Shown here: piece after piece, positions 1 through 64,000 of the stretch
How positions within the stretch are numbered: position 1 is the stretch's first letter
How the letters are laid out: each line of letters opens with the position of its first letter
Virus record (IMG/VR): IMGVR_UViG_3300032883_000034
Source of the DNA: a virus
DNA: 64,000 nucleotides
Strand: one strand, 5' to 3'
Notes under the pieces: generated by a model
Seen by the model: the letters and a program-made list of their open reading frames with translations, nothing else
The model's database searches: none
Told to the model about the DNA's origin: nothing
Made by a program: the position numbers and the translations under genes

Positions 1-1563
1 AGCCTCTTCTGCACTTGGAATACCTTTTTCTTTCGTTATTTGCTTCATTGCATTAGCGAGATTGCCCCTTGCTTCCTGAAGATGTTTGTTAGCATCGTTG
101 AACTTGCCAAGGTCGCCTTGCGATGCGTACCCCTTCTGCCGTCCCTGCTGATGCCAGTCGCTCTGCAACTCTTCGATGTGTACAGATGGCCTGATATCGT
201 TAGCACCGTTCTCGCCACTTACCTCCCGCTCATTTGTGCGGCGGTGTACTAGGACGTTGGGTTCGTCCCAGTGGGAGGATTTGTACCCCGGATCGTGTTG
301 TATAATTTCGTGATAAGTGTTTGGGTCACGAACCCAGCGTTTGCTGTGCTCTAATTCAGCCTCTGCTTTTGTAGCAAATGTTTTTGGAGCTGACGGTGAT
401 GACAAAATACCACCAGTAGATGATACAGTATACTTAGATTGACTAAGCAGCGTCAGCAGCTTCTCGCGGTAGTTCTCGCCACCGGGCAGTTGATAGCCGT
501 GATATTTGGTAGCTGTTTGTTGAACTTCAGTTGGATTAAATCTTTCTAGTCTGTCCCTAGCAATTTCTATAGCTTCTTGTTCTGGAACATTTTCTGTAAC
601 ATTTGTTAAAAATTGACCTTCTGAGTTTCTAATTTCCCAATAACCGCCATCAGTTTTGATTGCATGGAGTGGCGCATCTTCATTAAATTTTCCTTTATTA
701 ACTTCACCCAACTCCACCTTGTTCTCTGCAAGATGCTGCTGGATTTCATCCTTGGTAACAGGACGGTCTTTATTACGTGCAAGGAAGTCGGACAGCTTGG
801 TATGCTCGATTTCTTCCGCCTTGACTCCCGGTTGGTTCTTGAGAGTGCCTTCCCAATCCTTGCCTTTCATGGAGTATTGCTTGGCGGTTTCGGCGGCCTT
901 CTCAAGAGCGGAATAAAACTTGGGGGCACCAGCCATTCCAGCCATTGCAATCTTGGTTGCGCCAGTACCCAAGGATTCTGGATTAAGGAAGGAAGCCACA
1001 TCTGCGGCTTGCTGCGCTCCGGGTCCGATACCACCGATTGTATCTATGGCGGCTTGAACTGGAGCCATCACGGGAAGTGCCGTGCCTATAACTTGCTGCC
1101 CCAGACCGCCAATCATTTTCAATGGGTTGCCGGAACGGATATTCTCTTCACCCTGCTTGCCGTAACCGTATGCTGCCTCCCTATTTTCAGCCAACGACTT
1201 GAGAAAGCGTTCATAGGCATTGGGCTTTAGGAATGCTCCAGTCGGGACAGGCTGTTCTCCGGTCGGCTCACCTTGAGGCCCTGAAATGGGCGGCAATGGA
1301 GGGGAAGAAGCTTCTTCCTTCACTGGTCTTATCGAAATACCCCCGGTTTTGTCTAAGACATCGGCAGGCTGGGTATAATCTGGTTCTTCGACTGCGCCAT
1401 CTGTGGCATATTTGCGAACGACACCGCCTTCCGCCTTCTTGCCGTACTTTCGTGCTGTAGACATCGCGGCGGCGATGGCCTGATCTCTGGGATGGCCAGC
1501 ATGGATCATTTCCCTGATATTCTGGGAAATTGCGGCCCTGCTACCTGATTTGATCAGAGGCAT
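1..1563 (-). CDS. Large virion-associated protein (polyvalent / internal-protein-like), first 521 codons; C-terminus lies beyond the left window edge
   Basis: Absent from the ORF track because no stop falls in the window. A hand check of + triplets 1-1563 found no TTA/CTA/TCA. ATG at 1563 overlaps the upstream stop (TAATG). N-terminus MPLIKSGSRAAISQNIREMIHAGHPRDQAIAAAMSTARKYGKKAEGG; later HWDEPNVLVHRR...IEELQSDWHQ block. Function inferred from size and position only. Confidence 0.6.
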   Translation of the reverse strand, partial: MPLIKSGSRAAISQNIREMIHAGHPRDQAIAAAMSTARKYGKKAEGGVVRKYATDGAVEEPDYTQPADVLDKTGGISIRPVKEEASSPPLPPISGPQGEPTGEQPVPTGAFLKPNAYERFLKSLAENREAAYGYGKQGEENIRSGNPLKMIGGLGQQVIGTALPVMAPVQAAIDTIGGIGPGAQQAADVASFLNPESLGTGATKIAMAGMAGAPKFYSALEKAAETAKQYSMKGKDWEGTLKNQPGVKAEEIEHTKLSDFLARNKDRPVTKDEIQQHLAENKVELGEVNKGKFNEDAPLHAIKTDGGYWEIRNSEGQFLTNVTENVPEQEAIEIARDRLERFNPTEVQQTATKYHGYQLPGGENYREKLLTLLSQSKYTVSSTGGILSSPSAPKTFATKAEAELEHSKRWVRDPNTYHEIIQHDPGYKSSHWDEPNVLVHRRTNEREVSGENGANDIRPSVHIEELQSDWHQQGRQKGYASQGDLGKFNDANKHLQEARGNLANAMKQITKEKGIPSAEEA

Positions 1564-2045
1564 TAGAACTTTCCGCCCGGTGACTGATTGATAAAGTAGA
1601 CGCTGACGATCTGGCCGCTGATGCTGCTTGGATTGATGGTTAATCCGTTGATAAACGGCATATTATATACCTGAATACCTGAAACTGGAATCTGCGCCAT
1701 ATAATTGGCCGCCGTCACGTTGGCTGGCGAGGCCGCGTCATAAATCTTGCCGATAGTGGCATAGGTACTGGTGGCTGTCGTATTAGTAATTACTGCAATG
1801 GAAACCAGATAATCCCGACCTGTACCCTGTACTCCGCCGCCTACCCCAACCGTGGTCCCGCCTGCGGAACTATAAGCGATATTCAGCGCCGAATTGTATG
1901 GTGCCTGTGATGGCAGGCAAAAGGCAAACTTGGTCAAAAAGGTGGAGAAATTCTGATTGGCAAGCTGAAGTGCCGTCTGGATACCAGACATGTCCACATT
2001 GGACTGTGGGGTAATACCGCTGCTGGAACTGGTCATGTCAGCCAT
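1563..2045 (-). CDS. Hypothetical virion protein (160 aa)
   Basis: ORF track. Start and stop overlap both neighbours by 1 nt. Lies in the structural operon; Ser/Thr/Gly-rich. Confidence 0.5.
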   Translation of the reverse strand: MADMTSSSSGITPQSNVDMSGIQTALQLANQNFSTFLTKFAFCLPSQAPYNSALNIAYSSAGGTTVGVGGGVQGTGRDYLVSIAVITNTTATSTYATIGKIYDAASPANVTAANYMAQIPVSGIQVYNMPFINGLTINPSSISGQIVSVYFINQSPGGKF

Positions 2046-4114
2046 CAGCGCCGCCCATCCACGCCATAGCGGTAACGGACATTACCGATGCGCCACCATG
2101 AAGTCGTATCGTTAGTTTCAATCTTCCATTTGGCCTGCCTGCCCCTGACGCGGGGGGTCAGGTAAGGCGTCGTACTGGTCATGGTCAGTTGCCCCGTAGT
2201 CATGGGACTGCCACCAGAGGGGTAATCTGTCGTTGTCAACGTCACCAACACGCTGGCGCTTGGAGTAGTTGCCAATCCGGCATTTGTCTGCCATTTCATG
2301 TCAGGCTCGAAATGGTCGATAACGGCAAAGTTTTCGCCATCTCCATAGGCAAAATAACCGGTTTCGAAGTACGAATCCATCTGAGCGCCGTCAGCGGAAT
2401 ATCCAGTTTCGTGCTGTTGCAGTAACGTGGTGGTCGGATCAGCGCCTATGGCGGGACCAAGAGCCGATCTTCCGGTCCATGCCGAACGCGGCATGACTCC
2501 TATATCCCACACTCCGGTAACGACATTAAGCTTTGCATAATTGTTGTTTTCTTCATTGTCGTTATCCAAGGTGGGATAGAAGAAGATGATTTCGTCAAAA
2601 TCTTCATTGGCTCCCGCCACCACCTTGTTGCCATCGTCAAGGTTAAGATTCTGAAAGACGGCATCCCATACCGAACACGGAATGGATTGAACACTGGACG
2701 CTCCGGATGTGTAATAGAAATTGCTATTGGACATCCAATAGACAACGCCGCGCATGGTGATAACGGCATGGGGACCAACAAGGCCGCACCCGGTACCAAT
2801 CTGGTTGAAGCCAAATACAAGAGGATATCCTAAGTACCCCATCGAATAGATATCTATATCAGTAATGACGAAGGCGTTGTGAGCGCCTTGGATGCAGCCA
2901 ACGATCTTTGATCCAGTACCGAGATGGAAGCTACCGGCCAAGGAAGTATAGCTCAACGTCCAGTTGGTAAAGTCGTTCTGGTTAGTCCATCGCACAATGA
3001 GAGGATCGGTGGATGAATCGCAGTTACCGGGAAGCAGGGTTTTTGCCGAACCCCATGCGACCAATATTTGCTGTGGCATGGCAACGAAGATTCCGGCATT
3101 CTGACTCGGACCTGTTCCAACAGGAACGGCATTGGAGAATCCCGTGGTTGGTGACCAGTAAAATACCGGCCCTCCCGCAGGACAGGCCAAAAGCGTTTCT
3201 CCCCAATTATCCATCGTCCAGTCTGATGCGGTAATCGGAACCCCAACTTGCCCTACAACGGTTGCGGTTAGAGCATATCCCTGACCGATGGCGAATTGTC
3301 CGATTGGACCCAATGCACCATAACTGACGGTGCTGGCCGGTCCATTGGAAATGTAATACAAATATTGCGGAAGACTGCTATTCATCGAAACCGTAGCAAT
3401 CGCATTAGCAGCCGTATTGGCTGAAATTGTAAATGTATTTGCGCCCGTTACAGTGACCGGGTACGAACCGAAAATAGTAACAATATCAACAATGGTAGGT
3501 ATCGGAAAATAAAAGTATTTTCCCGCAGTCAATCCATGATTGGCAAACGTAACCGTCACGGTGGACGTATTAGCTGCGGTAGTAAGCGATGGAACGGTAC
3601 CGCCACTGGCAACAGTAGCCGTAGCTATCTGTCCAGTAGCTATGCTATAACTGGTGCCCGACCCGCCAGCACTGACATTATAGAGTCCGCTAAGGATAAT
3701 TCCGCCTACCGTAATCGGCGTATTGAAATATACGGCATCGTATGCCGTAAGATTGCTGATATTGGTATCCACAATCGTAACAACGCCACTACCAATTGTG
3801 GTGCTGATATTCATGGCTGGGCTGGAAGTAAGGCTTTGCGGGGTAATATTCTGAGTCGCGGAGTTAACCATGACGATCAGGGATTGAACGTTCCCAGCCG
3901 CTAGCCAGATATTATTCCGTAAATCCACCCACGGGTGAAGACATTTGGTAATAGAACCCATCGAACCCGGAATGAAGCGTTGCCATCCGCCCATCTTTTC
4001 AGGCAGACCGCCACGAAAACGGATCAAATTAGACGCGCTAATACCAGCCGCATTCAGGGTCGGCGTAGCGATGGTGTTAACACCGGGAGTTACCTGAATG
4101 CTTGAAAAAGGCAT
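2045..4114 (-). CDS. Large virion structural protein (689 aa), tail tube/nozzle-class candidate
   Basis: Long ORF tightly packed after three adaptor-sized genes. Ser/Thr/Gly-rich beta-type composition. No catalytic motif recognised. Confidence 0.5.
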   Translation of the reverse strand: MPFSSIQVTPGVNTIATPTLNAAGISASNLIRFRGGLPEKMGGWQRFIPGSMGSITKCLHPWVDLRNNIWLAAGNVQSLIVMVNSATQNITPQSLTSSPAMNISTTIGSGVVTIVDTNISNLTAYDAVYFNTPITVGGIILSGLYNVSAGGSGTSYSIATGQIATATVASGGTVPSLTTAANTSTVTVTFANHGLTAGKYFYFPIPTIVDIVTIFGSYPVTVTGANTFTISANTAANAIATVSMNSSLPQYLYYISNGPASTVSYGALGPIGQFAIGQGYALTATVVGQVGVPITASDWTMDNWGETLLACPAGGPVFYWSPTTGFSNAVPVGTGPSQNAGIFVAMPQQILVAWGSAKTLLPGNCDSSTDPLIVRWTNQNDFTNWTLSYTSLAGSFHLGTGSKIVGCIQGAHNAFVITDIDIYSMGYLGYPLVFGFNQIGTGCGLVGPHAVITMRGVVYWMSNSNFYYTSGASSVQSIPCSVWDAVFQNLNLDDGNKVVAGANEDFDEIIFFYPTLDNDNEENNNYAKLNVVTGVWDIGVMPRSAWTGRSALGPAIGADPTTTLLQQHETGYSADGAQMDSYFETGYFAYGDGENFAVIDHFEPDMKWQTNAGLATTPSASVLVTLTTTDYPSGGSPMTTGQLTMTSTTPYLTPRVRGRQAKWKIETNDTTSWWRIGNVRYRYGVDGRR

Positions 4115-4115
4115 A

Positions 4116-4829
4116 TCAAACCCTTGATGGCGTAGTAATCGAAGCTGGACCCCAGCTCGTCCAGCCCGGACCCTTGAACCCAGCTCTCCACTGTTCGGTT
4201 TGCACCGACTTGACTGCGATCTGGTATTGCGCCTCCCAAGAAGTGCCGGATTTCGGATCGTCCGATTGAGCGCCGAAATTCTTTAAATAAGCCGTGCAAT
4301 AGACCATAGACGCAATAATCATCAGGTCTGGCACGTACTGTGTTAAGTACGTGCTTGAATTAGCGGACGATAGCGCGGCAGGACGCTGCTCTCCGATTAC
4401 CTCAACCACATAAGGCTTATCCGGAGGCGGACCTAACAGGATGTCCGTGTCCGAAGCCAATGCGTAATATTCCGGAATTCCTGTAACCGTCTGTCCTGAC
4501 GGGAAGGCGGTATCGATGAATTCGCGAGCAGTAGGAACCAACGGGACGCGGGTTCCTGCGGACGATAGAGTACCAGCGGGCGTTATGACATTGATGTTAT
4601 CGATGGTAATGAAGTAACCGATGTTCGTCGGAGGAGCAAAGTCACGAATGCCGGATGACAGAGTGGTGGAATCCGTAGTCTGGGTGCGGACGAAATCAAC
4701 CTCGCGATAGATACGATTTTCGGCATAGGCGATAATGCCCGGAAGTTGCGTATTGAAATTCGTATCTGCCGACGAGATCACCAACAAATTGGCTAGCTGG
4801 GTGACATAATCCGGGTAAATTATGCTCAT
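4116..4829 (-). CDS. Virion structural protein (237 aa), neck/adaptor candidate
   Basis: ORF track; ATGA coupling to the upstream gene. Position only. Confidence 0.45.
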   Translation of the reverse strand: MSIIYPDYVTQLANLLVISSADTNFNTQLPGIIAYAENRIYREVDFVRTQTTDSTTLSSGIRDFAPPTNIGYFITIDNINVITPAGTLSSAGTRVPLVPTAREFIDTAFPSGQTVTGIPEYYALASDTDILLGPPPDKPYVVEVIGEQRPAALSSANSSTYLTQYVPDLMIIASMVYCTAYLKNFGAQSDDPKSGTSWEAQYQIAVKSVQTEQWRAGFKGPGWTSWGPASITTPSRV

Positions 4830-5620
4830 ATCGGAACATCGCTTGTTTGTGCCACGTTGAATGATACCCCGGCGATAGCGACGGAGTTTAACTGATCTCC
4901 CAAAAACGCAATACGATGGAACTGGTTTTTAGAGCCGGTACATGCCCCGGAGATGGTTTCTCCAATCGTCCCAGCCGTAGTACCGCTGGATATCGTAGTC
5001 CATGCGGCATAGGCGGTGCCTCCCGTGGGAGAAGTCTGAACGACATATTGTGTGGCAACCTGACCCAAAAAGCTGCGGTCATTAGGCGCATAGGCGGTAA
5101 AGCTCAGGAGCGAATGGGTGATGACCGGAGTAGTCAGTGCCGATGGCACGGGCATTACAGTAACACCACCGCTCCAATTAACGCCCACATAATTATTGAA
5201 GCTGGAATTGGAGATAGTATTATTCGCGCACCTCCATGCCGGTTTATTGATGGAGCCATTAAATGCAGCAGCAACCCCGCCACCACCAGTAAGATTGCCA
5301 ATCTGATTACTATATTGAGGAAGAAAGGCATTTGGCGAAGCTCCAATTCCCGACATAGGATTGTCGGCCCCAACATAATCTTCCGGTCTTGCGTTCATGA
5401 TCGGAACAGGATCGGGCGGAAGAACAATAGTGCGGAGTTGTTCTTGTGATACGTCTAGGCATGACCGGCACACCAGTATCTTGATATTCTGAAGCGTAGG
5501 TCCGCGCCACGCAAATTGCCATTGCAGTTGGTTGTGATTATAAAGAAAGCCACAACGATCACATATCCCCAGTGCCGTGGGAGAATTTGGATTTATCGTT
5601 GCGTTGCCGTGTTCCCTCAT
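4826..5620 (-). CDS. Virion structural protein with N-terminal CxxC...CxxC zinc ribbon (264 aa)
   Basis: N-terminus ICDRCGFLYNHNQLQWQ...LVCRSCLDV, followed by a Ser/Thr/Gly-rich C-terminal domain. Translationally coupled on both sides. Confidence 0.5.
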   Translation of the reverse strand: MREHGNATINPNSPTALGICDRCGFLYNHNQLQWQFAWRGPTLQNIKILVCRSCLDVSQEQLRTIVLPPDPVPIMNARPEDYVGADNPMSGIGASPNAFLPQYSNQIGNLTGGGGVAAAFNGSINKPAWRCANNTISNSSFNNYVGVNWSGGVTVMPVPSALTTPVITHSLLSFTAYAPNDRSFLGQVATQYVVQTSPTGGTAYAAWTTISSGTTAGTIGETISGACTGSKNQFHRIAFLGDQLNSVAIAGVSFNVAQTSDVPI

Positions 5621-6321
5621 GGACGAAAGTATCCGCTTAATCCGGGAAGGATATTAAGGGCGACGTTCTCTGTATTTTGCGTTGCGGCAATTTGCCAAGC
5701 CTCGTCGGCATCGGCCTTTCTGATTTGCTCTAGCTCCGGTTTATAAATACGCGCCAGCCGGTGAGCGAGGCCAGCGGCCAAGGCATCCAGCCATAAGTAA
5801 GGCACTTCCACATTGGCGTTACCCGGCAAGGTGGCATCCTGAACCTGACGGACCCGATAATAGTAGACGGTATAGGGGCCGCTGCCATCCGGCGTTAAAT
5901 AGAAAGTTATGGTTGGAGATATCAGCCTGTCATACCAGAACTGCGTTGGCGATCCCTGCGCTGCCTTATTGGCAATAGAGGCGTACTCTGTCTGGCTCAA
6001 TGGAAAGATCAGCCGGTCAATCTTGCTGGTCCCGCTTCCTGTGCTGACATAAGCATTGGTAATCATCACCGTTTCAGCGGGCAGGGAATAAGAGGCCGTG
6101 CCTTGGGTAAGTGGCAAAGATTGAAGATCGACGGTCCACAGATTTGGTTGCAGGTTAGAAAAGCGGACCAGTAGATAATTCAACTCCTGAACCGCCTGTT
6201 GCAGATGGGAAACCAGAACTTCAGGAACCCTGACCTGAATCCGGGCAAAGGCATTCAAGATAATTTCGCCCGTGGAAGGAGCGAAGTTATATGATCCGCT
6301 ATAGACTTGGGGATTGAACAT
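5617..6321 (-). CDS. Virion structural protein (234 aa), head-tail adaptor candidate
   Basis: ORF track. Size and position at the head/tail boundary of the tail block. No motif-level proof. Confidence 0.4.
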   Translation of the reverse strand: MFNPQVYSGSYNFAPSTGEIILNAFARIQVRVPEVLVSHLQQAVQELNYLLVRFSNLQPNLWTVDLQSLPLTQGTASYSLPAETVMITNAYVSTGSGTSKIDRLIFPLSQTEYASIANKAAQGSPTQFWYDRLISPTITFYLTPDGSGPYTVYYYRVRQVQDATLPGNANVEVPYLWLDALAAGLAHRLARIYKPELEQIRKADADEAWQIAATQNTENVALNILPGLSGYFRP

Positions 6322-6325
6322 GAGA

Positions 6326-6868
6326 TTAGCCTATCTTCTCAAATCTTAAACCAGCAGCATGTTTTCTTTTCCCATTAATACATGAACTAATAGTAGATGG
6401 ATGTGCTCCAGTTTGTCGTGCGGCTTCTCTTAAACCATTATATATAATGCCAGTATCAAGACATTTTATCGGTTTTATTGGTCTGCGATGACCAGTTTGA
6501 TGTTTGGTTTTTTGCCAAGATATTTTCTGAGCTTCAGATACTTTTTTCTTAGATTCCTCTGAATGTTTTCTACCTATATTCCAAGTACAGCCAACAGCAT
6601 GTGAAACAAATTTCTCGCTATGTGCGAAGTTACATAAAGGATTAAAAGCTCTAATTAATTTTTGCTCCTCTTGCGATGCATCTCTTCTATTATCAAACCA
6701 ACAAAGAACGACAACTTTATATCCATTTGATGTAATGTCCTGCCAAACCTTAGGACGAAACGCCACTCTAAACGCCCGCTCTAAAGTTCCCATACCAATG
6801 TAGACGATTTGCTCGCCAACATAATGAGCGTAAACACAAATTCCGGGCTTAATTTCCATTTCGACCAC
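6326..6868 (-). CDS. GIY-YIG homing endonuclease with NUMOD3 and C-terminal HTH
   Basis: ICVYAHYVGEQIVYIGMG (GIY...YIG), downstream R/E/N pattern ...EEQKLIRAFNPLCN, and GRKHSEESKKKVSEAQK (NUMOD3-like). C-terminal GAHPSTISSCINGKRKHAAG. Visibly AT-rich compared with flanks. GTG start with GAGG upstream. Confidence 0.75.
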   Translation of the reverse strand: MVEMEIKPGICVYAHYVGEQIVYIGMGTLERAFRVAFRPKVWQDITSNGYKVVVLCWFDNRRDASQEEQKLIRAFNPLCNFAHSEKFVSHAVGCTWNIGRKHSEESKKKVSEAQKISWQKTKHQTGHRRPIKPIKCLDTGIIYNGLREAARQTGAHPSTISSCINGKRKHAAGLRFEKIG

Positions 6869-6877
6869 TTTGCTGCC

Positions 6878-7192
6878 TCAATAGGTAGAAGCTCGTTGAA
6901 GAACCCGGATTTGTCCGGTAGCCCAAGTTGTAGAACCCCCTCCAGCCGTAGCTACCCATGTTGCAAGACCCAAGGAAGCTAGGCTTGTGCCCCATATACC
7001 AGTGAAAAAGTTGTTGTTCTGGCTAAGGGTAACAGTATCCACAACCGAAGAACCTGATGTATTGGTGTAGGTTACGCTGATGGCCCCACTAAGAGGGACT
7101 GTTAAGGCTCCGGACGAAGTTAAGTATTCCACAACAAAAGCCGCAGAATTGCCATATTGAATATTAACTGGGCCACTATTGAAAGCTACCAA
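6878..7192 (-). CDS. Small Ser/Thr-rich virion protein (104 aa)
   Basis: ORF track; 1-nt gap to the upstream repeat-protein gene. Confidence 0.45.
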   Translation of the reverse strand: MVAFNSGPVNIQYGNSAAFVVEYLTSSGALTVPLSGAISVTYTNTSGSSVVDTVTLSQNNNFFTGIWGTSLASLGLATWVATAGGGSTTWATGQIRVLQRASTY

Positions 7193-7193
7193 G

Positions 7194-9209
7194 TCAGCTC
7201 TCCTTGAGCGATGTTGGAGAGTTTAACCCAAATTGCTCGGCAAGGGAAACGGGGGTTTGCCCGGAAGAAATCTCCTTGATGGAAACGCGGGCGCTGGCGA
7301 TAGCCCCGTAAGTGGACAGATAGATATTAGCTATATCACTGTTTATCTCGGTAGAAGCCCATACCACCGTAACATTTGGCTTGGGCAACAAGCGTGGGGG
7401 ATAGGCCAGCCATTGCTGTCCTTCTGGACGGAATCCCGGCCTGACGAGGCGAACGGGTTCCGACCATGGAAGAATGTAGGCCCAATCCGTTATCGGAATA
7501 ACGGCATTGGGAATCGGCAAGATATTGGCTGCATAGAACTGCTGAAGAGTAACAGACAGTCCCAGCTTGGTACGTACCGGTTCCGAAAACGCCTCAAACC
7601 ACGGGAATCTAGGAATGATGGGCAAGAGATTTGACGAATAGGTATGCTGGAGCGTCGGCAGCAATCCCGGCTTAAGCCGTACAGGCTCGGCCAGCGCCGA
7701 ATTCCAAGCCGCCATGCTGGGAATAATCGGCGTAAAATTGGATGAATAAGTATGCTGGAGAGTTGGCAGAAGTCCCGATTTGAGTCTAACCGGCTCTGCC
7801 AGAAGCCCATACCAAGACATGTTCTTGGACGGGTCAAAAGTAATAACGATGGCTGGGCCGGTATACGGAACTTGCTGGTAAGCCTGAAGGCCAAGCTTGA
7901 ACCGTACTGGCTCGTCAAAGGGCTTCAACCAAGAAGAAACCCTTACGTCGAATCTTGTTGGCTGAATAAAATCAGTCTCGGTAGTGGCTTGCTGGGAAGC
8001 CGCAGACAGACCGGATTTTGAGCGTACCGGCTCGTCAAACGCCTTCAGCCAAGATGAAACTCTTACGTCAAATAGAACTGACTGAATGAAGTCAGTTTCC
8101 GTAGTAGATTGCTGTAGGGCAGTCAAAAATGGTGAAGGCCTTAACCGCGTCGGCTCCGATAACGCCTCAAACCATGGATTTGCCGGAATAATGGGCAGAA
8201 AGTTAGACGTATAAAACTGTTGATGGCTGGCTAATAGCCCGGACTTGATTCTTACGGGTTCAGAAAGTGCCGTAACCCATGACGGCACCTTAACGTCAAA
8301 CAACACAGGCTGGATAAAGTCGGTTTCAGTTGCCGATTGCTGCTGGCTTGCCGCAAGCGCCGATTTCGACCTTACCGGTTCGTCAAATGGCTTTAACCAT
8401 GACGATACGGATACGTCATATAGCGAGGTCTGGATATTTACGAAGGCTAGGTCTTGATTAAGGCCGGTAGCCAGCCTTGGAGTAGTACGAACCGGCTCGG
8501 ACCAAGGTAGGATATATGCCCAATCGGTTATAGTAACGACCGGGGCAACCCAGTTTGAATCAACTTTAGACTGATACTGAAATCTGATTATTGCGGGAGG
8601 AGGACCGTCCCATGTAGTCGCAACCGCGCCGTTTACCGGAGTAACGGGCGTAGTAGAAGGGAAGATATTTAGAAATGCCTGCGCGTCCTGTTGCAGCGCA
8701 GTATTGATACGATTGAATCTTACCGGTTCAGACCAAGCGTAGTGCCATCTACTTTCATACTGGTTGATGATTTGTGTTTCATCATTCAGCGTAGGGGTCT
8801 GGTATGCCGGATGGTATTGAGCGCCCAATCCCGGCTTCTGTCGTACAGGCTCAGACCAAGCGTAGTGCCACTGGCTCTCGAATTTTGATCCCGGACCCGG
8901 AGAAGGAAGCGGGCCTGCAAACATGCCGGAAGCGGCAAGCGAAACGGCCAGCTTGGGATTAATGGATTGCCTGACCGGTTCAGACCAAGGCTGATGCCAG
9001 CGGCTTTCCAGTTTTTGGGTAATCTGAGTATCGGGATTAAGAACCGGAGCAAAAAGCCCCGATGAAGCGGCCAAGACTACTGCCGCTGCTACACTTACTT
9101 TCGGTCTGACAGGTTCAGCAAACGCTTGCTTAACCCAGCCAAATCCGGGAACGGAAGCAAGAAACCCAGAAGTCGGGTCCGTCTTTACCTGATATTGAAA
9201 GACGGTCAT
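7194..9209 (-). CDS. Virion repeat protein (671 aa) with about 14 copies of an x-EPVR motif; fibre/appendage candidate
   Basis: AFAEPVRPK, PWSEPVRQS, AWSEPVRQK, AWSEPVRFN, PWSEPVRTT, PFDEPVRSK, ALSEPVRIK, ALSEPTRLR, AFDEPVRSK, PFDEPVRFK, LLAEPVRLK, ALAEPVRLK, AFSEPVRTK, PWSEPVRLV, spaced about 40-50 aa apart. The repeats are also visible at DNA level around 7880-8460. Confidence 0.7.
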   Translation of the reverse strand: MTVFQYQVKTDPTSGFLASVPGFGWVKQAFAEPVRPKVSVAAAVVLAASSGLFAPVLNPDTQITQKLESRWHQPWSEPVRQSINPKLAVSLAASGMFAGPLPSPGPGSKFESQWHYAWSEPVRQKPGLGAQYHPAYQTPTLNDETQIINQYESRWHYAWSEPVRFNRINTALQQDAQAFLNIFPSTTPVTPVNGAVATTWDGPPPAIIRFQYQSKVDSNWVAPVVTITDWAYILPWSEPVRTTPRLATGLNQDLAFVNIQTSLYDVSVSSWLKPFDEPVRSKSALAASQQQSATETDFIQPVLFDVKVPSWVTALSEPVRIKSGLLASHQQFYTSNFLPIIPANPWFEALSEPTRLRPSPFLTALQQSTTETDFIQSVLFDVRVSSWLKAFDEPVRSKSGLSAASQQATTETDFIQPTRFDVRVSSWLKPFDEPVRFKLGLQAYQQVPYTGPAIVITFDPSKNMSWYGLLAEPVRLKSGLLPTLQHTYSSNFTPIIPSMAAWNSALAEPVRLKPGLLPTLQHTYSSNLLPIIPRFPWFEAFSEPVRTKLGLSVTLQQFYAANILPIPNAVIPITDWAYILPWSEPVRLVRPGFRPEGQQWLAYPPRLLPKPNVTVVWASTEINSDIANIYLSTYGAIASARVSIKEISSGQTPVSLAEQFGLNSPTSLKES

Positions 9210-9212
9210 GGC

Positions 9213-10361
9213 CTAGTACCCAATCACCTTGATAGGGCGGGTAATATCGCCAATCTGATCTTGAGATGCCATTTCAAAAAAGGTAGGAACATATTTTATG
9301 ACAATAAGGCCCTGAACTCCCGCCCCCGGCGAATTAATTTGACCAGCCCCGCCGCCGCCAGAACCCCAATTTCCACCTGTGGCACCACCGCCACCATTAT
9401 TACCACCAGCACCACCGCCGCCAGAGCCATGAGTAGAATCCCATTCCTTGCCAACACCGCCAGCGCCACCGGGGGCCGTTCCACCAGCACCGCCTATTGA
9501 GTTATCTCCAGCTCCACCGTTAGCACCAAGCGTGTTCGCTGTGCTGACGCCATTTACACCAGCGCCGCTTGAACCCCCGGCCCCAGCACCTCCAGCACCG
9601 CCAGAAGAACTACCTGTTTGTGACCCTCCAGTTCCTCCGTTTGATGAAAATGATGATCCGGGATTAAGTGTACCGCCGCCAGAGCCACCTATACATGCCG
9701 AAGCCAATCCTCCGACAGAGCCAGCCGGGGTTAAGCCTGTCGATGCACCTTTTGCGCCCACCGATGAAGCCGCAAAGGTTGCCGCATTAAACCAAGTATC
9801 TCCGGGGGTTACAATGTTTTCTGCGGTGGTTCCGGCACCTATCTGGTAGGTAGCACTCCCGCCTATTGTAAGGGCAAGAGCGGTGGCCTTGGCCCAAGCT
9901 CCGCCGCCACCGCCACCGTTGCCGACGCCGGTAGAATTGCCACCACCGCATCCTCCACCAAGACATTCAACTGAATTGCCCAACGTGGTAAAGTCTGATG
10001 GAACTGTATAGGTCTGGTTGCTGCCAGTGGGAGTGGTCAGGAAAGTATAAGCTGCGAATTCGTAGCCTACGCTCTCGCCAAGGCCGGGATACCAGTTGGG
10101 TGTTGGCAAATCCCATAGTGCTGGCTGGGTATGCAAGGAGCCGGTAAAGAGGGCAAACAGGAAAGCGTCGGCATCGTCCCTGTCGTCAAACCAGCCTTTC
10201 CAGACAATGTGACCGTCATCCAGCTTGGCAATAAGCCTGAAGCGGGTCTGGTTTTCTATGCCAAATACAGCTTGGCGCTGAGATGGCTGCCGCCATTCAC
10301 GCGCCGATACGGGCATCAACACCTTGGTTCTAGATACATTCCTGTCAGGAAGGATAAGCAT
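9213..10361 (-). CDS. Glycine-rich fibre-like virion protein (382 aa)
   Basis: Long GGxGG/GxGGxG tracts (GGGCGGGNSTGVGNGGGGGGAW, GGAGGAGAGGSSGAG, GGGGAGGNNGGGGATGGNWGSGGGGAG), ending GLIVIKYVP...KVIGY. Confidence 0.65.
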   Translation of the reverse strand: MLILPDRNVSRTKVLMPVSAREWRQPSQRQAVFGIENQTRFRLIAKLDDGHIVWKGWFDDRDDADAFLFALFTGSLHTQPALWDLPTPNWYPGLGESVGYEFAAYTFLTTPTGSNQTYTVPSDFTTLGNSVECLGGGCGGGNSTGVGNGGGGGGAWAKATALALTIGGSATYQIGAGTTAENIVTPGDTWFNAATFAASSVGAKGASTGLTPAGSVGGLASACIGGSGGGTLNPGSSFSSNGGTGGSQTGSSSGGAGGAGAGGSSGAGVNGVSTANTLGANGGAGDNSIGGAGGTAPGGAGGVGKEWDSTHGSGGGGAGGNNGGGGATGGNWGSGGGGAGQINSPGAGVQGLIVIKYVPTFFEMASQDQIGDITRPIKVIGY

Positions 10362-10371
10362 AGCATGGTCC

Positions 10372-11232
10372 TTAGTAGCCTATCATCTCGTATTTGCGCC
10401 AAGAAGCCGAATTCATCAAGCTGATCATAGCAATATTAAGCGTTGGCCCTGTTCCGGTAGATATAACCTGACTGCGGGGGTATGGGTAGATCAAAAAACA
10501 GTAGGGATTTTTGCCTATATAAATCATCTCCGCGTCTGACAGCGCGCGGTTCCATGCCAGCACCAGCGGGATCGAGCAGTTCGCCGCGCCGTCATCGGCA
10601 GCTTGAGCGCCAACACCACCGACAACCACCGCTTGCGATCCGGTGACGAGTGTTCCGGCGACGCTGTTGGGTGCCGAAGCCGTTACATTTTTACCGTCAA
10701 GCCATACGCTTGCGTTGCCACCAAAAAGGAACTTGCCGCCGAAAACGTGGAAATTACCATCTACACCAGATGTCGCGTTCGCCCCGCATTGCAAACCAAC
10801 GGTGTTCTGGACATAAAGCGCAAAATAACCGCTGTTTGCAACGGATTGATAGTTTACATCGGCAAGCAGCGTGATTTGCGTGTAGTCGGTGGACCCATGC
10901 CGCTGATTGAACAGAAACGGGTTTACTACGCCACTAGCCGCAGGGTTGGCGATGGCGATGATAGTAGTGTCACCACCCGTCAGCGGTTGCCATGTGCCGA
11001 AGTCGGCCTTTGTCGCGTCGGTCGATCCGGCTTTATAGGGTAGTCCGTAAAGCGATACGCTGGGTTGCACCCCAGTAGCTATAGTTGCCTTACGTCCGGT
11101 AATTAGATCAAATACATATCCGGGCTGTGTGACTGAACAAAATGCTAACTTATAGGATAATGGATGTGACCAATTAATACATGGTATTCCGACGCCGCCA
11201 AAAACATTAGGCTGGGGGAAGATGAGCGGCAT
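10372..11232 (-). CDS. LamG / concanavalin-A-like lectin-fold virion protein (286 aa)
   Basis: C-terminal pattern FHVFGGKF...VWLDGKNV...VVVGG...IPLVLAWNRALSDAEMIYIGKNPYCFL is typical of Laminin_G_3-type domains. Ends EMIGY. Confidence 0.55.
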   Translation of the reverse strand: MPLIFPQPNVFGGVGIPCINWSHPLSYKLAFCSVTQPGYVFDLITGRKATIATGVQPSVSLYGLPYKAGSTDATKADFGTWQPLTGGDTTIIAIANPAASGVVNPFLFNQRHGSTDYTQITLLADVNYQSVANSGYFALYVQNTVGLQCGANATSGVDGNFHVFGGKFLFGGNASVWLDGKNVTASAPNSVAGTLVTGSQAVVVGGVGAQAADDGAANCSIPLVLAWNRALSDAEMIYIGKNPYCFLIYPYPRSQVISTGTGPTLNIAMISLMNSASWRKYEMIGY

Positions 11233-11235
11233 TGG

Positions 11236-11736
11236 TTACGCATAGGTGTCGGCAACGGGGTAGACCTTGATCTGGGCCGAAGCTCCCATGGTCACGCCAG
11301 CATTGTTCTGGATGGCAAGTTTTGCCGTGCCGTAGGGCAGCGGCACAATAGGTCCGTTGGCATACCAGAGTGATCCTGCTTCAGCGCCATGGGTCGAAAG
11401 CGGGATTAAAAAGTCAGGAGAGCGCTGCAAGGGTATGTTGTTGCCGATGACGTTGGTGCTTTCCCAAGTCGTACCGCCGTCAATGCTATTCAGCCACCAA
11501 CCCGCGATATTGCAGCCAGCGGAGGCGGGCGTGAAGGATGCGCCAACGGTCAGGACCACATATCCATATTGAGCGGAGGGGCCAAGGTTGGTCTGCGAAA
11601 ACGAAACTGAGCATAGGGTCGTCTGACTAGACGTAAGGCTTGTCGATATATCCGAAGACGGAGCCAACGTAGAAACGGCATAGCCAGACCCGACAAGAAA
11701 GCCGTTGGTACCAGCTTGATGGATAAAGTTTGCCAT
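11236..11736 (-). CDS. Hypothetical virion protein (166 aa)
   Basis: ORF track, packed within the fibre region. Confidence 0.45.
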   Translation of the reverse strand: MANFIHQAGTNGFLVGSGYAVSTLAPSSDISTSLTSSQTTLCSVSFSQTNLGPSAQYGYVVLTVGASFTPASAGCNIAGWWLNSIDGGTTWESTNVIGNNIPLQRSPDFLIPLSTHGAEAGSLWYANGPIVPLPYGTAKLAIQNNAGVTMGASAQIKVYPVADTYA

Positions 11737-12182
11737 TAGACTAGGCCTCCAGCGGCTACAAGATCGTTCTGATTAATGGTTGGAGAAGCCAGACCGCCAC
11801 CACCTTGGGCGACCGGGGTATTGCACCACGGGGTAACCGTTGCCTTGGCCAAGGCGGTAAGATTGGCAATCGTGGTCGGGCCAGCATGTTTGGTCAGGAA
11901 CAGGTCAACGATCATCCCGGAAACCATATGGCTGGTCTGGGCACTACCGCCTATCAATTGTCCGGGGACATGCAGCATGGAAAGAAGATTGGATTGCTCT
12001 TGCGCTGTTAGCAGCAGAAATTCCGTATAATTGATGCAGTTAAGGAGCTGATCGCCGGTCGTGTACATCGTAGCCGGGACCGTGCCTGTCACCGTCAGGG
12101 CGTTGATCTGGTCCATCTTGGACTGGGTGGTGCCCGTCAGGGTATTCCACTTGGCGATAAGAGCGGTGTAGTCTTGCGACAT
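11736..12182 (-). CDS. Hypothetical virion protein (148 aa)
   Basis: ORF track; 1-nt overlap with the downstream gene. Confidence 0.45.
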   Translation of the reverse strand: MSQDYTALIAKWNTLTGTTQSKMDQINALTVTGTVPATMYTTGDQLLNCINYTEFLLLTAQEQSNLLSMLHVPGQLIGGSAQTSHMVSGMIVDLFLTKHAGPTTIANLTALAKATVTPWCNTPVAQGGGGLASPTINQNDLVAAGGLV

Positions 12183-12216
12183 ATCCTATTTCCTTATTGT
12201 AGCAAGGCAGGCTATC

Positions 12217-13467
12217 CTACATAAAGACAGAAACAGTCAGCAAACTAGCTACTATGTTACCAGAAATAGCGCCATAGAAGTTACATGCACCACCCGTATT
12301 TAATTCTACCGCTTGGAAAAAATGAACGCCCAGACCCGGATATCCGGAATATTTACCTATCACGGTGCTGCCTACGGCGGCTACATTGGCATTATATGCT
12401 TGCCCAACACTTTGCGCGGCGGTGTTAGTCGCGTCTAGGCCAACTCCACAATGACCGAACCCGCCACTGGCAGCAGGAACCGCTCCAGAAGCGTAATTTG
12501 CATCCACGGAATCCAAATCCAGTCCTCTGACAATAGTGGTGCGATTGGTGGTGCGGCCATTAACAGCGCGAAATGCACCGGTATTATTCGTCCAAGTAGC
12601 GCTCGTATCGCCAGTAACGCCAGTTACCCTGATGCGATTATAGGCATTCCATACGCCGAAGTATGCGGCTACTGGAGGATTAGCAACCGTGCCGTAAATC
12701 CAGTCGATCTGGGATGAGGCGTTGGATGCAATGGTGCCAACATAGGTGCCACGCAAGGCAGCGGGGCCGTTGGTAATCAGCGAGGTATTGAGCAAAATGC
12801 CATTCTGGTAGGTCAGGGTATAGCCGCGAGTTGTAGGCGTAGACCAAGCAGGGCCACGGGTGCATCTTAACACATAGGGAGATACCGTTGTATCCAGCCA
12901 GACAAAGAGATCGTAAACCGAACTAGCTCCAACCGCCGCAGGCGATTTGGTGGCATCCGTGGTAACTTGAGACATTTCTGTAAAAATAGTATTGACGAAG
13001 ACCTGTCCATCGAACACCGGAACCACGCTTCCAATATATGGCGTGTAATATACCGTGGTTTGACCTGACGTAGTGGCAGTCATGACAGGAGTGCCGGTCG
13101 TCAGCGTCAAGCGCCCCTGTGGCGATACGATATAGGGAAAGTCACCGGCCTTCGGTGTAATGAAGACCTGTGCTGCCGCCGTCATATTGATCGGAGTGGC
13201 CACGCCAGCGGTAGAAATATCGGGGGTTCTGGCTGTACCGCCAGCCCAAGGAGAGATACCCAATATCTTGGAAGACGAGAAGTAGGTGGCCGATCCTATC
13301 TCGGAGGCATTGGTATCGTTGATGGCATAGTTGACAAGCTGACCCGTAGCGGCAGTAGAACACAAAGCACCGTCAAAGGTCAGGAAACCCGACACCGCCG
13401 CATTGAGAGTAATGGTGTTCGTGCCGGTAGTGCTGACTGTCATGCGGGCCAGATTGAACAGTGCCAT
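12217..13467 (-). CDS. Tail fibre-like protein (416 aa)
   Basis: N-terminus MALFNLARMTVSTTGTNTITLNAAVSGFLTFDG...VNYAINDTNASEIGSATY resembles conserved N-termini of alphaproteobacterial phage/GTA fibre proteins (from memory). The rest is Ser/Thr/Gly-rich. Confidence 0.5.
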   Translation of the reverse strand: MALFNLARMTVSTTGTNTITLNAAVSGFLTFDGALCSTAATGQLVNYAINDTNASEIGSATYFSSSKILGISPWAGGTARTPDISTAGVATPINMTAAAQVFITPKAGDFPYIVSPQGRLTLTTGTPVMTATTSGQTTVYYTPYIGSVVPVFDGQVFVNTIFTEMSQVTTDATKSPAAVGASSVYDLFVWLDTTVSPYVLRCTRGPAWSTPTTRGYTLTYQNGILLNTSLITNGPAALRGTYVGTIASNASSQIDWIYGTVANPPVAAYFGVWNAYNRIRVTGVTGDTSATWTNNTGAFRAVNGRTTNRTTIVRGLDLDSVDANYASGAVPAASGGFGHCGVGLDATNTAAQSVGQAYNANVAAVGSTVIGKYSGYPGLGVHFFQAVELNTGGACNFYGAISGNIVASLLTVSVFM

Positions 13468-13469
13468 GG

Positions 13470-13772
13470 TTACAGCCCATACGATCTAAGGATACGTTCC
13501 CTGTTCTCTATTATCTCAAGCTTCTTCTCAAACGGAGTGCAGCCCTTTCCAAGACACTTAGGACATTCGAACTTCATGCATATCTTGCACAAGCCGCCCA
13601 TGTCGGCAGGGTCCATGAACGGCTTGATGTGAATTACACGATTACAATGATTACACGAGGCTGTATCTGTCTCGTGTATGCCGACGCCAATCTGCTCACA
13701 CCGCATCTTGTCAAAGACAACGGTAGTTTGAACCGGAGAAGTAATAAGCGCATAACCATGCGGAGATCGCAT
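13470..13772 (-). CDS. Small Cys-rich (multi-CxxC) protein (100 aa)
   Basis: I used an internal ATG at 13772 because the track start at 13898 would overlap the upstream gene. CNHCNRV...CKICMKFECPKCLGKGC. Confidence 0.45.
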   Translation of the reverse strand: MRSPHGYALITSPVQTTVVFDKMRCEQIGVGIHETDTASCNHCNRVIHIKPFMDPADMGGLCKICMKFECPKCLGKGCTPFEKKLEIIENRERILRSYGL

Positions 13773-13786
13773 AACGCAACCTAAGC

Positions 13787-14347
13787 TTACTGTTCTTGTA
13801 CAAGGAGCGTAGCGCTGACCAAACCTACGTAACCGCCGCCGCCGCCAGCGCCCTGAATCGCACGGAGCGCGAGGCCGTTGGAAGAAGTCGCGGGCCATAC
13901 CAGCTCAGAACCGGGAGCGGCCACCCAGCGATAGGAAGCGCGTTGGTTAATGGCCACGTTCCAGATGTCTGCAACATAGGTTCCGATTTCCGCCGAAGAA
14001 TTTACATATATGGCGGAGTTGGCGGGAGAGTCGGCACCGTCGAGCGCGAACAATGAAGAAGCACTCGTCAATGCTCCCACAAAGATATTGGTAGAAATCG
14101 CCGTGCCTCTCATAACGTCCCATTGAACCGAGGTATCGCCGGGGGTGGAGGGTTGCCCAATAAGAATGTCGTAAAGCTTGCCGCGCCGTGGGATGTATGG
14201 CGTTGCCGCAGTAGCGCCAGAAAAAGCGGAACCGGAGTTTGAAGACCCGTTTCCGACAACAGCAATCGTATTATACGCTGCACTGATAGCCCGTGGCGTA
14301 CCGCCAAAGGTGATACCGGTAGAGTTAGAAACTGCGTAGTTAGCCAT
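13787..14347 (-). CDS. Hypothetical virion protein (186 aa)
   Basis: ORF track; Ser/Thr/Gly/Ala-rich; structural operon. Confidence 0.5.
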   Translation of the reverse strand: MANYAVSNSTGITFGGTPRAISAAYNTIAVVGNGSSNSGSAFSGATAATPYIPRRGKLYDILIGQPSTPGDTSVQWDVMRGTAISTNIFVGALTSASSLFALDGADSPANSAIYVNSSAEIGTYVADIWNVAINQRASYRWVAAPGSELVWPATSSNGLALRAIQGAGGGGGYVGLVSATLLVQEQ

Positions 14348-14428
14348 GGCGTAATCTCCTTATCCTTGGCCGATTAGAATGAAACTAGTGCCCAGATAGA
14401 CTATCGATATATTTACTTCAGATTGCAT

Positions 14429-15376
14429 TTATCCCTGACCTATCCAAATCGAGCGAAAATAATCGATGTCTTCGAGGGCACCCTCAAGATAGGTGATGTT
14501 ACGCTGTATCTCCTGTACCCTCTGGTGTACTGGATCGTTCTTCATTTCGACTATCCGCGCCTTAAGTTCGGTTTCGCGGGCCAGAACCTTGCGACCAAAT
14601 GGGGTTACCTCCGAGTAGCCATAGAGGCCCGGAGATCGCATGATATCGCTCTCATGGGGAGCGCTTACCTTGATGCCGCGTTTTTCGGCTTCGTGCCTGA
14701 AGAAGAAGAAGCCGGGACGCTGAAGGATGTATTCGTCGCGAGATGCCATGTCGATCCCGTACAGGGCAATCTCGGTAGCGCCCTGCTTCATGGCGAAGGC
14801 CATCATCCATGCAAATGAGGATGTAAAGAAGCCGTCGCCAAATTCAGCAACCATCTCCTTATAAGGAAACGAAAGGGCATTGGGGATAACGCTGTTATCC
14901 TGCATGTAAAGCGGAATATTGAGCGTCTTCATCCAGTTGATATAAGGCTCGCCGTAATGCTTGTTTTCCGGCCACATCAAATTGCCGTGGAGTTCGAACC
15001 ACGCATCGACGCGGGGGATGACATTCTGGTTGCCCGGAGAACAACACCAGATCGTCCATGACGGGTCATTGAAGGGGGCCAACAGCCGGGAAGACGGGGC
15101 GGTGCCAATCAGGGCGACCTTGAGCGGCTTTGACTCTGCGGCAGGGGCAATTGGGAGGGGTGCGACAACGGCGGGTTGTTCACTGTTTGTTCCCAAAAAA
15201 GCATTGGGCATCTGGATGGGCGGAAGCTGGGCCTCGCTTTGAAGCGGCTCATGAACCGCTTCGATCTTTAACTTGCGGACATATGGCCTTTTAATCCGCT
15301 CTTCTGTGTGTGGCGCAGCATGAATCCCGCCGTTTCCATTGACGGAATCGTTATAGGTAGGCGTAAGTTTCCCCAT
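14429..15376 (-). CDS. Putative nonulosonic-acid (sialyl-type) transferase, GT42 / Maf (DUF115)-like (315 aa)
   Basis: KVALIGTAPSS...WTIWCCS resembles the Cst-II start VIIAGNGPSL...DVFRCN. TSSFAWMMAFAMKQGATEIALYGIDMA resembles Cst-II TSGVYMCAVAIALGYKEIYLSGIDF and the Maf/MptE-like GGSV...LG...I.L.G.D motif. The comparison is from memory and needs profile confirmation. Confidence 0.4.
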   Translation of the reverse strand: MGKLTPTYNDSVNGNGGIHAAPHTEERIKRPYVRKLKIEAVHEPLQSEAQLPPIQMPNAFLGTNSEQPAVVAPLPIAPAAESKPLKVALIGTAPSSRLLAPFNDPSWTIWCCSPGNQNVIPRVDAWFELHGNLMWPENKHYGEPYINWMKTLNIPLYMQDNSVIPNALSFPYKEMVAEFGDGFFTSSFAWMMAFAMKQGATEIALYGIDMASRDEYILQRPGFFFFRHEAEKRGIKVSAPHESDIMRSPGLYGYSEVTPFGRKVLARETELKARIVEMKNDPVHQRVQEIQRNITYLEGALEDIDYFRSIWIGQG

Positions 15377-15378
15377 AT

Positions 15379-15768
15379 TTAACTACCTGTTATCTGGGCC
15401 GATATCACGGCCACGGTTTGTCCAGCGGATATCAAGGTGCTATTCAATCCATTACTCAGGATTATGTCTACTCCGGTAGCACCCGGTATCCCTACGGTTA
15501 AGCCGCTGACTTGAACGGCTCCGCTGAAATCTTTTACCACAGCTCCATTTACGAAGCCAGTAGCTGAAGCGGCGGGGTCCAGCAGGGTACCCTGAAAGGT
15601 GAGTATCCCTCCAGCTACTGTACCGCTGGGCACAGACAGGGCTATGGTGGAAATGGTGGTGCCTGAAGAGGTCAGGATCAGGCTTCCGTTGCCTCCCCCG
15701 CTATCGATGGCGGTTACGACACCTAAAAGACGATAGTTAATGCAACTCTGGCTATAAGTAAGAGACAC
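15379..15768 (-). CDS. Small Ser/Thr/Gly-rich virion protein (129 aa)
   Basis: ORF track; 2-nt spacing to neighbours. Confidence 0.45.
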   Translation of the reverse strand: MSLTYSQSCINYRLLGVVTAIDSGGGNGSLILTSSGTTISTIALSVPSGTVAGGILTFQGTLLDPAASATGFVNGAVVKDFSGAVQVSGLTVGIPGATGVDIILSNGLNSTLISAGQTVAVISAQITGS

Positions 15769-15769
15769 C

Positions 15770-16174
15770 TCACCAACCGTCCCCTTGGATTACCTTCATC
15801 GTAATGATTGTGGTGGTGCCTGCTGTAAGGGATGTGCTGTTCATGCGAACGGCGGCAACGGGGTTAAGAAAGGAAATGGTATAGCCGGTATCAAACCATG
15901 TCGTGCTGGTTAGCTGAAGCGCCGTATTGCTGCCAGCGGCGCTGGAAATGGGGAGCCAGACCACAAGGCTGGATGGGACACGCTGAATATCGTCCAGAGT
16001 ATATTGGAGGGTGGCAGTACAAGAACTGACAGACGAGTTCCAGCTCAGAGAAACGGTAGATGGCTTCCCACCTATCCAGTTAAGGGCAACGGAATTGCTC
16101 GGCCCCGGAGTGGTGCTGTTAGCGACCGAGGTGCTGAGTGGGATTGTCGATAGGGTTACCGAAGCATAAGGCAT
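15770..16174 (-). CDS. Small Ser/Thr-rich virion protein (134 aa), paralogue of 17317-17682
   Basis: Shares CTATLQYTLDD / CANVYVQFTLDD, W..ISSA / WCALSSA and a C-terminal ...ST..AG...ITMKVIQ / VTMKALQ with the 121-aa protein. Confidence 0.5.
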   Translation of the reverse strand: MPYASVTLSTIPLSTSVANSTTPGPSNSVALNWIGGKPSTVSLSWNSSVSSCTATLQYTLDDIQRVPSSLVVWLPISSAAGSNTALQLTSTTWFDTGYTISFLNPVAAVRMNSTSLTAGTTTIITMKVIQGDGW

Positions 16175-16311
16175 CCATCACCCCTGCGGAAACGGTTGAG
16201 GATGAGGAGTGTCCTGAATTGGCCTTTGGATAGGTCTTGAGTGAGACATCAATGTGGCCTTAACCTTGAGGGTGATTGACTTACAATATCAAACATATAA
16301 TACTGGATGCA

Positions 16312-16854
16312 ATGCGCAGTAAAAATCAATTTCGAAGAAATCAATCCCGAGGCAAAATCAGAATGCTTTGCGCCGGGTGCGGCAAAACCTTTACGCGATA
16401 TGCGGCCCACATAAGAGGAAATACCACATCTTGTTCTCAGGAATGCTCTTGGATTATTAAACCCAAGAAACAACAAACGCTTGTTGAGTTTACCTGCATG
16501 GGGTGTGGCGCGACCTTTCAGAGAAGAAAGGGGTACGGTGGCCCCGGAAAATATTGCTCTGCAAAATGCAGACAGCAATTTTCCACACGCAAAGGGAAAG
16601 ATCACCCAAGATGGAGAGGCGGAATTTCTAAAAGAAAACACTCTGACAGAATAGCCGTCAGAGAAAGGCTTAAAGAAATCAAGGCCTGCGAAAGATGCGG
16701 TTCCTCTGAACATCTTCACGGCCATCACAAAAAGTCCTATTCCGACTATCCTGAATTAAGAGCAGATATTTCTAACATTGAAATTCTTTGCATCCACTGT
16801 CATGCAAAAGAGCATCCAAAGGTTAGTAAGCTGTTACTTTCTAGGATGGCCTAA
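16312..16854 (+). CDS. HNH homing endonuclease with N-terminal Cys-rich zinc fingers
   Basis: CERCGSSEHLHGHHKKSY...NIEILCIHCHAKEH (HNH). Opposite strand to all flanking structural genes. The track start at 16276 is TTG; the first ATG is at 16312, so the start is uncertain. Confidence 0.8.
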   Translation: MRSKNQFRRNQSRGKIRMLCAGCGKTFTRYAAHIRGNTTSCSQECSWIIKPKKQQTLVEFTCMGCGATFQRRKGYGGPGKYCSAKCRQQFSTRKGKDHPRWRGGISKRKHSDRIAVRERLKEIKACERCGSSEHLHGHHKKSYSDYPELRADISNIEILCIHCHAKEHPKVSKLLLSRMA

Positions 16855-17028
16855 ACTTAGAGAAAGTAAGGGCCAATCTAGCTCTTTTACCCAAAATGCC
16901 CGGAGCGTGGCGTTTTTCTTTTGCAAATTCAGCGGTGGATTTACCGGCTCTATGAGCCGCCATTCTGAAGCTCCCCGGCTTCGCGACAGCGTGTTGCATC
17001 CAAGTAGCGCTACCTCCGGTTGAGTAAT

Positions 17029-17304
17029 CTAGCCCCCCTTTTGATAGGCCGAGGAGAAGGGGTTCTTGTCGGAGCCAGAGCGACCGCCACGGGCGCGTTT
17101 GTCGAGGCGACCACCGGTTGCCTTGCCCGGCACCTTGCCGCCTTCGGCCTTGGTGATTGCGCCCTTCTTGTCACCCTGCTTGGCTTCCTTGACAACATCC
17201 TTGTTGCCGTAGTCAAGCTGGGCTTTCTTTACCCCGGCGATCTTGCCCTTGTCGGACTTCATGCCAGTAGAGTTACCAGCCTGAGATTTGTGTCTATTAG
17301 CCAT
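17029..17304 (-). CDS. Small Lys/Gly-rich basic protein (91 aa)
   Basis: ORF track. Contains GGRLDKRARGG, also present in 23394-24281. Confidence 0.5.
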   Translation of the reverse strand: MANRHKSQAGNSTGMKSDKGKIAGVKKAQLDYGNKDVVKEAKQGDKKGAITKAEGGKVPGKATGGRLDKRARGGRSGSDKNPFSSAYQKGG

Positions 17305-17316
17305 CTTGATCTCCTG

Positions 17317-17682
17317 TTAACCGGTAACGGCCTGAAGGGCCTTCATGGTGACAACGGTACCGGCTCCAGCCGCTGTGGTGGATGATAACCTCAGGCCTCC
17401 AAGCGGAGACAAGATCGTATAGAGAGCGCCACCGGCACCTACACTGATATCGACCGCCGAAGAAGCGATAGCCGAACTAAGAGCACACCAAGTTACGGAG
17501 GGGCCGCCCACAATGGTCGGATCATCCAACGTAAACTGGACGTAAACGTTTGCACAGGAAGAACCGGATGCTGCGGTAACCTGAACGGTCGTGGTTCGCA
17601 TCACCGGGTTAAGCGTAATAGCGGCAGAGTTACCTACCGCAACCGAGGTAGAGGCATTGGAAAGAGTGGTATATTGAGCCAT
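17317..17682 (-). CDS. Small Ser/Thr-rich virion protein (121 aa), paralogue of 15770-16174
   Basis: See 15770-16174. Confidence 0.5.
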   Translation of the reverse strand: MAQYTTLSNASTSVAVGNSAAITLNPVMRTTTVQVTAASGSSCANVYVQFTLDDPTIVGGPSVTWCALSSAIASSAVDISVGAGGALYTILSPLGGLRLSSTTAAGAGTVVTMKALQAVTG

Positions 17683-17866
17683 TGCGGTGGTCCTCGTTTA
17701 GTAGCTAAAGATCGAATACCAGTAGTATTTAGTTATGGCCTCGTTCGCAGCCGATGTGGCGCGAGAGGTCATGGGGTTAAAGGTCGCCACCTGAACACCG
17801 TAGATTGAGCCGATGGTATTAAAGACTGACAGCACAACCTTATTCCTTTTCCTGCTATCTGTCTAA

Positions 17867-18907
17867 TTAGACAGAGCTATATTGCGTAACCCCAAATACA
17901 GAACTGTAATCCGAATTGCTGACCCCGAAAGCCATGGCCGGGGTTATGGTGCGGTTAATCACGAACCTTACCGAAGAACCATCCGATGCGGTGGTCGAGG
18001 CATAGGTACCCCGAACGTCGCCCGTGGTGGAGGTCGCCGTAGCGGTAGCGCCCAAGGTGATGGTAGCGCTGGTCAGGACCACCGTGCCAGAACTGTTGTA
18101 GGCGGTCGTAGAAATGAAGACACTCGTATCCGGGCTGAGATAGTTTACGAACAGCGGGAAGCCATAAGTGTCATTGGTGCCGATACCAACCCCGGTGCTG
18201 GTGGTGGTCGTGGACATCACAACAGACGCGATATATTTATAAGCCTTCAGCGTCTTCACGGTTATCCCAGCAGCGTTGGTCGAGGCTCTGGTGGTGTCGG
18301 TTAAGGCAAGCGTTTCGGTAATCTTGAAACCATAAAAATCCCTGCCAGAGATGGTAATAGGACCATCGCCGCTGCTTGAAGTGGTAATGGCCAAGCAACG
18401 GCCAGCGCCGCCAGCCGGATTCCAAGCATTGACTGTATTGGAAGGTCCGAAGCCCAACATAACAGCGGTACTGTCGATGCAGAGTAGGGTACCTGTGGCG
18501 CGTCCGGTTTCCGGGGCGACAATGGTCGTAGGAGTAATGCCGGTTTTGGACGAGAAGAGATTAACGGCAATAGCACAGGTAGGCCAAATAAGGGCCGGGG
18601 CCGTGACTGGGTTGGCGGTTGTAAAGGCGAAAGAGTTGGTGCTGGAGAACGTGCTGGTCATCAGCAAATTGCTGCTGATGGCAGACGGGATATAATCTAC
18701 CGTGTAACGGTTATTGAAAAAGCCAAAGATATCCGTACCCTGACGGCTACCCGGCTTATAGCTAAACGCCCCTCTGGGGTCAGCAAACAACGTCCCCAAG
18801 TCAAATATGCTGGGGCCGCGTTCGTCATTGTATTCAGTGACGGTGCCGTTAGCTTGAGTAACGGCACCGTAACTGAGAAACGGACCTGAGTTGGCAGTAA
18901 GGGACAT
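17867..18907 (-). CDS. Major Ser/Thr-rich virion protein (346 aa)
   Basis: ORF track. First structural gene after the capsid gene, separated from it only by a homing endonuclease. TTTTSTG and ATATATSTTG tracts. Confidence 0.55.
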   Translation of the reverse strand: MSLTANSGPFLSYGAVTQANGTVTEYNDERGPSIFDLGTLFADPRGAFSYKPGSRQGTDIFGFFNNRYTVDYIPSAISSNLLMTSTFSSTNSFAFTTANPVTAPALIWPTCAIAVNLFSSKTGITPTTIVAPETGRATGTLLCIDSTAVMLGFGPSNTVNAWNPAGGAGRCLAITTSSSGDGPITISGRDFYGFKITETLALTDTTRASTNAAGITVKTLKAYKYIASVVMSTTTTSTGVGIGTNDTYGFPLFVNYLSPDTSVFISTTAYNSSGTVVLTSATITLGATATATSTTGDVRGTYASTTASDGSSVRFVINRTITPAMAFGVSNSDYSSVFGVTQYSSV

Positions 18908-18909
18908 GT

Positions 18910-19419
18910 CTAGGATGCCCCCTCACTGGCAAACTCTCCATGAAACTCAGGAAGCTTGTTACAATAGGCGTTATAGGCCTCTTCGGCGGAATTATATCGC
19001 TTACTGGATTTAATTCTCTTGCCGTTCACCACAACTTGCCACCTGTATTTGTTTCTCTCTTTATCGTGAACTACGCACTTGAAACCAATAGAATTGTCTT
19101 TTCTGATACCGTTATTTTGTTTGTTCTGTGAAGGGGTAGCTTCCCTCAAATTTTCCCAACGATCATCACTTGGATTGCGATTGATATGATCCATTTGATG
19201 CTTGGGCCACTCACCAGTTACACAGAAAAACGCCAGACGAGAGACTCGATATAGAGTTCCATCAATACAGATAGAACGATACCCCTCAGAATTAAGACTA
19301 CCTGCTATGGTCCCGGCTGGATATCTTCCATAACGACCGGCATTCTGCCGCCATGTAAAATTTCCAGTGGTTTGATTATAGTCTAGTAGCTCAATTAACC
19401 TTTCATGCGTCAGGTCCAT
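18910..19419 (-). CDS. HNH (HNH_3-type) homing endonuclease with C-terminal AP2-like domain
   Basis: LIELLDYNQTTGNFTWR...DHINRNPSDDRWENLREATPSQNKQN...EEAYNAYCNKLPEFHGEFA. Paralogue of 62648-63166. AT-rich. Start chosen by alignment to the paralogue; the track start is 19458. Confidence 0.8.
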   Translation of the reverse strand: MDLTHERLIELLDYNQTTGNFTWRQNAGRYGRYPAGTIAGSLNSEGYRSICIDGTLYRVSRLAFFCVTGEWPKHQMDHINRNPSDDRWENLREATPSQNKQNNGIRKDNSIGFKCVVHDKERNKYRWQVVVNGKRIKSSKRYNSAEEAYNAYCNKLPEFHGEFASEGAS

Positions 19420-19489
19420 TTTTATTTCCCATGTAAATGTCACTATGGACAAATACATGGGTAACTTATTTTGGTCAATAGTTAACTAA

Positions 19490-20404
19490 CTATGACACAG
19501 GGAACGTGCCCCAAACGGCCCGCCAATCATAGTAGGTCGGAACGTAACGCTGGTAGCCCTTGACCAACAGATTGTCCGTGGTGAACTCCACCGACATGTC
19601 CATTTCGAATGGCTTGCGGTCGAACCAGACCAGACCATCGTGATTGGTAAGCACGAACCAGCCGAAGCTTGAGGTGAGGTAATCCCAGACCATGAACCCT
19701 TCTTTGTAGGATTCGTTCATGCCGAGGATAGCATTCACATCATTGGTGGCGGTGCCGGGACGAAGCTCCGAACGGAACAGCCGGATGGCAATCGGCTCAA
19801 GGTTCGGGGGAACCAGAAGCTTGCGGCCACGGGCATGAATCTTCAGGCCCGCATTATCCTTCCAGTTCGCACGGATAGTGATACCGGCGTTCAGAAGCGA
19901 GGTTTCATTCAGGTCAACGTCCGGTGACGGCTGGTTACCAATGGTAGCGCCATCAATCGGATGGGCGGTACTAAAGAGGGAAACACCGTCGCCTTGGGTA
20001 GCGGTGTTAAAGGTCGTGCCGGTATTGAAGACGTTGGCGGCGTAGATTTCTTCGGTTTCCTTAAAGGATTCCATCAGGCCGTCATTGGAAGGACCAAACT
20101 CTGACTTGTAGAGGTTGTCATCGATGGCCTTGCGGGTAATCGCGTAACCAAGGCCGATTTCCAGATGTTCCGCGTTGTAGACGAAGCGTTCGCCAGCGGC
20201 GTTATCGAAGGCGGTAGGTGCGCCTTCGTACTTGAGCTGGGCAAGGCCGAGGTAGCGCATGGAGGCGCGGCGCTCAAGGGCCATGTTCGAATCAGTGCGC
20301 CGGAAGACTTTCGGCCATTGGCGTTCGATCATTGGATACTTGCCGCTGATACCCCACAGGCCGGGGAGCAGAAGATCGCGGATTTGACTGAGTGCGACGG
20401 GCAT
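19490..20404 (-). CDS. Major capsid protein, HK97 fold class (304 aa)
   Basis: Size and position after scaffold. Sequence pattern typical of HK97-type coat proteins (LFSTAHP...LLVPPNLEPIAIRLFRSELRPGTATNDVNAI...). Confidence 0.75.
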   Translation of the reverse strand: MPVALSQIRDLLLPGLWGISGKYPMIERQWPKVFRRTDSNMALERRASMRYLGLAQLKYEGAPTAFDNAAGERFVYNAEHLEIGLGYAITRKAIDDNLYKSEFGPSNDGLMESFKETEEIYAANVFNTGTTFNTATQGDGVSLFSTAHPIDGATIGNQPSPDVDLNETSLLNAGITIRANWKDNAGLKIHARGRKLLVPPNLEPIAIRLFRSELRPGTATNDVNAILGMNESYKEGFMVWDYLTSSFGWFVLTNHDGLVWFDRKPFEMDMSVEFTTDNLLVKGYQRYVPTYYDWRAVWGTFPVS

Positions 20405-20416
20405 TGGCTGGCTCCC

Positions 20417-21052
20417 TTACGTCGAGGTGGCGGTCAGAGCGCCGCTGTTGCGTATCCAGTTGTTTCCGCGAACAACCATGATTTGAAGGCCTTCAGCGCC
20501 GGTTGAGGTGCCGTTGACGCCCGGAGGTGCATAGTTGGAATAAACGTCCACGATGCGGAGCGGGAGGCTGGAGTTCGCACTAACGGTAGACGAACCAAGC
20601 AACAATGCCGACTGTCCGGTAATGGTGTTGCCACCGGCCTGACTGGTGGAATTGTACCCGATGTTCATGTTGATATGCGAAGAACCAAGCACACCATTGG
20701 TGCTGTTCTGAACAATGAACAGTTCCTGTGGGTTGGTGATGATGTAGGCTTCGCAGGGAGAACTTGAGCCGACGCTTGCCGGGAAGGTACGGTTCCAGAT
20801 CGTGCGCCCAACAGTCGCGCTGTAGTATTTACAGCCGTTGAACACACCCAGAATCGGCTGGCCGGTCGTAACACCGGAGGCCGGGAGAGTGATGAATCCG
20901 GGAGCGGCGGTCGAAAGAACCACCAGATCGCCAGTGAAATACGAGTTCGTATCACTGGAAAGAATGTAATAGCGGTCCTGACCAGCGGTAGGCGAAGCGC
21001 CATCCTGCTGCCCGAAGGGCTGTAGTCCGAACGCGCCAGCAGTATTTGCCAT
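20417..21052 (-). CDS. Head auxiliary / decoration protein candidate (211 aa)
   Basis: Immediately upstream of the capsid gene. No motif recognised. Confidence 0.4.
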   Translation of the reverse strand: MANTAGAFGLQPFGQQDGASPTAGQDRYYILSSDTNSYFTGDLVVLSTAAPGFITLPASGVTTGQPILGVFNGCKYYSATVGRTIWNRTFPASVGSSSPCEAYIITNPQELFIVQNSTNGVLGSSHINMNIGYNSTSQAGGNTITGQSALLLGSSTVSANSSLPLRIVDVYSNYAPPGVNGTSTGAEGLQIMVVRGNNWIRNSGALTATST

Positions 21053-21155
21053 GCGACTTCTCCTAAAGAACTGTAGAAGTTCTGTTTCGGGAAACCGTCA
21101 CGGCGCGTGTCGGGCTAGGCTTTGGGGAGCGCCCCCAGATAACTGTACAGCTATC

Positions 21156-21731
21156 TCAGTCTTTAGGAACTTCGATACGTTCCATGGTCTTGTTGACCCT
21201 GTTAGTCCTTAACGCAGATGGATGGGTAGCGTCAAGGCCGATGGGCAGATCGCCGCCCCGGAGCGCTTGCTCCTTGATAGCCACCTGCTCCAAGGCGGCG
21301 GCTCTTTCTTTCCGCTTGGAAGCCTTGGTCATCTCCAAGGGCCGCGCCATCAGAACCAGACCATCGTTATTGATTTCGCCTTCGGCTCCCTTGGCCATGA
21401 ACATGCCATCGAACTGGCCATCAAAATCATCCTGATGAACCGGAGTCCACCCCTTGCGTTCAAAGGTGGACCGATGCTGGGGAACATCCTGCCCATAGAC
21501 GGATGTGGTCACCCATTGCAGGTCCATGCCTTCGGGGATCAGGCTGCGGTCGATATGGAGCTTGTCGGCATTATCGTCAGTTGTCGTATCGACGCTTTCC
21601 CAATTCGGTTTTGCCCGCATTTTCATAGGCTTATCGGACGATTCGCGGATCGGCTCGCGTTGACTGTCGCGGTCGTTATAGGCGCTGCGGCGGGGCTTCG
21701 CGCCAGCCGGAATCTTGGTTTCCTCGTTCAT
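21156..21731 (-). CDS. Hypothetical head-module protein (191 aa)
   Basis: ORF track; ATGA-coupled to the scaffold gene. Confidence 0.45.
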   Translation of the reverse strand: MNEETKIPAGAKPRRSAYNDRDSQREPIRESSDKPMKMRAKPNWESVDTTTDDNADKLHIDRSLIPEGMDLQWVTTSVYGQDVPQHRSTFERKGWTPVHQDDFDGQFDGMFMAKGAEGEINNDGLVLMARPLEMTKASKRKERAAALEQVAIKEQALRGGDLPIGLDATHPSALRTNRVNKTMERIEVPKD

Positions 21732-22768
21732 CTTCCTTCTCCGTAGCTGCCTGCCTTTTTCATTTCCTGAAGCTTGATCAACTGCTTGGCGTATTCGGCG
21801 TCTGTCAGCCCGCTCATCTTGGCGAACTCGGACTGCTCCTTGTTCAGCCTTATCTTGGTCGAGGATTGGGTTGACCCGCTGGACGGGCCATCACGGCTAA
21901 CGGGGGCGCTCACGATAGATGTCCTTCTTGTTTCCTGTCTGCGGGGCTGTTCTTCCTCAACATCGGCTTCGACTTCCGGATCGGACCCAATGCCCAGAAG
22001 CCGCTCAACGGCATTGAAATAACCTGTGGAAAACTCCTTGTGCCCTTCATCAAGGGCATCCCAGTGGACAACCTGAAGCTTGGCGTTCTTGCGCGGGTTC
22101 TCGGCATATTCCCGATGTTCCCTGAGCCATTCCTTGGCTCTATCGGGGACCGGCATGTTGTCGATGATATCCTGCTTCTTGGGTTCCTCCCTAGTCTTGG
22201 AAGTCTCTACCTCGCGCTGCCTCTCGTTCTTGGAAACCTTGATCCGGTATTCAAGTTCAGCCTGACCATCCTCAAGCCTGCCGATGTTGCTCTCGGCCTT
22301 GGCAATCTTGCGATAGGCCATTGCCTGCGCCTTGGCGTCGGCATTGGCGATAGCCGATTCCAGTTCACGCTCGGCTGATTCGATTTCAGACCGTGCCGCA
22401 GAAAGCGCGTTGTTGATCGCGTCAAGGGATGATTGCTCGGAATCGGAACGGTACTTCTGGGCTTCACCTTCCGCCTTGGCCTTGGCCCTTAAGGCTTCCT
22501 GTTCCCGCAGAAGCGCCTGTTCATGGTTTGTTCTCATAAGCTCTTCGGACTTACGAAGATCGTCCAGTTGCTTCTGGAGGGCACTTACCTTGGGAGCCTC
22601 GTCAGGCTCCTTGACCTCTGGCTTTGGGGCCGGTTCCTCGCCCTCAACCTCGACTTCGATTTCAGGCTCTGGCTGGTTATCGATATCCCCAGAGTTATCC
22701 ACAACTTTATTTTCCCCCAAGGGGAGATTGGGTTGCTCTACCCTTGCTGATGCGCGGCGCGAAGTCAT
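21728..22768 (-). CDS. Scaffolding protein candidate (346 aa)
   Basis: Highly acidic, Glu/Lys/Ala-rich coiled-coil-type sequence between portal and capsid genes. Confidence 0.6.
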   Translation of the reverse strand: MTSRRASARVEQPNLPLGENKVVDNSGDIDNQPEPEIEVEVEGEEPAPKPEVKEPDEAPKVSALQKQLDDLRKSEELMRTNHEQALLREQEALRAKAKAEGEAQKYRSDSEQSSLDAINNALSAARSEIESAERELESAIANADAKAQAMAYRKIAKAESNIGRLEDGQAELEYRIKVSKNERQREVETSKTREEPKKQDIIDNMPVPDRAKEWLREHREYAENPRKNAKLQVVHWDALDEGHKEFSTGYFNAVERLLGIGSDPEVEADVEEEQPRRQETRRTSIVSAPVSRDGPSSGSTQSSTKIRLNKEQSEFAKMSGLTDAEYAKQLIKLQEMKKAGSYGEGR

Positions 22769-22777
22769 GTTTCCTCC

Positions 22778-23206
22778 TTAAAATACGATGGCCGGGTTCT
22801 TGACCTTGAGCCTGATATTGGAGTCGCGGACAAGGCGGCAGGCGATATCTCCAATGTTAAGGCTCCAAGCGTCCCCAACCTTGAAGACTACCCATTCGCC
22901 AACGGCGATCTTCTGACCGTGGAAATTGTATTCCCCATCATCCTCAAAGGCATTTGGGCCTAATTTGAGAACCAGACCGGCCTTACCCTGCCAAACATCT
23001 TCGCTGACATTGGAATCCGGCCTGATGATGCCGCCCTTGGTCTTCTCTGGGCGAATATAAATTGCCAATAAAATGCTGTTAAACATGACATCCACATCCT
23101 CAAGTTTCTCCTTGAGGGCGGTCATGATGTGATTCTTGAATTCTTCCGGGGTCTGGTATTGCGCCAAGGCGCTAACGGTATGATGCGGCACAGCTAAATT
23201 AGACAT
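22778..23206 (-). CDS. GroES/Cpn10-like co-chaperonin (142 aa)
   Basis: C-terminal 95 aa follow the Cpn10 pattern: LLAIYIRPEKTKGGIIRPDS...GKAGLVLKLGPNAF...IAVGEWVVFKVGDAW...ACRLVRDSNIRLKV. Confidence 0.55.
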   Translation of the reverse strand: MSNLAVPHHTVSALAQYQTPEEFKNHIMTALKEKLEDVDVMFNSILLAIYIRPEKTKGGIIRPDSNVSEDVWQGKAGLVLKLGPNAFEDDGEYNFHGQKIAVGEWVVFKVGDAWSLNIGDIACRLVRDSNIRLKVKNPAIVF

Positions 23207-23390
23207 CGAATTCTCTCTCCGTTTGTTCGCACAAGCTTAAAGCGTCCTTAAGACCCGTAAGATGACCGACAAGAAATTGATAGGAGGCAAAGTCGGTTGC
23301 CGCCCCATTCCCCAATTCCGTCAGTCTCTGGTCGATCATGTCCATTATCTTGGACTTGACGATAGTATGGAAACGGCTCTCCGGTGCCAT
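23199..23390 (-). CDS. Hypothetical protein (63 aa)
   Basis: ORF track; overlaps the downstream gene by 8 nt. Confidence 0.4.
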   Translation of the reverse strand: MAPESRFHTIVKSKIMDMIDQRLTELGNGAATDFASYQFLVGHLTGLKDALSLCEQTEREFDV

Positions 23391-23393
23391 CCA

Positions 23394-24281
23394 CTATCCT
23401 TTTGCCGACATCTTCAATCCATATTTCTTGGAAGCCGCAGTCCGCTCGACGCCCGTTCCAGCCCCCGCATTGATCTGGGGGTATTTGTGGGAAAGACCTT
23501 CGACCGGGGCAATAGAGCCACCCGTATATTTATGGGCCACATCCTTCTTTGGGGGATGTGACATCTTCTTGGTGTGCTTCTCGCGGGTCTTCTTGCTCAT
23601 ATCTGCTTCCTTGGGAAACTTCTGAACCTTGCCGCCCTTGGCCTTAAGAGCCTCGGACTTGACCATGCCCTTGATCATGGCCTTGTCTTCAGCCTCGTCA
23701 GGATGGGTACGGCCACCACGCTTCATGCCGGGAGGAGGGCCACCCGGAGGCGGCATCATCGGCGGGCCACCCGGAGGTGGACCGCCAGCGCCAGCCATCT
23801 TGGCAGCGAGCGCCGCCTGAATGGCGGGGGGAATACCGGGGCCGGGAGGCGGTATCACCGGAGGAATGACAGGTCCCCCGGCACCGGGCATCCCGTCAGA
23901 AGGGGAAGACTTCGGGGACACGATGTTGATGGTAACATTGTTTCCCTTCTTTGTCCTACCGCCATCGGCGTACTTCTTGATGCCCTTGACCACATCGGCG
24001 TTGCCGCCATCGAATGCTTTCTTGGCGTTGATCTTGCCGCCACGGGCGCGACGGTCCAGACGACCACCGCTGCACATTCCGGGAGATTGTGTACCGGCTT
24101 CCATGCCCAAGGACGGAGGAGGCATCTGGCCGGGATCGCCCCCGCCGACACCCATGGCAGAAGCCAGAGCATCGGAATTGGAACGCTCCTTGCCGTGAGC
24201 ATTGCCCTTGGAATGCTTGCCGGTTACCGCCTTGAACTTGCTGGCGTTGGTACCTTTTGCCTGTCCACGAAAGGGGTGCAT
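23394..24281 (-). CDS. Lys/Gly/Pro-rich basic low-complexity protein (295 aa)
   Basis: I used the start at 24281 (GAGGAG 7 nt upstream) rather than 24308. GGPPPGGPPMMPPPGGPPPG tract, GGRLDRRARGG, KKYADGGRTKKG. Confidence 0.5.
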   Translation of the reverse strand: MHPFRGQAKGTNASKFKAVTGKHSKGNAHGKERSNSDALASAMGVGGGDPGQMPPPSLGMEAGTQSPGMCSGGRLDRRARGGKINAKKAFDGGNADVVKGIKKYADGGRTKKGNNVTINIVSPKSSPSDGMPGAGGPVIPPVIPPPGPGIPPAIQAALAAKMAGAGGPPPGGPPMMPPPGGPPPGMKRGGRTHPDEAEDKAMIKGMVKSEALKAKGGKVQKFPKEADMSKKTREKHTKKMSHPPKKDVAHKYTGGSIAPVEGLSHKYPQINAGAGTGVERTAASKKYGLKMSAKG

Positions 24282-24283
24282 CG

Positions 24284-24547
24284 TTATCTCCTCATGCCGG
24301 GTTTGCAAAAGCCGGGCTTATCAGTGGCTTGGCCCTTGCCGCCGCCACGAAGCCACGAATTAATATCCACATCATTATCATACCGGGGACTCTTTCCGAT
24401 ATTAGAATTCAAATCGTTAGCAATAAAATGCCGGTCGCTGGGTGCCTGCGGAGCTTGCATCGTCCTGTTCTTGGGATCAAAATCCAGATTAGGTTGCACA
24501 GGCAGACCAAAATCACCCTTCTTATCAACCGATCCATTCTTAGCCAT
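24284..24547 (-). CDS. Hypothetical protein (87 aa)
   Basis: ATG overlaps the portal stop by 1 nt (TAATG). Confidence 0.45.
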   Translation of the reverse strand: MAKNGSVDKKGDFGLPVQPNLDFDPKNRTMQAPQAPSDRHFIANDLNSNIGKSPRYDNDVDINSWLRGGGKGQATDKPGFCKPGMRR

Positions 24548-26949
24548 TAATCTTCTCCACTCGTGGGTTTTGACTTGGCTTGCGCCTGTATCTGCGCCAC
24601 TTCCTTGTCGTGGGCCATTTTATCCTGCTGTAGCGCCCGCTGATGTTGCAGATCATTCTGATGCTTAACATGATCCGAATGGATACCGGTAACATGCTTG
24701 GCCATGTCGAGGGCGGCACTTTGTTTCTCGGATTCCTGATTAATATGCGCCTCAAGAGCCTTCTTGGCAAACTCGGTATAGATTTCCTGCTCCTTGGCCT
24801 TGGACTCGGCATAGGCCGTCTTGTCGTGGATGACTCCCTCGGTTTGAAGCTTGAGGTTGGAAATCTGGATTTTCATGGCTTCCAGCCGCTCACGCGATTC
24901 CCTGTCTTTCTGCTTGTCCGCCAAGGTCATCTGGGCTGTCTGCGCCCGTAGTTCGGAATCCTTGAGCTGGATGGAAACCTGATCCTTGGACGCCTCCGCC
25001 TTGGCTTTGATGGCTTCCATGCGAGGATCGGGCGCGGCGGGAGTAGGCTGCGCCTTGAACAGGCCCTGCGGGTCGATGCCGACGATCTGCATGACCCTCA
25101 TATCGACCGCCACCGGATCGTAGAGGTCGGGGCTGGCCTTCTGCAATTCCTTGATAGCCCCGGCTTTCGCAATGCGGTGCAGCGAGGTTGGGTTGTTCGG
25201 GTCGGCTACCGGAACGAGGCTGCAATTCTCCAACGCATCCAAGAACTGCTGCTTCTCCCATTGTTTGGCCGGGTGTTTATTGAAGCGCCAGAAGGCTTCC
25301 GGGTCTTCCTGAAAGCGCTCTTTCAACAGGGCGAATTCCTGCGCCTGCGCGGCATGGAGTCTCTTGTGGGCGGAGTCGATGACCTTGGTGGCTTGTTCGA
25401 TAAGCGCCAAGGTCGTTCCAACGGGCGCGTCCTGCTTACCCTCGCCTACCGCGACCGAAGCCGTTGTTGCCAATTTGCGGCCAACTTCTTCCACATGAGT
25501 AATAAACTGAACAAAACCACCGCCGACTTCCTTGTAGGGAATGGCCATCACCGCGTCTTGCAGGCGCTGATTCGGGCCTAGATCAAGACCGATGCCGCCT
25601 CCGGGAGGAACCCGGAATTGATTGGTTAACTGTCTTCCGGCCTGCTTGTTGTAGAGGAAGCCGGGAAAAGAAGCATACATCCCGGCGTCGAGGGTTTCGC
25701 GCCATGCCGCCGTCAGCGTAATGGCAACATTCCCAAGCAGATGGATATAACCCATACCGTAGAAACCCAGACCACGAATGAATGGGAACTGGACAAAAAA
25801 TTGGCGAGCAAGGCACTGATCATCTTTTTCTTTCCAGTTCCTGCGTATATCCAGAACCTTGCCGCTCTCAGCCTCCATGGTGACCCTGTAAGGCAACGGA
25901 AGCCCCTTGCCCTTGAATTCCTTCGGGGCGAATTCATCCAGATCAAGCTCGCAATAGATTTCATAAATCTCGTAATCGCGGTCTTCCGGGCGACGATTGG
26001 AAGACTTAACGCCGCTTACTTCTTCCAGCTTCTTGTCCAACTCGTTCTGAACCACGTTGGTTGGAGGAGCCAAGTCGATATCGCGGTAGACACCCAGTAT
26101 CTGCATCCGTCTTAAATCTGACTTACGCATCATGATCTTATGGGTAATGCGCCCGCAGTCCTGAAGATCGGTGGCGGCGTTGGAAACAATCAGGTCTTCG
26201 GCATCTACGCTTTCGGAAACCGGACGATTGCGCCGTGGGCAGTTGTAGACTTTCTTGAACCCGTCGCCTCCGAAGCCAACATGGAAAAGCATCCTGTCGG
26301 TGTCGGGGACATACTCGGTGGCCGTCGAGGTAAGGTAATGATTGAAGTCCTTCTCCATTGCCTGCGCCAAGTCATCTTGGCTGGAGAGGCTTTTCTCAAG
26401 CTGAAGCTTGGCGTTGGTTTCCTGTACCTCCTTGGGAGGCATCGGAGCGTCGTTACGGACCTTGACCGGGCCTGCGGCAGGCAGCAATTCGGCTCTGGCG
26501 GTCGCCTGAAAGTTAACGGAAGCCTCAAGGATCAGGGGATGATCGATACTGGACATGCCCTCGCCGGAAGAGCCGACTTCGGATTTGGGGGTCTTTAACT
26601 TGGTGCCCAACAGGGCGACTCCACGGGTCCGGGTGGTTAGCCAGTCGGTACGGGAATCCTGATCGCGCTTGACGCCCTCTAGGAGGTCTTGACCAATGGA
26701 ATCAAGATCATCTTCGCTTATCTTGTCACACAGGTTTGCAAAGAAGTCGTTCTCGTCTTCCTTGTTTACTTCTGGCTTTGGGTCGAAGTCGATGGTGATG
26801 GAACCATCGCCATGTTCGATCCGCAGAACGCCATTATCCAGATCGCCCTTGCCGGAAGGACGCTTCTCATTTTCCGATTCAAATAATTTATATGGTCCCT
26901 CCGGGTTAGCGTCGGGAAGGGTAATGACCTTGGATTGAGATCGCGCCAT
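24547..26949 (-). CDS. Portal protein candidate (800 aa)
   Basis: Largest ORF of the head module, second gene downstream of terL and upstream of scaffold/capsid. Long charged C-terminal extension. No motif-level proof. Confidence 0.7.
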   Translation of the reverse strand: MARSQSKVITLPDANPEGPYKLFESENEKRPSGKGDLDNGVLRIEHGDGSITIDFDPKPEVNKEDENDFFANLCDKISEDDLDSIGQDLLEGVKRDQDSRTDWLTTRTRGVALLGTKLKTPKSEVGSSGEGMSSIDHPLILEASVNFQATARAELLPAAGPVKVRNDAPMPPKEVQETNAKLQLEKSLSSQDDLAQAMEKDFNHYLTSTATEYVPDTDRMLFHVGFGGDGFKKVYNCPRRNRPVSESVDAEDLIVSNAATDLQDCGRITHKIMMRKSDLRRMQILGVYRDIDLAPPTNVVQNELDKKLEEVSGVKSSNRRPEDRDYEIYEIYCELDLDEFAPKEFKGKGLPLPYRVTMEAESGKVLDIRRNWKEKDDQCLARQFFVQFPFIRGLGFYGMGYIHLLGNVAITLTAAWRETLDAGMYASFPGFLYNKQAGRQLTNQFRVPPGGGIGLDLGPNQRLQDAVMAIPYKEVGGGFVQFITHVEEVGRKLATTASVAVGEGKQDAPVGTTLALIEQATKVIDSAHKRLHAAQAQEFALLKERFQEDPEAFWRFNKHPAKQWEKQQFLDALENCSLVPVADPNNPTSLHRIAKAGAIKELQKASPDLYDPVAVDMRVMQIVGIDPQGLFKAQPTPAAPDPRMEAIKAKAEASKDQVSIQLKDSELRAQTAQMTLADKQKDRESRERLEAMKIQISNLKLQTEGVIHDKTAYAESKAKEQEIYTEFAKKALEAHINQESEKQSAALDMAKHVTGIHSDHVKHQNDLQHQRALQQDKMAHDKEVAQIQAQAKSKPTSGED

Positions 26950-27007
26950 GGGTTTGGGTCAGCCTTCTTGCCAGAAGTGCCCTTATACCACCTAGATAGG
27001 GGGGTGG

Positions 27008-27295
27008 CTAGTTAAGACCCAATTGCTCCCGAATGGCCTCAAGGCGCTCAAGTTCCTTGTCAGTCGGGTTAGGTTGAGGACCCTTTTTCCCGTTCTTTTT
27101 CTTTTTCTTCGGACCCTTCTTGTCAGCGAGACTTTTTAACCACCTCTGCTCCGCATAGTAGGCTTTCATATCGAACCTATCCCGGAACGTCCTTTTGACT
27201 ATCCTACCATCCCTCAATTCAGTTCCAGCCTTGTATTTTTCCTCCGACGATTTGAACTTCCTAGCCTTGTTCCAGTCTATCCTCGCCACAGTCAT
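27008..27295 (-). CDS. Small basic protein (95 aa)
   Basis: ORF track. KKGPKKKKKNGKKGP tract. Lies between terL and portal. Confidence 0.5.
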   Translation of the reverse strand: MTVARIDWNKARKFKSSEEKYKAGTELRDGRIVKRTFRDRFDMKAYYAEQRWLKSLADKKGPKKKKKNGKKGPQPNPTDKELERLEAIREQLGLN

Positions 27296-27715
27296 TCTCC
27301 TGCTTTAGACATGCTTCTCCCTTTTTCTTCCTTCGATACCCCCTAGCGGTCTAGGTGGGCCCCTCTAGAGAGAGCAGAGGGAAGGAAGATTGATCAACGA
27401 GCCTGATCAAAAGTGGCATTCTTCGAAGGTGTTTCGGCAAATGGGCAAGCCGGATAGTTATCGATATCAGCGTAACCCCGCTTTTAGAGATGGCGGCAAT
27501 CTCGATTATGGCTGGCTTCTAGAGGAGGGAACCACCGAGCATCCTCACAGCCCAGACCAAAAATCGGCCACATGCCTGAATGTGGACTCCGTGATCTGAG
27601 AGGATTTTCTGGGGCGGTTCGGGTTCCAGAGGGGATTTGATTTTAGGCCTGTGGCCTGCTATCTAATGCGCTCTGGTCCGATATCGCCCTAGACAAGCAA
27701 TATCTCTCGGATCAA

Positions 27716-27754
27716 GGCCCCGGCAGGTAAAAACTGTGCGGGGCCACTCTTTTT
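27716..27754 (+). terminator. GC-rich hairpin followed by a T-run (intrinsic-terminator-like, + orientation)
   Basis: GGCCCCG(27716-22)...CGGGGCC(27739-45), then ACTCTTTTT. Lies 27 nt from the terL stop, but the T-run is on the + side. Confidence 0.3.
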
Positions 27755-27780
27755 AGACCGCTGATTTGGCGGTTGTCAAA

Positions 27781-29379
27781 TCAGACCGGATAGAGGGGCT
27801 GTAATTGCGGCCTGTATTCCATCTTCTGGTTCAAATCCATCTGCTGTTCTTCCCGGTTGGGCATGAAGCCACAGTCCCTTAACCACCTTAGCGCCTGAGA
27901 GGTCGAATCAACGAGATCATCGTGGGAACCTTTGGGGAAGACCGCGCACTGGTCGATCACCATGTCTGAGAAGGATCGGTCGGGAGCCGTGACCATTCCA
28001 GACGAGAACATGTGCTGAATCGACTGAACGCGGGCAACTTTATCCCCATATATTTTTGGGTCGATGATATCGATGCCGAACTTGCCGCTCAGCCCGAATA
28101 GCCGGTACATTTCCTGCCCTACCGACATACCGCTTCCCTTGCCTTCAATCAGAAGCCGATTGACCGGGAACCGGGGATGGGAAAGGGGCTTCTGATCGAC
28201 TGTACAAACATCCGTAACTAGTTGAACTAATTGATTAAATTCGAGTCTTTCCTGCCATGCCCAGATAAGCATAACCTTGGGGTTATCGCTATCGTCCCGG
28301 TAAAGCCCCCAAACCGTCAGGGCGCTGGGATCGTTCTCTTCCTTGGCGGTAAAGGCGGGGTCCAGACTTGCCACAATAAAGTCAAAACCGGGATATTTCT
28401 CTTCGTTCCAGATGCCCCAATAGTCCCGCTTTATGATACTTCCGCCCCGTGGTTCAGGGCTTTGTTGATATTGTCCAGCCCATGCGTAGGGGCCTTTATC
28501 TCGCCTTAATTCATCTACAGAGTGGGCTGGGAAGCGTTCGGGCCATGCCAGTTCGCCCTCTTCTGTCCGGGGGTCATCCCAGATGATTTCCCGCCCCTTT
28601 TCGTCCCATCCCAGCGAGGTTGTGCAATGACGGGCCACATCATGCTCCATCGGGATCATCAGGTGGGTATAGCCCATCTTCCGGGTGATGGCGGTGCCGC
28701 TGACATCATCCTCGTGCAACCGCTGCTGGATTACGACGATGGCGCTGGCCTGCTGGGAGTTCAGACGATCCGGAACAACCTCCGTGAACCACATGTTCGT
28801 GTTGTCTCGTATGGCCTCGGACTCCATCTGCATGGTGTTGTTTGCGTCATCGATGATGAACCGGTCGCCTCTTTCACCAACGCCAATACCACCCACCGAT
28901 GTAGCTAGCTTCCATCCGGTATGATCGTTCGCAAACTTGACCTTGGTAAACTGTTCGTTGGATATCTTGAACCTGTCTCCCCAGAAACGCTTGTACCGGT
29001 CGCTCAGAACCACGTTGCGGCAACGCATATTATCGCGTTCCGTCAAGTGGTTGGAGTACGAGGCGCAAACGTACCGGAGATGGGGCATGTTACGCGGCCC
29101 CCATTCCCATGCGGGCCAGAACACATCCGTCATCAGGGACTTGGTAAAGCCGGGAGGGACGTTAATCAAAAGCCTGCGTATCTGGCCATATGTCACGGCC
29201 TCAAGGTGTTCGCAGATCGCTTCAAGCGCCCATCCCTTGATGAAGGGAATGGCCGGTTCGCAAACCGGCCAGACGTATTCGGCAAAGTCCATCAAGCTTC
29301 CTTCGGCCTTGGAGGCGGCCTGAAGCTTGGCAACGCGGTTGAAGGCCCGCGTCATAATCTCGGTCTGACTTAAGTTCAT
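27781..29379 (-). CDS. terL: Terminase large subunit (532 aa)
   Basis: LINVPPGFTKS (Walker A-like), RFIIDDANN (Walker B), QQRLHEDDV, and a C-terminal nuclease-type region with DDLVDS. Confidence 0.9.
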   Translation of the reverse strand: MNLSQTEIMTRAFNRVAKLQAASKAEGSLMDFAEYVWPVCEPAIPFIKGWALEAICEHLEAVTYGQIRRLLINVPPGFTKSLMTDVFWPAWEWGPRNMPHLRYVCASYSNHLTERDNMRCRNVVLSDRYKRFWGDRFKISNEQFTKVKFANDHTGWKLATSVGGIGVGERGDRFIIDDANNTMQMESEAIRDNTNMWFTEVVPDRLNSQQASAIVVIQQRLHEDDVSGTAITRKMGYTHLMIPMEHDVARHCTTSLGWDEKGREIIWDDPRTEEGELAWPERFPAHSVDELRRDKGPYAWAGQYQQSPEPRGGSIIKRDYWGIWNEEKYPGFDFIVASLDPAFTAKEENDPSALTVWGLYRDDSDNPKVMLIWAWQERLEFNQLVQLVTDVCTVDQKPLSHPRFPVNRLLIEGKGSGMSVGQEMYRLFGLSGKFGIDIIDPKIYGDKVARVQSIQHMFSSGMVTAPDRSFSDMVIDQCAVFPKGSHDDLVDSTSQALRWLRDCGFMPNREEQQMDLNQKMEYRPQLQPLYPV

Positions 29380-29417
29380 GGTCTATCAATCTAATTGATC
29401 CATAGGGGAGATACAAT

Positions 29418-29606
29418 ATGACACGCGACGATCTGGAAATCATGGTCGATAAGCTCCGCAAGGAGTTCGTCAAGCGTCAAGGTCTTGGTGGCTATAGCGC
29501 CGATGCCGAAACCATCATGTTTCTTACCAGCACCATGTACGAGATGGGAAGGCATATGCTTGAGGCCATGCCGCGCCCTCGCCCCATCCTCCCGAAGGGG
29601 AAGTAA
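29418..29606 (+). CDS. Hypothetical protein (62 aa), first gene of the sugar island
   Basis: ORF track; GGGGAG 7 nt upstream of the ATG. Confidence 0.4.
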   Translation: MTRDDLEIMVDKLRKEFVKRQGLGGYSADAETIMFLTSTMYEMGRHMLEAMPRPRPILPKGK

Positions 29607-29608
29607 GC

Positions 29609-30217
29609 ATGGGAACCTTTTTCAACACTCCACAAGTCCAAACCAGCACCAGTTATTATCCGAGTATTGGTGCCATCCAAGGGCCAAATGGCGCAGCCAA
29701 AAATTTCATCAATGCCATTCATACTGAGCGACTTAGGCTGGGTAGATTTAATGAGGGAATGTTATGGGGAGGAGTAACGGAAAAAATGGTTGGGTGGCTG
29801 AACGATCCCGATGTGGTCAGGTATTCCGAGCAACGCCACATCAAGCATACCATCGAAACCCAAGCGACTTATTTCAAGCATCTTCAAAGAAATTCGGGGA
29901 TTGATTATTGGTTTATCTATCTGAACGACAAGGAGCGGGACGCCCCATTTGGCCTGATCGGTTCCCTTACTGTCAGCGTTATTGATAAGCCAATCGCCAA
30001 TATCGGCATCATGATCGGGGACAAGACCGCATGGCACCATGGCTATGCCTTGGAAGCCATGAGCGCCATCATCAACGGGCTGGCGGGCGAAGGCTTCAAA
30101 CGGTTCGAAATTGGCACCATGGAAGAGAACCAGCCGATGATCAATCTGGCCATCTCCTGCGGCATGAAGGAAGAGAAGCGCAAGCACGGTTACGTCTACA
30201 TGGCAGCGGAGATTTGA
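29609..30217 (+). CDS. GNAT (RimL/PseH-like) N-acetyltransferase
   Basis: Acetyltransf_3-type pattern (RLRLGRF...NDPDVVRYSEQR...IGIMIGDKTAWHHGYALEAMSAIINGL...GFKRFEIGTMEENQPMINL). Confidence 0.7.
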   Translation: MGTFFNTPQVQTSTSYYPSIGAIQGPNGAAKNFINAIHTERLRLGRFNEGMLWGGVTEKMVGWLNDPDVVRYSEQRHIKHTIETQATYFKHLQRNSGIDYWFIYLNDKERDAPFGLIGSLTVSVIDKPIANIGIMIGDKTAWHHGYALEAMSAIINGLAGEGFKRFEIGTMEENQPMINLAISCGMKEEKRKHGYVYMAAEI

Positions 30218-30219
30218 CG

Positions 30220-30819
30220 ATGGGGAAACAGTCCATCTTCTTTCTGGGCGGGGAAGGTGCCGCTTGGATTGAACGCAATAAAGACAAGATAGACACCCTG
30301 AATGATCCAATCATACAGGCCATTCGTGACTCGGACATCCCGGTAGAAGAGGTTCTGGAGATCGGATGCGCTAATGGATGGCGCTTGAAAATCATCCGTA
30401 ATGAATATGGATGCCCCGCGTATGGTGTCGATCCCGGATATGGAGACATCAATATTGATACCGGAACCGCAGATGATTTGGATTGGAAGGACGGTACATT
30501 CAATGTCGTGATCTATGGCTTCTGTCTCTATCTCTGTGACAGGGAAGACCTGTTCAAGATTGTTTTGGAGGGAGATCGCGTCCTTCAAGAAGGCGGCTAC
30601 CTGATCATCTGGGACTTCCATCAGGACTTTCCCTATTCCCGTCCCTACGAACACAAGGAAGGCTTGCTCTCCTACAAGATGGACTACAGCAAATTATGGC
30701 TGGCCAATCCGGCCTATTACGTTGTGCATCGCCGCATCATCCAGAATACCGACAATCCCGATGACAGGACGGCGGTGACTATCCTGAAAAAGGATACCGC
30801 GCTGGCATGGCAGTCATGA
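30220..30819 (+). CDS. Class I SAM-dependent methyltransferase, pseudaminic-acid-cluster-associated methylase type
   Basis: I used the internal ATG at 30220, 3 nt after the GNAT stop. VLEIGCANGWRL (motif I). The N-terminus FFLGGEGAAWIERN resembles the FW.GEFG..Y..RN start of Pse-associated methylases. Confidence 0.65.
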   Translation: MGKQSIFFLGGEGAAWIERNKDKIDTLNDPIIQAIRDSDIPVEEVLEIGCANGWRLKIIRNEYGCPAYGVDPGYGDINIDTGTADDLDWKDGTFNVVIYGFCLYLCDREDLFKIVLEGDRVLQEGGYLIIWDFHQDFPYSRPYEHKEGLLSYKMDYSKLWLANPAYYVVHRRIIQNTDNPDDRTAVTILKKDTALAWQS

Positions 30820-31421
30820 TCAACCTGATCCTCAGTCCATATCCGCAACGTATCATCCCCATCATCTATGACGATGAACACGAAACAGGCAACGTACTCT
30901 GGGCGGAGGAATTACCGAAAGAGCTGATGTCCATGTTCACCATCGACTGGATCATCAGTTACGGGTTTCGGCACATCATCAAGGAGCCATGGCTGAATGC
31001 CTACAAGGGAAGGATCATCAACATCCACATCAGTCTGTTGCCATGGAACAGGGGCGCTGACCCCAACTTCTGGTCATGGTTCGACGATACTCCCAAGGGC
31101 ATTTCTATCCACGAAGTCGCCAAGGGACTGGATACCGGACCTGTCTATTTTCAGGGAGAAGCCTACTTCAATGCCAACGAATGGAACCATACTCTCGCAA
31201 CCACCTATTACGTCCTGCACCAGCAAGCCATCGAAAGCTTCAAGCAGATATGGCCGCAAATCAAGTCTGGATTGATGACGCCGATTCCACAGACCGGAAA
31301 GGGCAGCTACCACAAGGCCATCGATAAGATAAAATGGTTTGACCAACTGACCTATGGATACAATACGCCGGTCTACGAAGTGATGAAGCTGGGGGAGAAA
31401 AGCAGATGTCAAAAACAATAG
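30807..31421 (+). CDS. Formyltransferase (Formyl_trans_N family)
   Basis: INIHISLLPWNRGADP matches the H-x-S-L-L-P-x-x-R-G formyltransferase motif. Confidence 0.75.
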   Translation: MAVMINLILSPYPQRIIPIIYDDEHETGNVLWAEELPKELMSMFTIDWIISYGFRHIIKEPWLNAYKGRIINIHISLLPWNRGADPNFWSWFDDTPKGISIHEVAKGLDTGPVYFQGEAYFNANEWNHTLATTYYVLHQQAIESFKQIWPQIKSGLMTPIPQTGKGSYHKAIDKIKWFDQLTYGYNTPVYEVMKLGEKSRCQKQ

Positions 31422-32272
31422 GCGTATTGGGGCTAGGTTCTATCGGTATGCGTCACGCCCAAAACTTGAAGGCGCTTGATTGCAATATTCGTGGCTATGA
31501 CCCGGATATGAAGCGCCGCTTGGCGCTTAACGGCGTTCTCTGGGAACGTGATGAGGTTCTGAAATCCGATGCCATCGTTATCGCCAGCCCTACTTCGCGG
31601 CACTACTTCGATATAACCGATGTTCTTGCAGAGGCGAAGCCAATTTTCTGCGAGAAGCCAATAGCCGACAAACTTCCAAACCTTGAGAATACATTCTCAA
31701 GCGTAGCCATGGTTGGTTACAATCTTCGTTTCCATCCCTGCGTCAAGGAAGCCAAGAAGGCAATGGGAGCGATTGGAGAGCCGCTATGGGCAAATTTTTG
31801 TTGCGCCCAGTATAATGACAAGCCTGCGTATTTGCGTGACGGAGTGATACTCAACTGGTCCCATGAAATCGATCTGGCTCTTTATCTCTTGGGACCGGCT
31901 GTTGTCACAGGCTCGCAGACACGTACTCCCGGCTCCCACGATGACATGACCGACATTCTACTGACCCACAGGCAGGGGTGCATGACCGCCATCCATCTGG
32001 ACTACGTTACCAAGCCGGAATTGCGGGGCTTCACCATCTACGGCACCAAGGGAAACATGAATGTAGGATTGACCTCTGGCTCCATGTTCTTCGCGCTCTC
32101 TGGCCAACAGCCGGTGCTGATGGAGACTGACTGGAATGACATCTACAAGGAAGAGATGGAGGCCTTCATCCGGCGCGTCGATGGCGCTGTGACACTGGGT
32201 GCCACCGGTCAGGAAGGTTTGGACACCCTCAAGATATGTTTGGAAGTCCGTAAACAGGCAGGTTTGATATGA
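31406..32272 (+). CDS. Gfo/Idh/MocA-family NAD(P)-dependent oxidoreductase
   Basis: N-terminal IGVLGLGSIGMRHA Rossmann motif, EKP motif (FCEKPIA), and family-typical length. Confidence 0.7.
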   Translation: MSKTIGVLGLGSIGMRHAQNLKALDCNIRGYDPDMKRRLALNGVLWERDEVLKSDAIVIASPTSRHYFDITDVLAEAKPIFCEKPIADKLPNLENTFSSVAMVGYNLRFHPCVKEAKKAMGAIGEPLWANFCCAQYNDKPAYLRDGVILNWSHEIDLALYLLGPAVVTGSQTRTPGSHDDMTDILLTHRQGCMTAIHLDYVTKPELRGFTIYGTKGNMNVGLTSGSMFFALSGQQPVLMETDWNDIYKEEMEAFIRRVDGAVTLGATGQEGLDTLKICLEVRKQAGLI

Positions 32273-34317
32273 AGACAGTATTGATTGGCATCGCTCGCAT
32301 GGGGTCCACAAGACTTCCGGGAAAGGTATTGAAAAAGCTTGGAGGGCATGCCTATCCATACAATTCTTTACATCGCATTATGCACATTGGATACCGCGCT
32401 CCGAAAGTAGATCAGGTAGTTATTGCCACATCCACGCTTCCGCAAGATGATGCCATCCACGATTTTGTCGTTAACGATATTGGGCTGAGCGGCATAGGTG
32501 TCTTTCGTGGAAGCGAAACGGATGTGCTTTCTCGCGTCTATGAGGCAGCGGTAGCCTTTAAGGCAGATGTCATTGTCCGTGTGACATGCGATTGCCCATT
32601 TTTGGACCCACAGGTTATTGGCGAAGTGATCGCTCTGAGGGCCGCCACTGGAGCCGCATACTGTTCCAACAATGATCCGCCGGTATGGCCGGATGGGCTG
32701 GATTGCGAAGCCTTTACCATGGAGGCGCTGACCGCCGCCCATTACGAAGCCAAGCGGCCCACTGACCGCGATACCGTCACGCAGTTCATCGTCCGCAATC
32801 GCAGGCGCTTTCCAGCCGTATCGCTACCCTGTCCGTTGCCGGGGATGAACCGGGAAAGATGGGTACTGGATACCGTCAACGATCTGGCCTTCTGTGAACG
32901 GATAGCCGACGAATTTTGCGATCAGCATATGCCGCCATCCTATCTTCAGATACTCGAATTCCTGAACAAGAACCCGCATCTGAGGGATATCAATTCCCAT
33001 CATCCCCGCAACGAGCGGTTCTTCGAGGCACTGATCAATGAGGAACCTGTCACAAGGCCCCACGATGTCTCCAAAGCCCTTCTCGCGAAGACGCGGGAAA
33101 TCATTCCGCTGGCGGCGCAGACCTTTAGTAAATCGTATCTACAGTATCCGCAGGAAGCGCCGCTGTTCGTCACCCATGGCAACGGTGGAGTGGTCTATGA
33201 CGTTGATGGCAACGATTACGTGGACCTTGTTGGCGGGCTGTTGCCTAATATTCTTGGTTATCGTGACCCTGATGTTGATTTTGCTGTTCGGCAACAGCTA
33301 GGCGCGGGCATCTCATTCTCCGTCGCCACCGAACTGGAAGCCGAATTGGCTCTCAAGCTTCGTCAAATCATCCCCTGCGCCGAAATGTCCCGCTTCGGAA
33401 AGAACGGTACCGATGTCACACAGGCTGCAATCCGGCTGGCAAGGCATTATACCAAGCGGCAGAACATCCTGACTTCCGGTTATCACGGCTGGAGCGACTG
33501 GTCGATTTGTCACGACCCGATGCGGCACAACGGCGTTCTGGACGATGTGCAGAAGCACACCACCATCCTCACCCATGGCGACATCAATGCGGTCAAGGTG
33601 GCGCTTTATACCGGTTCATTTGCCTGTGTCATCGTGGAGCCGGAAACCGATCCGGTCTTCCTCGGTGAGTTGCGCCGGGTTTGCGACCTTACCAAAACCA
33701 TCCTGATCTTCGACGAGATCATCACCGGCTTCCGCTTTGGCCTCGGGGGGGCGCAATCGCTCTACAATGTCATCCCGGACCTTGCCACCTTCGGCAAGTC
33801 GATGGGCAACGGGATGCCCATTTCGGTCCTCTGCGGCAAGACTATGTATATGAAGGAGATGGAAAACATCTGCTTCTCAGGCACCTTCTTTGGAGAAACC
33901 CTGTCCCTTGCGGCCTCCTTGGCGACCATCAAGAAGCTGGAGCAGGAGCCGGTCAACAAGCGGCTGTATCTCTACAACAAGGAGATGCAGAGGACAATTC
34001 AAGAGATTGCCCATAAATACAAGGTGTACAGCATTAACGCTTTTGGTGACCATCTACTACGTCTGAACTTTTCAGATCAGGACATCAAGACGCTGTTCAT
34101 TCAGGAGATGATTGCCAATGGTATCCTCATCATCACATCCTTCAACTTCTGCTGGGCACACGAAGATCATCATATCACCCGTATCCATAGAGCCTTGGAT
34201 CGCACCTTTGCAACTATATCCAAAGCCATTAGAGAGGATAAAGTCAGTGAAAGCATCAAAGGCAAAGTCATCGAAGCCAGCGCCAACGTCAGGCAAAATA
34301 AATATCAGGCGGGATAG
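32269..34317 (+). CDS. Fusion protein: SpsF/PseF-type cytidylyltransferase (N-terminal) + class III (GSA-type) aminotransferase (C-terminal)
   Basis: ARMGSTRLPGKVL (CTP_transf_3). C-terminal half has YDVDGNDYVDLVGG, FGKNGTDVTQAAIRLAR, IFDEIITGFR and TFGKSMGNGMP (PLP lysine). Confidence 0.8.
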   Translation: MKTVLIGIARMGSTRLPGKVLKKLGGHAYPYNSLHRIMHIGYRAPKVDQVVIATSTLPQDDAIHDFVVNDIGLSGIGVFRGSETDVLSRVYEAAVAFKADVIVRVTCDCPFLDPQVIGEVIALRAATGAAYCSNNDPPVWPDGLDCEAFTMEALTAAHYEAKRPTDRDTVTQFIVRNRRRFPAVSLPCPLPGMNRERWVLDTVNDLAFCERIADEFCDQHMPPSYLQILEFLNKNPHLRDINSHHPRNERFFEALINEEPVTRPHDVSKALLAKTREIIPLAAQTFSKSYLQYPQEAPLFVTHGNGGVVYDVDGNDYVDLVGGLLPNILGYRDPDVDFAVRQQLGAGISFSVATELEAELALKLRQIIPCAEMSRFGKNGTDVTQAAIRLARHYTKRQNILTSGYHGWSDWSICHDPMRHNGVLDDVQKHTTILTHGDINAVKVALYTGSFACVIVEPETDPVFLGELRRVCDLTKTILIFDEIITGFRFGLGGAQSLYNVIPDLATFGKSMGNGMPISVLCGKTMYMKEMENICFSGTFFGETLSLAASLATIKKLEQEPVNKRLYLYNKEMQRTIQEIAHKYKVYSINAFGDHLLRLNFSDQDIKTLFIQEMIANGILIITSFNFCWAHEDHHITRIHRALDRTFATISKAIREDKVSESIKGKVIEASANVRQNKYQAG

Positions 34318-34482
34318 CGGACTGATTAACGATATCGAAAATGTCAGAAAATCCAATAACGCGCTCTGGATGGATATTCTGAGGATCGCCTATACGTCGC
34401 GCACCGTCCATACCAAGCGCATCCTCGGAAAGATCAGCAAGAACGACGCTGACATCAACGATATGCTGAAAAGGCTTTCGAA

Positions 34483-34674
34483 ATGAGAGCGATCAAGGAT
34501 GGCATTGAATTGGTTATCTGCATCCGGGGCAGGTTCTTTATGGTCGGCCTATTCCCGTTCAGTTGGACCTTATGGGAATACAAGAGGTTTTCCGTACCGA
34601 CAGAAGGGTACTCCATCCAGATAGGGCCGATTGCCTTCGTTGTCATGGGATGGTTTGAATTGGATGTGAAATGA
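34483..34674 (+). CDS. Hypothetical small protein (63 aa)
   Basis: ATGA-coupled at both ends, to pseI at the 3' end. Confidence 0.4.
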   Translation: MRAIKDGIELVICIRGRFFMVGLFPFSWTLWEYKRFSVPTEGYSIQIGPIAFVVMGWFELDVK

Positions 34675-35690
34675 AGATCGGTGATTACGAGATTGCCAAC
34701 GGCAACAAGCCGTATTTGATTGCGGAGATAAGTTGCAATCATGGTGGCTCGCTGCATCTCGCCTGCGAGTTGATTGTGTTGGCCAAGTGTGCGGGAGCCG
34801 ATGCGGTGAAGTTTCAGGCTTATACTCCTGAGACTATCACTCTCAATATCCAGAAAGCTGATTTTCTGATCAAGAGCGGACCATGGCAGGGATGGTATCT
34901 TCACGACTTATATAAGGATGCCCATACGCCCTTCGAGTGGTTTCCAAGGCTTTACGAGGTCGCGGATGAAGTCGGCATTACCCTATTTGCGTCCGTTTTC
35001 GATCCTACATCGGTGGATATGCTGGAGAGGCTTGGGTGTCCAGCCTACAAGATCGCATCGATGGAGATCGTGGACATCCCGCTGATCCGGTATGCGGCCT
35101 CCACCAACAAGCCGCTGATTATATCCACCGGGATGGCGAGCGAGCATGAAATTCATCAGGCGATGCGGGCGGCGCATTCCTACAATAATTGCGCCATGCT
35201 CGCATGTGTATCGTCCTATCCGGCTACTCTGGGAGAGAGCGGACTGGGGCGACTGAAGGCCTTGCGGGACATCGCCTACATCAGCGGCCTGTCGGATCAT
35301 TCACTGGGGGACGAAGTGACCATCGCGGCTACGGGAATGGGAGCCGCCATTATCGAAAAGCACTTCTGCCAGTCCAGAGATCGCCTGATCCACGATGCCG
35401 AGTTCTCCATGGAACCGGAGGAATTCTTGGCCATGTCGAACCACATCAAGTGGATACATGCTTCTCTGGTCAACAAGGAATACAAGAGCGAGGAAGCCTC
35501 ACGCCAGTTCCGGCGTTCGCTCTATGCGGTGGAGAACATCGGCAAGGGCGAATGGTTCACCGAGAAGAATGTGCGGTCGATCCGGCCCGGATACGGACTG
35601 CCCCCGGTGCAGATCAAGTGGCTGATGAACCATCGTGCCGTGGTGGATATTCCCAGAGGGACCGCGCTGAAGAAGGAGATGGTCAAGTGA
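34671..35690 (+). CDS. pseI: Pseudaminic acid synthase (NeuB family + SAF domain)
   Basis: YLIAEISCNHGGS; FLIKSGPWQGWYLHDLYKDAHTPFEW closely parallels C. jejuni PseI FIIKGGLWDKRKLYELYESAKTPYEW (from memory). C-terminal RRSLYAVENIGKGEWFTEKNVRSIRPG (SAF). Confidence 0.85.
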   Translation: MKIGDYEIANGNKPYLIAEISCNHGGSLHLACELIVLAKCAGADAVKFQAYTPETITLNIQKADFLIKSGPWQGWYLHDLYKDAHTPFEWFPRLYEVADEVGITLFASVFDPTSVDMLERLGCPAYKIASMEIVDIPLIRYAASTNKPLIISTGMASEHEIHQAMRAAHSYNNCAMLACVSSYPATLGESGLGRLKALRDIAYISGLSDHSLGDEVTIAATGMGAAIIEKHFCQSRDRLIHDAEFSMEPEEFLAMSNHIKWIHASLVNKEYKSEEASRQFRRSLYAVENIGKGEWFTEKNVRSIRPGYGLPPVQIKWLMNHRAVVDIPRGTALKKEMVK

Positions 35691-35902
35691 AAAATCTGAT
35701 CGATGGATACTTCAGGCTTCGACAAGACAGCGAAGGCCTTAAGGCTTATGGACACCTGTTCGAGGCAAGGCCTTGGTCCAAGCGGGATGATTGCGCCGTC
35801 CGCAAGTCGGAAGACGGAACGGTTCTCAAGGTTTACCTTGTGGAAGGCGACGTAGAGGCCTGCATCCTCTTCGTGGACGGTTCGTGCAAGACCTACAGCT
35901 AG
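35687..35902 (+). CDS. Possible small protein (71 aa, GTG start)
   Basis: GTGA overlap with the pseI stop. This is the 3' part of track ORF 35189-35902, whose 5' part is out of frame inside pseI. Confidence 0.3.
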   Translation: MKNLIDGYFRLRQDSEGLKAYGHLFEARPWSKRDDCAVRKSEDGTVLKVYLVEGDVEACILFVDGSCKTYS

Positions 35903-35933
35903 TCCCATCGGCCAAGGATAAGGAGCTGGTGAA

Positions 35934-36170
35934 ATGAAGGGGAGCTGGAAGCCTCGCGGCGAATACAAGACGCTCGTTGACCCATCATCACACAGGGTAA
36001 TTCTAACGCGAGGTAAGCATGCGGGACCAATGCTTTGCCTTTATGTTCCGGATGCGGAGCGCGGTGACCATTTCCACGTTTGTCCCATGGCACCTATTTT
36101 CTACGGCAAGAACCAGTTTGGCGTCTGGTACAACGATTTTTTCGATGAATGGATGGAGTTTCCGGAATGA
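35934..36170 (+). CDS. Hypothetical protein (78 aa)
   Basis: ORF track. Confidence 0.4.
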   Translation: MKGSWKPRGEYKTLVDPSSHRVILTRGKHAGPMLCLYVPDAERGDHFHVCPMAPIFYGKNQFGVWYNDFFDEWMEFPE

Positions 36171-36340
36171 TCAAGCGGCTGGCGAACTGGTTGATGAAGA
36201 TACTCGGCATCGAACGCTGCGAACACAAGTGGGTGCAGCGCAGCCAGATCATCACCATGCACGGCACCGAGCGGGTCTTCATCTGCGACAAGTGCCTGCG
36301 GTTCAAGTTCGAACCCTATGGCTGGAGGCCGCTGAAATGA
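36167..36340 (+). CDS. Hypothetical small Cys-containing protein (57 aa)
   Basis: ATGA-coupled at both ends. CEHKW...CDKC. Confidence 0.4.
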   Translation: MIKRLANWLMKILGIERCEHKWVQRSQIITMHGTERVFICDKCLRFKFEPYGWRPLK

Positions 36341-37191
36341 AGAGTGTGCTGATTACGGGTGGCTCGGGCGCTCTTGGCAATGCGCTGGTGGAGCGGCTTC
36401 TTGGGGATAAGGAGCCGTCGCGGATCGTGGTCTACTCCCGTGGCGAGTACCAGCAGTTCCTGATGCGACAACGGATGCCGGTCGAGCAGTTGGACCGGTT
36501 GAGGTTCATGATCGGGGATGTCCGGGACGAGGCACGATTAAGACGCGCCATGGAGGGGGTGGATACCGTGATCCACGCGGCGGCGCTGAAGCGGATCGAA
36601 GTCGGCAACTACAATCCCATCGAAATGGTGAAGACCAATGTGGGAGGGGCCATCAGCGTGATCGAAGCCTCCCACGATGCCGGGGTCAAGAAGGTGGTGG
36701 GGATTTCATCCGACAAGGCATGGCAACCGGTGTCGCCCTACGGCACATCGAAGGCGCTGGCCGAGTCGATCTTTCTGGCCGCGAACAATACAACGGGATG
36801 GAAGGGACCGAAGTTCAGCGTGTGCCGCTATGGGAATGTCTGGGGATCGACAGGATCGGTGGTGCCGATATGGCAAGCGTTGCGGGATGACTGGATTGGT
36901 CTTGTCAGGCTCAAGGTACCGGTAACCCATCCGGACTGCACCCGGTTCTTCATGCGAATGGAGGAAGCAGTTGACCTGATCCTGAAGACGGTCGAGATGG
37001 CTGAATATACCAAGCCGGTTATTCCGATATTGCCAGCCTACCGTCTGGGCGATCTGGCCGAAGCCATGGGTCTGGATATGGATATCCGGGGGCTTCCACC
37101 GTGGGAAAAACTGCATGAAGGGATGGAGCATGGCAATACCTCGGACAAGGCGCGAAGAATGACGGTGGAAGAGTTGAGGGCGGAGTTATGA
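36337..37191 (+). CDS. pseB: UDP-GlcNAc inverting 4,6-dehydratase (PseB/FlmA, Polysacc_synt_2)
   Basis: I used the internal ATG at 36337 (ATGA coupling). LITGGSGALG, RFMIGDVRD, VIHAAALK, PYGTSK, VCRYGNVWGSTGSVVPIW, near-collinear with PseB as remembered. Confidence 0.85.
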   Translation: MKSVLITGGSGALGNALVERLLGDKEPSRIVVYSRGEYQQFLMRQRMPVEQLDRLRFMIGDVRDEARLRRAMEGVDTVIHAAALKRIEVGNYNPIEMVKTNVGGAISVIEASHDAGVKKVVGISSDKAWQPVSPYGTSKALAESIFLAANNTTGWKGPKFSVCRYGNVWGSTGSVVPIWQALRDDWIGLVRLKVPVTHPDCTRFFMRMEEAVDLILKTVEMAEYTKPVIPILPAYRLGDLAEAMGLDMDIRGLPPWEKLHEGMEHGNTSDKARRMTVEELRAEL

Positions 37192-38354
37192 GCGAGAAGC
37201 TGGCTTGCGGGGGTGGTCACATGACCCTCGGGGAGCGACTGCCCCGGTATAATTCGATAGGACCGGACGAGATCGCCATCGTGAGGCGATTGATGGGCCA
37301 CCATCCCCTCTCCGGTTTTCTGGGCGGCATGATGCGGGGCGGGCATTATGTGCAGCGGTTCGAGGAGTTATGGTCACGGATGTTTCACGTGAAACATTCC
37401 ATCCTCGTCAATTCAGCCACATCGGGGTTGCTGGCGGCTTGCGAGGCGGCGGGCGTTCGCCCCGGCACCATTGTTGAAACAACGCCCTTTACCATGTCGG
37501 CCACGGCGGCGGCGGCTAGGTTTCTGGGCGCTGATATCTGGTTCGGGGATATCGAAGAAGATACCTTCTGCCTTGATCGCCTGTCTTGGAACCGGAACAT
37601 CAAGGCCACCATCGTCACCAACCTGTTCGGGCATCCCGCCCGGTTACGAACCATGCGGGAAGAGGCCGACCAGATGGGGCGCATCCTGATCGAAGACAAT
37701 GCACAGGCCCCGATGGCGATGGAGGATGGCAAGTATACCGGTACTATCGGTCATATCGGGGTTTTTAGTCTCAACATCCATAAACACATCCAGTGCGGCG
37801 AGGGGGGCGTGATCTGCACCCAAGACGATGGGCTGGCCAAGGAGATGAGGGGGTTTATCAACCATGGAGAGCTAAGTGGAGGGAAGGTGGGGCTTAATCT
37901 CAGGGCTACCGAGATCACGGCGGCGATTGGGATTTCTCAATTAGCTAGGTCCACGGAGCTTATCGGAAAACGTGTGGATCAGGCTGAGAAGTTAATTGCC
38001 AAAATTGCCAAAATTGCCAAAACCAACTGGCTAACTCCACCCGTAGTGCGCGATGGCTGCACCCATGTCTATTACATGGTGCCGTTCAGGTATGTCAGGT
38101 CCGAGGGTATGCCGCACCGCAACGTAGTGGTGGATGCTCTGGTGGCGGAGGGAGTGCCGCTGGTGAAGGGCTATGTTACCCCGCTGAACCGGATGAAGCA
38201 GTTCGTGAACGAGATACCGCCAGAAGACGTATCCTCCCGGATGCACTATGACGAGATGATCTGCTTTTCCAACTGCGAATGGTCGCCCACGGATACCCAG
38301 ATCGATCTGATCGGGGAAGCCTTCGCCAAGGTATCAAATGCCTTCGGTCTTTGA
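37188..38354 (+). CDS. pseC: DegT/DnrJ/EryC1-family PLP aminotransferase (PseC type)
   Basis: LVNSATSGLLAA, IEDNAQA, FSLNIHKHIQCGEGG (PLP lysine context). ATGA-coupled to pseB. Confidence 0.8.
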   Translation: MSEKLACGGGHMTLGERLPRYNSIGPDEIAIVRRLMGHHPLSGFLGGMMRGGHYVQRFEELWSRMFHVKHSILVNSATSGLLAACEAAGVRPGTIVETTPFTMSATAAAARFLGADIWFGDIEEDTFCLDRLSWNRNIKATIVTNLFGHPARLRTMREEADQMGRILIEDNAQAPMAMEDGKYTGTIGHIGVFSLNIHKHIQCGEGGVICTQDDGLAKEMRGFINHGELSGGKVGLNLRATEITAAIGISQLARSTELIGKRVDQAEKLIAKIAKIAKTNWLTPPVVRDGCTHVYYMVPFRYVRSEGMPHRNVVVDALVAEGVPLVKGYVTPLNRMKQFVNEIPPEDVSSRMHYDEMICFSNCEWSPTDTQIDLIGEAFAKVSNAFGL

Positions 38355-38393
38355 ACCCGAGGTGGACAGGGCGCTGACCAAGGGGGAATTGAA

Positions 38394-38486
38394 ATGACCA
38401 TCATGGGACTATTGGGAATACTGATTTATGTGGGATTGATCTTGCTGATTCTGGCTATATTTGCCCGTGTCATTTTGAGACTTTGA
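38394..38486 (+). CDS. Tiny single-TM peptide (30 aa)
   Basis: Hand-found: AAGGGGGA then ATG; MTIMGLLGILIYVGLILLILAIFARVILRL. Confidence 0.35.
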   Translation: MTIMGLLGILIYVGLILLILAIFARVILRL

Positions 38487-38489
38487 CCA

Positions 38490-38603
38490 ATGGGTATGCT
38501 GGACACGCTGGCTTGGTACGACCGGTGGGTACCCGTCATGTTATGGATTTCTCTGGCTATCTTGGCCATCTTCATCGCCCTGAGAAACAGGAGATCAAAA
38601 TGA
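38490..38603 (+). CDS. Tiny single-TM peptide (37 aa)
   Basis: Hand-found: MGMLDTLAWYDRWVPVMLWISLAILAIFIALRNRRSK. Its stop overlaps the next ATG. Confidence 0.35.
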   Translation: MGMLDTLAWYDRWVPVMLWISLAILAIFIALRNRRSK

Positions 38604-38737
38604 GCGTGATCGGACTTGTCATCCCTATCCTTGGATTATGTTGTTTGCTGCTGGCCATCGACAGTAACCTAGAAGACAGGGATCGGGACAAGCTCAGGGA
38701 ACAAGACCAAGACCACATGCGAGGCTTCCATGATTGA
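38600..38737 (+). CDS. Tiny single-TM peptide (45 aa)
   Basis: MSVIGLVIPILGLCCLLLAIDSNLEDRDRDKLREQDQDHMRGFHD. This is the 3' part of track ORF 38483-38737. Confidence 0.4.
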   Translation: MSVIGLVIPILGLCCLLLAIDSNLEDRDRDKLREQDQDHMRGFHD

Positions 38738-39137
38738 AACCGTCACCGTCCCTCCATCCCCATACCCCACCGGCTTCCTGTGGTGGTTCCGCAACGGAGA
38801 CTCATGGCATGCCCCGGAGATCAACAATGGAGCGCCCTACCTCCCATCTGTTCGGAACCAAGTCTTGCGCGACTGCCTATGGTTTTGTCGTAACCCCATC
38901 GGCAACTTCATGGGCTTCGTCATCGGCTTCGAAGGCCGTGGCTACGTGGTCAAAGGCCCCGCCCCCGTCATGCTCACCACCCTCTACGACGCTATCCCAC
39001 CCCAATACGGCTGGAAATGGTCAATAATCAACGGATGGGCACCCTTCGTATCCTACTCAGGCAGACGTATCCTCTGGTACTTGGGATGGCGTCCCTATAG
39101 CGGCGGATTCGGCTTCAAGTTCAATATCCACTCATAG
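38730..39137 (+). CDS. Hypothetical Trp/Gly-rich protein (135 aa), last gene of the island
   Basis: ORF track. ...YLGWRPYSGGFGFKFNIHS. No family recognised. Confidence 0.5.
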   Translation: MIETVTVPPSPYPTGFLWWFRNGDSWHAPEINNGAPYLPSVRNQVLRDCLWFCRNPIGNFMGFVIGFEGRGYVVKGPAPVMLTTLYDAIPPQYGWKWSIINGWAPFVSYSGRRILWYLGWRPYSGGFGFKFNIHS

Positions 39138-39348
39138 GTATCGCAATTGCGAACCTGAGGTAGTATCTAGATACCGAATGTCCAAAAATTCTATTTGTAA
39201 AATTTTTTGGGCTGACCCCATGGAGTTCATGGACAGAGTATCTAAATACCAGAGACACCCGTATCTTTATTTGGATTTTTATTTTTATATGGCTAAGTAG
39301 TCGCGCTGCATGGAGATAATTATTCACCCTCGCCCGCGCGGGGGGTAG

Positions 39349-39372
39349 GGGGTATGTACCGGACCCCTTTTT
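39349..39372 (+). terminator. Weak intrinsic-terminator-like hairpin after the island
   Basis: GGGGT-ATGTACCGG-ACCCC followed by TTTTT, preceded by the 10-bp palindrome CCCGCGCGGG. Confidence 0.3.
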
Positions 39373-39540
39373 CGTTCCCCTTTCGTTCCCGGAACAAAAC
39401 GTGATCAAACCGGGAACAGGAACATATAGGGTACATAAGGGGAACAAAGCGTGATCGTTCCGCGAACGCAGCGGACATACCGCGAACGCTATATTGCAAT
39501 GCGGGAAAGCTTGAAAACTGGGGAGCTTAAATCGGGGGCG

Positions 39541-39816
39541 CTAATGGCTAGGTGCCTGACCCGATTTCGTCTTGCGCCATTGCCGCATATAGGCCGCCCG
39601 GTCGCGCTTCGGCCCGCTCTTGCCTGCCGTGCCTGCCAATAGGCCCGCACGATACCCGGCGTCATAGCCTTCCCGATACCTATCCGGCTCCTCGGTTACG
39701 TGACCACTAGGCTTGGTTACGTGACCAATATCCTTGGTTACTGTAACCTTGGGTATGCATCTATGAACCTTGCCGATCAGGACTAGGTTTCCTTGGCATA
39801 TCGGGCAGATATCCAT
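39541..39816 (-). CDS. Hypothetical protein with N-terminal CxxC...C motif (91 aa)
   Basis: ORF track. MDICPICQGNLVLIGKVHRC. Confidence 0.45.
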   Translation of the reverse strand: MDICPICQGNLVLIGKVHRCIPKVTVTKDIGHVTKPSGHVTEEPDRYREGYDAGYRAGLLAGTAGKSGPKRDRAAYMRQWRKTKSGQAPSH

Positions 39817-39880
39817 TGATGCGCCCTATGGTATTGGCGGATTAAACGAGGCGAGAGGGCGGTTTCCTGAACAATCTCAA

Positions 39881-39944
39881 CCCAAAGCAATACCATCTCA
39901 GCCCAAAACAAGCCCAAAGCAATAGCAATTCAACCCAAAGCAAT
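39881..39944. repeat. Three direct copies of CCCAAAGCAAT just downstream of terS
   Basis: Exact 11-mers at 39881-39891, 39913-39923 and 39934-39944, plus a degenerate copy GCCCAAAACAA at 39901. Confidence 0.6.
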
Positions 39945-40019
39945 GCCAGGGGCAATAGCGCCAAACGCCAATGATCTACCGTTGATCCTTGCGCTGATAT
40001 GAACACTACAGCCTGAATG

Positions 40020-40550
40020 TTAATTGACTGCACCTGATGAGGGTTCCAATGCCCCGATATCGTCTATCAGGCTTGGTTCACGAGGCGTTTCGTCTTCTAT
40101 CCCAAATGCCTTGGCTAGGGCTATGGCGGCTTCTAACCCCGCTTCTTGTCTCACTTTTTCGAGGATAGCGGGAATATCGGTAAGGTTTTCGAAATCTCCG
40201 GCATTGCCACTTTCGCGCCGGTCGATCAACAACCCGACTAGCTTTGCCTTCTTCTCACTGGCGCTTAACATCGCCTCTGGTTTCGCTTGGCTGGTGGCGA
40301 GAATACGCGCCTCTTCATATTCGGTCAGGATGCTTTCAACCGTAATATCCGCCTTCCGGATCAACGCCATTTGAACCTCTTCTAGTCGCCTCTTTACGTT
40401 AGGCCGGGTTAGTAACTGGCAGGCCGATATCCGGGCGATATCGGGCCGATGCCTTGGGTATATCCTCCGATACGCTTCTGCCGCGTTGCAATCCGTTTTC
40501 ATATACTCCCGGATAAAACGCTCGTGTTTGATATTAACGAGTCTAGGCAT
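40020..40550 (-). CDS. terS: Terminase small subunit (Terminase_2-like)
   Basis: N-terminus NIKHERFIREYMKTDCNAAEAYRRIYP...ARISACQLLTRPNVKRRLEE fits the small-terminase HTH pattern. The ATG at 40550 is preferred over the TTG at 40565. Confidence 0.7.
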   Translation of the reverse strand: MPRLVNIKHERFIREYMKTDCNAAEAYRRIYPRHRPDIARISACQLLTRPNVKRRLEEVQMALIRKADITVESILTEYEEARILATSQAKPEAMLSASEKKAKLVGLLIDRRESGNAGDFENLTDIPAILEKVRQEAGLEAAIALAKAFGIEDETPREPSLIDDIGALEPSSGAVN

Positions 40551-40987
40551 TATCTGGAAACCCAAGTATCGGGCTAGGGGCCTGTCTGCCCGCTAGCTAC
40601 CTATCCCAAGAACAAATCATGTACAGAATACAGCGGGATAGGCCAAAACGCAATGTCATGCGCCTACGACATGGGTAAAATCGGCCAAATCTCAATTAGA
40701 AGCCCACAGGTTCGCGCTTTTCTCTCCGGTATATCGGATCAAGATCGATAAAATAACGCACCCACGGCCTTCCTATTGACGGTCCTATTTTACCGCAAAA
40801 TAAAGTTTGTGGCCTAGTTGACAGCCAACTCGTTCTGGCGGGTGCAAACATTTCCTGAACATCAAGCGCGTATATAGAGTATGGATAGGCCTTCCCGTGT
40901 TCAAAAATTGTTCTTGCTTTTCCAGATAACCGGATTTACAGCTAGAGGCTCTATTCTCGTTTCTCTTACCAGCCGGAGGGCTACCAA

Positions 40988-42196
40988 ATGACCGCTTATT
41001 CCCCTGCCATGGTTAGAGCACTGAAAGCGCGTGAGGCAATAGCCAAGCGCGACCGATGGTTTGCCCATATCATTTTTGCCGCTCCGATCATTGAGCGAAC
41101 GGATATCAAAACCGCTTGCACAAACGGAACTAAGGTTTTTATCAATCCTGCTTTCATCATGGGGCTGACCGGCGAACAAGTCGAGGGCCTGTTATTTCAT
41201 GAATTTTGCCATATCATCCTGAAACACGTACAGCGGTGCGGATTTCGCGACCCCATGACTTGGAATATTGCCTGCGACGGCGCAAACGCCAACCCCATGA
41301 CGTTGCGGCGCGGGTGGCCCTTGCCAACCGGCGCAATCGATATTCCTGAAATTGCCAACATGACCTGTGAAGCGGCGTATAAATGGCTGATAGACAAGCA
41401 AGAGGCTGACAAGGCCGCAAAGCAACAGGATCAAGATCAGGATCAAGACGCCGATCAAGATCAGAGTAACGAGGCCGACGCTGGCGAAGGCTATCAACAA
41501 GGCTCTGAACCCATGGAAGAGCCAACGGCGGAAGAGCTAAAAGACTTTGAAGCCAAGCTTGACCGCCTGATTGACAGCGCGACCAAAAAGGCAACGGCAG
41601 GCGGTTATATGTCAAAAGACATTGAGCGGCTATTGGATGGTTATGAGGAACCCGCCCCGCTCGACTATAACGATGTACTGGAAGATATGATCCGGAATAA
41701 TCGGGATATCCAAAGTCGGACCTATATGCGGCCTAATCGCCGCTACATTTCGCGGGATATCAATCTGCCCGGTTTCGCCCGTGACCAAATCGCGCGCCTT
41801 GTCTTTTGCATCGATGTTTCATCGTCCATGGATAAGAAAGCCATTGCCGAAATCAAATCGACGGTAGCGCGGTTCATGGATCAAGGCGATATCACAAACG
41901 CCACCATCATTTCTGTTGATACCGATATCCGGGCCATGGGCGACGTTACAACCTCGCAGGAGATTTTAGATTTCGACTTGAACGCACGGCAAGGCGGAAC
42001 GCATTTTGACAGCGCAATGCAAGAGGTTGGCGAATTGACCGATTGCGTTGGGTGCGTGTTCCTGACCGATATGGAAACATCAAGCTTTGGCCCGGAACCG
42101 GACATGCCGGTTGTTTGGATCAATTGGGGCCGCGAGCAACAATCCGGTTCCCCATATTATCCGCCTTATGGCAGGCAAGTGATGTTCAAGCGATAG
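40988..42196 (+). CDS. Metallopeptidase-like (HExxH) + vWA domain protein (DUF2201-like), 402 aa
   Basis: LLFHEFCHIILKH (HExxH). Acidic QDQDQDQD linker. LVFCIDVSSSMD (MIDAS DxSxS). Confidence 0.7.
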   Translation: MTAYSPAMVRALKAREAIAKRDRWFAHIIFAAPIIERTDIKTACTNGTKVFINPAFIMGLTGEQVEGLLFHEFCHIILKHVQRCGFRDPMTWNIACDGANANPMTLRRGWPLPTGAIDIPEIANMTCEAAYKWLIDKQEADKAAKQQDQDQDQDADQDQSNEADAGEGYQQGSEPMEEPTAEELKDFEAKLDRLIDSATKKATAGGYMSKDIERLLDGYEEPAPLDYNDVLEDMIRNNRDIQSRTYMRPNRRYISRDINLPGFARDQIARLVFCIDVSSSMDKKAIAEIKSTVARFMDQGDITNATIISVDTDIRAMGDVTTSQEILDFDLNARQGGTHFDSAMQEVGELTDCVGCVFLTDMETSSFGPEPDMPVVWINWGREQQSGSPYYPPYGRQVMFKR

Positions 42197-42245
42197 GATC
42201 AACAGGGGCCGCGCCAATGCGGCCCCATAACTGGAGGGTTTAGCC

Positions 42246-42446
42246 ATGAGCAATTCAACCTTTCATAGCGATGGATACCGCGATGCCCTCAAAGGTAAAC
42301 TGCCGTCATTGCCCGGTATTCCTGTCTTGGACGAAGAATATCTTGACGGCTATTGCGATGCCTTATCGGTCATGCAAGGCGTTATTGCCCTAAGCCAAGC
42401 CAATGGGAGGGCTACCGATGCGCCTAAATCAACGTCGGGTGGTTAA
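42246..42446 (+). CDS. Hypothetical protein (66 aa)
   Basis: ORF track. Confidence 0.4.
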   Translation: MSNSTFHSDGYRDALKGKLPSLPGIPVLDEEYLDGYCDALSVMQGVIALSQANGRATDAPKSTSGG

Positions 42447-42615
42447 CCCGCCCTCCTATGGAAGGCCGTCCCACGGCCCTCCTATTGAGATAGAACCTCA
42501 TAGGTTAATACTTTGGGGAAAGTGGCTTGTCTGTATTTTTGTCTTTTTGGCTATCGTTGCCGTGGCCATCCTTGCCGCGTCCGATGCTTCAAACCGCGAA
42601 CATGGGAGGGAATAA
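42418..42615 (+). CDS. Hypothetical single-TM protein (65 aa)
   Basis: GGGAGGG 7 nt upstream of the ATG at 42418. WLVCIFVFLAIVAVAILAA. Confidence 0.4.
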   Translation: MRLNQRRVVNPPSYGRPSHGPPIEIEPHRLILWGKWLVCIFVFLAIVAVAILAASDASNREHGRE

Positions 42616-42617
42616 TC

Positions 42618-42908
42618 ATGGTACGACCGATTGATGCCATGGGGTTAGGCCCCTCGCGCGAGGCTGTACGCGAGCCACAAGGCCGCTGGCGCGTCACCGT
42701 CAGGCCGCCCGCATGGTCGCGCTGTGGCGATGGGGCCAGCCTGACCCTGACAGAAGCCCAATACGCGCAATACCGGCAATGGCTGGACGGTGGCGCACTG
42801 ATCCACGAAGCATTGGCCGATCTGTCGGACGGCCAGCGCGAATTGTTAATGACCGGCATCGATGAAACCAAGTTTAACGAGCTATTCAGGGATATAGACA
42901 ATGAGTAA
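42618..42908 (+). CDS. Hypothetical protein (96 aa)
   Basis: GGGAGGG upstream of the internal ATG at 42618. Confidence 0.45.
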   Translation: MVRPIDAMGLGPSREAVREPQGRWRVTVRPPAWSRCGDGASLTLTEAQYAQYRQWLDGGALIHEALADLSDGQRELLMTGIDETKFNELFRDIDNE

Positions 42909-42996
42909 ACGAATGATGGCATTTTTCGAAGTCGTTTGTTGGCTAATCATCTTTTCAGCTATCTTCGCCGGATGGGTCATTACACCATAAAACGCT

Positions 42997-43063
42997 CTGC
43001 TCGCGCGTATCGGCCAATATGTAAATGGCCTGCTCGCGCGACTGTACACGCCCGCTCGCGCGA
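42997..43063 (+). promoter_or_regulatory. Three copies of (C)TGCTCGCGCG upstream of 43079 gene; candidate operator/promoter element
   Basis: CTGCTCGCGCG at 42997-43007 and 43030-43040, CCGCTCGCGCG at 43052-43062. A fourth copy lies at 43275-43285. Confidence 0.4.
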
Positions 43064-43078
43064 CCAAGGAGAAAAAAG

Positions 43079-43303
43079 ATGAACGACGCCACAAAATTAT
43101 TCGCCGCCGAAAACATGATCCACGAACTAATCTCGGCGGCCAAGGGGACCAGCGAAGTCTTAGACGCTGTTGAAAAAGGTATCATTGAGCTTAAGGGACA
43201 TCGTAGCGATATTTCCCGCCAGATCAACCGACTGGAACGCGCCATTGCATCGGCTAAGCCGCTCGTAGACAGACCTGCTCGCGCGAACGGGGGCGAGGCA
43301 TGA
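43079..43303 (+). CDS. Hypothetical coiled-coil protein (74 aa)
   Basis: AAGGAG upstream of the internal ATG at 43079. Confidence 0.45.
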   Translation: MNDATKLFAAENMIHELISAAKGTSEVLDAVEKGIIELKGHRSDISRQINRLERAIASAKPLVDRPARANGGEA

Positions 43304-43656
43304 CACGAAGCCTTCCCGATTGGATAGGCCGGGATAGTGACGAAGCTATCCCGGCTAGGGTCAAAGTCAGAATATTCGAAAAGTACGAAGGCAAATGCGC
43401 GGCTTGCACATTAAAAATAGTCGGCAAATTGTTGCCCGCTTACGATCATAGAATAGCCATCGTTAACGGTGGTAGTAACACAGAGGACAATATTCAACTG
43501 CTTTGCGAACCGTGCCATAAACTCAAGACGCACATCGATACGGCGCAGAAAGCCGTAATGTACCGTAAGCGCAAAAAGGCCATCGGAATAAAGAAGAAGC
43601 CATCCTTTAGAGGATGGAGGAAGATGGACGGAAGCATAGTCTGGAGGAAGCCATGA
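43300..43656 (+). CDS. HNH endonuclease (118 aa)
   Basis: CAACTLKI...AYDHRIAIVNGGSNTEDNIQLLCEPCHKLKTH. Confidence 0.8.
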   Translation: MTRSLPDWIGRDSDEAIPARVKVRIFEKYEGKCAACTLKIVGKLLPAYDHRIAIVNGGSNTEDNIQLLCEPCHKLKTHIDTAQKAVMYRKRKKAIGIKKKPSFRGWRKMDGSIVWRKP

Positions 43657-43739
43657 TACCAATCATCATTCTTTATATTCTTGTCATTCCAGTTAGCCTG
43701 TTCGCATGGGACCAGTGCCGCTATAGGGGGAAGAAATGA
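43653..43739 (+). CDS. Tiny TM peptide (28 aa)
   Basis: Hand-found; ATGA-coupled at both ends. MIPIIILYILVIPVSLFAWDQCRYRGKK. Confidence 0.3.
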   Translation: MIPIIILYILVIPVSLFAWDQCRYRGKK

Positions 43740-43858
43740 GGAGATTGGGACCGTTCTGGCAAAAGAGCCCTTCCGCCATCACCACCTTTGAAGATTGGGC
43801 TTGGTGCTGGATCAGTCTTGGCGCGAACGGTGACATCATCATGATCGAGTGGCTGTAA
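43736..43858 (+). CDS. Tiny ORF (40 aa)
   Basis: Hand-found; ATGA-coupled to the previous ORF. Confidence 0.25.
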   Translation: MRRLGPFWQKSPSAITTFEDWAWCWISLGANGDIIMIEWL

Positions 43859-43861
43859 ACC

Positions 43862-43969
43862 ATGAGCAACGCAACAGATCAACTCGCACTACTGCTAGCC
43901 TTCATTGTCAGCGTGGCAATCTTGATAGGCATTTTCTATGTGGTCGGCATAACTGTGGGGCCAGCATGA
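43862..43969 (+). CDS. Tiny TM peptide (35 aa)
   Basis: Hand-found. LALLLAFIVSVAILIGIFYVVGI. Its stop overlaps the next ATG. Confidence 0.3.
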   Translation: MSNATDQLALLLAFIVSVAILIGIFYVVGITVGPA

Positions 43970-44217
43970 GCGACGATCTGGTGGAACGGTTGCGTAATTT
44001 AGATTTGATTGACGACTATGCACGCCTTGAAGCCGCCGACCGCATCGAGGAACTGACGAAAGCGCTGGAGAAAGCGGAGGCGGCGTTGATCTACATTAGG
44101 GGCGCACATACGCCCGACCAGCCCGCAGATAGTTCTGTTGATGAAATTTCATGGGTTATGCGTCATGTCGGTGATTTGCGCCGAGTTGCCGCTAACGCAT
44201 TGAAGGAACGCAAATGA
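43966..44217 (+). CDS. Small protein, VERLR family, paralogue of 44580-44891 (83 aa)
   Basis: MSDDLVERLRN...AADRIEEL...HTPDQPADSSVDEISWVMRHVGDLRRVAANAL. Confidence 0.55.
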   Translation: MSDDLVERLRNLDLIDDYARLEAADRIEELTKALEKAEAALIYIRGAHTPDQPADSSVDEISWVMRHVGDLRRVAANALKERK

Positions 44218-44579
44218 GCGACAATATGGTGGCACGGTTGCGCCAACAAGTTGTGGACGACTGGGTTCGCGATACTCGCCCGCGCAGCAGTGGAGGAGAG
44301 CAAATGAGCTTCCGCAGTCCCGAAGTAGAGCCTTGCGCGCTATGTGCCGAAGGTTGGCGGATCAAGGGAGACGCGCGATGCCATGAATGCCAAGAGGGTA
44401 GGATTGACTTATTGGTGCAGGCTCTCGCTCTCCAAGAGGTCGCAGAAACTGCCCATCTGAAATGCGACGAATGTGATCCGTCGGATGCGCCTGAGACATG
44501 TGGGAAGTGTTTTCCACTTTATGACGATGCGCGGATCGCCCGCCGCCGGGCGCTGGCCTACATAAAAAGGAGAAGTTAA
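44214..44579 (+). CDS. Small Cys-rich protein, VARLR N-terminus (121 aa)
   Basis: ORF track. CALCAEGW...CHECQEG...CDECDP...CGKC. Confidence 0.5.
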   Translation: MSDNMVARLRQQVVDDWVRDTRPRSSGGEQMSFRSPEVEPCALCAEGWRIKGDARCHECQEGRIDLLVQALALQEVAETAHLKCDECDPSDAPETCGKCFPLYDDARIARRRALAYIKRRS

Positions 44580-44891
44580 ATGAAACTTTTTATTTCAGAA
44601 CCGGAGCCGCGATCCAGTGGCCCCATCTTAGTATGCGATGACGATATGAACGACATTGCAGAGTTCTTCCACGACGAACAGGCTACAGTCACAACAAGTT
44701 ATGAAACTGCGCTTGCCCTAGCGCGAGCGTTAGTAAAAGCGGAGGAATACCGGGCCGCATTGATAGACATTGCAGGCTCGCATACCCCAGACCAACCAGC
44801 AGACAGCGCGGCTGATGAAGTTTCGTGGGTCATGCGCCATGTTGGCACTTTGCGTCGGATGGCAGCTAACGCATTGGAGAAACGCGAATGA
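44580..44891 (+). CDS. Small protein, paralogue of 43966-44217 (103 aa)
   Basis: HTPDQPADSAADEVSWVMRHVGTLRRMAANAL. Confidence 0.55.
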   Translation: MKLFISEPEPRSSGPILVCDDDMNDIAEFFHDEQATVTTSYETALALARALVKAEEYRAALIDIAGSHTPDQPADSAADEVSWVMRHVGTLRRMAANALEKRE

Positions 44892-45328
44892 CTGACATCG
44901 TGGAACGGGTGGCTAAGATAATTTGCTGCGGAGAAGGCGGATGTGTTCTAGATGAGGCAGATTGCGAGTGCATCGGTGATGCACAATCCGCCTCTGGCGG
45001 CGGCGCAGATGCCGTTCGCTTAGCCCGCGCCGCAATCGCAGCGATTGCCTCTCACATCGAAACCACTGAGGCCGGTGTCATCGACTGGAAACAGGAAGCC
45101 GAGCGGGCAAACAGATTATGGGCGGAAGCAGAGCAGCGCGTTGCAGACATGCAATCGGACGCCGCCATCGCAGCGATGCGACAGAAGCCTGATCTAAACC
45201 TCATCCGTCAGGCTCTGGCTCGTGCTTATTGCCATTTCAAGAATGCTCACAAAGAATTAGACTTTGACTTAATCGAATCCATGACCCGTGAGATCGCCGC
45301 CCTCGCACAGCAGGAGGATAAGCCATGA
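44888..45328 (+). CDS. Hypothetical protein (146 aa)
   Basis: ORF track. MTDIVERVAKI N-terminus. Confidence 0.5.
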   Translation: MTDIVERVAKIICCGEGGCVLDEADCECIGDAQSASGGGADAVRLARAAIAAIASHIETTEAGVIDWKQEAERANRLWAEAEQRVADMQSDAAIAAMRQKPDLNLIRQALARAYCHFKNAHKELDFDLIESMTREIAALAQQEDKP

Positions 45329-45441
45329 TAAAATGGATTAGACAGTTTTGGTGCGGTTTAGGTGACCACGCTGGGATCAGATTGACCAGTCAAACCACTG
45401 GTGTTTGTAAGCGGTGTGGAAAAGCCGTCAGGCTAATCTAG
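45325..45441 (+). CDS. Tiny Cys-containing ORF (38 aa)
   Basis: Hand-found; ATGA-coupled. MIKWIRQFWCGLGDH...CKRCGKAVRLI. Confidence 0.3.
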   Translation: MIKWIRQFWCGLGDHAGIRLTSQTTGVCKRCGKAVRLI

Positions 45442-45462
45442 ATCACACGGGAGGCCCTCACC

Positions 45463-45663
45463 ATGAGCTTGGTTGCGCGATTACGGAATTATATTCCGGG
45501 GGAGAACAATGACGAGGTGCCTGATCGCATCAGGGAAGCGGCGGACCGCATAGAGGAACTGGAAGCGGTATTGAGAAAAGCGGAAGCCTTTCTGCAATAC
45601 TATTTTGTGCATAGCTACATGCAAAAACAAATCCGCGCCGCACTCGCAGAGGATAAGCCATAA
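45463..45663 (+). CDS. Small protein, VARLR family (66 aa)
   Basis: MSLVARLRNY...AADRIEELEAVLRKAEAFL. Confidence 0.5.
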   Translation: MSLVARLRNYIPGENNDEVPDRIREAADRIEELEAVLRKAEAFLQYYFVHSYMQKQIRAALAEDKP

Positions 45664-45828
45664 GGATGACTCTACCCCTCTGGATTGTCACACCTAAACA
45701 AAATGCCGAGATCGTCAAAATGATCTCGGAGGGACTCATTAGTCGAAAAACCGCCAGCGACGTTCTCGAATGGGTAATAGAACAGAATATGGCCCTGCTT
45801 GCCGCCGCACTGAAGGATAAGCCATGAG

Positions 45829-47337
45829 CTATTCTGCCATATCGCTACTATAGTCAGGAACATAGGTTCTGGTGTTCAGGTCATAGTCGATATTGACACT
45901 CAGGGGATATCCAAGTTCCTCGAAACGGGACTTCCTGACAAAAAATTTTGCCTTGGTAAGCCGATTGCCAGCATCATCGAATAACTTGGGCCTGTGGATA
46001 ACAAAACCTTGATCCACCATCGCATCCCACGCCTTGGACCCGGAAATATCTTCCAGTTCGGGTGCGCGACCCTTGCGCTGACTATCCATCTTGGCCGGAT
46101 GGGCGATGATCTGGACATGGCAATTCATGTCCTGTGCAAAAACATAGAGCGAACGTAAACAACGGGCTATGTACTCGGTTTCGCTCTCCGACTTGCTGCG
46201 TGAGGCTTCTAGCCGGTTCCACGGATCAAGCTGAATGATCTTGGCCCCATCTCTAGCGACGGCCATTTCAGCCTGATCCAGAAACCAGTTGAGAGAGGGC
46301 CGTTGCTCGGGATGAACCATGAACAGGTAATGCCGTTCCGCCCAGCTATCTGCTGCCCTAAGCTCTTCCTGTGTCTGCTGATATTCAGGCATCTTGTTGA
46401 ATAGCGTCCTGATCTGCCTTCGCATATGCGGCTTGGGGCGCGTTTCGAACGAGGCAAAGCATCCCTTGAGATCGTACTTGTAAAGTATCTCAAACCATAG
46501 CTGTCCGAAGAAATTGGTTTTGCCCGCTCCGGGCTGTCCGGTGACAACAGTCAGGGTTCCCGGTGCCAGCCACATCTTGCCTTTTAGGCAGTCAATCTCC
46601 GGTTCCCAAAGCGTGAATAGAGGAGGCTCCGGGATTTCCGACATCCGGTACATGCCCTCGACGGGGCTGGCATAGGCATTCTCCAAAACGTAGTTTCTCA
46701 GATAATCCGGGCCTAATTTAATTAAAACATCATTGGCATCCTTGCAGCCTTCCGGCCATTCCACATACCAAAGCTTGGCCAAGCCAGTCTGCTTGGCGAC
46801 CAGTGCCCGCATGGCAATGCCGGTTTCATCGCAGTCTCCCGCCCATATGATCTTCTTGGCCCTGTTGAGGCCAGCTTTCAGGGCGTCGGCCAGATAAACC
46901 AGTTCCGAGCCACCCGAAGCCCCTGACGGCACCGAAAGCACCTGACCGGGAGGTATGCCAGCTTCCACCAATGAAAGAGCATCCAGTTCCCCTTCCGTGA
47001 TATAAATATCACAACCGGCTTCTCCGGTATGAAGCGTTTCAAGCACCTTCTCAAGGTTCCAGAGGCTTGGCTTCCAGCCCTTGGATGACACAAAGCCCTT
47101 TTCGGGAAAGCTTCGCGCCTTCCAGCCAACATCGTATTTGAAAAAAATGGCTGGAGATTTCTCTCCCAAGTCAGCGAAAAATGTGATTCCGGATGCGGCG
47201 GGCAGAAGTTCCAAAGTCTCCCGGCTGATCCCTCTGGTTTCTTTCAGCCAGCCAGCGGCGGCGTCCGATAGGGTCATCCGAGAAGACTGCTCCTTTAAAT
47301 CCACATCCATGCCAGCAGTGATATAAAATTCTGTCAT
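45829..47337 (-). CDS. Bifunctional TOPRIM primase / DnaB-type helicase (T7 gp4 / Twinkle class), lacking its zinc finger
   Basis: ITEGELDALSL, DCDETG and KDANDVL (TOPRIM). VVTGQPGAGKTNF (Walker A). IIQLDPWNRLE (Walker B). Confidence 0.85.
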   Translation of the reverse strand: MTEFYITAGMDVDLKEQSSRMTLSDAAAGWLKETRGISRETLELLPAASGITFFADLGEKSPAIFFKYDVGWKARSFPEKGFVSSKGWKPSLWNLEKVLETLHTGEAGCDIYITEGELDALSLVEAGIPPGQVLSVPSGASGGSELVYLADALKAGLNRAKKIIWAGDCDETGIAMRALVAKQTGLAKLWYVEWPEGCKDANDVLIKLGPDYLRNYVLENAYASPVEGMYRMSEIPEPPLFTLWEPEIDCLKGKMWLAPGTLTVVTGQPGAGKTNFFGQLWFEILYKYDLKGCFASFETRPKPHMRRQIRTLFNKMPEYQQTQEELRAADSWAERHYLFMVHPEQRPSLNWFLDQAEMAVARDGAKIIQLDPWNRLEASRSKSESETEYIARCLRSLYVFAQDMNCHVQIIAHPAKMDSQRKGRAPELEDISGSKAWDAMVDQGFVIHRPKLFDDAGNRLTKAKFFVRKSRFEELGYPLSVNIDYDLNTRTYVPDYSSDMAE

Positions 47338-47488
47338 CTTCGATCCTGACGCTTAGGCACCGCATGTTCTTCTTGCGCCTTGTGGGCGAACATTGCGGGC
47401 AGGTTGTCTTGTAGTTGTTGGCTGGAATGCGACCCCCCACCGGGGGTCTTATTCCCAACTTCTCAAGTTTCTGGATAAGGCTGGTCAT
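47171..47488 (-). CDS. Primase-type zinc-ribbon ORF, overlapping the primase-helicase gene by 167 nt in another frame
   Basis: CPQCSPTRRKKNMRCLSV...YHCWHGCGFKG. The tail after the finger is Arg-rich and looks out of frame. Confidence 0.55.
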   Translation of the reverse strand: MTSLIQKLEKLGIRPPVGGRIPANNYKTTCPQCSPTRRKKNMRCLSVRIEDDRILYHCWHGCGFKGAVFSDDPIGRRRWLAERNQRDQPGDFGTSARRIRNHIFR

Positions 47489-47594
47489 GGTCCGCTCCAG
47501 ATGGCCCAGATGGCAGCTTCGGTCATTTTTTCCATTTTTATGGTTCCTTGGCTATCTAACCCCACCCAACCATTTTTAACGAATGAAACCGCCT

Positions 47595-47972
47595 CTAAAG
47601 GTCGATCTGGCCGTTCTTAAAAGCATTCGGCGGGGCACCCTTGGTCTGTCGGATACCAAAATAATGACGAAACGCCTCAGATTGCGCTGGCGCGAGGTCT
47701 TGAAACCGGAAAATCCCCTCGTCATCGCCATCCTGCGAAATCGGCAATCCAAGCTGCTTCTTCGCGTGGGTCCATGCGAGGGCGCTCCGACATGGGAGGT
47801 AAGCATAGAAAATCCCATTGGCCGATTGAACGGTTCCTCTAGAGCCGCGAATAGTCCAGTCGCCGCATTCGTCGCGGCGCAACGAGTTTTTAGCGCCGTT
47901 AAGCACGGCCAGAAGGCCCTTTAGAGCGATACGATCCTGTTTTTTCGATGTATTCAGTTTGCTGCGCTTCAT
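47595..47972 (-). CDS. Hypothetical protein (125 aa)
   Basis: GGAGG 7 nt upstream of the ATG. Same orientation as the replication block. Confidence 0.5.
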   Translation of the reverse strand: MKRSKLNTSKKQDRIALKGLLAVLNGAKNSLRRDECGDWTIRGSRGTVQSANGIFYAYLPCRSALAWTHAKKQLGLPISQDGDDEGIFRFQDLAPAQSEAFRHYFGIRQTKGAPPNAFKNGQIDL

Positions 47973-47990
47973 CGCATAACCTCCATTTTT

Positions 47991-48938
47991 CTAGCCCAAT
48001 CCCAGCCTGTCTCGTTCCGCATTGACCATCCGCTCGACCATGGCCCAATCCAGATAGAGCCGCTTCCCGTCCAGTTTGGACTTGATGTAGTAGGATTGCT
48101 GGGGATGGCTGTAGTCTATTTCCGGGTATTGGCCCTTGGTTGGCCTCCACTGGTCGATTTCCTTTTGATGTTCCACCTCAGGGGCAAGCTGCTTTTCCCA
48201 ATTGCCCTTGACCTTGTAGGCCCATGCTTTCGGGTCCACCGCTTTCTGAGCATCCACCAACACCTTCCGCACTCGCGGAATATCATCCCGGCTCAATTCA
48301 AGCATTCGCTTCACAAGCGCCCCGCTTCCCTTCTTCCCCAAAACTTGCGCCGCAAATGCGAATAACTCCGATCTAGGAGATTGCGCCGGAAGTAAATTTT
48401 CTTCAGGCGCTGTTTTAAGGTTTGGAACTGGATGCAAGGCAACAACCGTAGCCGAAGGCGGAGGCTTGTTGTTCTCCGAAGGAGAACCTCTTTCTTCCTT
48501 ACTTTCTTCCTTACTTTCTTCTCTATCTCTATCTCTGTTCTCTGGGGCCGTTACAGGAACGTTTCCTGACCCGTTACTGGAACGTTTCCTATGGTCCCTA
48601 ACCCTTTGAGTTGATTGATCACTCTTGTATTGTCGTGTCTCCCAATCTGACGGTTTGGTGGCACCAGAAGTCAGACATATTAGACCAACTACTGTCAATT
48701 TACTGACGGCGGACTGACAACGATCTGGCCTTAATCTAAGAAGAATTGAGAGTTCTTTTATGGGCGGAATGATCCCATCATTCTTTCTGGCAACGCAAAG
48801 AATATTGACCCAAGTTTTGAAAAGGGTTGGGGGCAATCGTTGAATAATTGGATTGTTAAGATCGTCGCTATAATAGCGGAACCATCGCGTCGGGGATTGC
48901 TCTGACGGATTTGTAGTGCTAGATATGGATGTGGTCAT
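47991..48938 (-). CDS. Replisome-organiser / replication-initiator-like protein (315 aa)
   Basis: N-terminal winged-helix-like WFRYYSDDLNNPIIQRLPPTLFKTWVNILCVARKNDG...LTVVGLI, then a charged linker. Confidence 0.45.
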   Translation of the reverse strand: MTTSISSTTNPSEQSPTRWFRYYSDDLNNPIIQRLPPTLFKTWVNILCVARKNDGIIPPIKELSILLRLRPDRCQSAVSKLTVVGLICLTSGATKPSDWETRQYKSDQSTQRVRDHRKRSSNGSGNVPVTAPENRDRDREESKEESKEERGSPSENNKPPPSATVVALHPVPNLKTAPEENLLPAQSPRSELFAFAAQVLGKKGSGALVKRMLELSRDDIPRVRKVLVDAQKAVDPKAWAYKVKGNWEKQLAPEVEHQKEIDQWRPTKGQYPEIDYSHPQQSYYIKSKLDGKRLYLDWAMVERMVNAERDRLGLG

Positions 48939-49058
48939 AGCTTACCTCTATGGCTGTAGTCATAACTAGCTCCATTAGTTGTGCCGTTGCCGCCAGCTCT
49001 AACTGGCAGGTTTTAAGAGGTCGCAGCATGCCCTGTCTGCGGCCTCTTTTCTATTCTG

Positions 49059-49295
49059 CTACTGATTTTTGCCGTTTGCAAGCACTCCATCACGGCGCAA
49101 TATCCTTCGGATATCGGCCCTTGCATTGACAATGGCGCGGTGATCCGAGGCGCTGATGTCACAGGTAAAGCGCCGTGATTCCGTATTATGGTACCAAGAT
49201 ACGGCTATATGCTTGCCGCCACTGTTTACGGCAGGTTTTATATTGTTCTCTCGAAGTTCTCGGAGAACAACGTCTAAACATTCACTCTTTGGCAT
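49059..49295 (-). CDS. Hypothetical protein (78 aa)
   Basis: ORF track. Confidence 0.4.
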   Translation of the reverse strand: MPKSECLDVVLRELRENNIKPAVNSGGKHIAVSWYHNTESRRFTCDISASDHRAIVNARADIRRILRRDGVLANGKNQ

Positions 49296-49644
49296 CCTCT
49301 TCCTCCTTCTCTATGATGACCTTGCATCCGGTGATTCCATCTGCCCATTCTACCGATACGCCCTTGAGATACTTCTTGCGGTCGCTCTTGATGATTCCGT
49401 GGGATACCAGAAGGTCTAGAACCGGCTTGATACGGTTGTCGCAGTCGCCTTGGCGCTTGTCGCTAAGCTGAATGGCTACGATAACTCTGGTATCGAAAAT
49501 CTCAATATCCTGTCTATTCAGGATATACCCGGCTTCCAGCTTCCAAGCCCGGTATTCAGGAGAGATTATCCGTCCCTTGCCTCGTCCCTTGTTGTTCAGG
49601 AACATGGAATTTGAAGAGGGCGGAAAGGGCAATGTGAGCATCAT
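49282..49644 (-). CDS. rusA: RusA-family Holliday junction resolvase
   Basis: LPFPPSSNSMF...SPEYRAWK...GDCDNRIKPVLDLLVSHGIIKSD. Confidence 0.8.
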   Translation of the reverse strand: MMLTLPFPPSSNSMFLNNKGRGKGRIISPEYRAWKLEAGYILNRQDIEIFDTRVIVAIQLSDKRQGDCDNRIKPVLDLLVSHGIIKSDRKKYLKGVSVEWADGITGCKVIIEKEEEDAKE

Positions 49645-50168
49645 GCCTTAATTTCTTCCTCTATTTTTTGGATAACGACGCACAATTCCTGATCTGTTTC
49701 CATTAATTTAACGATCTTTCTAACGCCATAATGAAGTGTGGAATGATCTCTGCCGCCTAGTCGCCTGCCAATTTTCGGGAAACTGGCCTTGGTATGCTTG
49801 CGAGCAAGATACATAGTAATATGACGAGCCTTAACGATATGAGAAGTTCGGTTAGTGCTTAACAACAGTTCTGCGGTCATATGATGGAACCGCGCCACTA
49901 TTTGTATGATGTCGGATACCGTTGGAGGCGAGGAAAGCACCAGCGGTTTTAATGAAGCCGGGATCGGCGGAGATTTAGGCGCTGGCGTAGGTTTTTTTGG
50001 TTCTGGGGGAATGTAGACAATCCCCAATTGCCTGCACAGGATGTCCGGTCTGGTCTGTTTCAGGTTGATCCCGGTATCCGGGACCGCGTTGGGAGGGTTC
50101 ATCAGTCTTTTTCTTACGACGCGGGCGCGAGAGATAGCTTCTGTCTCAAAGGTCATTTGCGACTCCAT
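49641..50168 (-). CDS. DnaA domain IV (DNA-binding C-terminal domain) protein
   Basis: STNRTSHIVKARHITMYLARKHTKASFPKIGRRLGGRDHSTLHYGVRKI matches the DnaA C-terminal HTH pattern. No AAA+ domain. Confidence 0.75.
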   Translation of the reverse strand: MESQMTFETEAISRARVVRKRLMNPPNAVPDTGINLKQTRPDILCRQLGIVYIPPEPKKPTPAPKSPPIPASLKPLVLSSPPTVSDIIQIVARFHHMTAELLLSTNRTSHIVKARHITMYLARKHTKASFPKIGRRLGGRDHSTLHYGVRKIVKLMETDQELCVVIQKIEEEIKA

Positions 50169-50626
50169 CCGGTTCCAAACGTGTAATTCTTGGCGTGATG
50201 CGTCGGACAGAACGAGCTATTCTCGCACTGTGTTGCACCGCAAAAGACAGCTAGCCCGTTATGGCCGATGATTTCCCGGCAATGCCAGTTTTCGAGTTCC
50301 AAGAGGGGGACGCCGCCAACCGGTGGCCCCTCCATCTTCTTTTCTTCTGGAGGAGAGAGAGTAGAGACAAGAGTAGAGACAGGGGGCCGGAACGGAGTGC
50401 TGCGAATAGGCCTGATCTTTCGCGGCCCCTTGGGAGCGCCGCCGCCGTTCGTAGCGTGACCTTCGCTGGAAAGCTTCAAGCGGAAAACCTTTCCGACAAT
50501 CGCATTGCGGGTCATGCCGAGGCGCTCCGCAATAACCGAGGCAGGCAGTTTCTCAACTACCCACATTCTTGTCAAATCGGCTATCTTTTCCGGGGTCCAC
50601 GGTATCCACGGTACATATCCGGTCAT
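50153..50626 (-). CDS. gcrA: GcrA-like cell-cycle regulator homologue
   Basis: WTPEKIADLTRMWVVEKLPASVIAERLGMTRNAIVGKVFRLKL and C-terminal W.C...FCG...FCPTHHAKNY. Confidence 0.8.
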   Translation of the reverse strand: MTGYVPWIPWTPEKIADLTRMWVVEKLPASVIAERLGMTRNAIVGKVFRLKLSSEGHATNGGGAPKGPRKIRPIRSTPFRPPVSTLVSTLSPPEEKKMEGPPVGGVPLLELENWHCREIIGHNGLAVFCGATQCENSSFCPTHHAKNYTFGTGWSRK

Positions 50627-50627
50627 G

Positions 50628-50837
50628 TTACTTGGCCCTGTAGGCGTTCTTGACGATGGGATGCCGGTCGATATAGCCCAGCACCTTGCGAAGGCTGTAC
50701 AACGTCACCTTTCCCTTGCGTATCCGCTGGATCACCGTGGAACGCTTGACCGCAGCCGTGCCGAGGGCGGTAGGCGCGACCTTGTTCTTGGCGAGCCAGC
50801 GTTCAATCCGCCTGATATCCTTCTCATATCCATACAT
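50628..50837 (-). CDS. Small putative DNA-binding protein (69 aa)
   Basis: First gene of the minus-strand early block, facing a divergent promoter region. HTH assignment is weak. Confidence 0.4.
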   Translation of the reverse strand: MYGYEKDIRRIERWLAKNKVAPTALGTAAVKRSTVIQRIRKGKVTLYSLRKVLGYIDRHPIVKNAYRAK

Positions 50838-50908
50838 TTTTGGGTATCCTCCGTTGGTTGGAAGATATCCCTAACAAATCATTTTTGGACTGTCAACCAA
50901 AATAGTTC

Positions 50909-50937
50909 TTGCAATCCTGCTTTGGTTGTTCTAGATA
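50909..50937 (+). promoter_or_regulatory. Sigma-70-like promoter candidate for the + early block
   Basis: TTGCAA (50909-14), 17-nt spacer, TAGATA (50932-37). GGAGGA RBS and ATG at 50969 lie downstream. Confidence 0.3.
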
Positions 50938-50968
50938 TGTTGCAGCAGACGAACGGAGGATGAAAATT

Positions 50969-51550
50969 ATGACAATCGAAATCAAACACCGCTACACTGA
51001 TGCGGTTCTTTTCGCGAGCCAAGCGGCTACCATGAAAGAGGCCGTGCGCGAAGCGTACTTTTCGAGAGCGAACCTTTCGGGAGCGAACCTTTCGGGAGCG
51101 AACCTTTCGAGAGCGGACCTTTCGGGAGCGAACCTTTCGGGAGCGAACCTTTCGAGAGCGAACCTTTTGGGAGCGGACCTTTCGAGAGCGAACCTTTCGA
51201 GAGCGAACCTTTTGGGAGCGGACCTTTTGGGAGCGGACCTTTCGGGAGCGAACCTTTTGGGAGCGAACCTTTTGGGAGCGAACCTTTCGAGAGCGAACCT
51301 TTTGGGAGCGGACCTCGGCACCCAATGGATCATTCAAGGTGCCACGCGCTCGGACGGCTGGCCCTTCTTCCTGCAAAAACTGACCAACGACAAAGAGCCG
51401 ATGGTGAAAGCCGGTTGTCGATATCTAACACTTGCACGAGCCGAAGCGCATTGGACGAAAATCCGCGCCGGTACGCCACTACTTGCGGAAACAGAATCCA
51501 TCGTCCGCAACATGGTGGAACTGGCGCGGATTAGAAAGGTGATGAAATGA
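50969..51550 (+). CDS. Pentapeptide-repeat protein (194 aa)
   Basis: About 17 consecutive A(N/D)L(S/L)(G/R) pentapeptides. C-terminal ...SDGWPFF...[17 protein letters not shown] is typical of phage pentapeptide proteins. GGAGGA 8 nt upstream of the ATG at 50969. Confidence 0.9.
51065..51316 (+). repeat. Near-perfect 15-bp tandem repeat array (about 17 units) inside the pentapeptide gene
   Basis: Units AGAGCGAACCTTTCG / GGAGCGAACCTTTCG / GGAGCGGACCTTTTG read directly from the sequence. Confidence 0.9.
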
Positions 51551-51774
51551 GTATGTCATTGGAAGAATACGACCAGAAGATCGGAACGCATCTGGACTTT
51601 ATCTCTGCGGCTACGGAGGTAATTGAACGGCACATCAATATGATGGAGGGCCAGCCTGACTTCAATACAATCGCCAAGAGCGATCTGAACCAGATCGTCA
51701 ATACTCTATATCGTGTCTTTACCAAGCTGTCTGCCGCTCAAGCCAAGTTCGAAGAATTGCCGGTAGTCGAATGA
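51547..51774 (+). CDS. Hypothetical protein (75 aa)
   Basis: ATGA-coupled at both ends. Confidence 0.5.
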
Positions 51775-52499
51775 ACATCTCAAACAATCCGCCCGACATG
51801 ACGATCATGGCACAGGATGTCATGAAAGACCTTAACGAGTGGCTGTCTGAAAACCCGGTTATCCAGACAGAAGAGAACGCGCGTGAGGCCAAGCTATTCC
51901 TCGACCGGGGAAAACTCGCAATCAAAGACTTGGAGGACGAACGTGAAGGAAAAGTCAGACCTCTTAATGAACAGGTTAAGGGAATTAATCAGTATTATAG
52001 AGGACCAAGAGAAACTCTCTCAAGGGTCATTGAAGAACTACAATCGCGCCTTGGTGCATTTATTAGGGCTGAAGAGGAGCGTCGAATTCATGCGGCTGAA
52101 GCTGCCCACCAACGTGCGGAAGAAGCTGAACGAGCTGCCCGCGATGCCGAACGTCTTGAGCAGGACGCAAAGGAAGAAGCCGCCGCTGGTGTGGTCGGTG
52201 TTAATGTGGGAGACAGCATCAAGGCGGCGGACGACGCCTTCAAGGAGTACGAAAGGCTCACCCGCGCGTCCGCGCTCGCGGAAAAAGAGAGTCATGTCAA
52301 AATAGGCGGGGGATTATCCCGCGCCATCGGACTGCGGAACAAGGAAATACTTGAGATTGTGGATATCATCGAAGCTCTGGATGATCTGGGCCTGACTTCC
52401 GATATACGGGAAGCCGTCCTTAAATCCGCCAGAGCCTACCGCAAGCTGCATGACAAGCTACCCAAGGGCATATCTGTATATGTCGAAACCAAGCTGTAA
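51771..52499 (+). CDS. Hypothetical coiled-coil protein (242 aa)
   Basis: ORF track. Charged ERRIHAAEAAHQRAEEAERAARDAERLEQDAKEE segment. Confidence 0.5.
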   Translation: MNISNNPPDMTIMAQDVMKDLNEWLSENPVIQTEENAREAKLFLDRGKLAIKDLEDEREGKVRPLNEQVKGINQYYRGPRETLSRVIEELQSRLGAFIRAEEERRIHAAEAAHQRAEEAERAARDAERLEQDAKEEAAAGVVGVNVGDSIKAADDAFKEYERLTRASALAEKESHVKIGGGLSRAIGLRNKEILEIVDIIEALDDLGLTSDIREAVLKSARAYRKLHDKLPKGISVYVETKL

Positions 52500-52510
52500 C
52501 GGAGAGAATT

Positions 52511-52999
52511 ATGGAACAGATCGTCACTATCGCAAGCATCAGCACTCCCCAACCCGGCAAGAAGCAGGGCGCTGTCTATGACACCGCTGGCAATCGCTGG
52601 GGTGTCTGGGCCGACAAGCTTCAGAACTACAATGTAGGGTCTACCTACAAACTCATGAAGATCACCGAGAACAACTTTCAGGGCAAGACCTACAAGACAG
52701 TGGGCGAATGTGAACTGGTAGGCGGAGCGGTTATGAAAACCAATGGCTCCGTGTCTACCGTGAAAGCGCCTCCCACAACGTCCGGAGACTTCGATGTGAT
52801 CCGTCGCCGCGATATCTGGATTTGCGGCTTGATGAATAACCTGTTTGGCAATACCGCCTATCTCTCCGAGGGCATCATCCCGAAAGAAGAGGACTTGATC
52901 AGGACCGTCAATTCCCTGAAGCGGGTCTGGGAAGCAACCTTGGGACCGAATGCGAGGAATGCGGATTTGAATGACGAGCTGCCGGATTTCGCAAAATGA
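52511..52999 (+). CDS. Hypothetical protein, possible non-canonical SSB (162 aa)
   Basis: Beta-rich N-terminal half and an acidic C-terminal tip DLNDELPDFAK reminiscent of the SSB DDDIPF tail. Weak. Confidence 0.3.
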   Translation: MEQIVTIASISTPQPGKKQGAVYDTAGNRWGVWADKLQNYNVGSTYKLMKITENNFQGKTYKTVGECELVGGAVMKTNGSVSTVKAPPTTSGDFDVIRRRDIWICGLMNNLFGNTAYLSEGIIPKEEDLIRTVNSLKRVWEATLGPNARNADLNDELPDFAK

Positions 53000-53316
53000 G
53001 CGATAACCACCCGATCTGGTCAGAAGAATATCGTCTGCAAGGGAGGGAGTGGGCGGAACTTGAAGCCGCCGCCTCCCTCTTGGAGGATTCCAAGAGCGCC
53101 GTAATGGCGCAGAAACAGACAGTGTACGGCGATATTCCTGTCAATCGTGCCGAGCAAATGGTGAAGGCATCCCCGGAATGGGCTTCCCATATCGAGAAAA
53201 TCATCTTGGCGCGTAAGGAAGCCAATATCGCCAAGATTGAATTAGAATATATCCGTATGAAAGCACATGAAGAACAAAGCATGGAAGCAAATAAAAGAGC
53301 GGAGATGCGGCTATGA
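52996..53316 (+). CDS. Hypothetical protein (106 aa)
   Basis: ATGA-coupled at both ends. Confidence 0.5.
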   Translation: MSDNHPIWSEEYRLQGREWAELEAAASLLEDSKSAVMAQKQTVYGDIPVNRAEQMVKASPEWASHIEKIILARKEANIAKIELEYIRMKAHEEQSMEANKRAEMRL

Positions 53317-53858
53317 AAGAAATTTGGAAGCCAATCGTTGGTTGGAATAAATATGAAATTTCTTCTTACGGGAGAATAAGAAGGGATAGCACTATAAGAA
53401 AACTAACTACAAATAATGGATATTTATATATCCATCTCTCTCAAGATGGGAAAAATAAAAATTTTAGAGTTCATCGTTTGGTGCTTCTCGCTCATATTGG
53501 AATACCAGATCAATCCCAAATTCATACTCGTCATATCGATGGCGATAAGTTGAATAACCATATTTCCAATCTAAGGTGGGGAACCGTACTTGAAAACATT
53601 GAAGATAAAAGACAGCATCACGGTTTTCTAACCGGTTTCAAGTTAGGAGAAAAGCATCATAATTCTAAGTTATTAGATCAATCGATACCTAAGATTTTTG
53701 CCATGCGAAAACTTGGATATCTTCAAAAGGAAATAGCCAAGAAGTTTGGTGTAACGCAAAGCAATATAAGTCGCATTCTTAATAAAGAAACTAGAACCCT
53801 TAAATATAAGGGAGCCACATCCAGAATTGAGGCAAGGATGCTTAGGGGAACGACATGA
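53313..53858 (+). CDS. HNH homing endonuclease (NUMOD4 + HNH_3 + C-terminal HTH)
   Basis: WKPIVGWNKYEISSYGRIRR; VHRLVLLAHIG...HIDGDKLNNHISNLRWGTVLENIED; GVTQSNISRILN. Strongly AT-rich. Confidence 0.8.
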   Translation: MKEIWKPIVGWNKYEISSYGRIRRDSTIRKLTTNNGYLYIHLSQDGKNKNFRVHRLVLLAHIGIPDQSQIHTRHIDGDKLNNHISNLRWGTVLENIEDKRQHHGFLTGFKLGEKHHNSKLLDQSIPKIFAMRKLGYLQKEIAKKFGVTQSNISRILNKETRTLKYKGATSRIEARMLRGTT

Positions 53859-53959
53859 TTATAATCAACCTGACATGGAAAAAAATAATCGTTTTAGCTA
53901 CGGTATGGGGCGCTACCGAAGGTTTGGTCGATGCAATCTTTCGCAAATTAGGATGGTAA
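53855..53959 (+). CDS. Tiny ORF (34 aa)
   Basis: Hand-found; ATGA-coupled to the HNH gene. Confidence 0.25.
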   Translation: MIIINLTWKKIIVLATVWGATEGLVDAIFRKLGW

Positions 53960-53960
53960 A

Positions 53961-54233
53961 ATGAAGTGTCCATACTGTAGTCATTCCATGAGGGACGAAC
54001 CGCTCAAGTTCGATCTCTCCCCGAAACGCAGGAAGCTGTTTGACCTGATTATCTCAAAGGGGCGAGAAGGCGTCCCCGCCGACACCCTGATTGACAGGTT
54101 TTTCGATGACGGCACGGAATTCCGGGTCGGGGGCTATACAACCCTCCGTACCACGGTCCATGCCATCAACGGGATTATCAAGCCTCTCCGTATTACCGCC
54201 GTTAACGGCAGTTACAGGCTGGAGCGGCGCTAA
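53961..54233 (+). CDS. Small winged-helix (OmpR/PhoB C-terminal-like) protein with N-terminal CxxC (90 aa)
   Basis: CPYCSH...LSPKRRKLFDLII...VPADTLIDRFF...TLRTTVHAINGIIKPLRI. Confidence 0.45.
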   Translation: MKCPYCSHSMRDEPLKFDLSPKRRKLFDLIISKGREGVPADTLIDRFFDDGTEFRVGGYTTLRTTVHAINGIIKPLRITAVNGSYRLERR

Positions 54234-54251
54234 TGACAGGTGGTATTCAAA

Positions 54252-54539
54252 ATGCTATGGTTTAGAAGCAGACACGACAGAAGCCTTGAATTAGTTTGGG
54301 AGCTTCTGGAAAGACATAAAAACGCACTGGAAATACATACACGCGCACTGGAGATACTAATGGCCGATCTTACCAACCTGACCGCCGAAGTCGCCGCCAA
54401 TACCCAAGCGGTGACAGACGTTTCCGCCGAAGTCGCCAAGCTCAAGGCGTCAGTGGGCACCGATCAGGCGGCAATCGACGCCCTGACCGCCCAGCTTGCG
54501 ACGAACAACGCCGGTCTTACGGCGCTGAAGTCTAGCTAA
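54252..54539 (+). CDS. Hypothetical coiled-coil protein (95 aa)
   Basis: First ATG is at 54252; the track start at 54240 is GTG. Confidence 0.45.
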   Translation: MLWFRSRHDRSLELVWELLERHKNALEIHTRALEILMADLTNLTAEVAANTQAVTDVSAEVAKLKASVGTDQAAIDALTAQLATNNAGLTALKSS

Positions 54540-54742
54540 GGCATTTCTCGGCACCGGCTACTCTGGCTTCCGATATACCCTTGTGTCGCATGTAATCCTT
54601 CATCTGCTCGACGGTATAGCCTTCCCTAGCCCAGTGCCTGTGGAGCGCCCGGACGACGATGCAGCCCAGCCTTGTGGGTATCTTGGGTTCGACCTCCCCG
54701 GCACAGGCCGGGGAAGCCAACAACATGAGAAGCAGAACAACC

Positions 54743-55414
54743 CTACTGGTTGCTAGCATACTGCCTGTGGTGGTACCTCGCGTAACGGGTGCGGTGAGCA
54801 TAATGTCCTCCTCCATGGACGAACCTAGCCCCCATCTCCCTGCCGCCAGAAGCGTCATAGGATACATGGACATGCCGCATCCTGCCGTAGTCCACGGAAT
54901 AGCCTCCCGGCCAGCCGTGCAGATGGGCATAGATGCAGCCGGAATTACCGGCGATATCGACCGCCTTGCCTGACGCATGTAGGCTGATATGGCGGGTGCC
55001 CGCGATATAGGTATGGCGCACCGCTGAAATGACCTTGGAGCCACAGTTCGATACAATCTCGGCTACCTTGTGCGCCAAGGGCGATACGATCCCTGCCACG
55101 GACGTAGTGGGCATATCCCGGTGGTGACGCCTATGGGGACGGATATTGGCCTTATGTCTGTAATCCAGACTGGCATATTGCCGTGTCTTGTAGACCTTTT
55201 GGGCTGATCCGAAGCCGCCCATGGCCTTGACGATACGTTCCCCTCTTGGGGAAGAGATTACACCGGCGCAGGGCCAGAGAACATTACAGTCGGGATGGGC
55301 CTGTGCGTAGGCAACTCTCTGATAATGGTAATGCCGGTGGCGATGCCGCGCTTCTGCGGTGGTGGAAGCTACGAATGTCAGTATGACGGTAGCGATGGAG
55401 AGGATGGTCTTCAT
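54743..55414 (-). CDS. Secreted peptidase M15-like cell-wall hydrolase (223 aa)
   Basis: Signal peptide MKTILSIATVILTFVASTTAEA. HISLHASGKAVDIAG and MRHVHVSYD (H...D...H zinc ligand pattern). Confidence 0.6.
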   Translation of the reverse strand: MKTILSIATVILTFVASTTAEARHRHRHYHYQRVAYAQAHPDCNVLWPCAGVISSPRGERIVKAMGGFGSAQKVYKTRQYASLDYRHKANIRPHRRHHRDMPTTSVAGIVSPLAHKVAEIVSNCGSKVISAVRHTYIAGTRHISLHASGKAVDIAGNSGCIYAHLHGWPGGYSVDYGRMRHVHVSYDASGGREMGARFVHGGGHYAHRTRYARYHHRQYASNQ

Positions 55415-55507
55415 CGTTTATGGTCCCTGTATCGTGATTGAGGGACACAGTTTACCAGCCTTGGAATAGGCAATTATAGTCTTGACAAACGGGTATTTTG
55501 CCGGTCG

Positions 55508-55840
55508 CTAATTCGGCTTTGCGGCGTTAATCTTTTCCAGAGTACGAACTCTGGACTCATGATCGGCAATAATTCCGGTTTGTTGGTTCTGGGTCTGCTG
55601 GATCAGCTTAACGGTGAAATTGGTGTCTTGTTCTCTTTCTCCAATGGAATCCACCTTAGATGCTATTTGATCGACGGAGTTTACGGCGCGAACCATCAAC
55701 CATCCCGCAATCGGCATGAAACAGGTAGCGCCTATAATGGCAAATCGCGCTATCAGCGTGACCCATACGTTAGACACCAGCTTTGCTCCTGTCGCATCGA
55801 TTGCCTCCGCTTCTTCTGGAGTATCATTACTTACTTTCAT
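55508..55840 (-). CDS. Type II membrane protein with periplasmic coiled coil (i-spanin-like), 110 aa
   Basis: One TM (WVTLIARFAIIGATCFMPIAGWLMV), then a coiled-coil-like tail. Lies in the lysis cluster. Confidence 0.4.
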   Translation of the reverse strand: MKVSNDTPEEAEAIDATGAKLVSNVWVTLIARFAIIGATCFMPIAGWLMVRAVNSVDQIASKVDSIGEREQDTNFTVKLIQQTQNQQTGIIADHESRVRTLEKINAAKPN

Positions 55841-56280
55841 CGCTTGATGATCCGGGTAATTCCAACGGCCCCTTCATACAGGAAATAGAAGCCCAGCACG
55901 ATGGATATGACCTGCCAAAGATTGGGGTCCAACGGATCGGTTACGAATGTCCCGCAAGTTCCCGGAGCCGTTTTACCAGAACATCCCAAGAATGCCCCTA
56001 TCACCTTATCGTAAAGGAAAACCTTAAGGAGAAAGGAGGCTGGTCCAAGGGCTATAAACGAGCGCACCCAGATATTCAGGCGAGAGGCCCCCGCTTCAGC
56101 AATCATCAGGTCGCGCTTGGCCTCAAGGGTTTTGACCCGCTCGGTAACAGCTATCTGCTCTTCCTGCGTCTTGGCATTGATAAGAGCGATCTTCTCGTTG
56201 GAGATAGCGTCGGTGATATGGTTGATGCTGCCGAAAAGACCGGCGATCAGCCCCGGAATGCCTGTGAGAAGTGCCCACAT
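55837..56280 (-). CDS. Holin candidate, 3-TM GTA-type (147 aa)
   Basis: N-terminal TM, charged helix (EEQIAVTERVKTLEAKRDLMIAEAGAS), two further TMs. Resembles the Holin-of-3TMs (DUF3154) layout. Confidence 0.45.
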   Translation of the reverse strand: MWALLTGIPGLIAGLFGSINHITDAISNEKIALINAKTQEEQIAVTERVKTLEAKRDLMIAEAGASRLNIWVRSFIALGPASFLLKVFLYDKVIGAFLGCSGKTAPGTCGTFVTDPLDPNLWQVISIVLGFYFLYEGAVGITRIIKR

Positions 56281-56282
56281 GG

Positions 56283-56540
56283 CTACAGGCTTACCAGTTT
56301 GACTACCGGGGGTTCTCCGGGCACGACCGGAGGCACGGTTACAGTCTCGGTAGAGCGCCTTCTGAGGTATTCCGTAATAAAGCCATTAAAGATCAGCCAG
56401 ATTGCCATGTATTTGGGATTGAGCAACGGAGACAGGTCACTGGCTGACAAAGCTACCCACAAAGAGCCAACCAAGACCTGAAGGCGACTCCAGAAGATGG
56501 TTTCCGAGTTCCTGAACCAGTTCTTGATCCGGGTCCACAT
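56283..56540 (-). CDS. Membrane protein (85 aa), holin/antiholin candidate
   Basis: Two hydrophobic segments. Lies in the lysis cluster. Confidence 0.4.
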   Translation of the reverse strand: MWTRIKNWFRNSETIFWSRLQVLVGSLWVALSASDLSPLLNPKYMAIWLIFNGFITEYLRRRSTETVTVPPVVPGEPPVVKLVSL

Positions 56541-56542
56541 GG

Positions 56543-56701
56543 CTATTTCTTCAAGGCGTCGATGGAGGCTTGAAGGCGGGATTTAAGCGCCTCGGCCCCG
56601 GAGAACGTCTTGATCATCCAATCCTTGCCTACCCAGATAATATAGGCACCGGCGGCGGCTCCGATCAGCGCCCCAAAGTCAAATGTAATCAGGCCCTTCA
56701 T
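56543..56701 (-). CDS. Small TM protein (52 aa)
   Basis: Internal ATG at 56701 forms an ATGA overlap with the endolysin stop. MKGLITFDFGALIGAAAGAYIIWV. Confidence 0.4.
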   Translation of the reverse strand: MKGLITFDFGALIGAAAGAYIIWVGKDWMIKTFSGAEALKSRLQASIDALKK

Positions 56702-57420
56702 GGTTTGCTCCTTTTGAAGATGGACAGGATAGCAGACATTATTCCTGATAACCATGATACCGGTTGTTGCGGCGCGGGAGGCACAATTACCGGTGGCACA
56801 GGAGGTTTCGGTATCGGGGCAGGTGCCGGTGCGGGGGCCGGGATGAGTTTTCCACCGATATTTATCGTCTTGTCCATGGCCGCCATGGCCATCAGCAGGC
56901 CCGCGCAACCTAGCTGCCGGTCTACCGCATTGGGATCGTAAACCCCGTCCCGGACGTACTTCCCGGAGGAATATTGGTCTGTCCCGGCCCAGATGTAGGG
57001 CGACGGCCTGCCCATGTTGGCGTATCCCATGCCGTTATAGCCCTCCAGCACCGTCAGGGTGCCGCCTACGGTCCAGTCTTTGTTGCGGGCGGCATACGGC
57101 GGGCAGTTCACAAGGGCGTCTACGGCGGCCTCCATCCATGAGGTAAAGGGGCCACGGCCCTTGGGAACGTGGACGGATACCGTATCCCATGGATCGCCTT
57201 GGGCTAGGCTTGCGGCCCAGTCCTGCGAGGACTCCCGCTGGTGGATCACGGCCACCACGAACCAAGGGACACCCGTCTTGGATTCAACTGCCTGATACCG
57301 TGCCTTGGCGATTGCGCCATCCAGCTTGGCGGCAATGAAGTCGAAATCGCTGCGGCGCAGCATCTTGGTGCTATTCCAGCGGAGGGTGTTGCGGGCCTTG
57401 AGCAGGTTCAGGTCTGTCAT
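56698..57420 (-). CDS. Putative endolysin (lysozyme-like) with Pro-rich linker and hydrophobic C-terminal tail (240 aa)
   Basis: VPWFVVAVIHQRESS (candidate catalytic Glu context). C-terminal PAPAPAPAPIPKPPVPPVIVPPAPQQPVSWLSGIMSAILSIF. Sits at the head of the lysis cluster. Confidence 0.5.
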   Translation of the reverse strand: MTDLNLLKARNTLRWNSTKMLRRSDFDFIAAKLDGAIAKARYQAVESKTGVPWFVVAVIHQRESSQDWAASLAQGDPWDTVSVHVPKGRGPFTSWMEAAVDALVNCPPYAARNKDWTVGGTLTVLEGYNGMGYANMGRPSPYIWAGTDQYSSGKYVRDGVYDPNAVDRQLGCAGLLMAMAAMDKTINIGGKLIPAPAPAPAPIPKPPVPPVIVPPAPQQPVSWLSGIMSAILSIFKRSKP

Positions 57421-57487
57421 TATCCTGCTTCCTATGAAGTTGATTACTCTGCTACTGGCCGCGATCTGGTTGGTAATACCCTATCCA

Positions 57488-59647
57488 TTAGGGCTGATTC
57501 TGTTCTTCATCTGCGTGACTTGGCATCGTTCCCTGAAGCGCCCTCATAACTGCCCCAGAATCGATTCCCATCGAAGTTAAACTATTGATCAGCCTTTCGG
57601 TGGCTATAGTCAGCGCCTTCTTTGAGGGAAGGGTATTATTCAGGGCTGCCTGTGCCTTCTGCCACCTATCCAAGGATTGATCGATGGTCGGCATCATCTG
57701 GGCAATTCTGCGAGCGTTTAAGGCCCTATCGACTACGGTAATACCACGTCCTGCAAGATTACCCGCCAAAGCCCCGAAGAGGCCTCCTATGTGACTTCCA
57801 ATCAGGGAGCCTATATGCGCTCTGGCGTTTTCGGAAATGCGCTGGAACATCGGCAGGTTCCAGTTCTGGATCGTTTTTTGGGGAGGAATCAGTTTCCTTT
57901 GCAGATCGGCATAGCGTTGCATTAACTGGCGCTCTGCCGGGGTAAATGCTTTTTCGGCAAGCGCCCTTCCTGATCCATTCAGAAACTTATCCAGTCTCGT
58001 AAATGCTTTTTGCGGACCTTCTCCAACCCCACCGGATTCAGTCAACCGCGACCATAGACCCTGACGAACGGCATCCCATTCTGGCGATTGTTCTCCGAAA
58101 ATACCCTTCAAATGATGGGTCAATCTCGCGGATAATCCGGATTTTCCAATATTGGCTGTACCGTATAGATAGTTGGCTATCTCTTCAGGAGTAGCTTTTT
58201 GTGCCTCAATTCCATTCCCGAGGATATGTCTCATGGCACGAGCCACATCGCCGTCGCGGGATAGGGGTGTATATAGCTTGCGGTATTCAGAATGTGCGGC
58301 GCGAGCATCCTTAAGCCATTGAAGAACTCGCGGATCGCCAGAAAATAAGCCTTCTTCTACCGCTCTTTCAATCTGACGATCAAAGGCATGAAGAACCGCT
58401 TGAGTAGCGCGGGTGTCTGCGTCAGGAGGCCACTTCTTTGCATCCTTGGTGAACTGGACAAGACCCTTTCTGGTTTCGTCTACTCCTTCAAGGGTTATCC
58501 CGGAAAGAATACCCTTGTCCGGATTGGTTTCAGCAGGATTGGGTACACCTTGAGTAGTCGCCCGGTTTTCAATCTTTAGCCTGTTTATATTCTCCTCAAT
58601 ATAATCAAGCGCATCTGCTGCGGTCGATGTTTTTAGTCTATCAATTCTTACTGGAGGATTGGTTCCAAGATCGAGATCATTTTTTATCCTGTCTGCGATT
58701 CCTTCGAAAGTATCCCTACGAAACTCTCCGGGGGTTGTTCTTACTTTCTCATATAATTGATCTGCCCTTGCTTTAGCGGCGGCGGCACGTTCTGCCACTT
58801 GCGCGGAAATCATTTCTCCAGATTCATATGAGCCGGGGACAATTTCCTGTCCAAACCGGTCGAAACTGCGACCAATACCACTTCTGGCGGCTTCAAGCGC
58901 ATCCTGCTGTTCGGTAAGACGTTGCTCGGCAAGTTTTTGTGATTTTTCGCCTCTAGCGCCACGAAGAGCGGCTTGTTCTTCTGTGAGCGCGGTCGTATCT
59001 CCCGCCGCCTGTCCAACGGTAAGAGGAACATCGAAATCGCCAATGGTTTCAGGTGGAGGTACCGTAACCGATGGTCTGACAGGTGCTGGTCCCACTCCCC
59101 AATTCTTGCCGGGTTGCCATTTGGTGCCATGGAACCCGCTAGGAAACCGTCCCGAAAAACTAGGAATAGGTGCGCCAGCAGGACGCATTGCACCCATTGC
59201 CTTGCCTACATCTTCCTTGGCGGTTTCATACATTGCCTCTGGATTATCATGAGCCGCAACTTCTGGATTAATCAGGGTTCCGATGCCATGTTCGGCCCAT
59301 GCCATTGGACGACCAATAAGGGACTGCGCCGTTCCCGTAAAAGGGGAGGCCAAGGTTCTAAGAGCGCCCCCAGCTCTGCCCAAGGTTTGCATTGGACCGG
59401 CTATCGGACCCTGATCGCTTCTTGATTCCTCCGGAAACATCTGTCCCCAGCCTTTGGCGGCCTCTTCACCAATGGCATTGGGAATTCCAGTAATCGGACT
59501 CCACAAAGAATTATCTTCTGTTTTTCCTTCAGATGGTGACTTGAATAAGTCCTCATCGCTGAAACCGGCGCTTTCTTTTGGCTTTATTGTAATACCTGTC
59601 TGTTTGCCAAACAGGTCTTCATCGGAAAAGCCGTCTTTCCCACTCAT
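57488..59647 (-). CDS. Large internal-virion / ejection-type protein (719 aa)
   Basis: ATG at 59647 forms ATGA with the upstream stop. N-terminal duplicated GFSDEDLF motif. No enzymatic motif recognised. Confidence 0.5.
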   Translation of the reverse strand: MSGKDGFSDEDLFGKQTGITIKPKESAGFSDEDLFKSPSEGKTEDNSLWSPITGIPNAIGEEAAKGWGQMFPEESRSDQGPIAGPMQTLGRAGGALRTLASPFTGTAQSLIGRPMAWAEHGIGTLINPEVAAHDNPEAMYETAKEDVGKAMGAMRPAGAPIPSFSGRFPSGFHGTKWQPGKNWGVGPAPVRPSVTVPPPETIGDFDVPLTVGQAAGDTTALTEEQAALRGARGEKSQKLAEQRLTEQQDALEAARSGIGRSFDRFGQEIVPGSYESGEMISAQVAERAAAAKARADQLYEKVRTTPGEFRRDTFEGIADRIKNDLDLGTNPPVRIDRLKTSTAADALDYIEENINRLKIENRATTQGVPNPAETNPDKGILSGITLEGVDETRKGLVQFTKDAKKWPPDADTRATQAVLHAFDRQIERAVEEGLFSGDPRVLQWLKDARAAHSEYRKLYTPLSRDGDVARAMRHILGNGIEAQKATPEEIANYLYGTANIGKSGLSARLTHHLKGIFGEQSPEWDAVRQGLWSRLTESGGVGEGPQKAFTRLDKFLNGSGRALAEKAFTPAERQLMQRYADLQRKLIPPQKTIQNWNLPMFQRISENARAHIGSLIGSHIGGLFGALAGNLAGRGITVVDRALNARRIAQMMPTIDQSLDRWQKAQAALNNTLPSKKALTIATERLINSLTSMGIDSGAVMRALQGTMPSHADEEQNQP

Positions 59648-62127
59648 TGTGGAAACCACTTCTGTTTTTCAGCGTTCCATACCATGACCCCCTTCGGGGT
59701 AGGCAGTCGCATTCCATTCGGACGATTTTCCGGTGGCGTTTTCATGATCCTTATTGCACCTTCTTTCAGAAGGGCTTGCCGGGGGTCTTCTGATCCTTCG
59801 ATCTTTCTCAATTGAGAAATCGCCGCAGGACCAAGCTTGGTTTCAAAGTCCTTGCGACCAGTATCTGCCTCATATCTCTTCTTGGCACCAGCAATCTGAC
59901 CAGCTAGTAATTCTTGCCAAATTCCAATGGCTCCATGAACCTTGTTCTTGGCAATGTCGGCGCTGACGGCCCTTGCCGCTTCCTGACGTTCGGTGACACC
60001 CGATACCGTACCAACAACCGCCTTGATAACTTCGGCTCCGACGATCTGTTTTGCCGCAGTCATGTTGTTGGGGAGTGGATCACCCATAAAATGGCTATTC
60101 CAGTAGTTTCTGGCGGCATTATAGGCTTCGATGTTGCCGTTATTGAGTGCGTCGGCGGCCCGTCCCAAGACATCCATATGAGAAAGAGCGACGTTTTGCG
60201 ATTGGATGGCTCTGGCTGTCGGTCCTCTGACGAATTCATTCAGCGCAGCTTGACGCTTGGGATATTCCTGCATATTGAACGAAGGATCATATGTAGCAAC
60301 ATCGCCAATGAATTTAGCGCGTTTATCGCCCTTGTAGTTATTAAACATTCTAACCGGGTCTAGTTCGTAATTAGCTGCCTTCCTGATATCATTCGCATAG
60401 GTAGGATTCTGATCTTCAACCGCCTTGATGAATTCCTGATTTCTTCCGGCTTCTTGCGGATTCATCTTGCTTGCGTCAAATCTTTCATTGAACGGTGCCG
60501 GTGGTGCAGTCTTAGCCGCTGGGGCTGTTGTCTGCCCTCCAGCACCGGGAGTGCCAACTACCGGGCCGGTTGACCCGTCTGGGTTTAATTGATGCAGTTC
60601 AATCCTTCCATCGGGGGTAAGCACCCTCCTGACGGTAAGGGGAGGGGCATATTCACCGGCAGGGTTTGGAATCTGGATTGGCTTGGCCAATTCTGCTTGC
60701 TGCCAGAATTTCTGATCTTCCGTCGCCTCTCCCTTGGTGTCCTGTCCCCGCTTCGTTAACTGTAGTGCAGCCAATTGACGTTGGGCTTCGAAGTTGCCCT
60801 TCTCGGCCTCATGTTGAAGTTCGTATTCCTTGCGGGCTTCTTCCCGTTGCGATTTCTCGTCTGCCAAGCCAGCGCCCAGACCGGTCCCGATAGTGGAAAT
60901 GGCAGGAAGAGGAACGCCGTTTGAATCGGTCTTGCCGTAGTTAGCCAGCATTCCGATCCCTGATTTTATGAGAAAGTCAGACCAGTCACGCGGTCTTGGC
61001 TGATAAGGGGAGTAATGCGGGACTGTAGGCATATTGATTTCGGTATCCGCATTCTTTTTCCGTGCGCTGATATCGGTATCTTCGTCTTCTGAAGGAGGTA
61101 CCGCAGTTATTCCTCTCGGAGTGGCGGCAAAACCAAGGGCTTGAGCAGCCATTGGATTGTTTTGCCGTTCGGCTTGGATGGCTTCAGGAGAATAAGGTTG
61201 GGTTATCTGAGAAGGCAGGTTCTTGTATACATCGCTATTTGGATCGGTAGCATCAATATTGGTATAGGTCGTGGGTGGACCTCCATCCTCAAAGTGTTGG
61301 ACATCCCAAGGATTGACGGAGCCGCCAGAGGCGAAGCCCGGTCCATAAAAAGCACCGCCCGTATTATTAGCCAGCGTATTGGCGGAAGCACCAGCGGCAG
61401 CATCTCCGCCGCCGCCTCCCCCCATCATGCCCTTAAGACCAGAGGTAAAGGGAAGGGAAGCGCCGCCTGTGAAGGCACCCAAAGCGAGGGAACCAAGACC
61501 CGCTATGGCGCTTAGGGGCGATTGTTGGGTAGTGGTTTGCTGATCCTGATTTTGTGTTCCCTGTGAATTGGTGCCGATGGCAGGCATCAGTCCAGCGATG
61601 ATTCCGGCTTGGCTCTTGGCTGCATTGCCGGGGGCGTTCTGGCCTGCGGACCAGAGATTACCCAGATTCTGCTCTGCGGTTGTGGCGTTCTGATTGGCTT
61701 GGTTATAGATACCGCCCATGAGCTGGCCACGGGCAAGCTGGTCCTGTTGGCGATTGAGGGACTCGGTAATAGCCCCGCGATCACCCCCGACGCCGCCGAT
61801 AGCCGCTTGGTTGGCGCTGGCCAGCTTGGTATCCCCGATCCCAAGATTCTGATTAAGCCCTGAAAGCATGTATTGGGCATAGGGATTCAGGAATTGGGAT
61901 ACGTCGCCTTGGGCTTGCCGGTTGGCGATGTCGTTGGCGGTGCTTAGGTTCGGATTGGTAGTGGCATAGTTCTGTAGGGCGCTTTGATACAGGCCGGGGA
62001 AGGCACCTTGGGTGGTCCCCAAGAGGCCAGTCGCGGCACCATAGGCCGGGGCATTGCCCTGCGTAGTCTGATTGGTTTGCGTATTGGTCTTAACGTCCTT
62101 GCTGCCACCGCTTAATAGACTACCCAT
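59644..62127 (-). CDS. Large Gln/Gly/Asn-rich internal-virion-type protein (827 aa)
   Basis: I used the start at ATG 62127, overlapping the GNAT stop by 8 nt, rather than the track start at 62229. Confidence 0.5.
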   Translation of the reverse strand: MGSLLSGGSKDVKTNTQTNQTTQGNAPAYGAATGLLGTTQGAFPGLYQSALQNYATTNPNLSTANDIANRQAQGDVSQFLNPYAQYMLSGLNQNLGIGDTKLASANQAAIGGVGGDRGAITESLNRQQDQLARGQLMGGIYNQANQNATTAEQNLGNLWSAGQNAPGNAAKSQAGIIAGLMPAIGTNSQGTQNQDQQTTTQQSPLSAIAGLGSLALGAFTGGASLPFTSGLKGMMGGGGGGDAAAGASANTLANNTGGAFYGPGFASGGSVNPWDVQHFEDGGPPTTYTNIDATDPNSDVYKNLPSQITQPYSPEAIQAERQNNPMAAQALGFAATPRGITAVPPSEDEDTDISARKKNADTEINMPTVPHYSPYQPRPRDWSDFLIKSGIGMLANYGKTDSNGVPLPAISTIGTGLGAGLADEKSQREEARKEYELQHEAEKGNFEAQRQLAALQLTKRGQDTKGEATEDQKFWQQAELAKPIQIPNPAGEYAPPLTVRRVLTPDGRIELHQLNPDGSTGPVVGTPGAGGQTTAPAAKTAPPAPFNERFDASKMNPQEAGRNQEFIKAVEDQNPTYANDIRKAANYELDPVRMFNNYKGDKRAKFIGDVATYDPSFNMQEYPKRQAALNEFVRGPTARAIQSQNVALSHMDVLGRAADALNNGNIEAYNAARNYWNSHFMGDPLPNNMTAAKQIVGAEVIKAVVGTVSGVTERQEAARAVSADIAKNKVHGAIGIWQELLAGQIAGAKKRYEADTGRKDFETKLGPAAISQLRKIEGSEDPRQALLKEGAIRIMKTPPENRPNGMRLPTPKGVMVWNAEKQKWFPQ

Positions 62128-62614
62128 GGGACAGTGCCTTTGGCCTCTGGAGGTAGAATTCTCCAGCTTTGGGGAATTTGCGCCGATATAGGCGGCATTT
62201 AGCTTCAGTTCTCTGATTGGACACGACACCGGTAACCAAGGGCAGGCCGGTAATCTCTACCTGTTCCTTCATCCAGTCCAAGAGAGCGTCAACATGGTCA
62301 GAGTGACGGAATTCAGGATCAACGTAAACCATGAATTCCTCGATATGCTTCTCGTCAGAATACCAGATTTCCCCAATAGTTACAAAGACGAGGGCTTCTA
62401 GGTGGCCAACCGGGCCAATAACCCCGATGCAGCCACGTACCCCGGTATCGCCGGGAGGGATCAGCTCCGGATGCAAGGCTCTTCCGAGGAACCATTCGAC
62501 CTTTCTAGGCGAAAGAGAGAACAGGGCATTCTCGTTGTGGCTTTGCAGAAAAAGCCGATAAATTTCAACAAAGTCATCATGGCCTGCAATGCGAACGATG
62601 GATGGCACGGTCAT
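62120..62614 (-). CDS. GNAT-like acetyltransferase (164 aa)
   Basis: Fold-level pattern only (FMVYVDPEFRHSDHVDALLDWMKE...). Confidence 0.4.
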   Translation of the reverse strand: MTVPSIVRIAGHDDFVEIYRLFLQSHNENALFSLSPRKVEWFLGRALHPELIPPGDTGVRGCIGVIGPVGHLEALVFVTIGEIWYSDEKHIEEFMVYVDPEFRHSDHVDALLDWMKEQVEITGLPLVTGVVSNQRTEAKCRLYRRKFPKAGEFYLQRPKALSHG

Positions 62615-62647
62615 TGACTTTTAGCCTATGTTGGATACTATGATGTT

Positions 62648-63166
62648 ATGACTTACGAACAGCTCTCTAAGCTCTTTTCTTACAACCCCGAAACGGGAGA
62701 ATTGCGATGGAAAAGAAGGGAATTGCGTAAAGGACTGGAGCGCCTTGATAAAGGCTGGAATACGCGATTTGAGAATAAAGTTACTGGTAGGCCACATCGG
62801 CACGGTCATTTGCAGATTAACTTGTTTTATAAAAATCGTATGGCCCACCATATAGCTTGGTGCCTGTTTTATAGAAAATGGCCACCATCCTCTATTGATC
62901 ACATTAATAGGAATCCAGCGGATAATCGGATTTCTAATTTGAGACTTGCATCCCAATCCGAAAATATGTGCAATACCAAGATCAGGACGGATAATACGTC
63001 CGGCACCAAGGGTGTTTCTTGGAATAAAAAACATAAAAAATGGTATGCTTATATTAACAAAGATCATCGAATGTATCCTCTTGGATTGTTTAAGGATAAA
63101 TCGATAGCAATTAACGCCAGAAAACAGGCTGAAGAAAAATTCTTTGGAGATTTTGCTGCTAAATGA
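62648..63166 (+). CDS. HNH (HNH_3) homing endonuclease with AP2-like domain
   Basis: FSYNPETGELRWK...DHINRNPADNRISNLRLASQSENMCN...GVSWNKKHKKWYAYI...ARKQAEEKFFGDFA. Opposite strand to flanks; AT-rich. Confidence 0.8.
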   Translation: MTYEQLSKLFSYNPETGELRWKRRELRKGLERLDKGWNTRFENKVTGRPHRHGHLQINLFYKNRMAHHIAWCLFYRKWPPSSIDHINRNPADNRISNLRLASQSENMCNTKIRTDNTSGTKGVSWNKKHKKWYAYINKDHRMYPLGLFKDKSIAINARKQAEEKFFGDFAAK

Positions 63167-63168
63167 CA

Positions 63169-63969
63169 TTAGTTTTTCTTTGGACCCTTCAATCCCTTTG
63201 AAGTTTTGATTAACTGCTTTCTTGTTTTTAATACAAATTTGTCTAATTCATTATGTCCCTTATCTAAATCTCCATGCCCGATGTTAATAGCGTCCTCCGG
63301 GGGAATTACATATTCTCCACCTGCGGCCACAATAGGTATCAATCCTTGATCTTTTGGCGGTTTAATTCCAGCCTTGCGACCCTCTGCTCTATATTGAGCA
63401 AGAGTATACTTCATTACTTCATTGCCGCCCAAGGTGTTGCCTTCGGCAAGAGCGGAGATTGTGTCGCTCGGCACAATGTAGCTTCCTGCCTTTACGGATA
63501 TCGGCAGCTTATCAGTCCTTCCCGGAATAGCACTGGCTAATAGTCCGGAGATATGCGGCTTGTGGTTCTCCAGCCTACCCAGACCGGTTTCATCCAGCTT
63601 TCCGCCTTGGGCGTACTTCTTGGCTGCCCGAAGAGCGCGGTCTAAAACGCCTCCTCCCGTCGCATAATTCTCAATCCGCTTTTTAGTATTGCCCTTTTCC
63701 AACCAATCGCGAAATTCCGCCATACTCATACGGCGCATGTGCTTAATACGATTCTTGCCGTCAGAAAATCCAGATAGATAAGTTTTGCGAGCTTCTGCCT
63801 TCGAAGAAAATCCAAGCATACATTTATGCTCGTCAAATCTTCCGGTTTCGGCATCCTTTTGATCAATTACAAACACCTGATCTGATTTTTCGTTCGGACC
63901 AAGATAAACATCAACATGATCCCCATCAGCGCCTTCGGTACGCTTGATGTAACCATAATGCGCGGGCAT
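63169..63969 (-). CDS. Internal head / polyvalent-type protein (266 aa from first ATG; frame stays open to the right window edge)
   Basis: GADGDHVDVYLG...FDEHKCMLGF block as seen in phage polyvalent proteins (from memory). ENYATGGGVLDR and KKYAQGGKLDE motifs. No in-frame stop occurs between 63969 and 63999. Confidence 0.5.
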   Translation of the reverse strand: MPAHYGYIKRTEGADGDHVDVYLGPNEKSDQVFVIDQKDAETGRFDEHKCMLGFSSKAEARKTYLSGFSDGKNRIKHMRRMSMAEFRDWLEKGNTKKRIENYATGGGVLDRALRAAKKYAQGGKLDETGLGRLENHKPHISGLLASAIPGRTDKLPISVKAGSYIVPSDTISALAEGNTLGGNEVMKYTLAQYRAEGRKAGIKPPKDQGLIPIVAAGGEYVIPPEDAINIGHGDLDKGHNELDKFVLKTRKQLIKTSKGLKGPKKN

Positions 63970-64000
63970 AGTGACTGACCATTCTTTGCCATCCTTGCCA

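Follow-up and report, generated by a model that had tools for sequence, protein, structure and literature searches.

What is a gene for a 315-amino-acid, enzyme-like protein doing among the virion genes of a tailed phage, about 14 kb away from an island of sugar biosynthesis genes? The question is raised by the window analysed here, a stretch of 64,000 nucleotides of viral DNA (IMG/VR record IMGVR_UViG_3300032883_000034). The original prediction, made from the sequence alone, was that the gene encodes a sialyltransferase- or Maf-like enzyme, which partners the island and O-glycosylates the phage's own virion proteins. Our analysis demonstrated a resemblance of the protein to known transferases in its fold and donor-site motifs, a tight genomic coupling of its family to the pseudaminic acid (Pse)/nonulosonic acid (NulO) pathway, and a placement of the gene among or beside morphogenesis genes. 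The protein is most likely a CMP-pseudaminic-acid transferase acting on virion proteins, where the acceptor is inferred.

The candidate nonulosonic-acid transferase gene is present as predicted, as a 315-aa entry of the ORF list at 14429..15376 on the minus strand. It has an ATG start that lies 2 nt past the stop of the upstream gene. Since we found 944 homologs of the protein at E<=1e-3 (none with a Pfam domain), and about 90 positions are invariant in an alignment of 33 sequences, this is a real gene. The segments highlighted in the original prediction are also found in the protein, namely KVALIGTAPSS at residues 86-96, WTIWCCS at residues 107-113 and TSSFAWMMAFAMKQGATEIALYGIDMA at residues 185-211. 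Three parts of the protein can be distinguished. The N-terminal extension (residues 1-84; 15125..15376, minus strand) is Pro-rich, clade-specific and predicted to be disordered, with a pLDDT below 55 in the model; it contains conserved MGKLTPTF and HEPL motifs in a region that is variable in the alignment. Most family members lack this extension, such that the start of the core is the start of the protein, and a docking role for it is speculative. The putative catalytic core (residues 85-245; 14642..15124, minus strand) is a single Rossmann-like domain according to the core model, Foldseek and hhalign, and carries the motifs GTAPSS, WxIWxCSP, WFELH, FTSS..AWM, GIDM..EYxxQR and PxESD. The C-terminal helical hairpin (residues ~259-311; 14444..14602, minus strand) was recognized from the secondary structure in the models and from conservation. 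It has a conserved LEGALEDxDY motif, has no equivalent in Cst-II and may, by inference, function in acceptor binding or oligomerisation. By eye, and without a transmembrane prediction, there is no obvious hydrophobic segment in the 315-aa sequence, and in the model the protein forms a compact, soluble domain.

Searches with the 315-aa protein as a single sequence in Pfam (E<=10), PHROG, NCBIfam and PDB sequences gave no match, and when profiles of the family were compared with PDB sequences, the output was limited to coiled-coil noise and a match to a PmST motif below the threshold (E=1). None of 46 diverse family members matches PF06002 (GT42, CST-I) at E<=1. The best result with PF01973 (DUF115, MptE-like) is a single one of these 46 members at E=0.15, and the 315-aa protein itself has no match; by contrast, several true GT42 proteins carry a precomputed PF01973 match. 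As far as sequence searches can tell, the phage family is not a member of GT42 (PF06002) or of Maf (PF01973). The family comprises at least 4180 clusters at 50% identity, which are apparently phage-borne and unannotated, and a typical member has 225-300 aa that correspond to the core and the helical hairpin. A scan of genome contigs found only four matches, and as all of these are on MAG contigs, host assignment is impossible. The homolog in a Microcystis phage was deposited with the annotation ‘type 11 methyltransferase’, which is unsupported by the fold and motif analyses. We found no earlier description in the literature of this family or of nonulosonic-acid glycosylation of virions in phages, with poor coverage of subscription journals.

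We therefore turn to structure. The absence of any significant profile or structural similarity to GT42/DUF115 had been named beforehand as a refutation of the original prediction, and such similarity is present. The core model (pLDDT 92.3, pTM 0.82) was compared with the PDB using Foldseek, and the top 13 matches are all GT42 CMP-sialyltransferases (Cst-II, Cst-I and PmST), with E-values of 4.5e-6 to 1.5e-4 and a probability of 1.00. GT42 enzymes also ranked first in Foldseek with our first model. The TM-scores to GT42 structures are 0.42-0.49 over 187-252 aligned columns, which is slightly below the usual same-fold line of 0.5, an effect due in part to the additional hairpin at the C-terminus. 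The human GT29 enzyme ST6GALNAC2 is also among the matches, and weaker ones are to thiamin pyrophosphokinase, SteA and YcfA (E 8e-4 to 1e-2). Two properties of Cst-II are thus shared by the phage protein: a modified GT-A/Rossmann-like fold in a single domain, according to Foldseek, and, according to the alignment described next, the CMP-binding motifs, which in Cst-II are an N-terminal G-N-G-P-S loop, T131-S132-G133, G152-I-D154 and Y162, and whose residues are invariant or nearly so both in the family and in our GT42 alignment.

The donor-site motifs themselves also align. When the family profile was compared with a GT42 profile using hhalign, a 33-column alignment was obtained with P=3.7e-4 and a probability of only 36%, and global mode gave nothing. 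In this alignment, T185 and S186 are paired with T131 and S132 of Cst-II, G207 and D209 with G152 and D154, and Y216 with Y162. An extended alignment is collinear with this and places G91, P94 and S95 opposite G8, P11 and S12 of Cst-II, and F127-E128 opposite F35-E36. Independently, the search of the family profile against PDB sequences selects the same TS(S/G)...G(I/V)D stretch in PmST. The Cst-II segments cited in the original prediction are correct (the Cst-II sequence used for comparison matched PDB 2wqq_A over 291 residues), and the motif resemblance that it proposed is beyond chance, based on the profile search, hhalign and Foldseek.

There are also several differences from GT42. In Cst-II, His188 is the catalytic base, located on a lid, and Arg129 and Tyr156 contact the donor. 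In the extended alignment, at a part of low confidence, the lid (~165-190, including H188) faces a gap, and R129 and Y156 are not conserved, as they are opposite F183 and A211, respectively. It is not excluded that E215, E242, D244 or H130 is an alternative catalytic base. The strand order and the donor motifs (an N-terminal G-x-x-P-S, F-E after strand 3, T-S-(S/G), and G-I-D...Y) are collinear with GT42, and the donor of both groups is, or is predicted to be, a nine-carbon acidic sugar activated with CMP. However, the phage family has invariant residues of its own (W110, H130, E215, Q219, Y252 and ESD 242-244), and a C-terminal helical hairpin where Cst-II has its membrane-association region. 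It is also apparently phage-borne, and its predicted donor is Pse and its predicted acceptor a protein, in place of Neu5Ac and a LOS glycan. We interpret the family as distantly related to the superfamily of GT42 sialyltransferases and Maf, with its MptE-like fold.

The other proposed relative is Maf (motility accessory factor), a flagellin nonulosonic-acid O-glycosyltransferase with a central PF01973/DUF115 domain (structure 5MU5). Working in the cytoplasm, Maf enzymes take Pse, Leg, Neu5Ac or Kdo from CMP-sugars and attach it directly to Ser/Thr. They are the closest functional analogy, in that the acceptor is a self-assembling structural protein, although this is flagellin for Maf and presumably a phage protein for the phage family. 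One criterion for likeness to Maf was that the genes be linked to NulO biosynthesis genes, which adjoin Maf genes, and the phage family is NulO-linked likewise. Another, Maf architecture, failed, since Maf proteins are described as having multiple domains around the central PF01973 and the phage family consists of a core of ~225 aa with the hairpin. The top 50 Foldseek matches include no Maf structure. The central domain of Maf is described as structurally related to GT42, with a donor-binding region that resembles Cst-II, and mutagenesis found residues D272, S334 and D357 of CbMaf, and D285, S356 and N379 of GkMaf, to be essential (bioRxiv 10.1101/2020.06.03.131540). In both Mafs, the spacing from the Ser to the Asp or Asn is 23 residues, as is that from S186 to D209 in the phage family. 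D209 is invariant, and S186 and E128, which is 58 residues upstream of S186, are near-invariant. This correspondence to the Maf triad is by order and spacing only, as no Maf sequence was aligned.

If the protein transfers a nonulosonic acid, one would look to the island for its donor. The island of pseudaminic-acid-type biosynthesis genes (29609..38354, plus strand; Pfam and NCBIfam) is real, and is 14.2 kb from the candidate gene. On the plus strand, it encodes a GNAT protein (29609-30217), a methyltransferase (30031-30819), a formyltransferase (30807-31421), a GFO/IDH/MocA oxidoreductase (31406-32272), a cytidylyltransferase fused to a class-III aminotransferase (32269-34317), PseI (34671-35690), and a PseB-like (36019-37191) and a PseC-like protein (37188-38354), whose best NCBIfam models are PseB and PseC, respectively. 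The label ‘Pse-like’ given in the original prediction is justified, in that the synthase scores 369 bits with NCBIfam, above the PseI equivalog cutoff of 340, and the genomic context accordingly favours Pse over Neu5Ac as the donor. The island indeed encodes no glycosyltransferase that is recognisable with Pfam or NCBIfam, and none was recognised with Pfam in 20 further ORFs of the window. PseG was not recognised in the island with Pfam or NCBIfam. The gene for the terminase large subunit (TerL; 27781..29379, minus strand; PHROG 38, E=1e-83) is divergent from the island.

We compared related phages in order to see where the gene and the island occur. As a search of viral contigs with the window NeuB as a single protein had no match, and a search with PseB found only four loci, the comparison was anchored instead on TerL and the head module. 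In every locus of the close clade, the Pse island adjoins TerL, within the available sequence. The gene and core island genes are found together on four contigs, and the edge of the island on a fifth. Of 60 TerL-anchored loci from the sister clade, none has island genes beside TerL. Likewise, a family member is absent from all 80 of its head-module loci, although 33 of these do have a homolog of 5617-6321 that follows the head genes. The candidate gene lies in a clade-specific block of ~11 kb within the structural module (6326..17682, minus strand), for which the only sister-clade matches are three to 17029-17304 and one to 9213-10361. The distance from the major head protein gene to the 5617-6321 homolog is ~2-7 kb in the sister clade versus ~13 kb in the window. 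Thus, the window clade has the gene together with the Pse island, and neither was seen in the examined sister-clade loci with the same gene order.

A coupling to NulO genes is also found in other phages. In an unrelated, podovirus-like lineage (lineage 2), NeuB is encoded 2.5-9 kb upstream of the gene in 26 of the 30 loci that have at least 7 kb of upstream sequence, and on the same strand in nearly all. In one locus (L202), the gene closes a PseB-PseC-cytidylyltransferase-NeuB cluster. Furthermore, a CMP-sugar synthetase is fused to the candidate transferase domain in nine clusters, and because it recurs in these clusters from several sources, we rejected an assembly artefact. In the HK97-like siphoviruses L312-L314, the fusion gene is one of a group of head-completion genes, flanked by those for the head-tail connector and for head closure, and there is no NulO cluster (PseB, PseC, PseI) within 10 kb. 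The cytidylyltransferase is also found fused to pathway enzymes, namely NeuB, PseC, GNAT and PseG-like proteins, and because it fuses to so many of them, the fusion alone indicates membership in the pathway and not a particular step. The partnership of gene and island put forward in the original prediction is therefore supported by their joint presence and absence in the two clades, by NeuB in lineage 2 and by the synthetase fusion. As the protein has a GT42-like fold and tracks phage Pse genes across unrelated phages, it is probably the enzyme that attaches Pse. More broadly, we consider it quite probable that the 315-aa protein is a ulosonic-acid transferase. However, for some family members (in the Microcystis phage, in locus L146 and in 4 of the 30 lineage-2 loci) there are no NulO genes nearby, so their donor may differ or be host-derived.

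The position of the gene relates to the acceptor. In 66 of 69 loci of lineage 2, the gene is followed by TerL, whose start is a median of 170 bp away, in L146 the gene lies between the major capsid gene and connector genes, and in the Microcystis phage the homolog directly precedes terS. Taking all contexts examined together, the gene is in or beside morphogenesis genes in five of five. In the window, it is located between the gene for the major head protein (19490..20404, minus strand; PHROG 371), which has 84-86% identity in two close-clade loci and ~64% in the sister clade, and conserved downstream structural genes. Its neighbours have no Pfam or PHROG match, which leaves the label ‘tail-fibre module’ of the original prediction unsupported, and are retained in 44-50 of 58 loci of the window clade. 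Immediately upstream is the gene for a Ser/Thr-rich protein (15379..15768, minus strand; 129 aa, 25.6% S+T) that is beside the candidate gene in 44 of 58 related loci. Two further Ser/Thr-rich proteins, encoded at 15770..16174 (minus strand; 134 aa, 32.8% S+T) and 17317..17682 (minus strand; 121 aa, 27.3% S+T), are paralogs (blastp E=1e-6). The partner most consistently linked to the gene, in 50 of 58 loci, is its downstream neighbour (13787..14347, minus strand; 186 aa, 19.9% S+T), which is a candidate acceptor or virion protein; the three others are likewise candidate acceptors, and none of the four has a sister-clade match. The flanking proteins are thus Ser/Thr-rich, as had been predicted, with 20-33% S+T versus ~11% in enzymes (block versus rest, Mann-Whitney P=5e-4). 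Since a Ser/Thr-rich composition with low charge is common in fibre and decoration proteins of phages, this is weak evidence for a role as acceptors. That virion proteins are O-glycosylated is an inference from gene position, and we regard a virion protein as a reasonably likely acceptor.

Other acceptors can be envisaged. The nonulosonic acid might be transferred to a glycoconjugate or surface protein of the host envelope (LPS/LOS, capsule, flagellin or pilin), and thus modify the host surface, for instance to block superinfection or to keep progeny off debris. Cst-II, Cst-I and PmST, the nearest structural relatives, sialylate lipooligosaccharide glycans, the Microcystis phage that has a homolog looks temperate, as it encodes an XerD-type recombinase and has repressor-like genes, and temperate phages are well known to alter surface glycans by lysogenic conversion. 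Yet in all five contexts the gene is in or beside packaging and morphogenesis genes and not lysogeny or early genes. It also co-varies with the block for putative virion proteins that are rich in Ser/Thr, the window ORFs scanned include none for a flippase, a ligase or any other function in envelope assembly, and the modelled protein is compact and soluble, again with no transmembrane prediction. We therefore view a host acceptor as unlikely, though worth keeping in mind. Attachment of the sugar to phage DNA, as a hypermodified base, merits far less credence, even though a nucleic-acid acceptor is not directly excluded and phages do glycosylate DNA bases, as with glucosyl-hmC in T4. There is no hydroxymethylase, thymidylate-synthase-like or other base-modification gene among the ORFs scanned, the gene is found with head, tail and packaging genes instead of replication genes, and we know of no CMP-sugar-dependent glycosylation of DNA.

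It is also conceivable that the protein is not a transferase at all. It could be an enzyme of the biosynthetic pathway, such as a non-orthologous replacement of PseG or a catalyst of some other step that modifies a nucleotide sugar, given that no PseG is recognisable in the island, that hydrolysis of a nucleotide sugar amounts, in mechanism, to transfer onto water, and that the cytidylyltransferase, of SpsF/PseF type, is found fused to many pathway enzymes. We reject the role of PseG substitute because the fusion stands alone in L312-L314, where, without PseB, PseC or PseI within 10 kb, there would be no substrate; the pathway is likewise missing from the Microcystis phage and from L146. Moreover, all recognised pathway genes of the window are in the island, with the candidate gene 14 kb off among virion genes, and the structural matches are CMP-dependent, whereas the substrate of PseG in the Pse pathway is a UDP-sugar. 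Such a role appears quite improbable to us. Slighter still is the case for a nucleotide binder that is no glycosyltransferase, with the fold of MptE or thiamin pyrophosphokinase (a pyrophosphokinase, or a regulator such as SteA or YcfA). The fold matches do include thiamin pyrophosphokinases (E=8e-4), SteA and YcfA, a single family member reaches PF01973 ‘MptE-like’ with an E-value of 0.15, and the catalytic His of Cst-II is not conserved. However, GT42 is ahead by two orders of magnitude in both models (thiamin pyrophosphokinase being ~100-fold weaker), and the only alignment at the profile level is to the GT42 donor site. The phage family has its Rossmann-like nucleotide-binding fold in common with MptE (the namesake of PF01973), the N-terminal domain of thiamin pyrophosphokinase, SteA and YcfA, but none of the latter is NulO-linked, and the genomic context of the phage family follows no pterin, thiamin or alarmone logic. 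A pyrophosphokinase would provide no rationale for the NeuB neighbours in 26 of 30 lineage-2 loci, or for the fusion to a CMP-sugar synthetase.

Returning to a transferase that acts on virion proteins, we can propose how it might function, with the caveat that catalytic activity, donor identity and acceptor are all inferred, without experimental evidence. The phage island would make a CMP-activated derivative of pseudaminic acid, which, in view of the extra island enzymes, is possibly N-formylated or methylated. The enzyme would bind this CMP-sugar via its G-x-A-P-S loop, T-S-S motif and G-I-D...E-Y loop, and move the nonulosonic acid onto nascent virion proteins in the cytoplasm, late in infection. 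The linkage would most likely be a direct O-link to Ser/Thr, like that made by Maf on flagellin, and the best acceptor candidates would be the small, co-varying Ser/Thr-rich proteins encoded next to the gene. We hold this specific reading, in which a soluble single-domain glycosyltransferase of a previously unnamed, apparently phage-borne family glycosylates virion proteins with a phage-made Pse derivative, with confidence only slightly better than even.

In mycobacteriophages, virions are reported to be glycosylated by conventional GT-A/GT2-type enzymes that use host nucleotide sugars (hexoses). The window phage differs from these phages in that a complete pathway for an activated sugar is phage-encoded, the sugar is a sialic-acid-like nonulosonic acid and the enzyme belongs to a different, unnamed family. 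Virion glycosylation in mycobacteriophages, reportedly the subject of Freeman et al. 2023 in Cell Host Microbe, is a precedent for tailed phages that encode glycosyltransferases, apparently for their own virion proteins (Freeman et al. being cited in PMC12582341; see also PMC11256854). A wider idea, which we put forward tentatively and stop just short of favouring, is that the 315-aa protein is the first to be recognised from a very large phage family of ulosonic-acid transferases, and that ‘sialylation-like’ decoration of virions is widespread and unrecognised in environmental tailed phages. The sugars would be phage-made Pse derivatives or host ulosonic acids activated by the fused synthetase, and the enzyme would act at the site of assembly, much like flagellin glycosylation.

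If this is true, thousands of ‘hypothetical’ phage proteins would receive a name and a testable function, the missing transferase of phage-borne nonulosonic-acid gene clusters would be identified, and virion glycosylation, so far known mainly from mycobacteriophages and ordinary sugars, would extend to phage-made sialic-acid-like sugars. On bacterial surfaces, sialic-acid-like sugars affect recognition, charge, stability and immune evasion. Sugars on virions could, in turn, affect host range and adsorption, how well the particle withstands proteases or grazers, and how it interacts with the immune systems of animals, with relevance to phage therapy and virus ecology. A compact enzyme of ~230 aa, especially as the natural ‘activate and transfer’ fusion, could also serve glyco-engineering, for which Maf enzymes are already being explored (PMC11339370).

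The original prediction of a 315-aa sialyltransferase- or Maf-like gene on the minus strand (14429-15376) concerns a real open reading frame, which contains both of the segments that had been likened to Cst-II and whose start codon lies 2 nt beyond the stop codon of the gene upstream. As a whole, the window is an essentially complete phage genome, and a homolog search found a 65,310-bp contig that encodes a protein identical to the target. The minus strand carries, in order, genes for the terminase large subunit (TerL, 27781-29379), the portal (24547-26949), a GroES-like co-chaperonin (22778-23206) and the major head protein (19490-20404), and then a long series of structural-looking genes. 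As predicted, the proteins that flank the target are rich in Ser and Thr (20-33% Ser+Thr, versus ~11% for enzymes; P=5e-4). However, none of them has a Pfam or PHROGs match, so the label 'tail-fibre module' could not be confirmed.

Two HNH homing-endonuclease genes interrupt this structural module, and both look like recent mobile insertions. The gene at 16276-16854 lies on the opposite (plus) strand and is missing in all 58 related loci, while the gene at 18910-19458 (-), directly after the major head protein gene, is found in only 11 of the 58. A Cys-rich, zinc-ribbon-like 142-aa ORF at 13470-13898 (-), with the sequence CNHCNRV...CKICMKFECPKCLGKGC, shares 112 nt with the 3′ end of the gene at 13787-14347. 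It matches no known family and is probably real, because 45/58 related loci retain it, although its true start codon is perhaps further downstream.

The target has no match in Pfam, PHROGs, NCBIfam or PDB sequence searches, and none of its 944 close homologs carries a Pfam domain. An exhaustive profile search extended the family to 4180 clusters at 50% identity, most of whose members are stand-alone proteins of 225-300 aa; residues 1-84 of the target are a clade-specific, Pro-rich extension that is predicted to be disordered. The family is characterised by the motifs G-[TS]-A-P-S-S, W-x-I-W-x-C-S-P, W-F-E-L-H, F-T-S-S..A-W-M, G-[IV]-D-M..E-Y-x-x-Q-R, P-x-E-S-D, Y-G-Y and G-A-L-E-D. A pattern-based scan of 185,579 bacterial and archaeal species (one genome per species) yielded just four copies, each of them on a MAG contig, versus 206 in viral contigs with the same profile. 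Judged from these counts, the family looks phage-borne.

A first model of the target was good only in its core, and ranked Cst-II first among PDB structures (E=5e-5), followed by a Pasteurella sialyltransferase and a thiamin pyrophosphokinase. When the core was re-modelled from a more diverse alignment (pLDDT 92.3, pTM 0.82), the 13 top PDB fold matches were all GT42 CMP-sialyltransferases (Cst-II, Cst-I and PmST; E 4.5e-6 to 1.5e-4, TM 0.42-0.49). Below these came thiamin pyrophosphokinases (8e-4), the human GT29 enzyme ST6GALNAC2 (3e-3), and then SteA and YcfA. The structural comparison thus bears out the suggested resemblance, with GT42 enzymes at the head of the ranking. At the sequence level, we compared the family profile, using hhalign, with a GT42 profile built from homologs of a Cst-II sequence that was checked against PDB 2wqq. 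The match was no more than local, at 33 columns (P=3.7e-4, probability 36%), and spans T-S-(S/G)...G-I-D...Y. Under relaxed settings the alignment runs collinearly over three further elements (the N-terminal G-x-x-P-S loop, the F-E motif and the C-terminal P-x-x-S strand), but the lid that carries the catalytic His188 of Cst-II lies opposite a gap in the family, and Arg129 and Tyr156 of Cst-II are not conserved. PF01973, for which several true GT42 proteins have a precomputed match, hit only 1 of 46 family members (E=0.15).

The central domain of Maf is described as having a modified GT-A fold that is structurally related to GT42 and resembles Cst-II in the donor-binding region, and mutagenesis has identified essential residues in CbMaf (D272/S334/D357) and GkMaf (D285/S356/N379) (bioRxiv 10.1101/2020.06.03.131540). 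The near-invariant E128 and S186 and the invariant D209 of our family match the order of these residues and the 23-residue Ser-to-Asp spacing, although this correspondence is positional only and involves no alignment with Maf. The target is thus a distant relative in fold and donor site, and by sequence it falls in neither GT42 nor Maf; GT42 is closest in structure, and the Maf-type flagellin nonulosonic-acid transferases are closest in inferred mechanism.

The sugar island to which the gene had been linked is also real, and lies on the plus strand (29609-38354), 14.2 kb from the target. It encodes a NeuB-family synthase, a PseB-like dehydratase with an N-terminal extension of ~105 aa, a PseC-like aminotransferase, a GNAT protein, a methyltransferase, a formyltransferase, a GFO-type oxidoreductase and a cytidylyltransferase fused to a class-III aminotransferase. 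The description 'Pse-like' (for pseudaminic acid) is justified, as the synthase scores 369 bits against the NCBIfam equivalog cutoff of 340 for PseI (pseudaminic acid synthase), and PseB and PseC are the top-scoring NCBIfam models for the adjoining genes. No PseG (UDP-sugar hydrolase) could be recognised in the island. Its absence, together with the extra tailoring enzymes (the formyltransferase, methyltransferase, oxidoreductase and fused aminotransferase), suggests that the product is a modified pseudaminic-acid derivative, and that the pathway possibly depends on a host step. As had been claimed, no glycosyltransferase was recognised in the island, nor was any found in the 20 other window ORFs scanned.

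We analysed 58 viral loci around close homologs of the target and 80 around TerL homologs. The target's neighbours remain beside it in 44-50 of the 58. In the window's own clade (TerL at least 57% identical), the island adjoins TerL in every TerL locus, as far as the sequence reaches, whereas it is next to TerL in 0/60 loci of a sister clade (TerL 42-48% identical). We re-anchored the sister clade on the head module in 80 further loci, where gene order is unchanged and the major head protein is ~64% identical. No family member occurs in any of these 80, 33 of which include a homolog of the downstream structural gene at 5617-6321, and no NeuB match was found in the 140 sister-clade control loci. 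The distance from the major head protein gene to this downstream gene is ~2-7 kb in the sister clade versus ~13 kb in the window. Thus the window's clade has an additional block of ~11 kb (6326-17682, -) that separates the head gene from the conserved structural genes downstream. The block holds the transferase candidate and the small Ser/Thr-rich proteins, in the same clade that has the island. The 11-kb block and the 8.7-kb island fit the larger contigs of this clade (65-77 kb, versus ~55-62 kb in the sister clade).

The association recurs in a podovirus-like lineage that has no structural genes in common with the window and whose family members share 35-43% identity with the target. Of the 30 loci in which 7 kb or more of sequence is available upstream, 26 have a NeuB homolog 2.5-9 kb upstream of the family member, nearly always on the same strand. 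One such locus (L202) reads PseB, PseC, cytidylyltransferase, NeuB, methyltransferase, two unknowns, a HisF-like gene, one unknown, the family member, terS, a terminase-large-subunit-sized ORF without a Pfam match, and portal. In 66/69 loci of this lineage the family member precedes TerL and portal by a median of 170 bp. The HisF-like (His_biosynth) gene (L202 8662-9429), shortly upstream of the family member, is found again in 38/86 loci of the lineage, and an adjoining unannotated 217-aa ORF in 40/86. In bacteria, HisF/HisH-type pairs are linked to acetamidino modification of nonulosonic acids. Moreover, nine clusters from several sources, with identities down to 61%, fuse the family domain to an SpsF/PseF-type CMP-sugar synthetase. 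Clade-level co-presence and co-absence, the NeuB counts and this fusion all uphold the proposed partnership of target and island.

The synthetase fusion alone shows only pathway membership, since the same synthetase also joins NeuB, PseC-like, GNAT and PseG-like proteins, and a PseG-like role for the family might be read from it. That role is nevertheless very unlikely, given stand-alone fusions and family members without a pathway. On three HK97-like siphovirus contigs the fusion has head-tail connector genes on one side and head-closure genes on the other, and nonulosonic-acid biosynthesis genes are absent within 10 kb; it makes sense there as an 'activate and transfer' module, not as a pathway intermediate enzyme substituting for PseG. 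Thiamin pyrophosphokinases do appear in the structural ranking, yet a pyrophosphokinase or regulator role is hardly credible, since fold ranking, motif alignment and genomic context all contradict it. Glycosylation of DNA, for which we found no support, can be given almost no weight. We infer from these computations that the target is, with good probability, a transferase.

As to its acceptor, in all five contexts examined the family gene lies within or directly beside morphogenesis genes (its place in the window's clade is after the head gene and before the structural genes further downstream), which points to expression with the virion genes. The target models as a compact soluble domain, and Maf shows by precedent that a structural protein can be O-glycosylated in the cytoplasm. 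On these grounds the likeliest acceptors are virion proteins, an inference by analogy that we hold with moderate confidence; an acceptor outside the virion, for example the host envelope, is still possible, if rather unlikely. The best virion candidates, again by inference, are the small Ser/Thr-rich proteins at 15379-15768, 15770-16174 and 17317-17682, plus 13787-14347, which co-vary with the target. Those at 15770-16174 (-) and 17317-17682 (-) are paralogs (blastp E=1e-6) with 27-33% Ser+Thr and very low charge, and share motifs resembling QYTLDD/QFTLDD and TMKVIQG/TMKALQA. Neither has a match in the sister clade, and both may be decoration or fibre proteins. Ser/Thr-richness is itself weak evidence, because it is common in such phage proteins. 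The phage would thus produce its own sialic-acid-like sugar and then probably attach it to its own particle, an interpretation that is supported to the limit of computation. Members without a nearby biosynthesis cluster may, we infer, use host CMP-Kdo or host nonulosonic acids; CbMaf accepts both Kdo and Neu5Ac (bioRxiv 10.1101/2020.06.03.131540).

Two more of the five morphogenesis contexts come from other phages. In an HK97-type phage, a family member with an N-terminal PhyH-like domain (2-oxoglutarate/Fe dioxygenase-like, E=1.4e-3; L146 4894-6408, protein P0237) sits between the major capsid gene and head-tail connector genes; a 2-hydroxyacid dehydrogenase gene is upstream and no NeuB is nearby. 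Microcystis phage Mvi-Yong1342-1 (L001; PP496355.1) has a homolog 31% identical to the target (34781-35584) immediately upstream of terS. Its genome has no nonulosonic-acid pathway and has a 'sugar O-methyltransferase'. The deposited label of the homolog itself, 'type 11 methyltransferase', found no support in our analysis and is probably wrong.

Mycobacteriophages glycosylate their virions with conventional glycosyltransferases and ordinary sugars. Such glycosylation is documented (cited in PMC12582341; PMC11256854). We found no description in the literature of the present family or of phage virions with nonulosonic acids, although coverage was incomplete and a prior report is not excluded. 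The chemistry and fold class are already known; what is new is the enzyme family, as yet unnamed, whose representative here lacks the catalytic histidine of Cst-II. The biological setting is new as well, that of a phage making a sialic-acid-like sugar and probably decorating its own particle with it. Elsewhere in the window, the product of 63169-63969 (-) has a domain of the inorganic pyrophosphatase type (PF18823), and 40988-42196 (+) encodes a DUF2201/VWA-like putative metallopeptidase.

Follow-up and report, generated by a model that had tools for sequence, protein, structure and literature searches.

The window analysed here is a stretch of 64,000 nucleotides from an uncultivated, podovirus-like phage (IMG/VR record IMGVR_UViG_3300032883_000034), and it holds most of the phage genome. 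The phage is apparently lytic, and no integrase was detected among the window ORFs scanned in family profile searches. Its host is probably an alphaproteobacterium, as suggested by GcrA and DnaA_C domains in window ORFs and by the closest cultured relatives by capsid and TerL, which for the most part infect alphaproteobacteria. An island on the plus strand (29418-39137) is flanked by the two terminase genes, both on the minus strand. The island and its borders contain the following features.

27781-29379, minus strand: terL, terminase large subunit, left island border (phrog_38, 1e-83; 43-75% identity to relatives' TerL)
29385-29399, no strand: palindrome ATCAATCTAATTGAT, seen by sequence inspection within the 38 bp that separate the start of terL from that of the divergent first island ORF
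29418-29606, plus strand: 62-aa ORF, first island gene, with a GGGGAGA ribosome-binding site
29609-30217, plus strand: GNAT N-acetyltransferase, candidate for the PseH step (PF13302, 4.9e-15; family level only)
30220-30819, plus strand: SAM-dependent methyltransferase, kept in relatives (PF08241, 1.3e-7; PF13489)
30807-31421, plus strand: formyltransferase-like protein, Formyl_trans_N (PF00551, 1.7e-15; PurN and Fmt models about 1e-11 to 1e-12)
31406-32272, plus strand: GFO/IDH/MocA sugar oxidoreductase (PF01408, PF22725, PF02894)
32269-34317, plus strand: fusion of a CTP_transf_3 cytidylyltransferase and a class-III (GSA-like) aminotransferase (PF02348, 1.3e-17; PF00202, 1.9e-41)
34671-35690, plus strand: PseI, pseudaminic acid synthase, NeuB and SAF domains (TIGR03586, 1.6e-110, 369 bits)
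35934-36340, plus strand: two small ORFs of 78 and 63 aa between PseI and PseB, one with a weak PHROG match of unknown function
36337-37191, plus strand: PseB-like UDP-GlcNAc 4,6-dehydratase, short form of 284 aa (TIGR03589 best family; PF02719, 2.5e-69)
37188-38354, plus strand: PseC-like DegT-family sugar aminotransferase (TIGR03588 best, 4.7e-42; PF01041, 5.1e-54)
38395-39137, plus strand: small hydrophobic ORFs and a 135-aa ORF (38730-39137) at the 3' end of the block
39140-40019, no strand: convergent junction with an AT-rich non-coding stretch, a 91-aa ORF and 32-nt tandem repeats
40020-40550, minus strand: terS, terminase small subunit, right island border (phrog_51, 1.6e-15)

A first-pass annotation of this DNA had described the block as a pseudaminic acid (Pse)-type nonulosonic-acid pathway lying between terS and terL and transcribed opposite to both. 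The ORFs that it named were present where it had placed them, the motifs that it quoted were found in the translations, and the position and orientation of the block were borne out by PHROG matches for both terminase genes. The pathway itself was supported in profile searches by the PseI, PseB and PseC models. The PseI score exceeded the curated equivalog cut-off of TIGR03586 (340 bits), and the same ORF reached only 242 bits with the NeuB_NnaB model. The PseB-like ORF matched TIGR03589 at 4.9e-84 and 282 bits, under the cut-off of 408; its product is shorter than the 324-position profile, and GxxGxxG and YxxxK motifs were found in it. For the PseC-like ORF, the LegC model was nearly as good as TIGR03588 (4.8e-38), and both matches were far under the cut-off.

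The gene annotated as a PseH-like GNAT, which is present in all island-bearing relatives, was placed in the GNAT family, but the PseH equivalog TIGR03585 gave no match in the profile search. Likewise, the cytidylyltransferase reported at 32269 was confirmed as a CTP_transf_3 domain (residues about 1-260 of the fusion) but not as PseF: the domain searched alone gave only weak matches, all to KdsB models, and none to PseF. By its family, the domain is a candidate for the CMP-activating PseF step. PseG, the UDP-sugar hydrolase, was not found in any ORF of at least 95 aa in the window, nor was it recognised among the scanned extra island genes of relatives. The route therefore comprises five of the six canonical steps, and completing it would take a PseG activity from the host or from an unrecognised enzyme. 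The earlier description "near-complete" passes over this lack of PseG.

Other island genes may tailor the sugar. The methyltransferase is a candidate tailoring enzyme. The GFO/IDH/MocA oxidoreductase, which weakly matched inositol 2-dehydrogenase and UDP-GlcNAc 3-dehydrogenase models, may make the keto group for the class-III aminotransferase. The formyltransferase-like gene is accessory and was found in only seven relatives. Tailoring genes differ among relatives, which carry ATP-grasp, PIG-L deacetylase, RmlD-like reductase or extra PseH-like GNAT genes.

The same island was found in the same place and orientation in about 40 independent IMG/VR metagenomic contigs from many samples, with TerL identities to the window of 38-75%. 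The gene order common to these contigs was portal, terL / GNAT, methyltransferase, (formyltransferase), GFO, cytidylyltransferase-aminotransferase fusion, PseB, PseC, PseI / terS, and terS homologues were located beyond the far end of the island in seven relatives. The best 120 of 4,983 homologues of the fusion (E <= 1e-30) all had the same two-domain architecture and lay on contigs no longer than 77 kb. Identity between the island genes of relatives has fallen to 30-60%. On these comparisons the island is a conserved module that defines the clade; it is old and internally mosaic, because GFO and GNAT identities follow TerL identity among relatives while those of PseB and PseC do not. The proposal that the block is freshly acquired cargo was not sustained, given this distribution and the lack of a GC anomaly at the island or of repeats flanking it. 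The expectation that terS and terL adjoin where the island is absent proved correct: they are 32 bp apart in the island-free relative MW202675, and a PHROG terS lies directly upstream of terL in 7 of 10 island-free IMG/VR relatives. The pathway is also as rare among sequenced phages as had been claimed, with NeuB/PseI tblastn matches in 3 of 50,697 GenBank phage records, none of them a relative of this phage. No published description of such a phage system was found in a literature search.

The first-pass annotation had called the acceptor of the sugar unknown and had named no transferase. The acceptor can still only be inferred, but a candidate transferase has now been found in the structural module.

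13787-14347, minus strand: 186-aa all-beta protein, the next gene downstream from the GT42-like one
14429-15376, minus strand: GT42-like (Cst-II-like) candidate nonulosonic-acid transferase, 315 aa, by predicted structure
15379-16174, minus strand: two small Ser/Thr-rich, low-charge structural proteins of 129 aa (26% S+T) and 134 aa (33% S+T), encoded just upstream of the GT42-like protein
17317-18907, minus strand: Ser/Thr-rich proteins of 121 aa (27% S+T) and 346 aa (29% S+T), between the major capsid protein and GT42-like genes

The GT42-like gene lies outside the island coordinates first noted, 14 kb away, and was counted as part of the system. Its product had no sequence match in Pfam, NCBIfam, PHROG or PDB. 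In the AF2 model (mean pLDDT 73; core blocks mostly 81-97), the top 10 Foldseek matches in PDB were all GT42 sialyltransferases (Cst-II, Cst-I and the P. multocida sialyltransferase), with a best E of 7.6e-5 at probability 1.0 and TM of 0.35-0.49. More distant matches were nucleotide-binding Rossmann-type proteins (QueC, SteA, thiamin pyrophosphokinase). A weak local match to Cst-II (residues 131-156, Cst-II segment TSGVYMCAVAIALGYKEIYLSGIDFY) was obtained with hhalign (probability 43%). The predicted fold makes this protein a candidate for a previously unrecognised sialyltransferase-like enzyme among the particle genes.

The transferase gene is linked to the pathway across genomes. At least 10 of the 12 long IMG/VR contigs with the GT42-like gene were confirmed to bear the island. 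Homologues occurred in six further contig lineages, inside or next to clusters of nonulosonic-acid or PseB-type genes. One homologue, P0258, is a natural fusion of a CTP_transf_3 domain, the same type of cytidylyltransferase as in the island, with a GT42-like domain, and is encoded directly after a PseB-like gene. In MW202675, the single complete island-free genome compared, the capsid protein (64% identity), portal and terL are present and the GT42-like gene is absent; the entire block 6878-19458 is without counterpart there.

The order MCP-(p346 or p121/p134)-p129-GT42L-p186-...-adaptor was conserved in 24 loci, and the 129-aa protein was syntenic with the GT42-like gene at 21 of them. Ser+Thr content of the neighbours of the GT42-like gene was 22-33%, against a genome median of 12%. 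Ser/Thr-rich proteins are frequent in phage fibres, glycosylated or not. The 129-aa and 134-aa proteins, which had no family matches, are candidate acceptors on these sequence features. The 121-aa and 346-aa proteins, also without family matches, vary among relatives and may be surface proteins or acceptors. The 186-aa protein is conserved alongside the GT42-like gene, even in the unrelated contig L138/L172; its AF2 model is a beta-sandwich with non-significant jelly-roll/C1q-like matches, and it may be an acceptor or partner. The location of the candidate transferase in the structural module favours the virion among the proposed acceptors.

With its own pathway for a sialic-acid-like sugar and a sialyltransferase-like enzyme encoded in the particle-gene region, the phage may put a sugar coat on its virions. 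We give a probability of roughly one half to the explanation that the phage produces a CMP-activated sugar of the Pse type, which the GT42-like enzyme moves onto Ser/Thr-rich virion proteins. The island operon would convert UDP-GlcNAc to a CMP-activated 5,7-diamino-3,5,7,9-tetradeoxy-nonulosonic acid of the pseudaminic-acid type, through the PseB-like 4,6-dehydratase, the PseC-like aminotransferase, N-acylation by the GNAT, UDP release by a host PseG or an unrecognised enzyme, PseI condensation with PEP and CMP activation by the CTP_transf_3 domain. Other island enzymes would probably tailor the product, namely the GFO oxidoreductase, the class-III aminotransferase of the fusion, the methyltransferase and the formyltransferase-like protein; a further amino group might, for instance, be introduced and then carry an N-formyl or methyl group. 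The GT42-like enzyme would take the CMP-sugar as donor in the cytoplasm late in infection, the likeliest acceptors being the Ser/Thr-rich virion surface proteins encoded beside it. The outcome would be a particle with an acidic, bacterial-type glycan coat.

It is possible, but rather unlikely, that the same pathway and transferase act instead on a host structure (LPS/lipooligosaccharide, capsule, flagellin or pili), where the remodelled surface would mask the receptor. Superinfection would then be prevented, or progeny would be spared loss on debris. Characterised GT42 enzymes act on lipooligosaccharide, not on proteins, and every structurally characterised match of the GT42-like fold is a lipooligosaccharide sialyltransferase. 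A Microcystis prophage carries a GT42-like homologue with no pathway genes nearby, which is compatible with use of the host sugar pool. There is also precedent for phage genes that change host nonulosonic acids: prophage epaA/epaB turn the Pse of the A. baumannii capsule into 8-epi-Pse (PMC12053666), and capsule nonulosonic acids are also modified by O-acetyltransferases encoded by phages (PMC6586298). However, the transferase gene belongs to the structural operon, where its synteny with genes for virion-type proteins is conserved, and is not among early or moron-like genes. Moreover, flippase, polymerase and ligase genes were not detected in the window, and the lytic-looking genome, with no integrase among the scanned ORFs, implies little time for export of a new surface glycan.

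We consider it doubtful that the island is an auxiliary metabolic module that boosts or rewires the host supply of Pse or Leg without a dedicated phage transferase, the GT42-like protein being unrelated. Such a module might, for example, keep host flagellin or S-layer glycosylated during infection, and the GT42-like protein might be, for instance, a nucleotide-binding assembly factor. The missing PseG implies dependence on host enzymes, and the fold match is moderate, its distant matches including those to QueC, SteA and thiamin pyrophosphokinase. The natural fusion and the repeated clustering with nonulosonic-acid genes are, however, hard to explain if the protein is unrelated, and the variable tailoring genes suggest that the glycan is specific to the phages and diversifies, and speak less for the upkeep of a fixed host product.

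Attachment of the sugar to phage DNA as a hypermodification evading restriction is very improbable. Glycosylation of modified bases occurs in phages (PMC13326640), and the island adjoins packaging genes. However, the ORFs of at least 95 aa showed no base-hydroxymethylase, thymidylate-synthase-like or DNA-glycosyltransferase domain, and the GT42-like gene has capsid and tail genes around it. We know of no DNA modification with a CMP-nonulosonate.

The opposite strand of the block and the typical bacterial families of its enzymes would fit host DNA misassembled onto phage DNA or a very recent horizontal pickup, but this is effectively refuted by the same junctions and gene order in independently assembled contigs, which exclude the assembly chimera raised earlier, together with the divergence of island genes among relatives and the lack of a GC break or flanking repeats.

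The palindrome next to terL is a possible operator. At the other border, the 91-aa ORF of the convergent junction (39541-39816) is on the minus strand, and the tandem repeats (39881-39944) are upstream of terS. The 62-aa ORF has no Pfam, NCBIfam or PHROG match, and same-position homologues were found by tblastn in 13 relatives (31-46% identity). The ORFs at 38395-39137 had no family match in Pfam, NCBIfam or PHROG profiles. The homologue of the 135-aa protein in the relative L098 is encoded elsewhere in the genome; therefore, this ORF is not island-specific.

The genes lying between the two terminase genes were assigned by profile search, together with their flanking packaging genes. The ORFs of this island were densely packed on the + strand, between two terminase genes on the - strand.

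Features of the nonulosonic-acid island and its flanks
24547-26949, - strand, portal
27781-29379, - strand, large terminase terL (phrog_38, 1e-83)
29609-30217, + strand, GNAT (PF13302, profile search)
30220-30819, + strand, SAM methyltransferase (profile search)
30807-31421, + strand, Formyl_trans_N protein (profile search)
31406-32272, + strand, GFO/IDH/MocA oxidoreductase (profile search)
32269-34317, + strand, fusion of a CTP_transf_3 cytidylyltransferase and a class-III (glutamate-1-semialdehyde-aminomutase-like) aminotransferase, 682 aa
34671-35690, + strand, PseI (TIGR03586, 369 bits)
36337-37191, + strand, PseB-type dehydratase (best model TIGR03589, 282 bits, below the cut-off)
37188-38354, + strand, DegT aminotransferase (best model PseC, TIGR03588; LegC a close second)
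40020-40550, - strand, small terminase terS (phrog_51, 1.6e-15)

The first-pass annotation had placed a + strand block between terS and terL. Its ORFs and profile matches were as described there, and all the motifs it quoted were found in the translations. PseI scored above the curated TIGR03586 equivalog cut-off of 340 bits, against 242 bits for the sialic/legionaminic NeuB_NnaB model. The PseB-type ORF stayed below its own cut-off of 408 bits, with FnlA at 157 bits and LegB at 69 bits; at 284 aa the protein falls short of the profile by about 55 positions at the C-terminus, a short form also kept in relatives. For the PseC candidate, membership of the DegT family was clear, and TIGR03588 was the top model at 144 bits (cut-off 423), with LegC at 131 bits. 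The CTP_transf_3 domain was also clear (4.1e-18) and gave weak KdsB-type matches, and no match to PseF (TIGR03584), in NCBIfam. The GNAT of the window matched PF13302 only, with no match to PseH (TIGR03585) at E <= 0.01; an extra GNAT in some relatives matched TIGR03585 weakly (3.4e-7). The GNAT and the cytidylyltransferase are thus family-level assignments, not PseH and PseF equivalogs. A PseG domain (GT-B, Glyco_tran_28_C) was found neither in window ORFs of at least 95 aa nor in the scanned extra island genes of relatives. The earlier view of a near-complete Pse route therefore holds for PseI, the PseB- and PseC-type enzymes, a GNAT and a cytidylyltransferase, but not for PseG or for equivalog-level PseH and PseF. 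We consider it very likely that selection has kept the island as a functional module for a Pse-type nonulosonic acid, and its product is probably a modified Pse-type derivative. The pathway had also been called rare in phages, and a NeuB/PseI match was indeed present in only 3 of 50,697 GenBank phage records, none of them related.

Relatives were gathered by an IMG/VR scan with TerL and an alignment-based scan with the cytidylyltransferase-aminotransferase fusion, which was used in place of PseI, since a scan of IMG/VR with PseI as a single protein gave no pattern match. About 40 independent contigs were obtained. They shared the order portal(-), terL(-), then on the opposite strand GNAT, methyltransferase, (formyltransferase-like gene), GFO oxidoreductase, fusion, PseB, PseC and PseI, with terS(-) on the far side of the island wherever the contig extended far enough. 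TerL of the island-bearing contigs was 38-75% identical to that of the window. Among TerL relatives of at least 57% identity, island genes were found in the upstream DNA where this was present, except in contig L017, in which the methyltransferase alone was detected; in L004 and L019 the upstream DNA was too short for this check. The best 120 of 4,983 homologues of the fusion (E <= 1e-30) all had the same fusion and lay on contigs of at most 77 kb from several data sources, which argues for an abundant lineage. Megablast with the region from terL through the island to terS matched no GenBank phage.

In island-free relatives, terS lies directly upstream of terL: the gap is 32 bp in MW202675, a complete genome of an uncultured phage, and the same layout was seen in 7 of 10 tested IMG/VR relatives. 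The expectation that the two genes would be adjacent when the island is absent was thus borne out, and the proposal that cargo entered the packaging module is correct in evolutionary terms, although not as a recent event, since the insertion is old. GC ranged from 0.47 to 0.575 across the island, inside the genome range and without a break, and a search for boundary repeats gave only short, chance-level pairs and no convincing flanking direct or inverted repeats. An assembly chimera with host DNA and a recent acquisition were both rejected, given the common gene order of the independent contigs, their range of TerL identity, the lack of a GC break and of flanking repeats, and the divergence of island genes to 30-60% identity among relatives. 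The marks of a mobile island or moron (flanking repeats, integrase or transposase, atypical composition, patchy presence) were not found, and no integrase was present in the scanned window ORFs.

The island was not uniform inside. When identity to the window was compared with TerL identity (Spearman), GFO (+0.78) and GNAT (+0.44) followed TerL, whereas PseB (-0.74) and PseC (-0.57) were anti-correlated with it. The window was the sole member seen with PseI ahead of PseB, and relatives carried extra genes between PseB and PseC: an ATP-grasp ligase, a PIG-L deacetylase, a PseH-like GNAT, an RmlD-like reductase and a HAD phosphatase. The island is therefore a conserved yet internally mosaic, diversifying locus. 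In two other phage lineages with a different terminase, L138 (IMG/VR 3300032893_002216, 399-10711) and L185 (2268-19782), nonulosonic-acid genes likewise adjoin terL, placed between it and a large portal-sized gene; the cluster of L138 also has genes for AdoMet decarboxylase, a DDAH-like protein and aldo-keto reductase. Nonulosonic-acid cargo seems to land repeatedly near the terminase genes.

At the terL edge, the starts of the divergent terL and first island ORF are 38 bp apart, and much of this gap is occupied by a perfect palindrome, ATCAATCTAATTGAT, at 29385-29399. The gap leaves no space for an ordinary terL promoter; terL could be transcribed by antisense reading through the island or from a promoter inside the island. 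A scan of 27-41.2 kb for sigma-70 promoters and terminators gave counts no higher than the shuffled expectation. The convergent end of the island has an AT-rich non-coding stretch (39140-39540), and two 32-nt tandem copies (CCCAAAGCAATA...) lie at 39881-39944, just upstream of terS. They might be regulatory or pac-related.

A CMP-sugar pathway needs a transferase, and the island has none. In the annotation of the rest of the window, the ORF at 14429-15376 (- strand, 315 aa), in the structural module, was found to resemble by eye the GxxPS...GxD Rossmann pattern of sialyltransferases. It had no match in Pfam, NCBIfam, PHROG or PDB sequences. PF06002 (GT42) did not match the window protein and matched 1 of 45 family members at E 0.09, and the Maf domain PF01973 (MAF_flag10/MptE-like) matched neither the window protein nor the 45 members at E <= 0.1. 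The protein had 944 close homologues, and an exhaustive HMMER search showed a family of 4,156 cluster representatives that has no annotation. In a scan of genome contigs for the family, the first alignment (A1) gave no MAG contig, and a later one (A4) gave 7.

An AlphaFold2 model was built on a 38-sequence alignment. Its mean pLDDT was 73, with core blocks in 85-245 mostly at 81-97, a disordered N-terminus of 80 aa and a C-terminal helical hairpin. GT42 sialyltransferases (Cst-II, Cst-I and 9c08 of P. multocida) took all of the top ten places among its Foldseek matches in PDB, with E of 7.6e-5 to 4e-3, probability 1.0 and TM of 0.39-0.49 on the target; matches in BFVD were all uncharacterised proteins. 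As modelled, the protein is of the Cst-II type, with a single Rossmann-like (GT-A variant) fold. With a Cst-II sequence checked against PDB, hhalign paired SSFAWMMAFAMKQGATEIALYGIDM with residues 131-156 of Cst-II. This weak alignment (E 2.5e-4, probability 43%), which runs over window-protein residues 186-241 and Cst-II 131-177, takes in the nucleotide-binding TSG...GID segment. The catalytic His188 of Cst-II was not aligned, and the invariant His130 of the GT42-like family sits in another motif; the family has an invariant WFE[LI]H motif instead.

The genomic context gave stronger evidence than the fold. Ten of 12 long IMG/VR contigs with the GT42-like gene also carried the island, and the other two were counted neither way. 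In six other lineages a homologue was found within or beside nonulosonic-acid or PseB-type genes, three on viral contigs (L138/L172, L185 and L188) and three on MAG contigs (L206, L211 and L212). In one family member, P0258, a CTP_transf_3 and a GT42-like domain are naturally fused, and its gene immediately follows one for a PseB-like protein; its cytidylyltransferase is 38% identical to that of the window. The island-free MW202675 has the MCP (64% identity), portal, terL and adaptors in common with the window and lacks a GT42-like homologue, an absence tested in this one complete genome, since the 10-kb flanks of the other island-free relatives end before passing the capsid gene. The CTP_transf_3 fusion and the clustering with nonulosonic-acid genes support, by context, a putative transfer from a CMP donor, and we judge it likely that the GT42-like protein is the island's transferase.

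The only GenBank phage record with a homologue was a prophage, Microcystis phage Mvi-Yong1342-1 (PP496355.1, 7902-8705), in which the gene lies directly upstream of terS and no nonulosonic-acid genes are in the record. Its annotation as a 'type 11 methyltransferase' is probably wrong. Two paralogous GT42-like genes about 1.3 kb apart were present on one MAG contig (JBAZEO010000042.1, 9772-12233). Several matches were on contigs that had been assigned to MAGs of CPR, Dehalococcoidia or Babeliales; these are probably mis-binned phage contigs.

By capsid and TerL, the closest relatives in culture were phages of Pelagibacter, Roseobacter, Caulobacter, Paracoccus and Rhizobium. A protein with the DnaA C-terminal HTH, a GcrA-like cell-cycle regulator and a pentapeptide-repeat protein are encoded together in the early/replication region (49641-51550). 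The GcrA and DnaA C-terminal domains and these relatives speak for a host among the alphaproteobacteria. SU10-type adaptor domains suggest a podovirus-like particle, and the phage, with no integrase found, looks lytic by its gene content. GenBank held no cultured member of the clade; the best capsid match, at 64%, was an uncultured genome, and the next was at 38%.

We then considered what the sugar would be attached to. Modification of phage DNA was rejected: window ORFs of at least 95 aa had no base-hydroxymethylase, thymidylate-synthase-like or DNA-glycosyltransferase domain, DNA is not known to be modified with a CMP-nonulosonate, and the GT42-like gene is surrounded by genes for capsid and tail. 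In the reading that we prefer, the phage would make its own CMP-activated Pse-type sugar through the island enzymes, and the GT42-like enzyme would transfer it in the cytoplasm, O-linked, onto virion surface proteins. The main rival is that host LPS, capsule or flagellin is modified rather than the virion, and host surfaces are what characterised GT42 enzymes and known prophage nonulosonic-acid genes act on (PMC12053666, PMC6586298). Cytoplasmic O-glycosylation of virion surface proteins is favoured because the genome looks lytic, and neither integrase, flippase nor polymerase was found in the window ORFs scanned. At 24 loci the position of the GT42-like gene (GT42L) was fixed as MCP-(p346 or p121/p134)-p129-GT42L-p186-...-p671-p104-adaptor, where p-numbers give protein length in aa. 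Ser+Thr made up 22-33% of residues in its low-charge neighbours, while the median for the genome was 12%. PHROG and Pfam gave essentially no match for this Ser/Thr-rich block, and the region 6878-19458 was without counterpart in MW202675. The p186 protein also travels with the transferase in the unrelated contig L138/L172; its AF2 model was an all-beta sandwich with no significant Foldseek match. By inference, virion proteins would be the acceptors, a choice to which we give slightly less than an even chance.

Combining these parts, we propose, with a probability of roughly 0.4, that a large, global, uncultivated clade makes its own CMP-Pse-like sugar, that an as yet unrecognised, distantly GT42-like transferase family of more than 4,000 clusters O-glycosylates its capsid or fibre proteins, and that shuffled tailoring genes and PseB/PseC modules diversify the coat.

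The island was compared with known systems. As in the bacterial CMP-Pse pathway of Helicobacter and Campylobacter (PseB, PseC, PseH, PseG, PseI, PseF), one operon holds PseI, PseB-type, DegT, GNAT and CTP_transf_3 genes. The island differs in being phage-encoded, in lacking PseG and in having a GNAT and cytidylyltransferase that are not PseH and PseF equivalogs, and it adds the cytidylyltransferase-class-III aminotransferase fusion, the GFO oxidoreductase, the methyltransferase and the formyltransferase-like protein. The GT42 sialyltransferases (C. jejuni Cst-I and Cst-II, P. multocida 9c08) are the best structural matches of the window protein and have the SS/TSG...EI.L.GID segment in common with it, and a CMP-ulosonic-acid donor would be expected. 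The window protein differs in its identity of about 15%, the lack of a PF06002 match, and its phage-borne location in a structural module.

Maf transferases have a central domain that resembles Cst-II. The job proposed here is like that of the flagellin pseudaminyl- and legionaminyl-transferases Maf and FlmG (for FlmG, PMC7591256), namely cytoplasmic O-glycosylation of Ser/Thr-rich structural proteins with CMP-Pse or CMP-Leg, but the window protein has no PF01973 and no TPR or GT-B FlmG-type domain, and it would act on virion proteins instead of flagellins.

Among viruses, the giant viruses (Mimiviridae, chlorovirus) are eukaryotic. They synthesize their own rare sugars (viosamine, bacillosamine, rhamnosamine), and their transferases glycosylate the capsid fibrils. 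Synthesis of a bacterial-type rare sugar together with transferases for the virus's own particle is common to them and to our proposal, whereas here the carrier is a tailed phage of roughly 65-75 kb and the sugar a nonulosonic acid. Mycobacteriophages with glycosylated virions reportedly rely on ordinary GT families and on nucleotide sugars of the host. Their phage-encoded glycosyltransferases decorate capsid and tail proteins (Freeman et al. 2023, as cited in PMC12582341 and PMC11256854). The window phage, in which glycosylation is inferred, also encodes an activated-sugar pathway, and its sugar is a nonulosonic acid. In Acinetobacter baumannii prophages, epaA/epaB (as outlined in PMC12053666) and O-acetyltransferases (as outlined in PMC6586298) act on Pse-type sugars. 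These temperate phages carry one or two tailoring genes for a host-made capsule sugar, while the island is a pathway, with a candidate transferase, in a lytic-type phage.

Mycobacteriophage virion glycosylation, prophage Pse tailoring and giant-virus self-glycosylation are thus the nearest precedents. In full-text literature searches, no account of a phage with its own Pse or nonulosonic-acid pathway came up, and the finding is unusual and appears unreported. The enzymes come from known families, and the proposed chemistry matches the CMP-Pse pathway of bacteria with a Cst-II- or Maf-like transfer step after it. The differences lie in the carrier (a clade of 65-75-kb tailed phages), the architecture (an island splitting terS and terL, the fusion, no PseG, variable tailoring) and the transferase family (large, unannotated and only distantly GT42-like).

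Nonulosonic acids (sialic, pseudaminic, legionaminic) are viewed as sugars of animal and bacterial cell surfaces. If our reading is right, self-encoded glycosylation, known from giant viruses and glycosyltransferase-only mycobacteriophages, reaches ordinary-sized phages and nonulosonic acids, and the shuffled tailoring and PseB/PseC modules would give the virion surface a counterpart to the variation of O-antigen or flagellin glycans in bacteria. Such a coat on the virion could alter adsorption, stability, grazing or immune recognition, and thereby phage ecology. To our knowledge, few Pse/Leg-type transferases are known, and they are wanted as tools for glycoengineering and the study of pathogen glycans; the GT42-like family, with its 4,156 representatives, may be a large unrecognised family of them. 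The acceptor question is now testable, as a candidate enzyme (14429-15376) has been named and a few candidate acceptors are encoded beside it.

Several other genes were noted. A 671-aa protein (7194-9209, - strand) contains about 14 degenerate repeats, each closing in W/F-x-x-A/P-x-SEPVR, and has no family match; it is kept at 26-39% identity in relatives, directly before the adaptor genes. In a 382-aa protein (9213-10361, - strand), the long C-terminal half is of low complexity and rich in Gly, Ser and Ala, with GGxGG runs; its only match, a weak one, is to a PHROG without known function. Beside terS, 40988-42196 (+ strand) encodes a DUF2201 metallopeptidase/VWA protein that PHROGs label 'HNH endonuclease'. 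An InPase domain (inorganic pyrophosphatase-like, PF18823) was found in the protein of 63169-63969 (- strand), and MW202675 has homologues of the N-terminal part of this protein at three sites. Five homing-endonuclease-like genes (HNH/NUMOD/I-HmuI type) were present at 6326-6868 (-), 16276-16854 (+), 18910-19458 (-), 43300-43656 (+) and 53313-53858 (+); three of them are inside the structural module, one of these on the opposite strand between virion genes.
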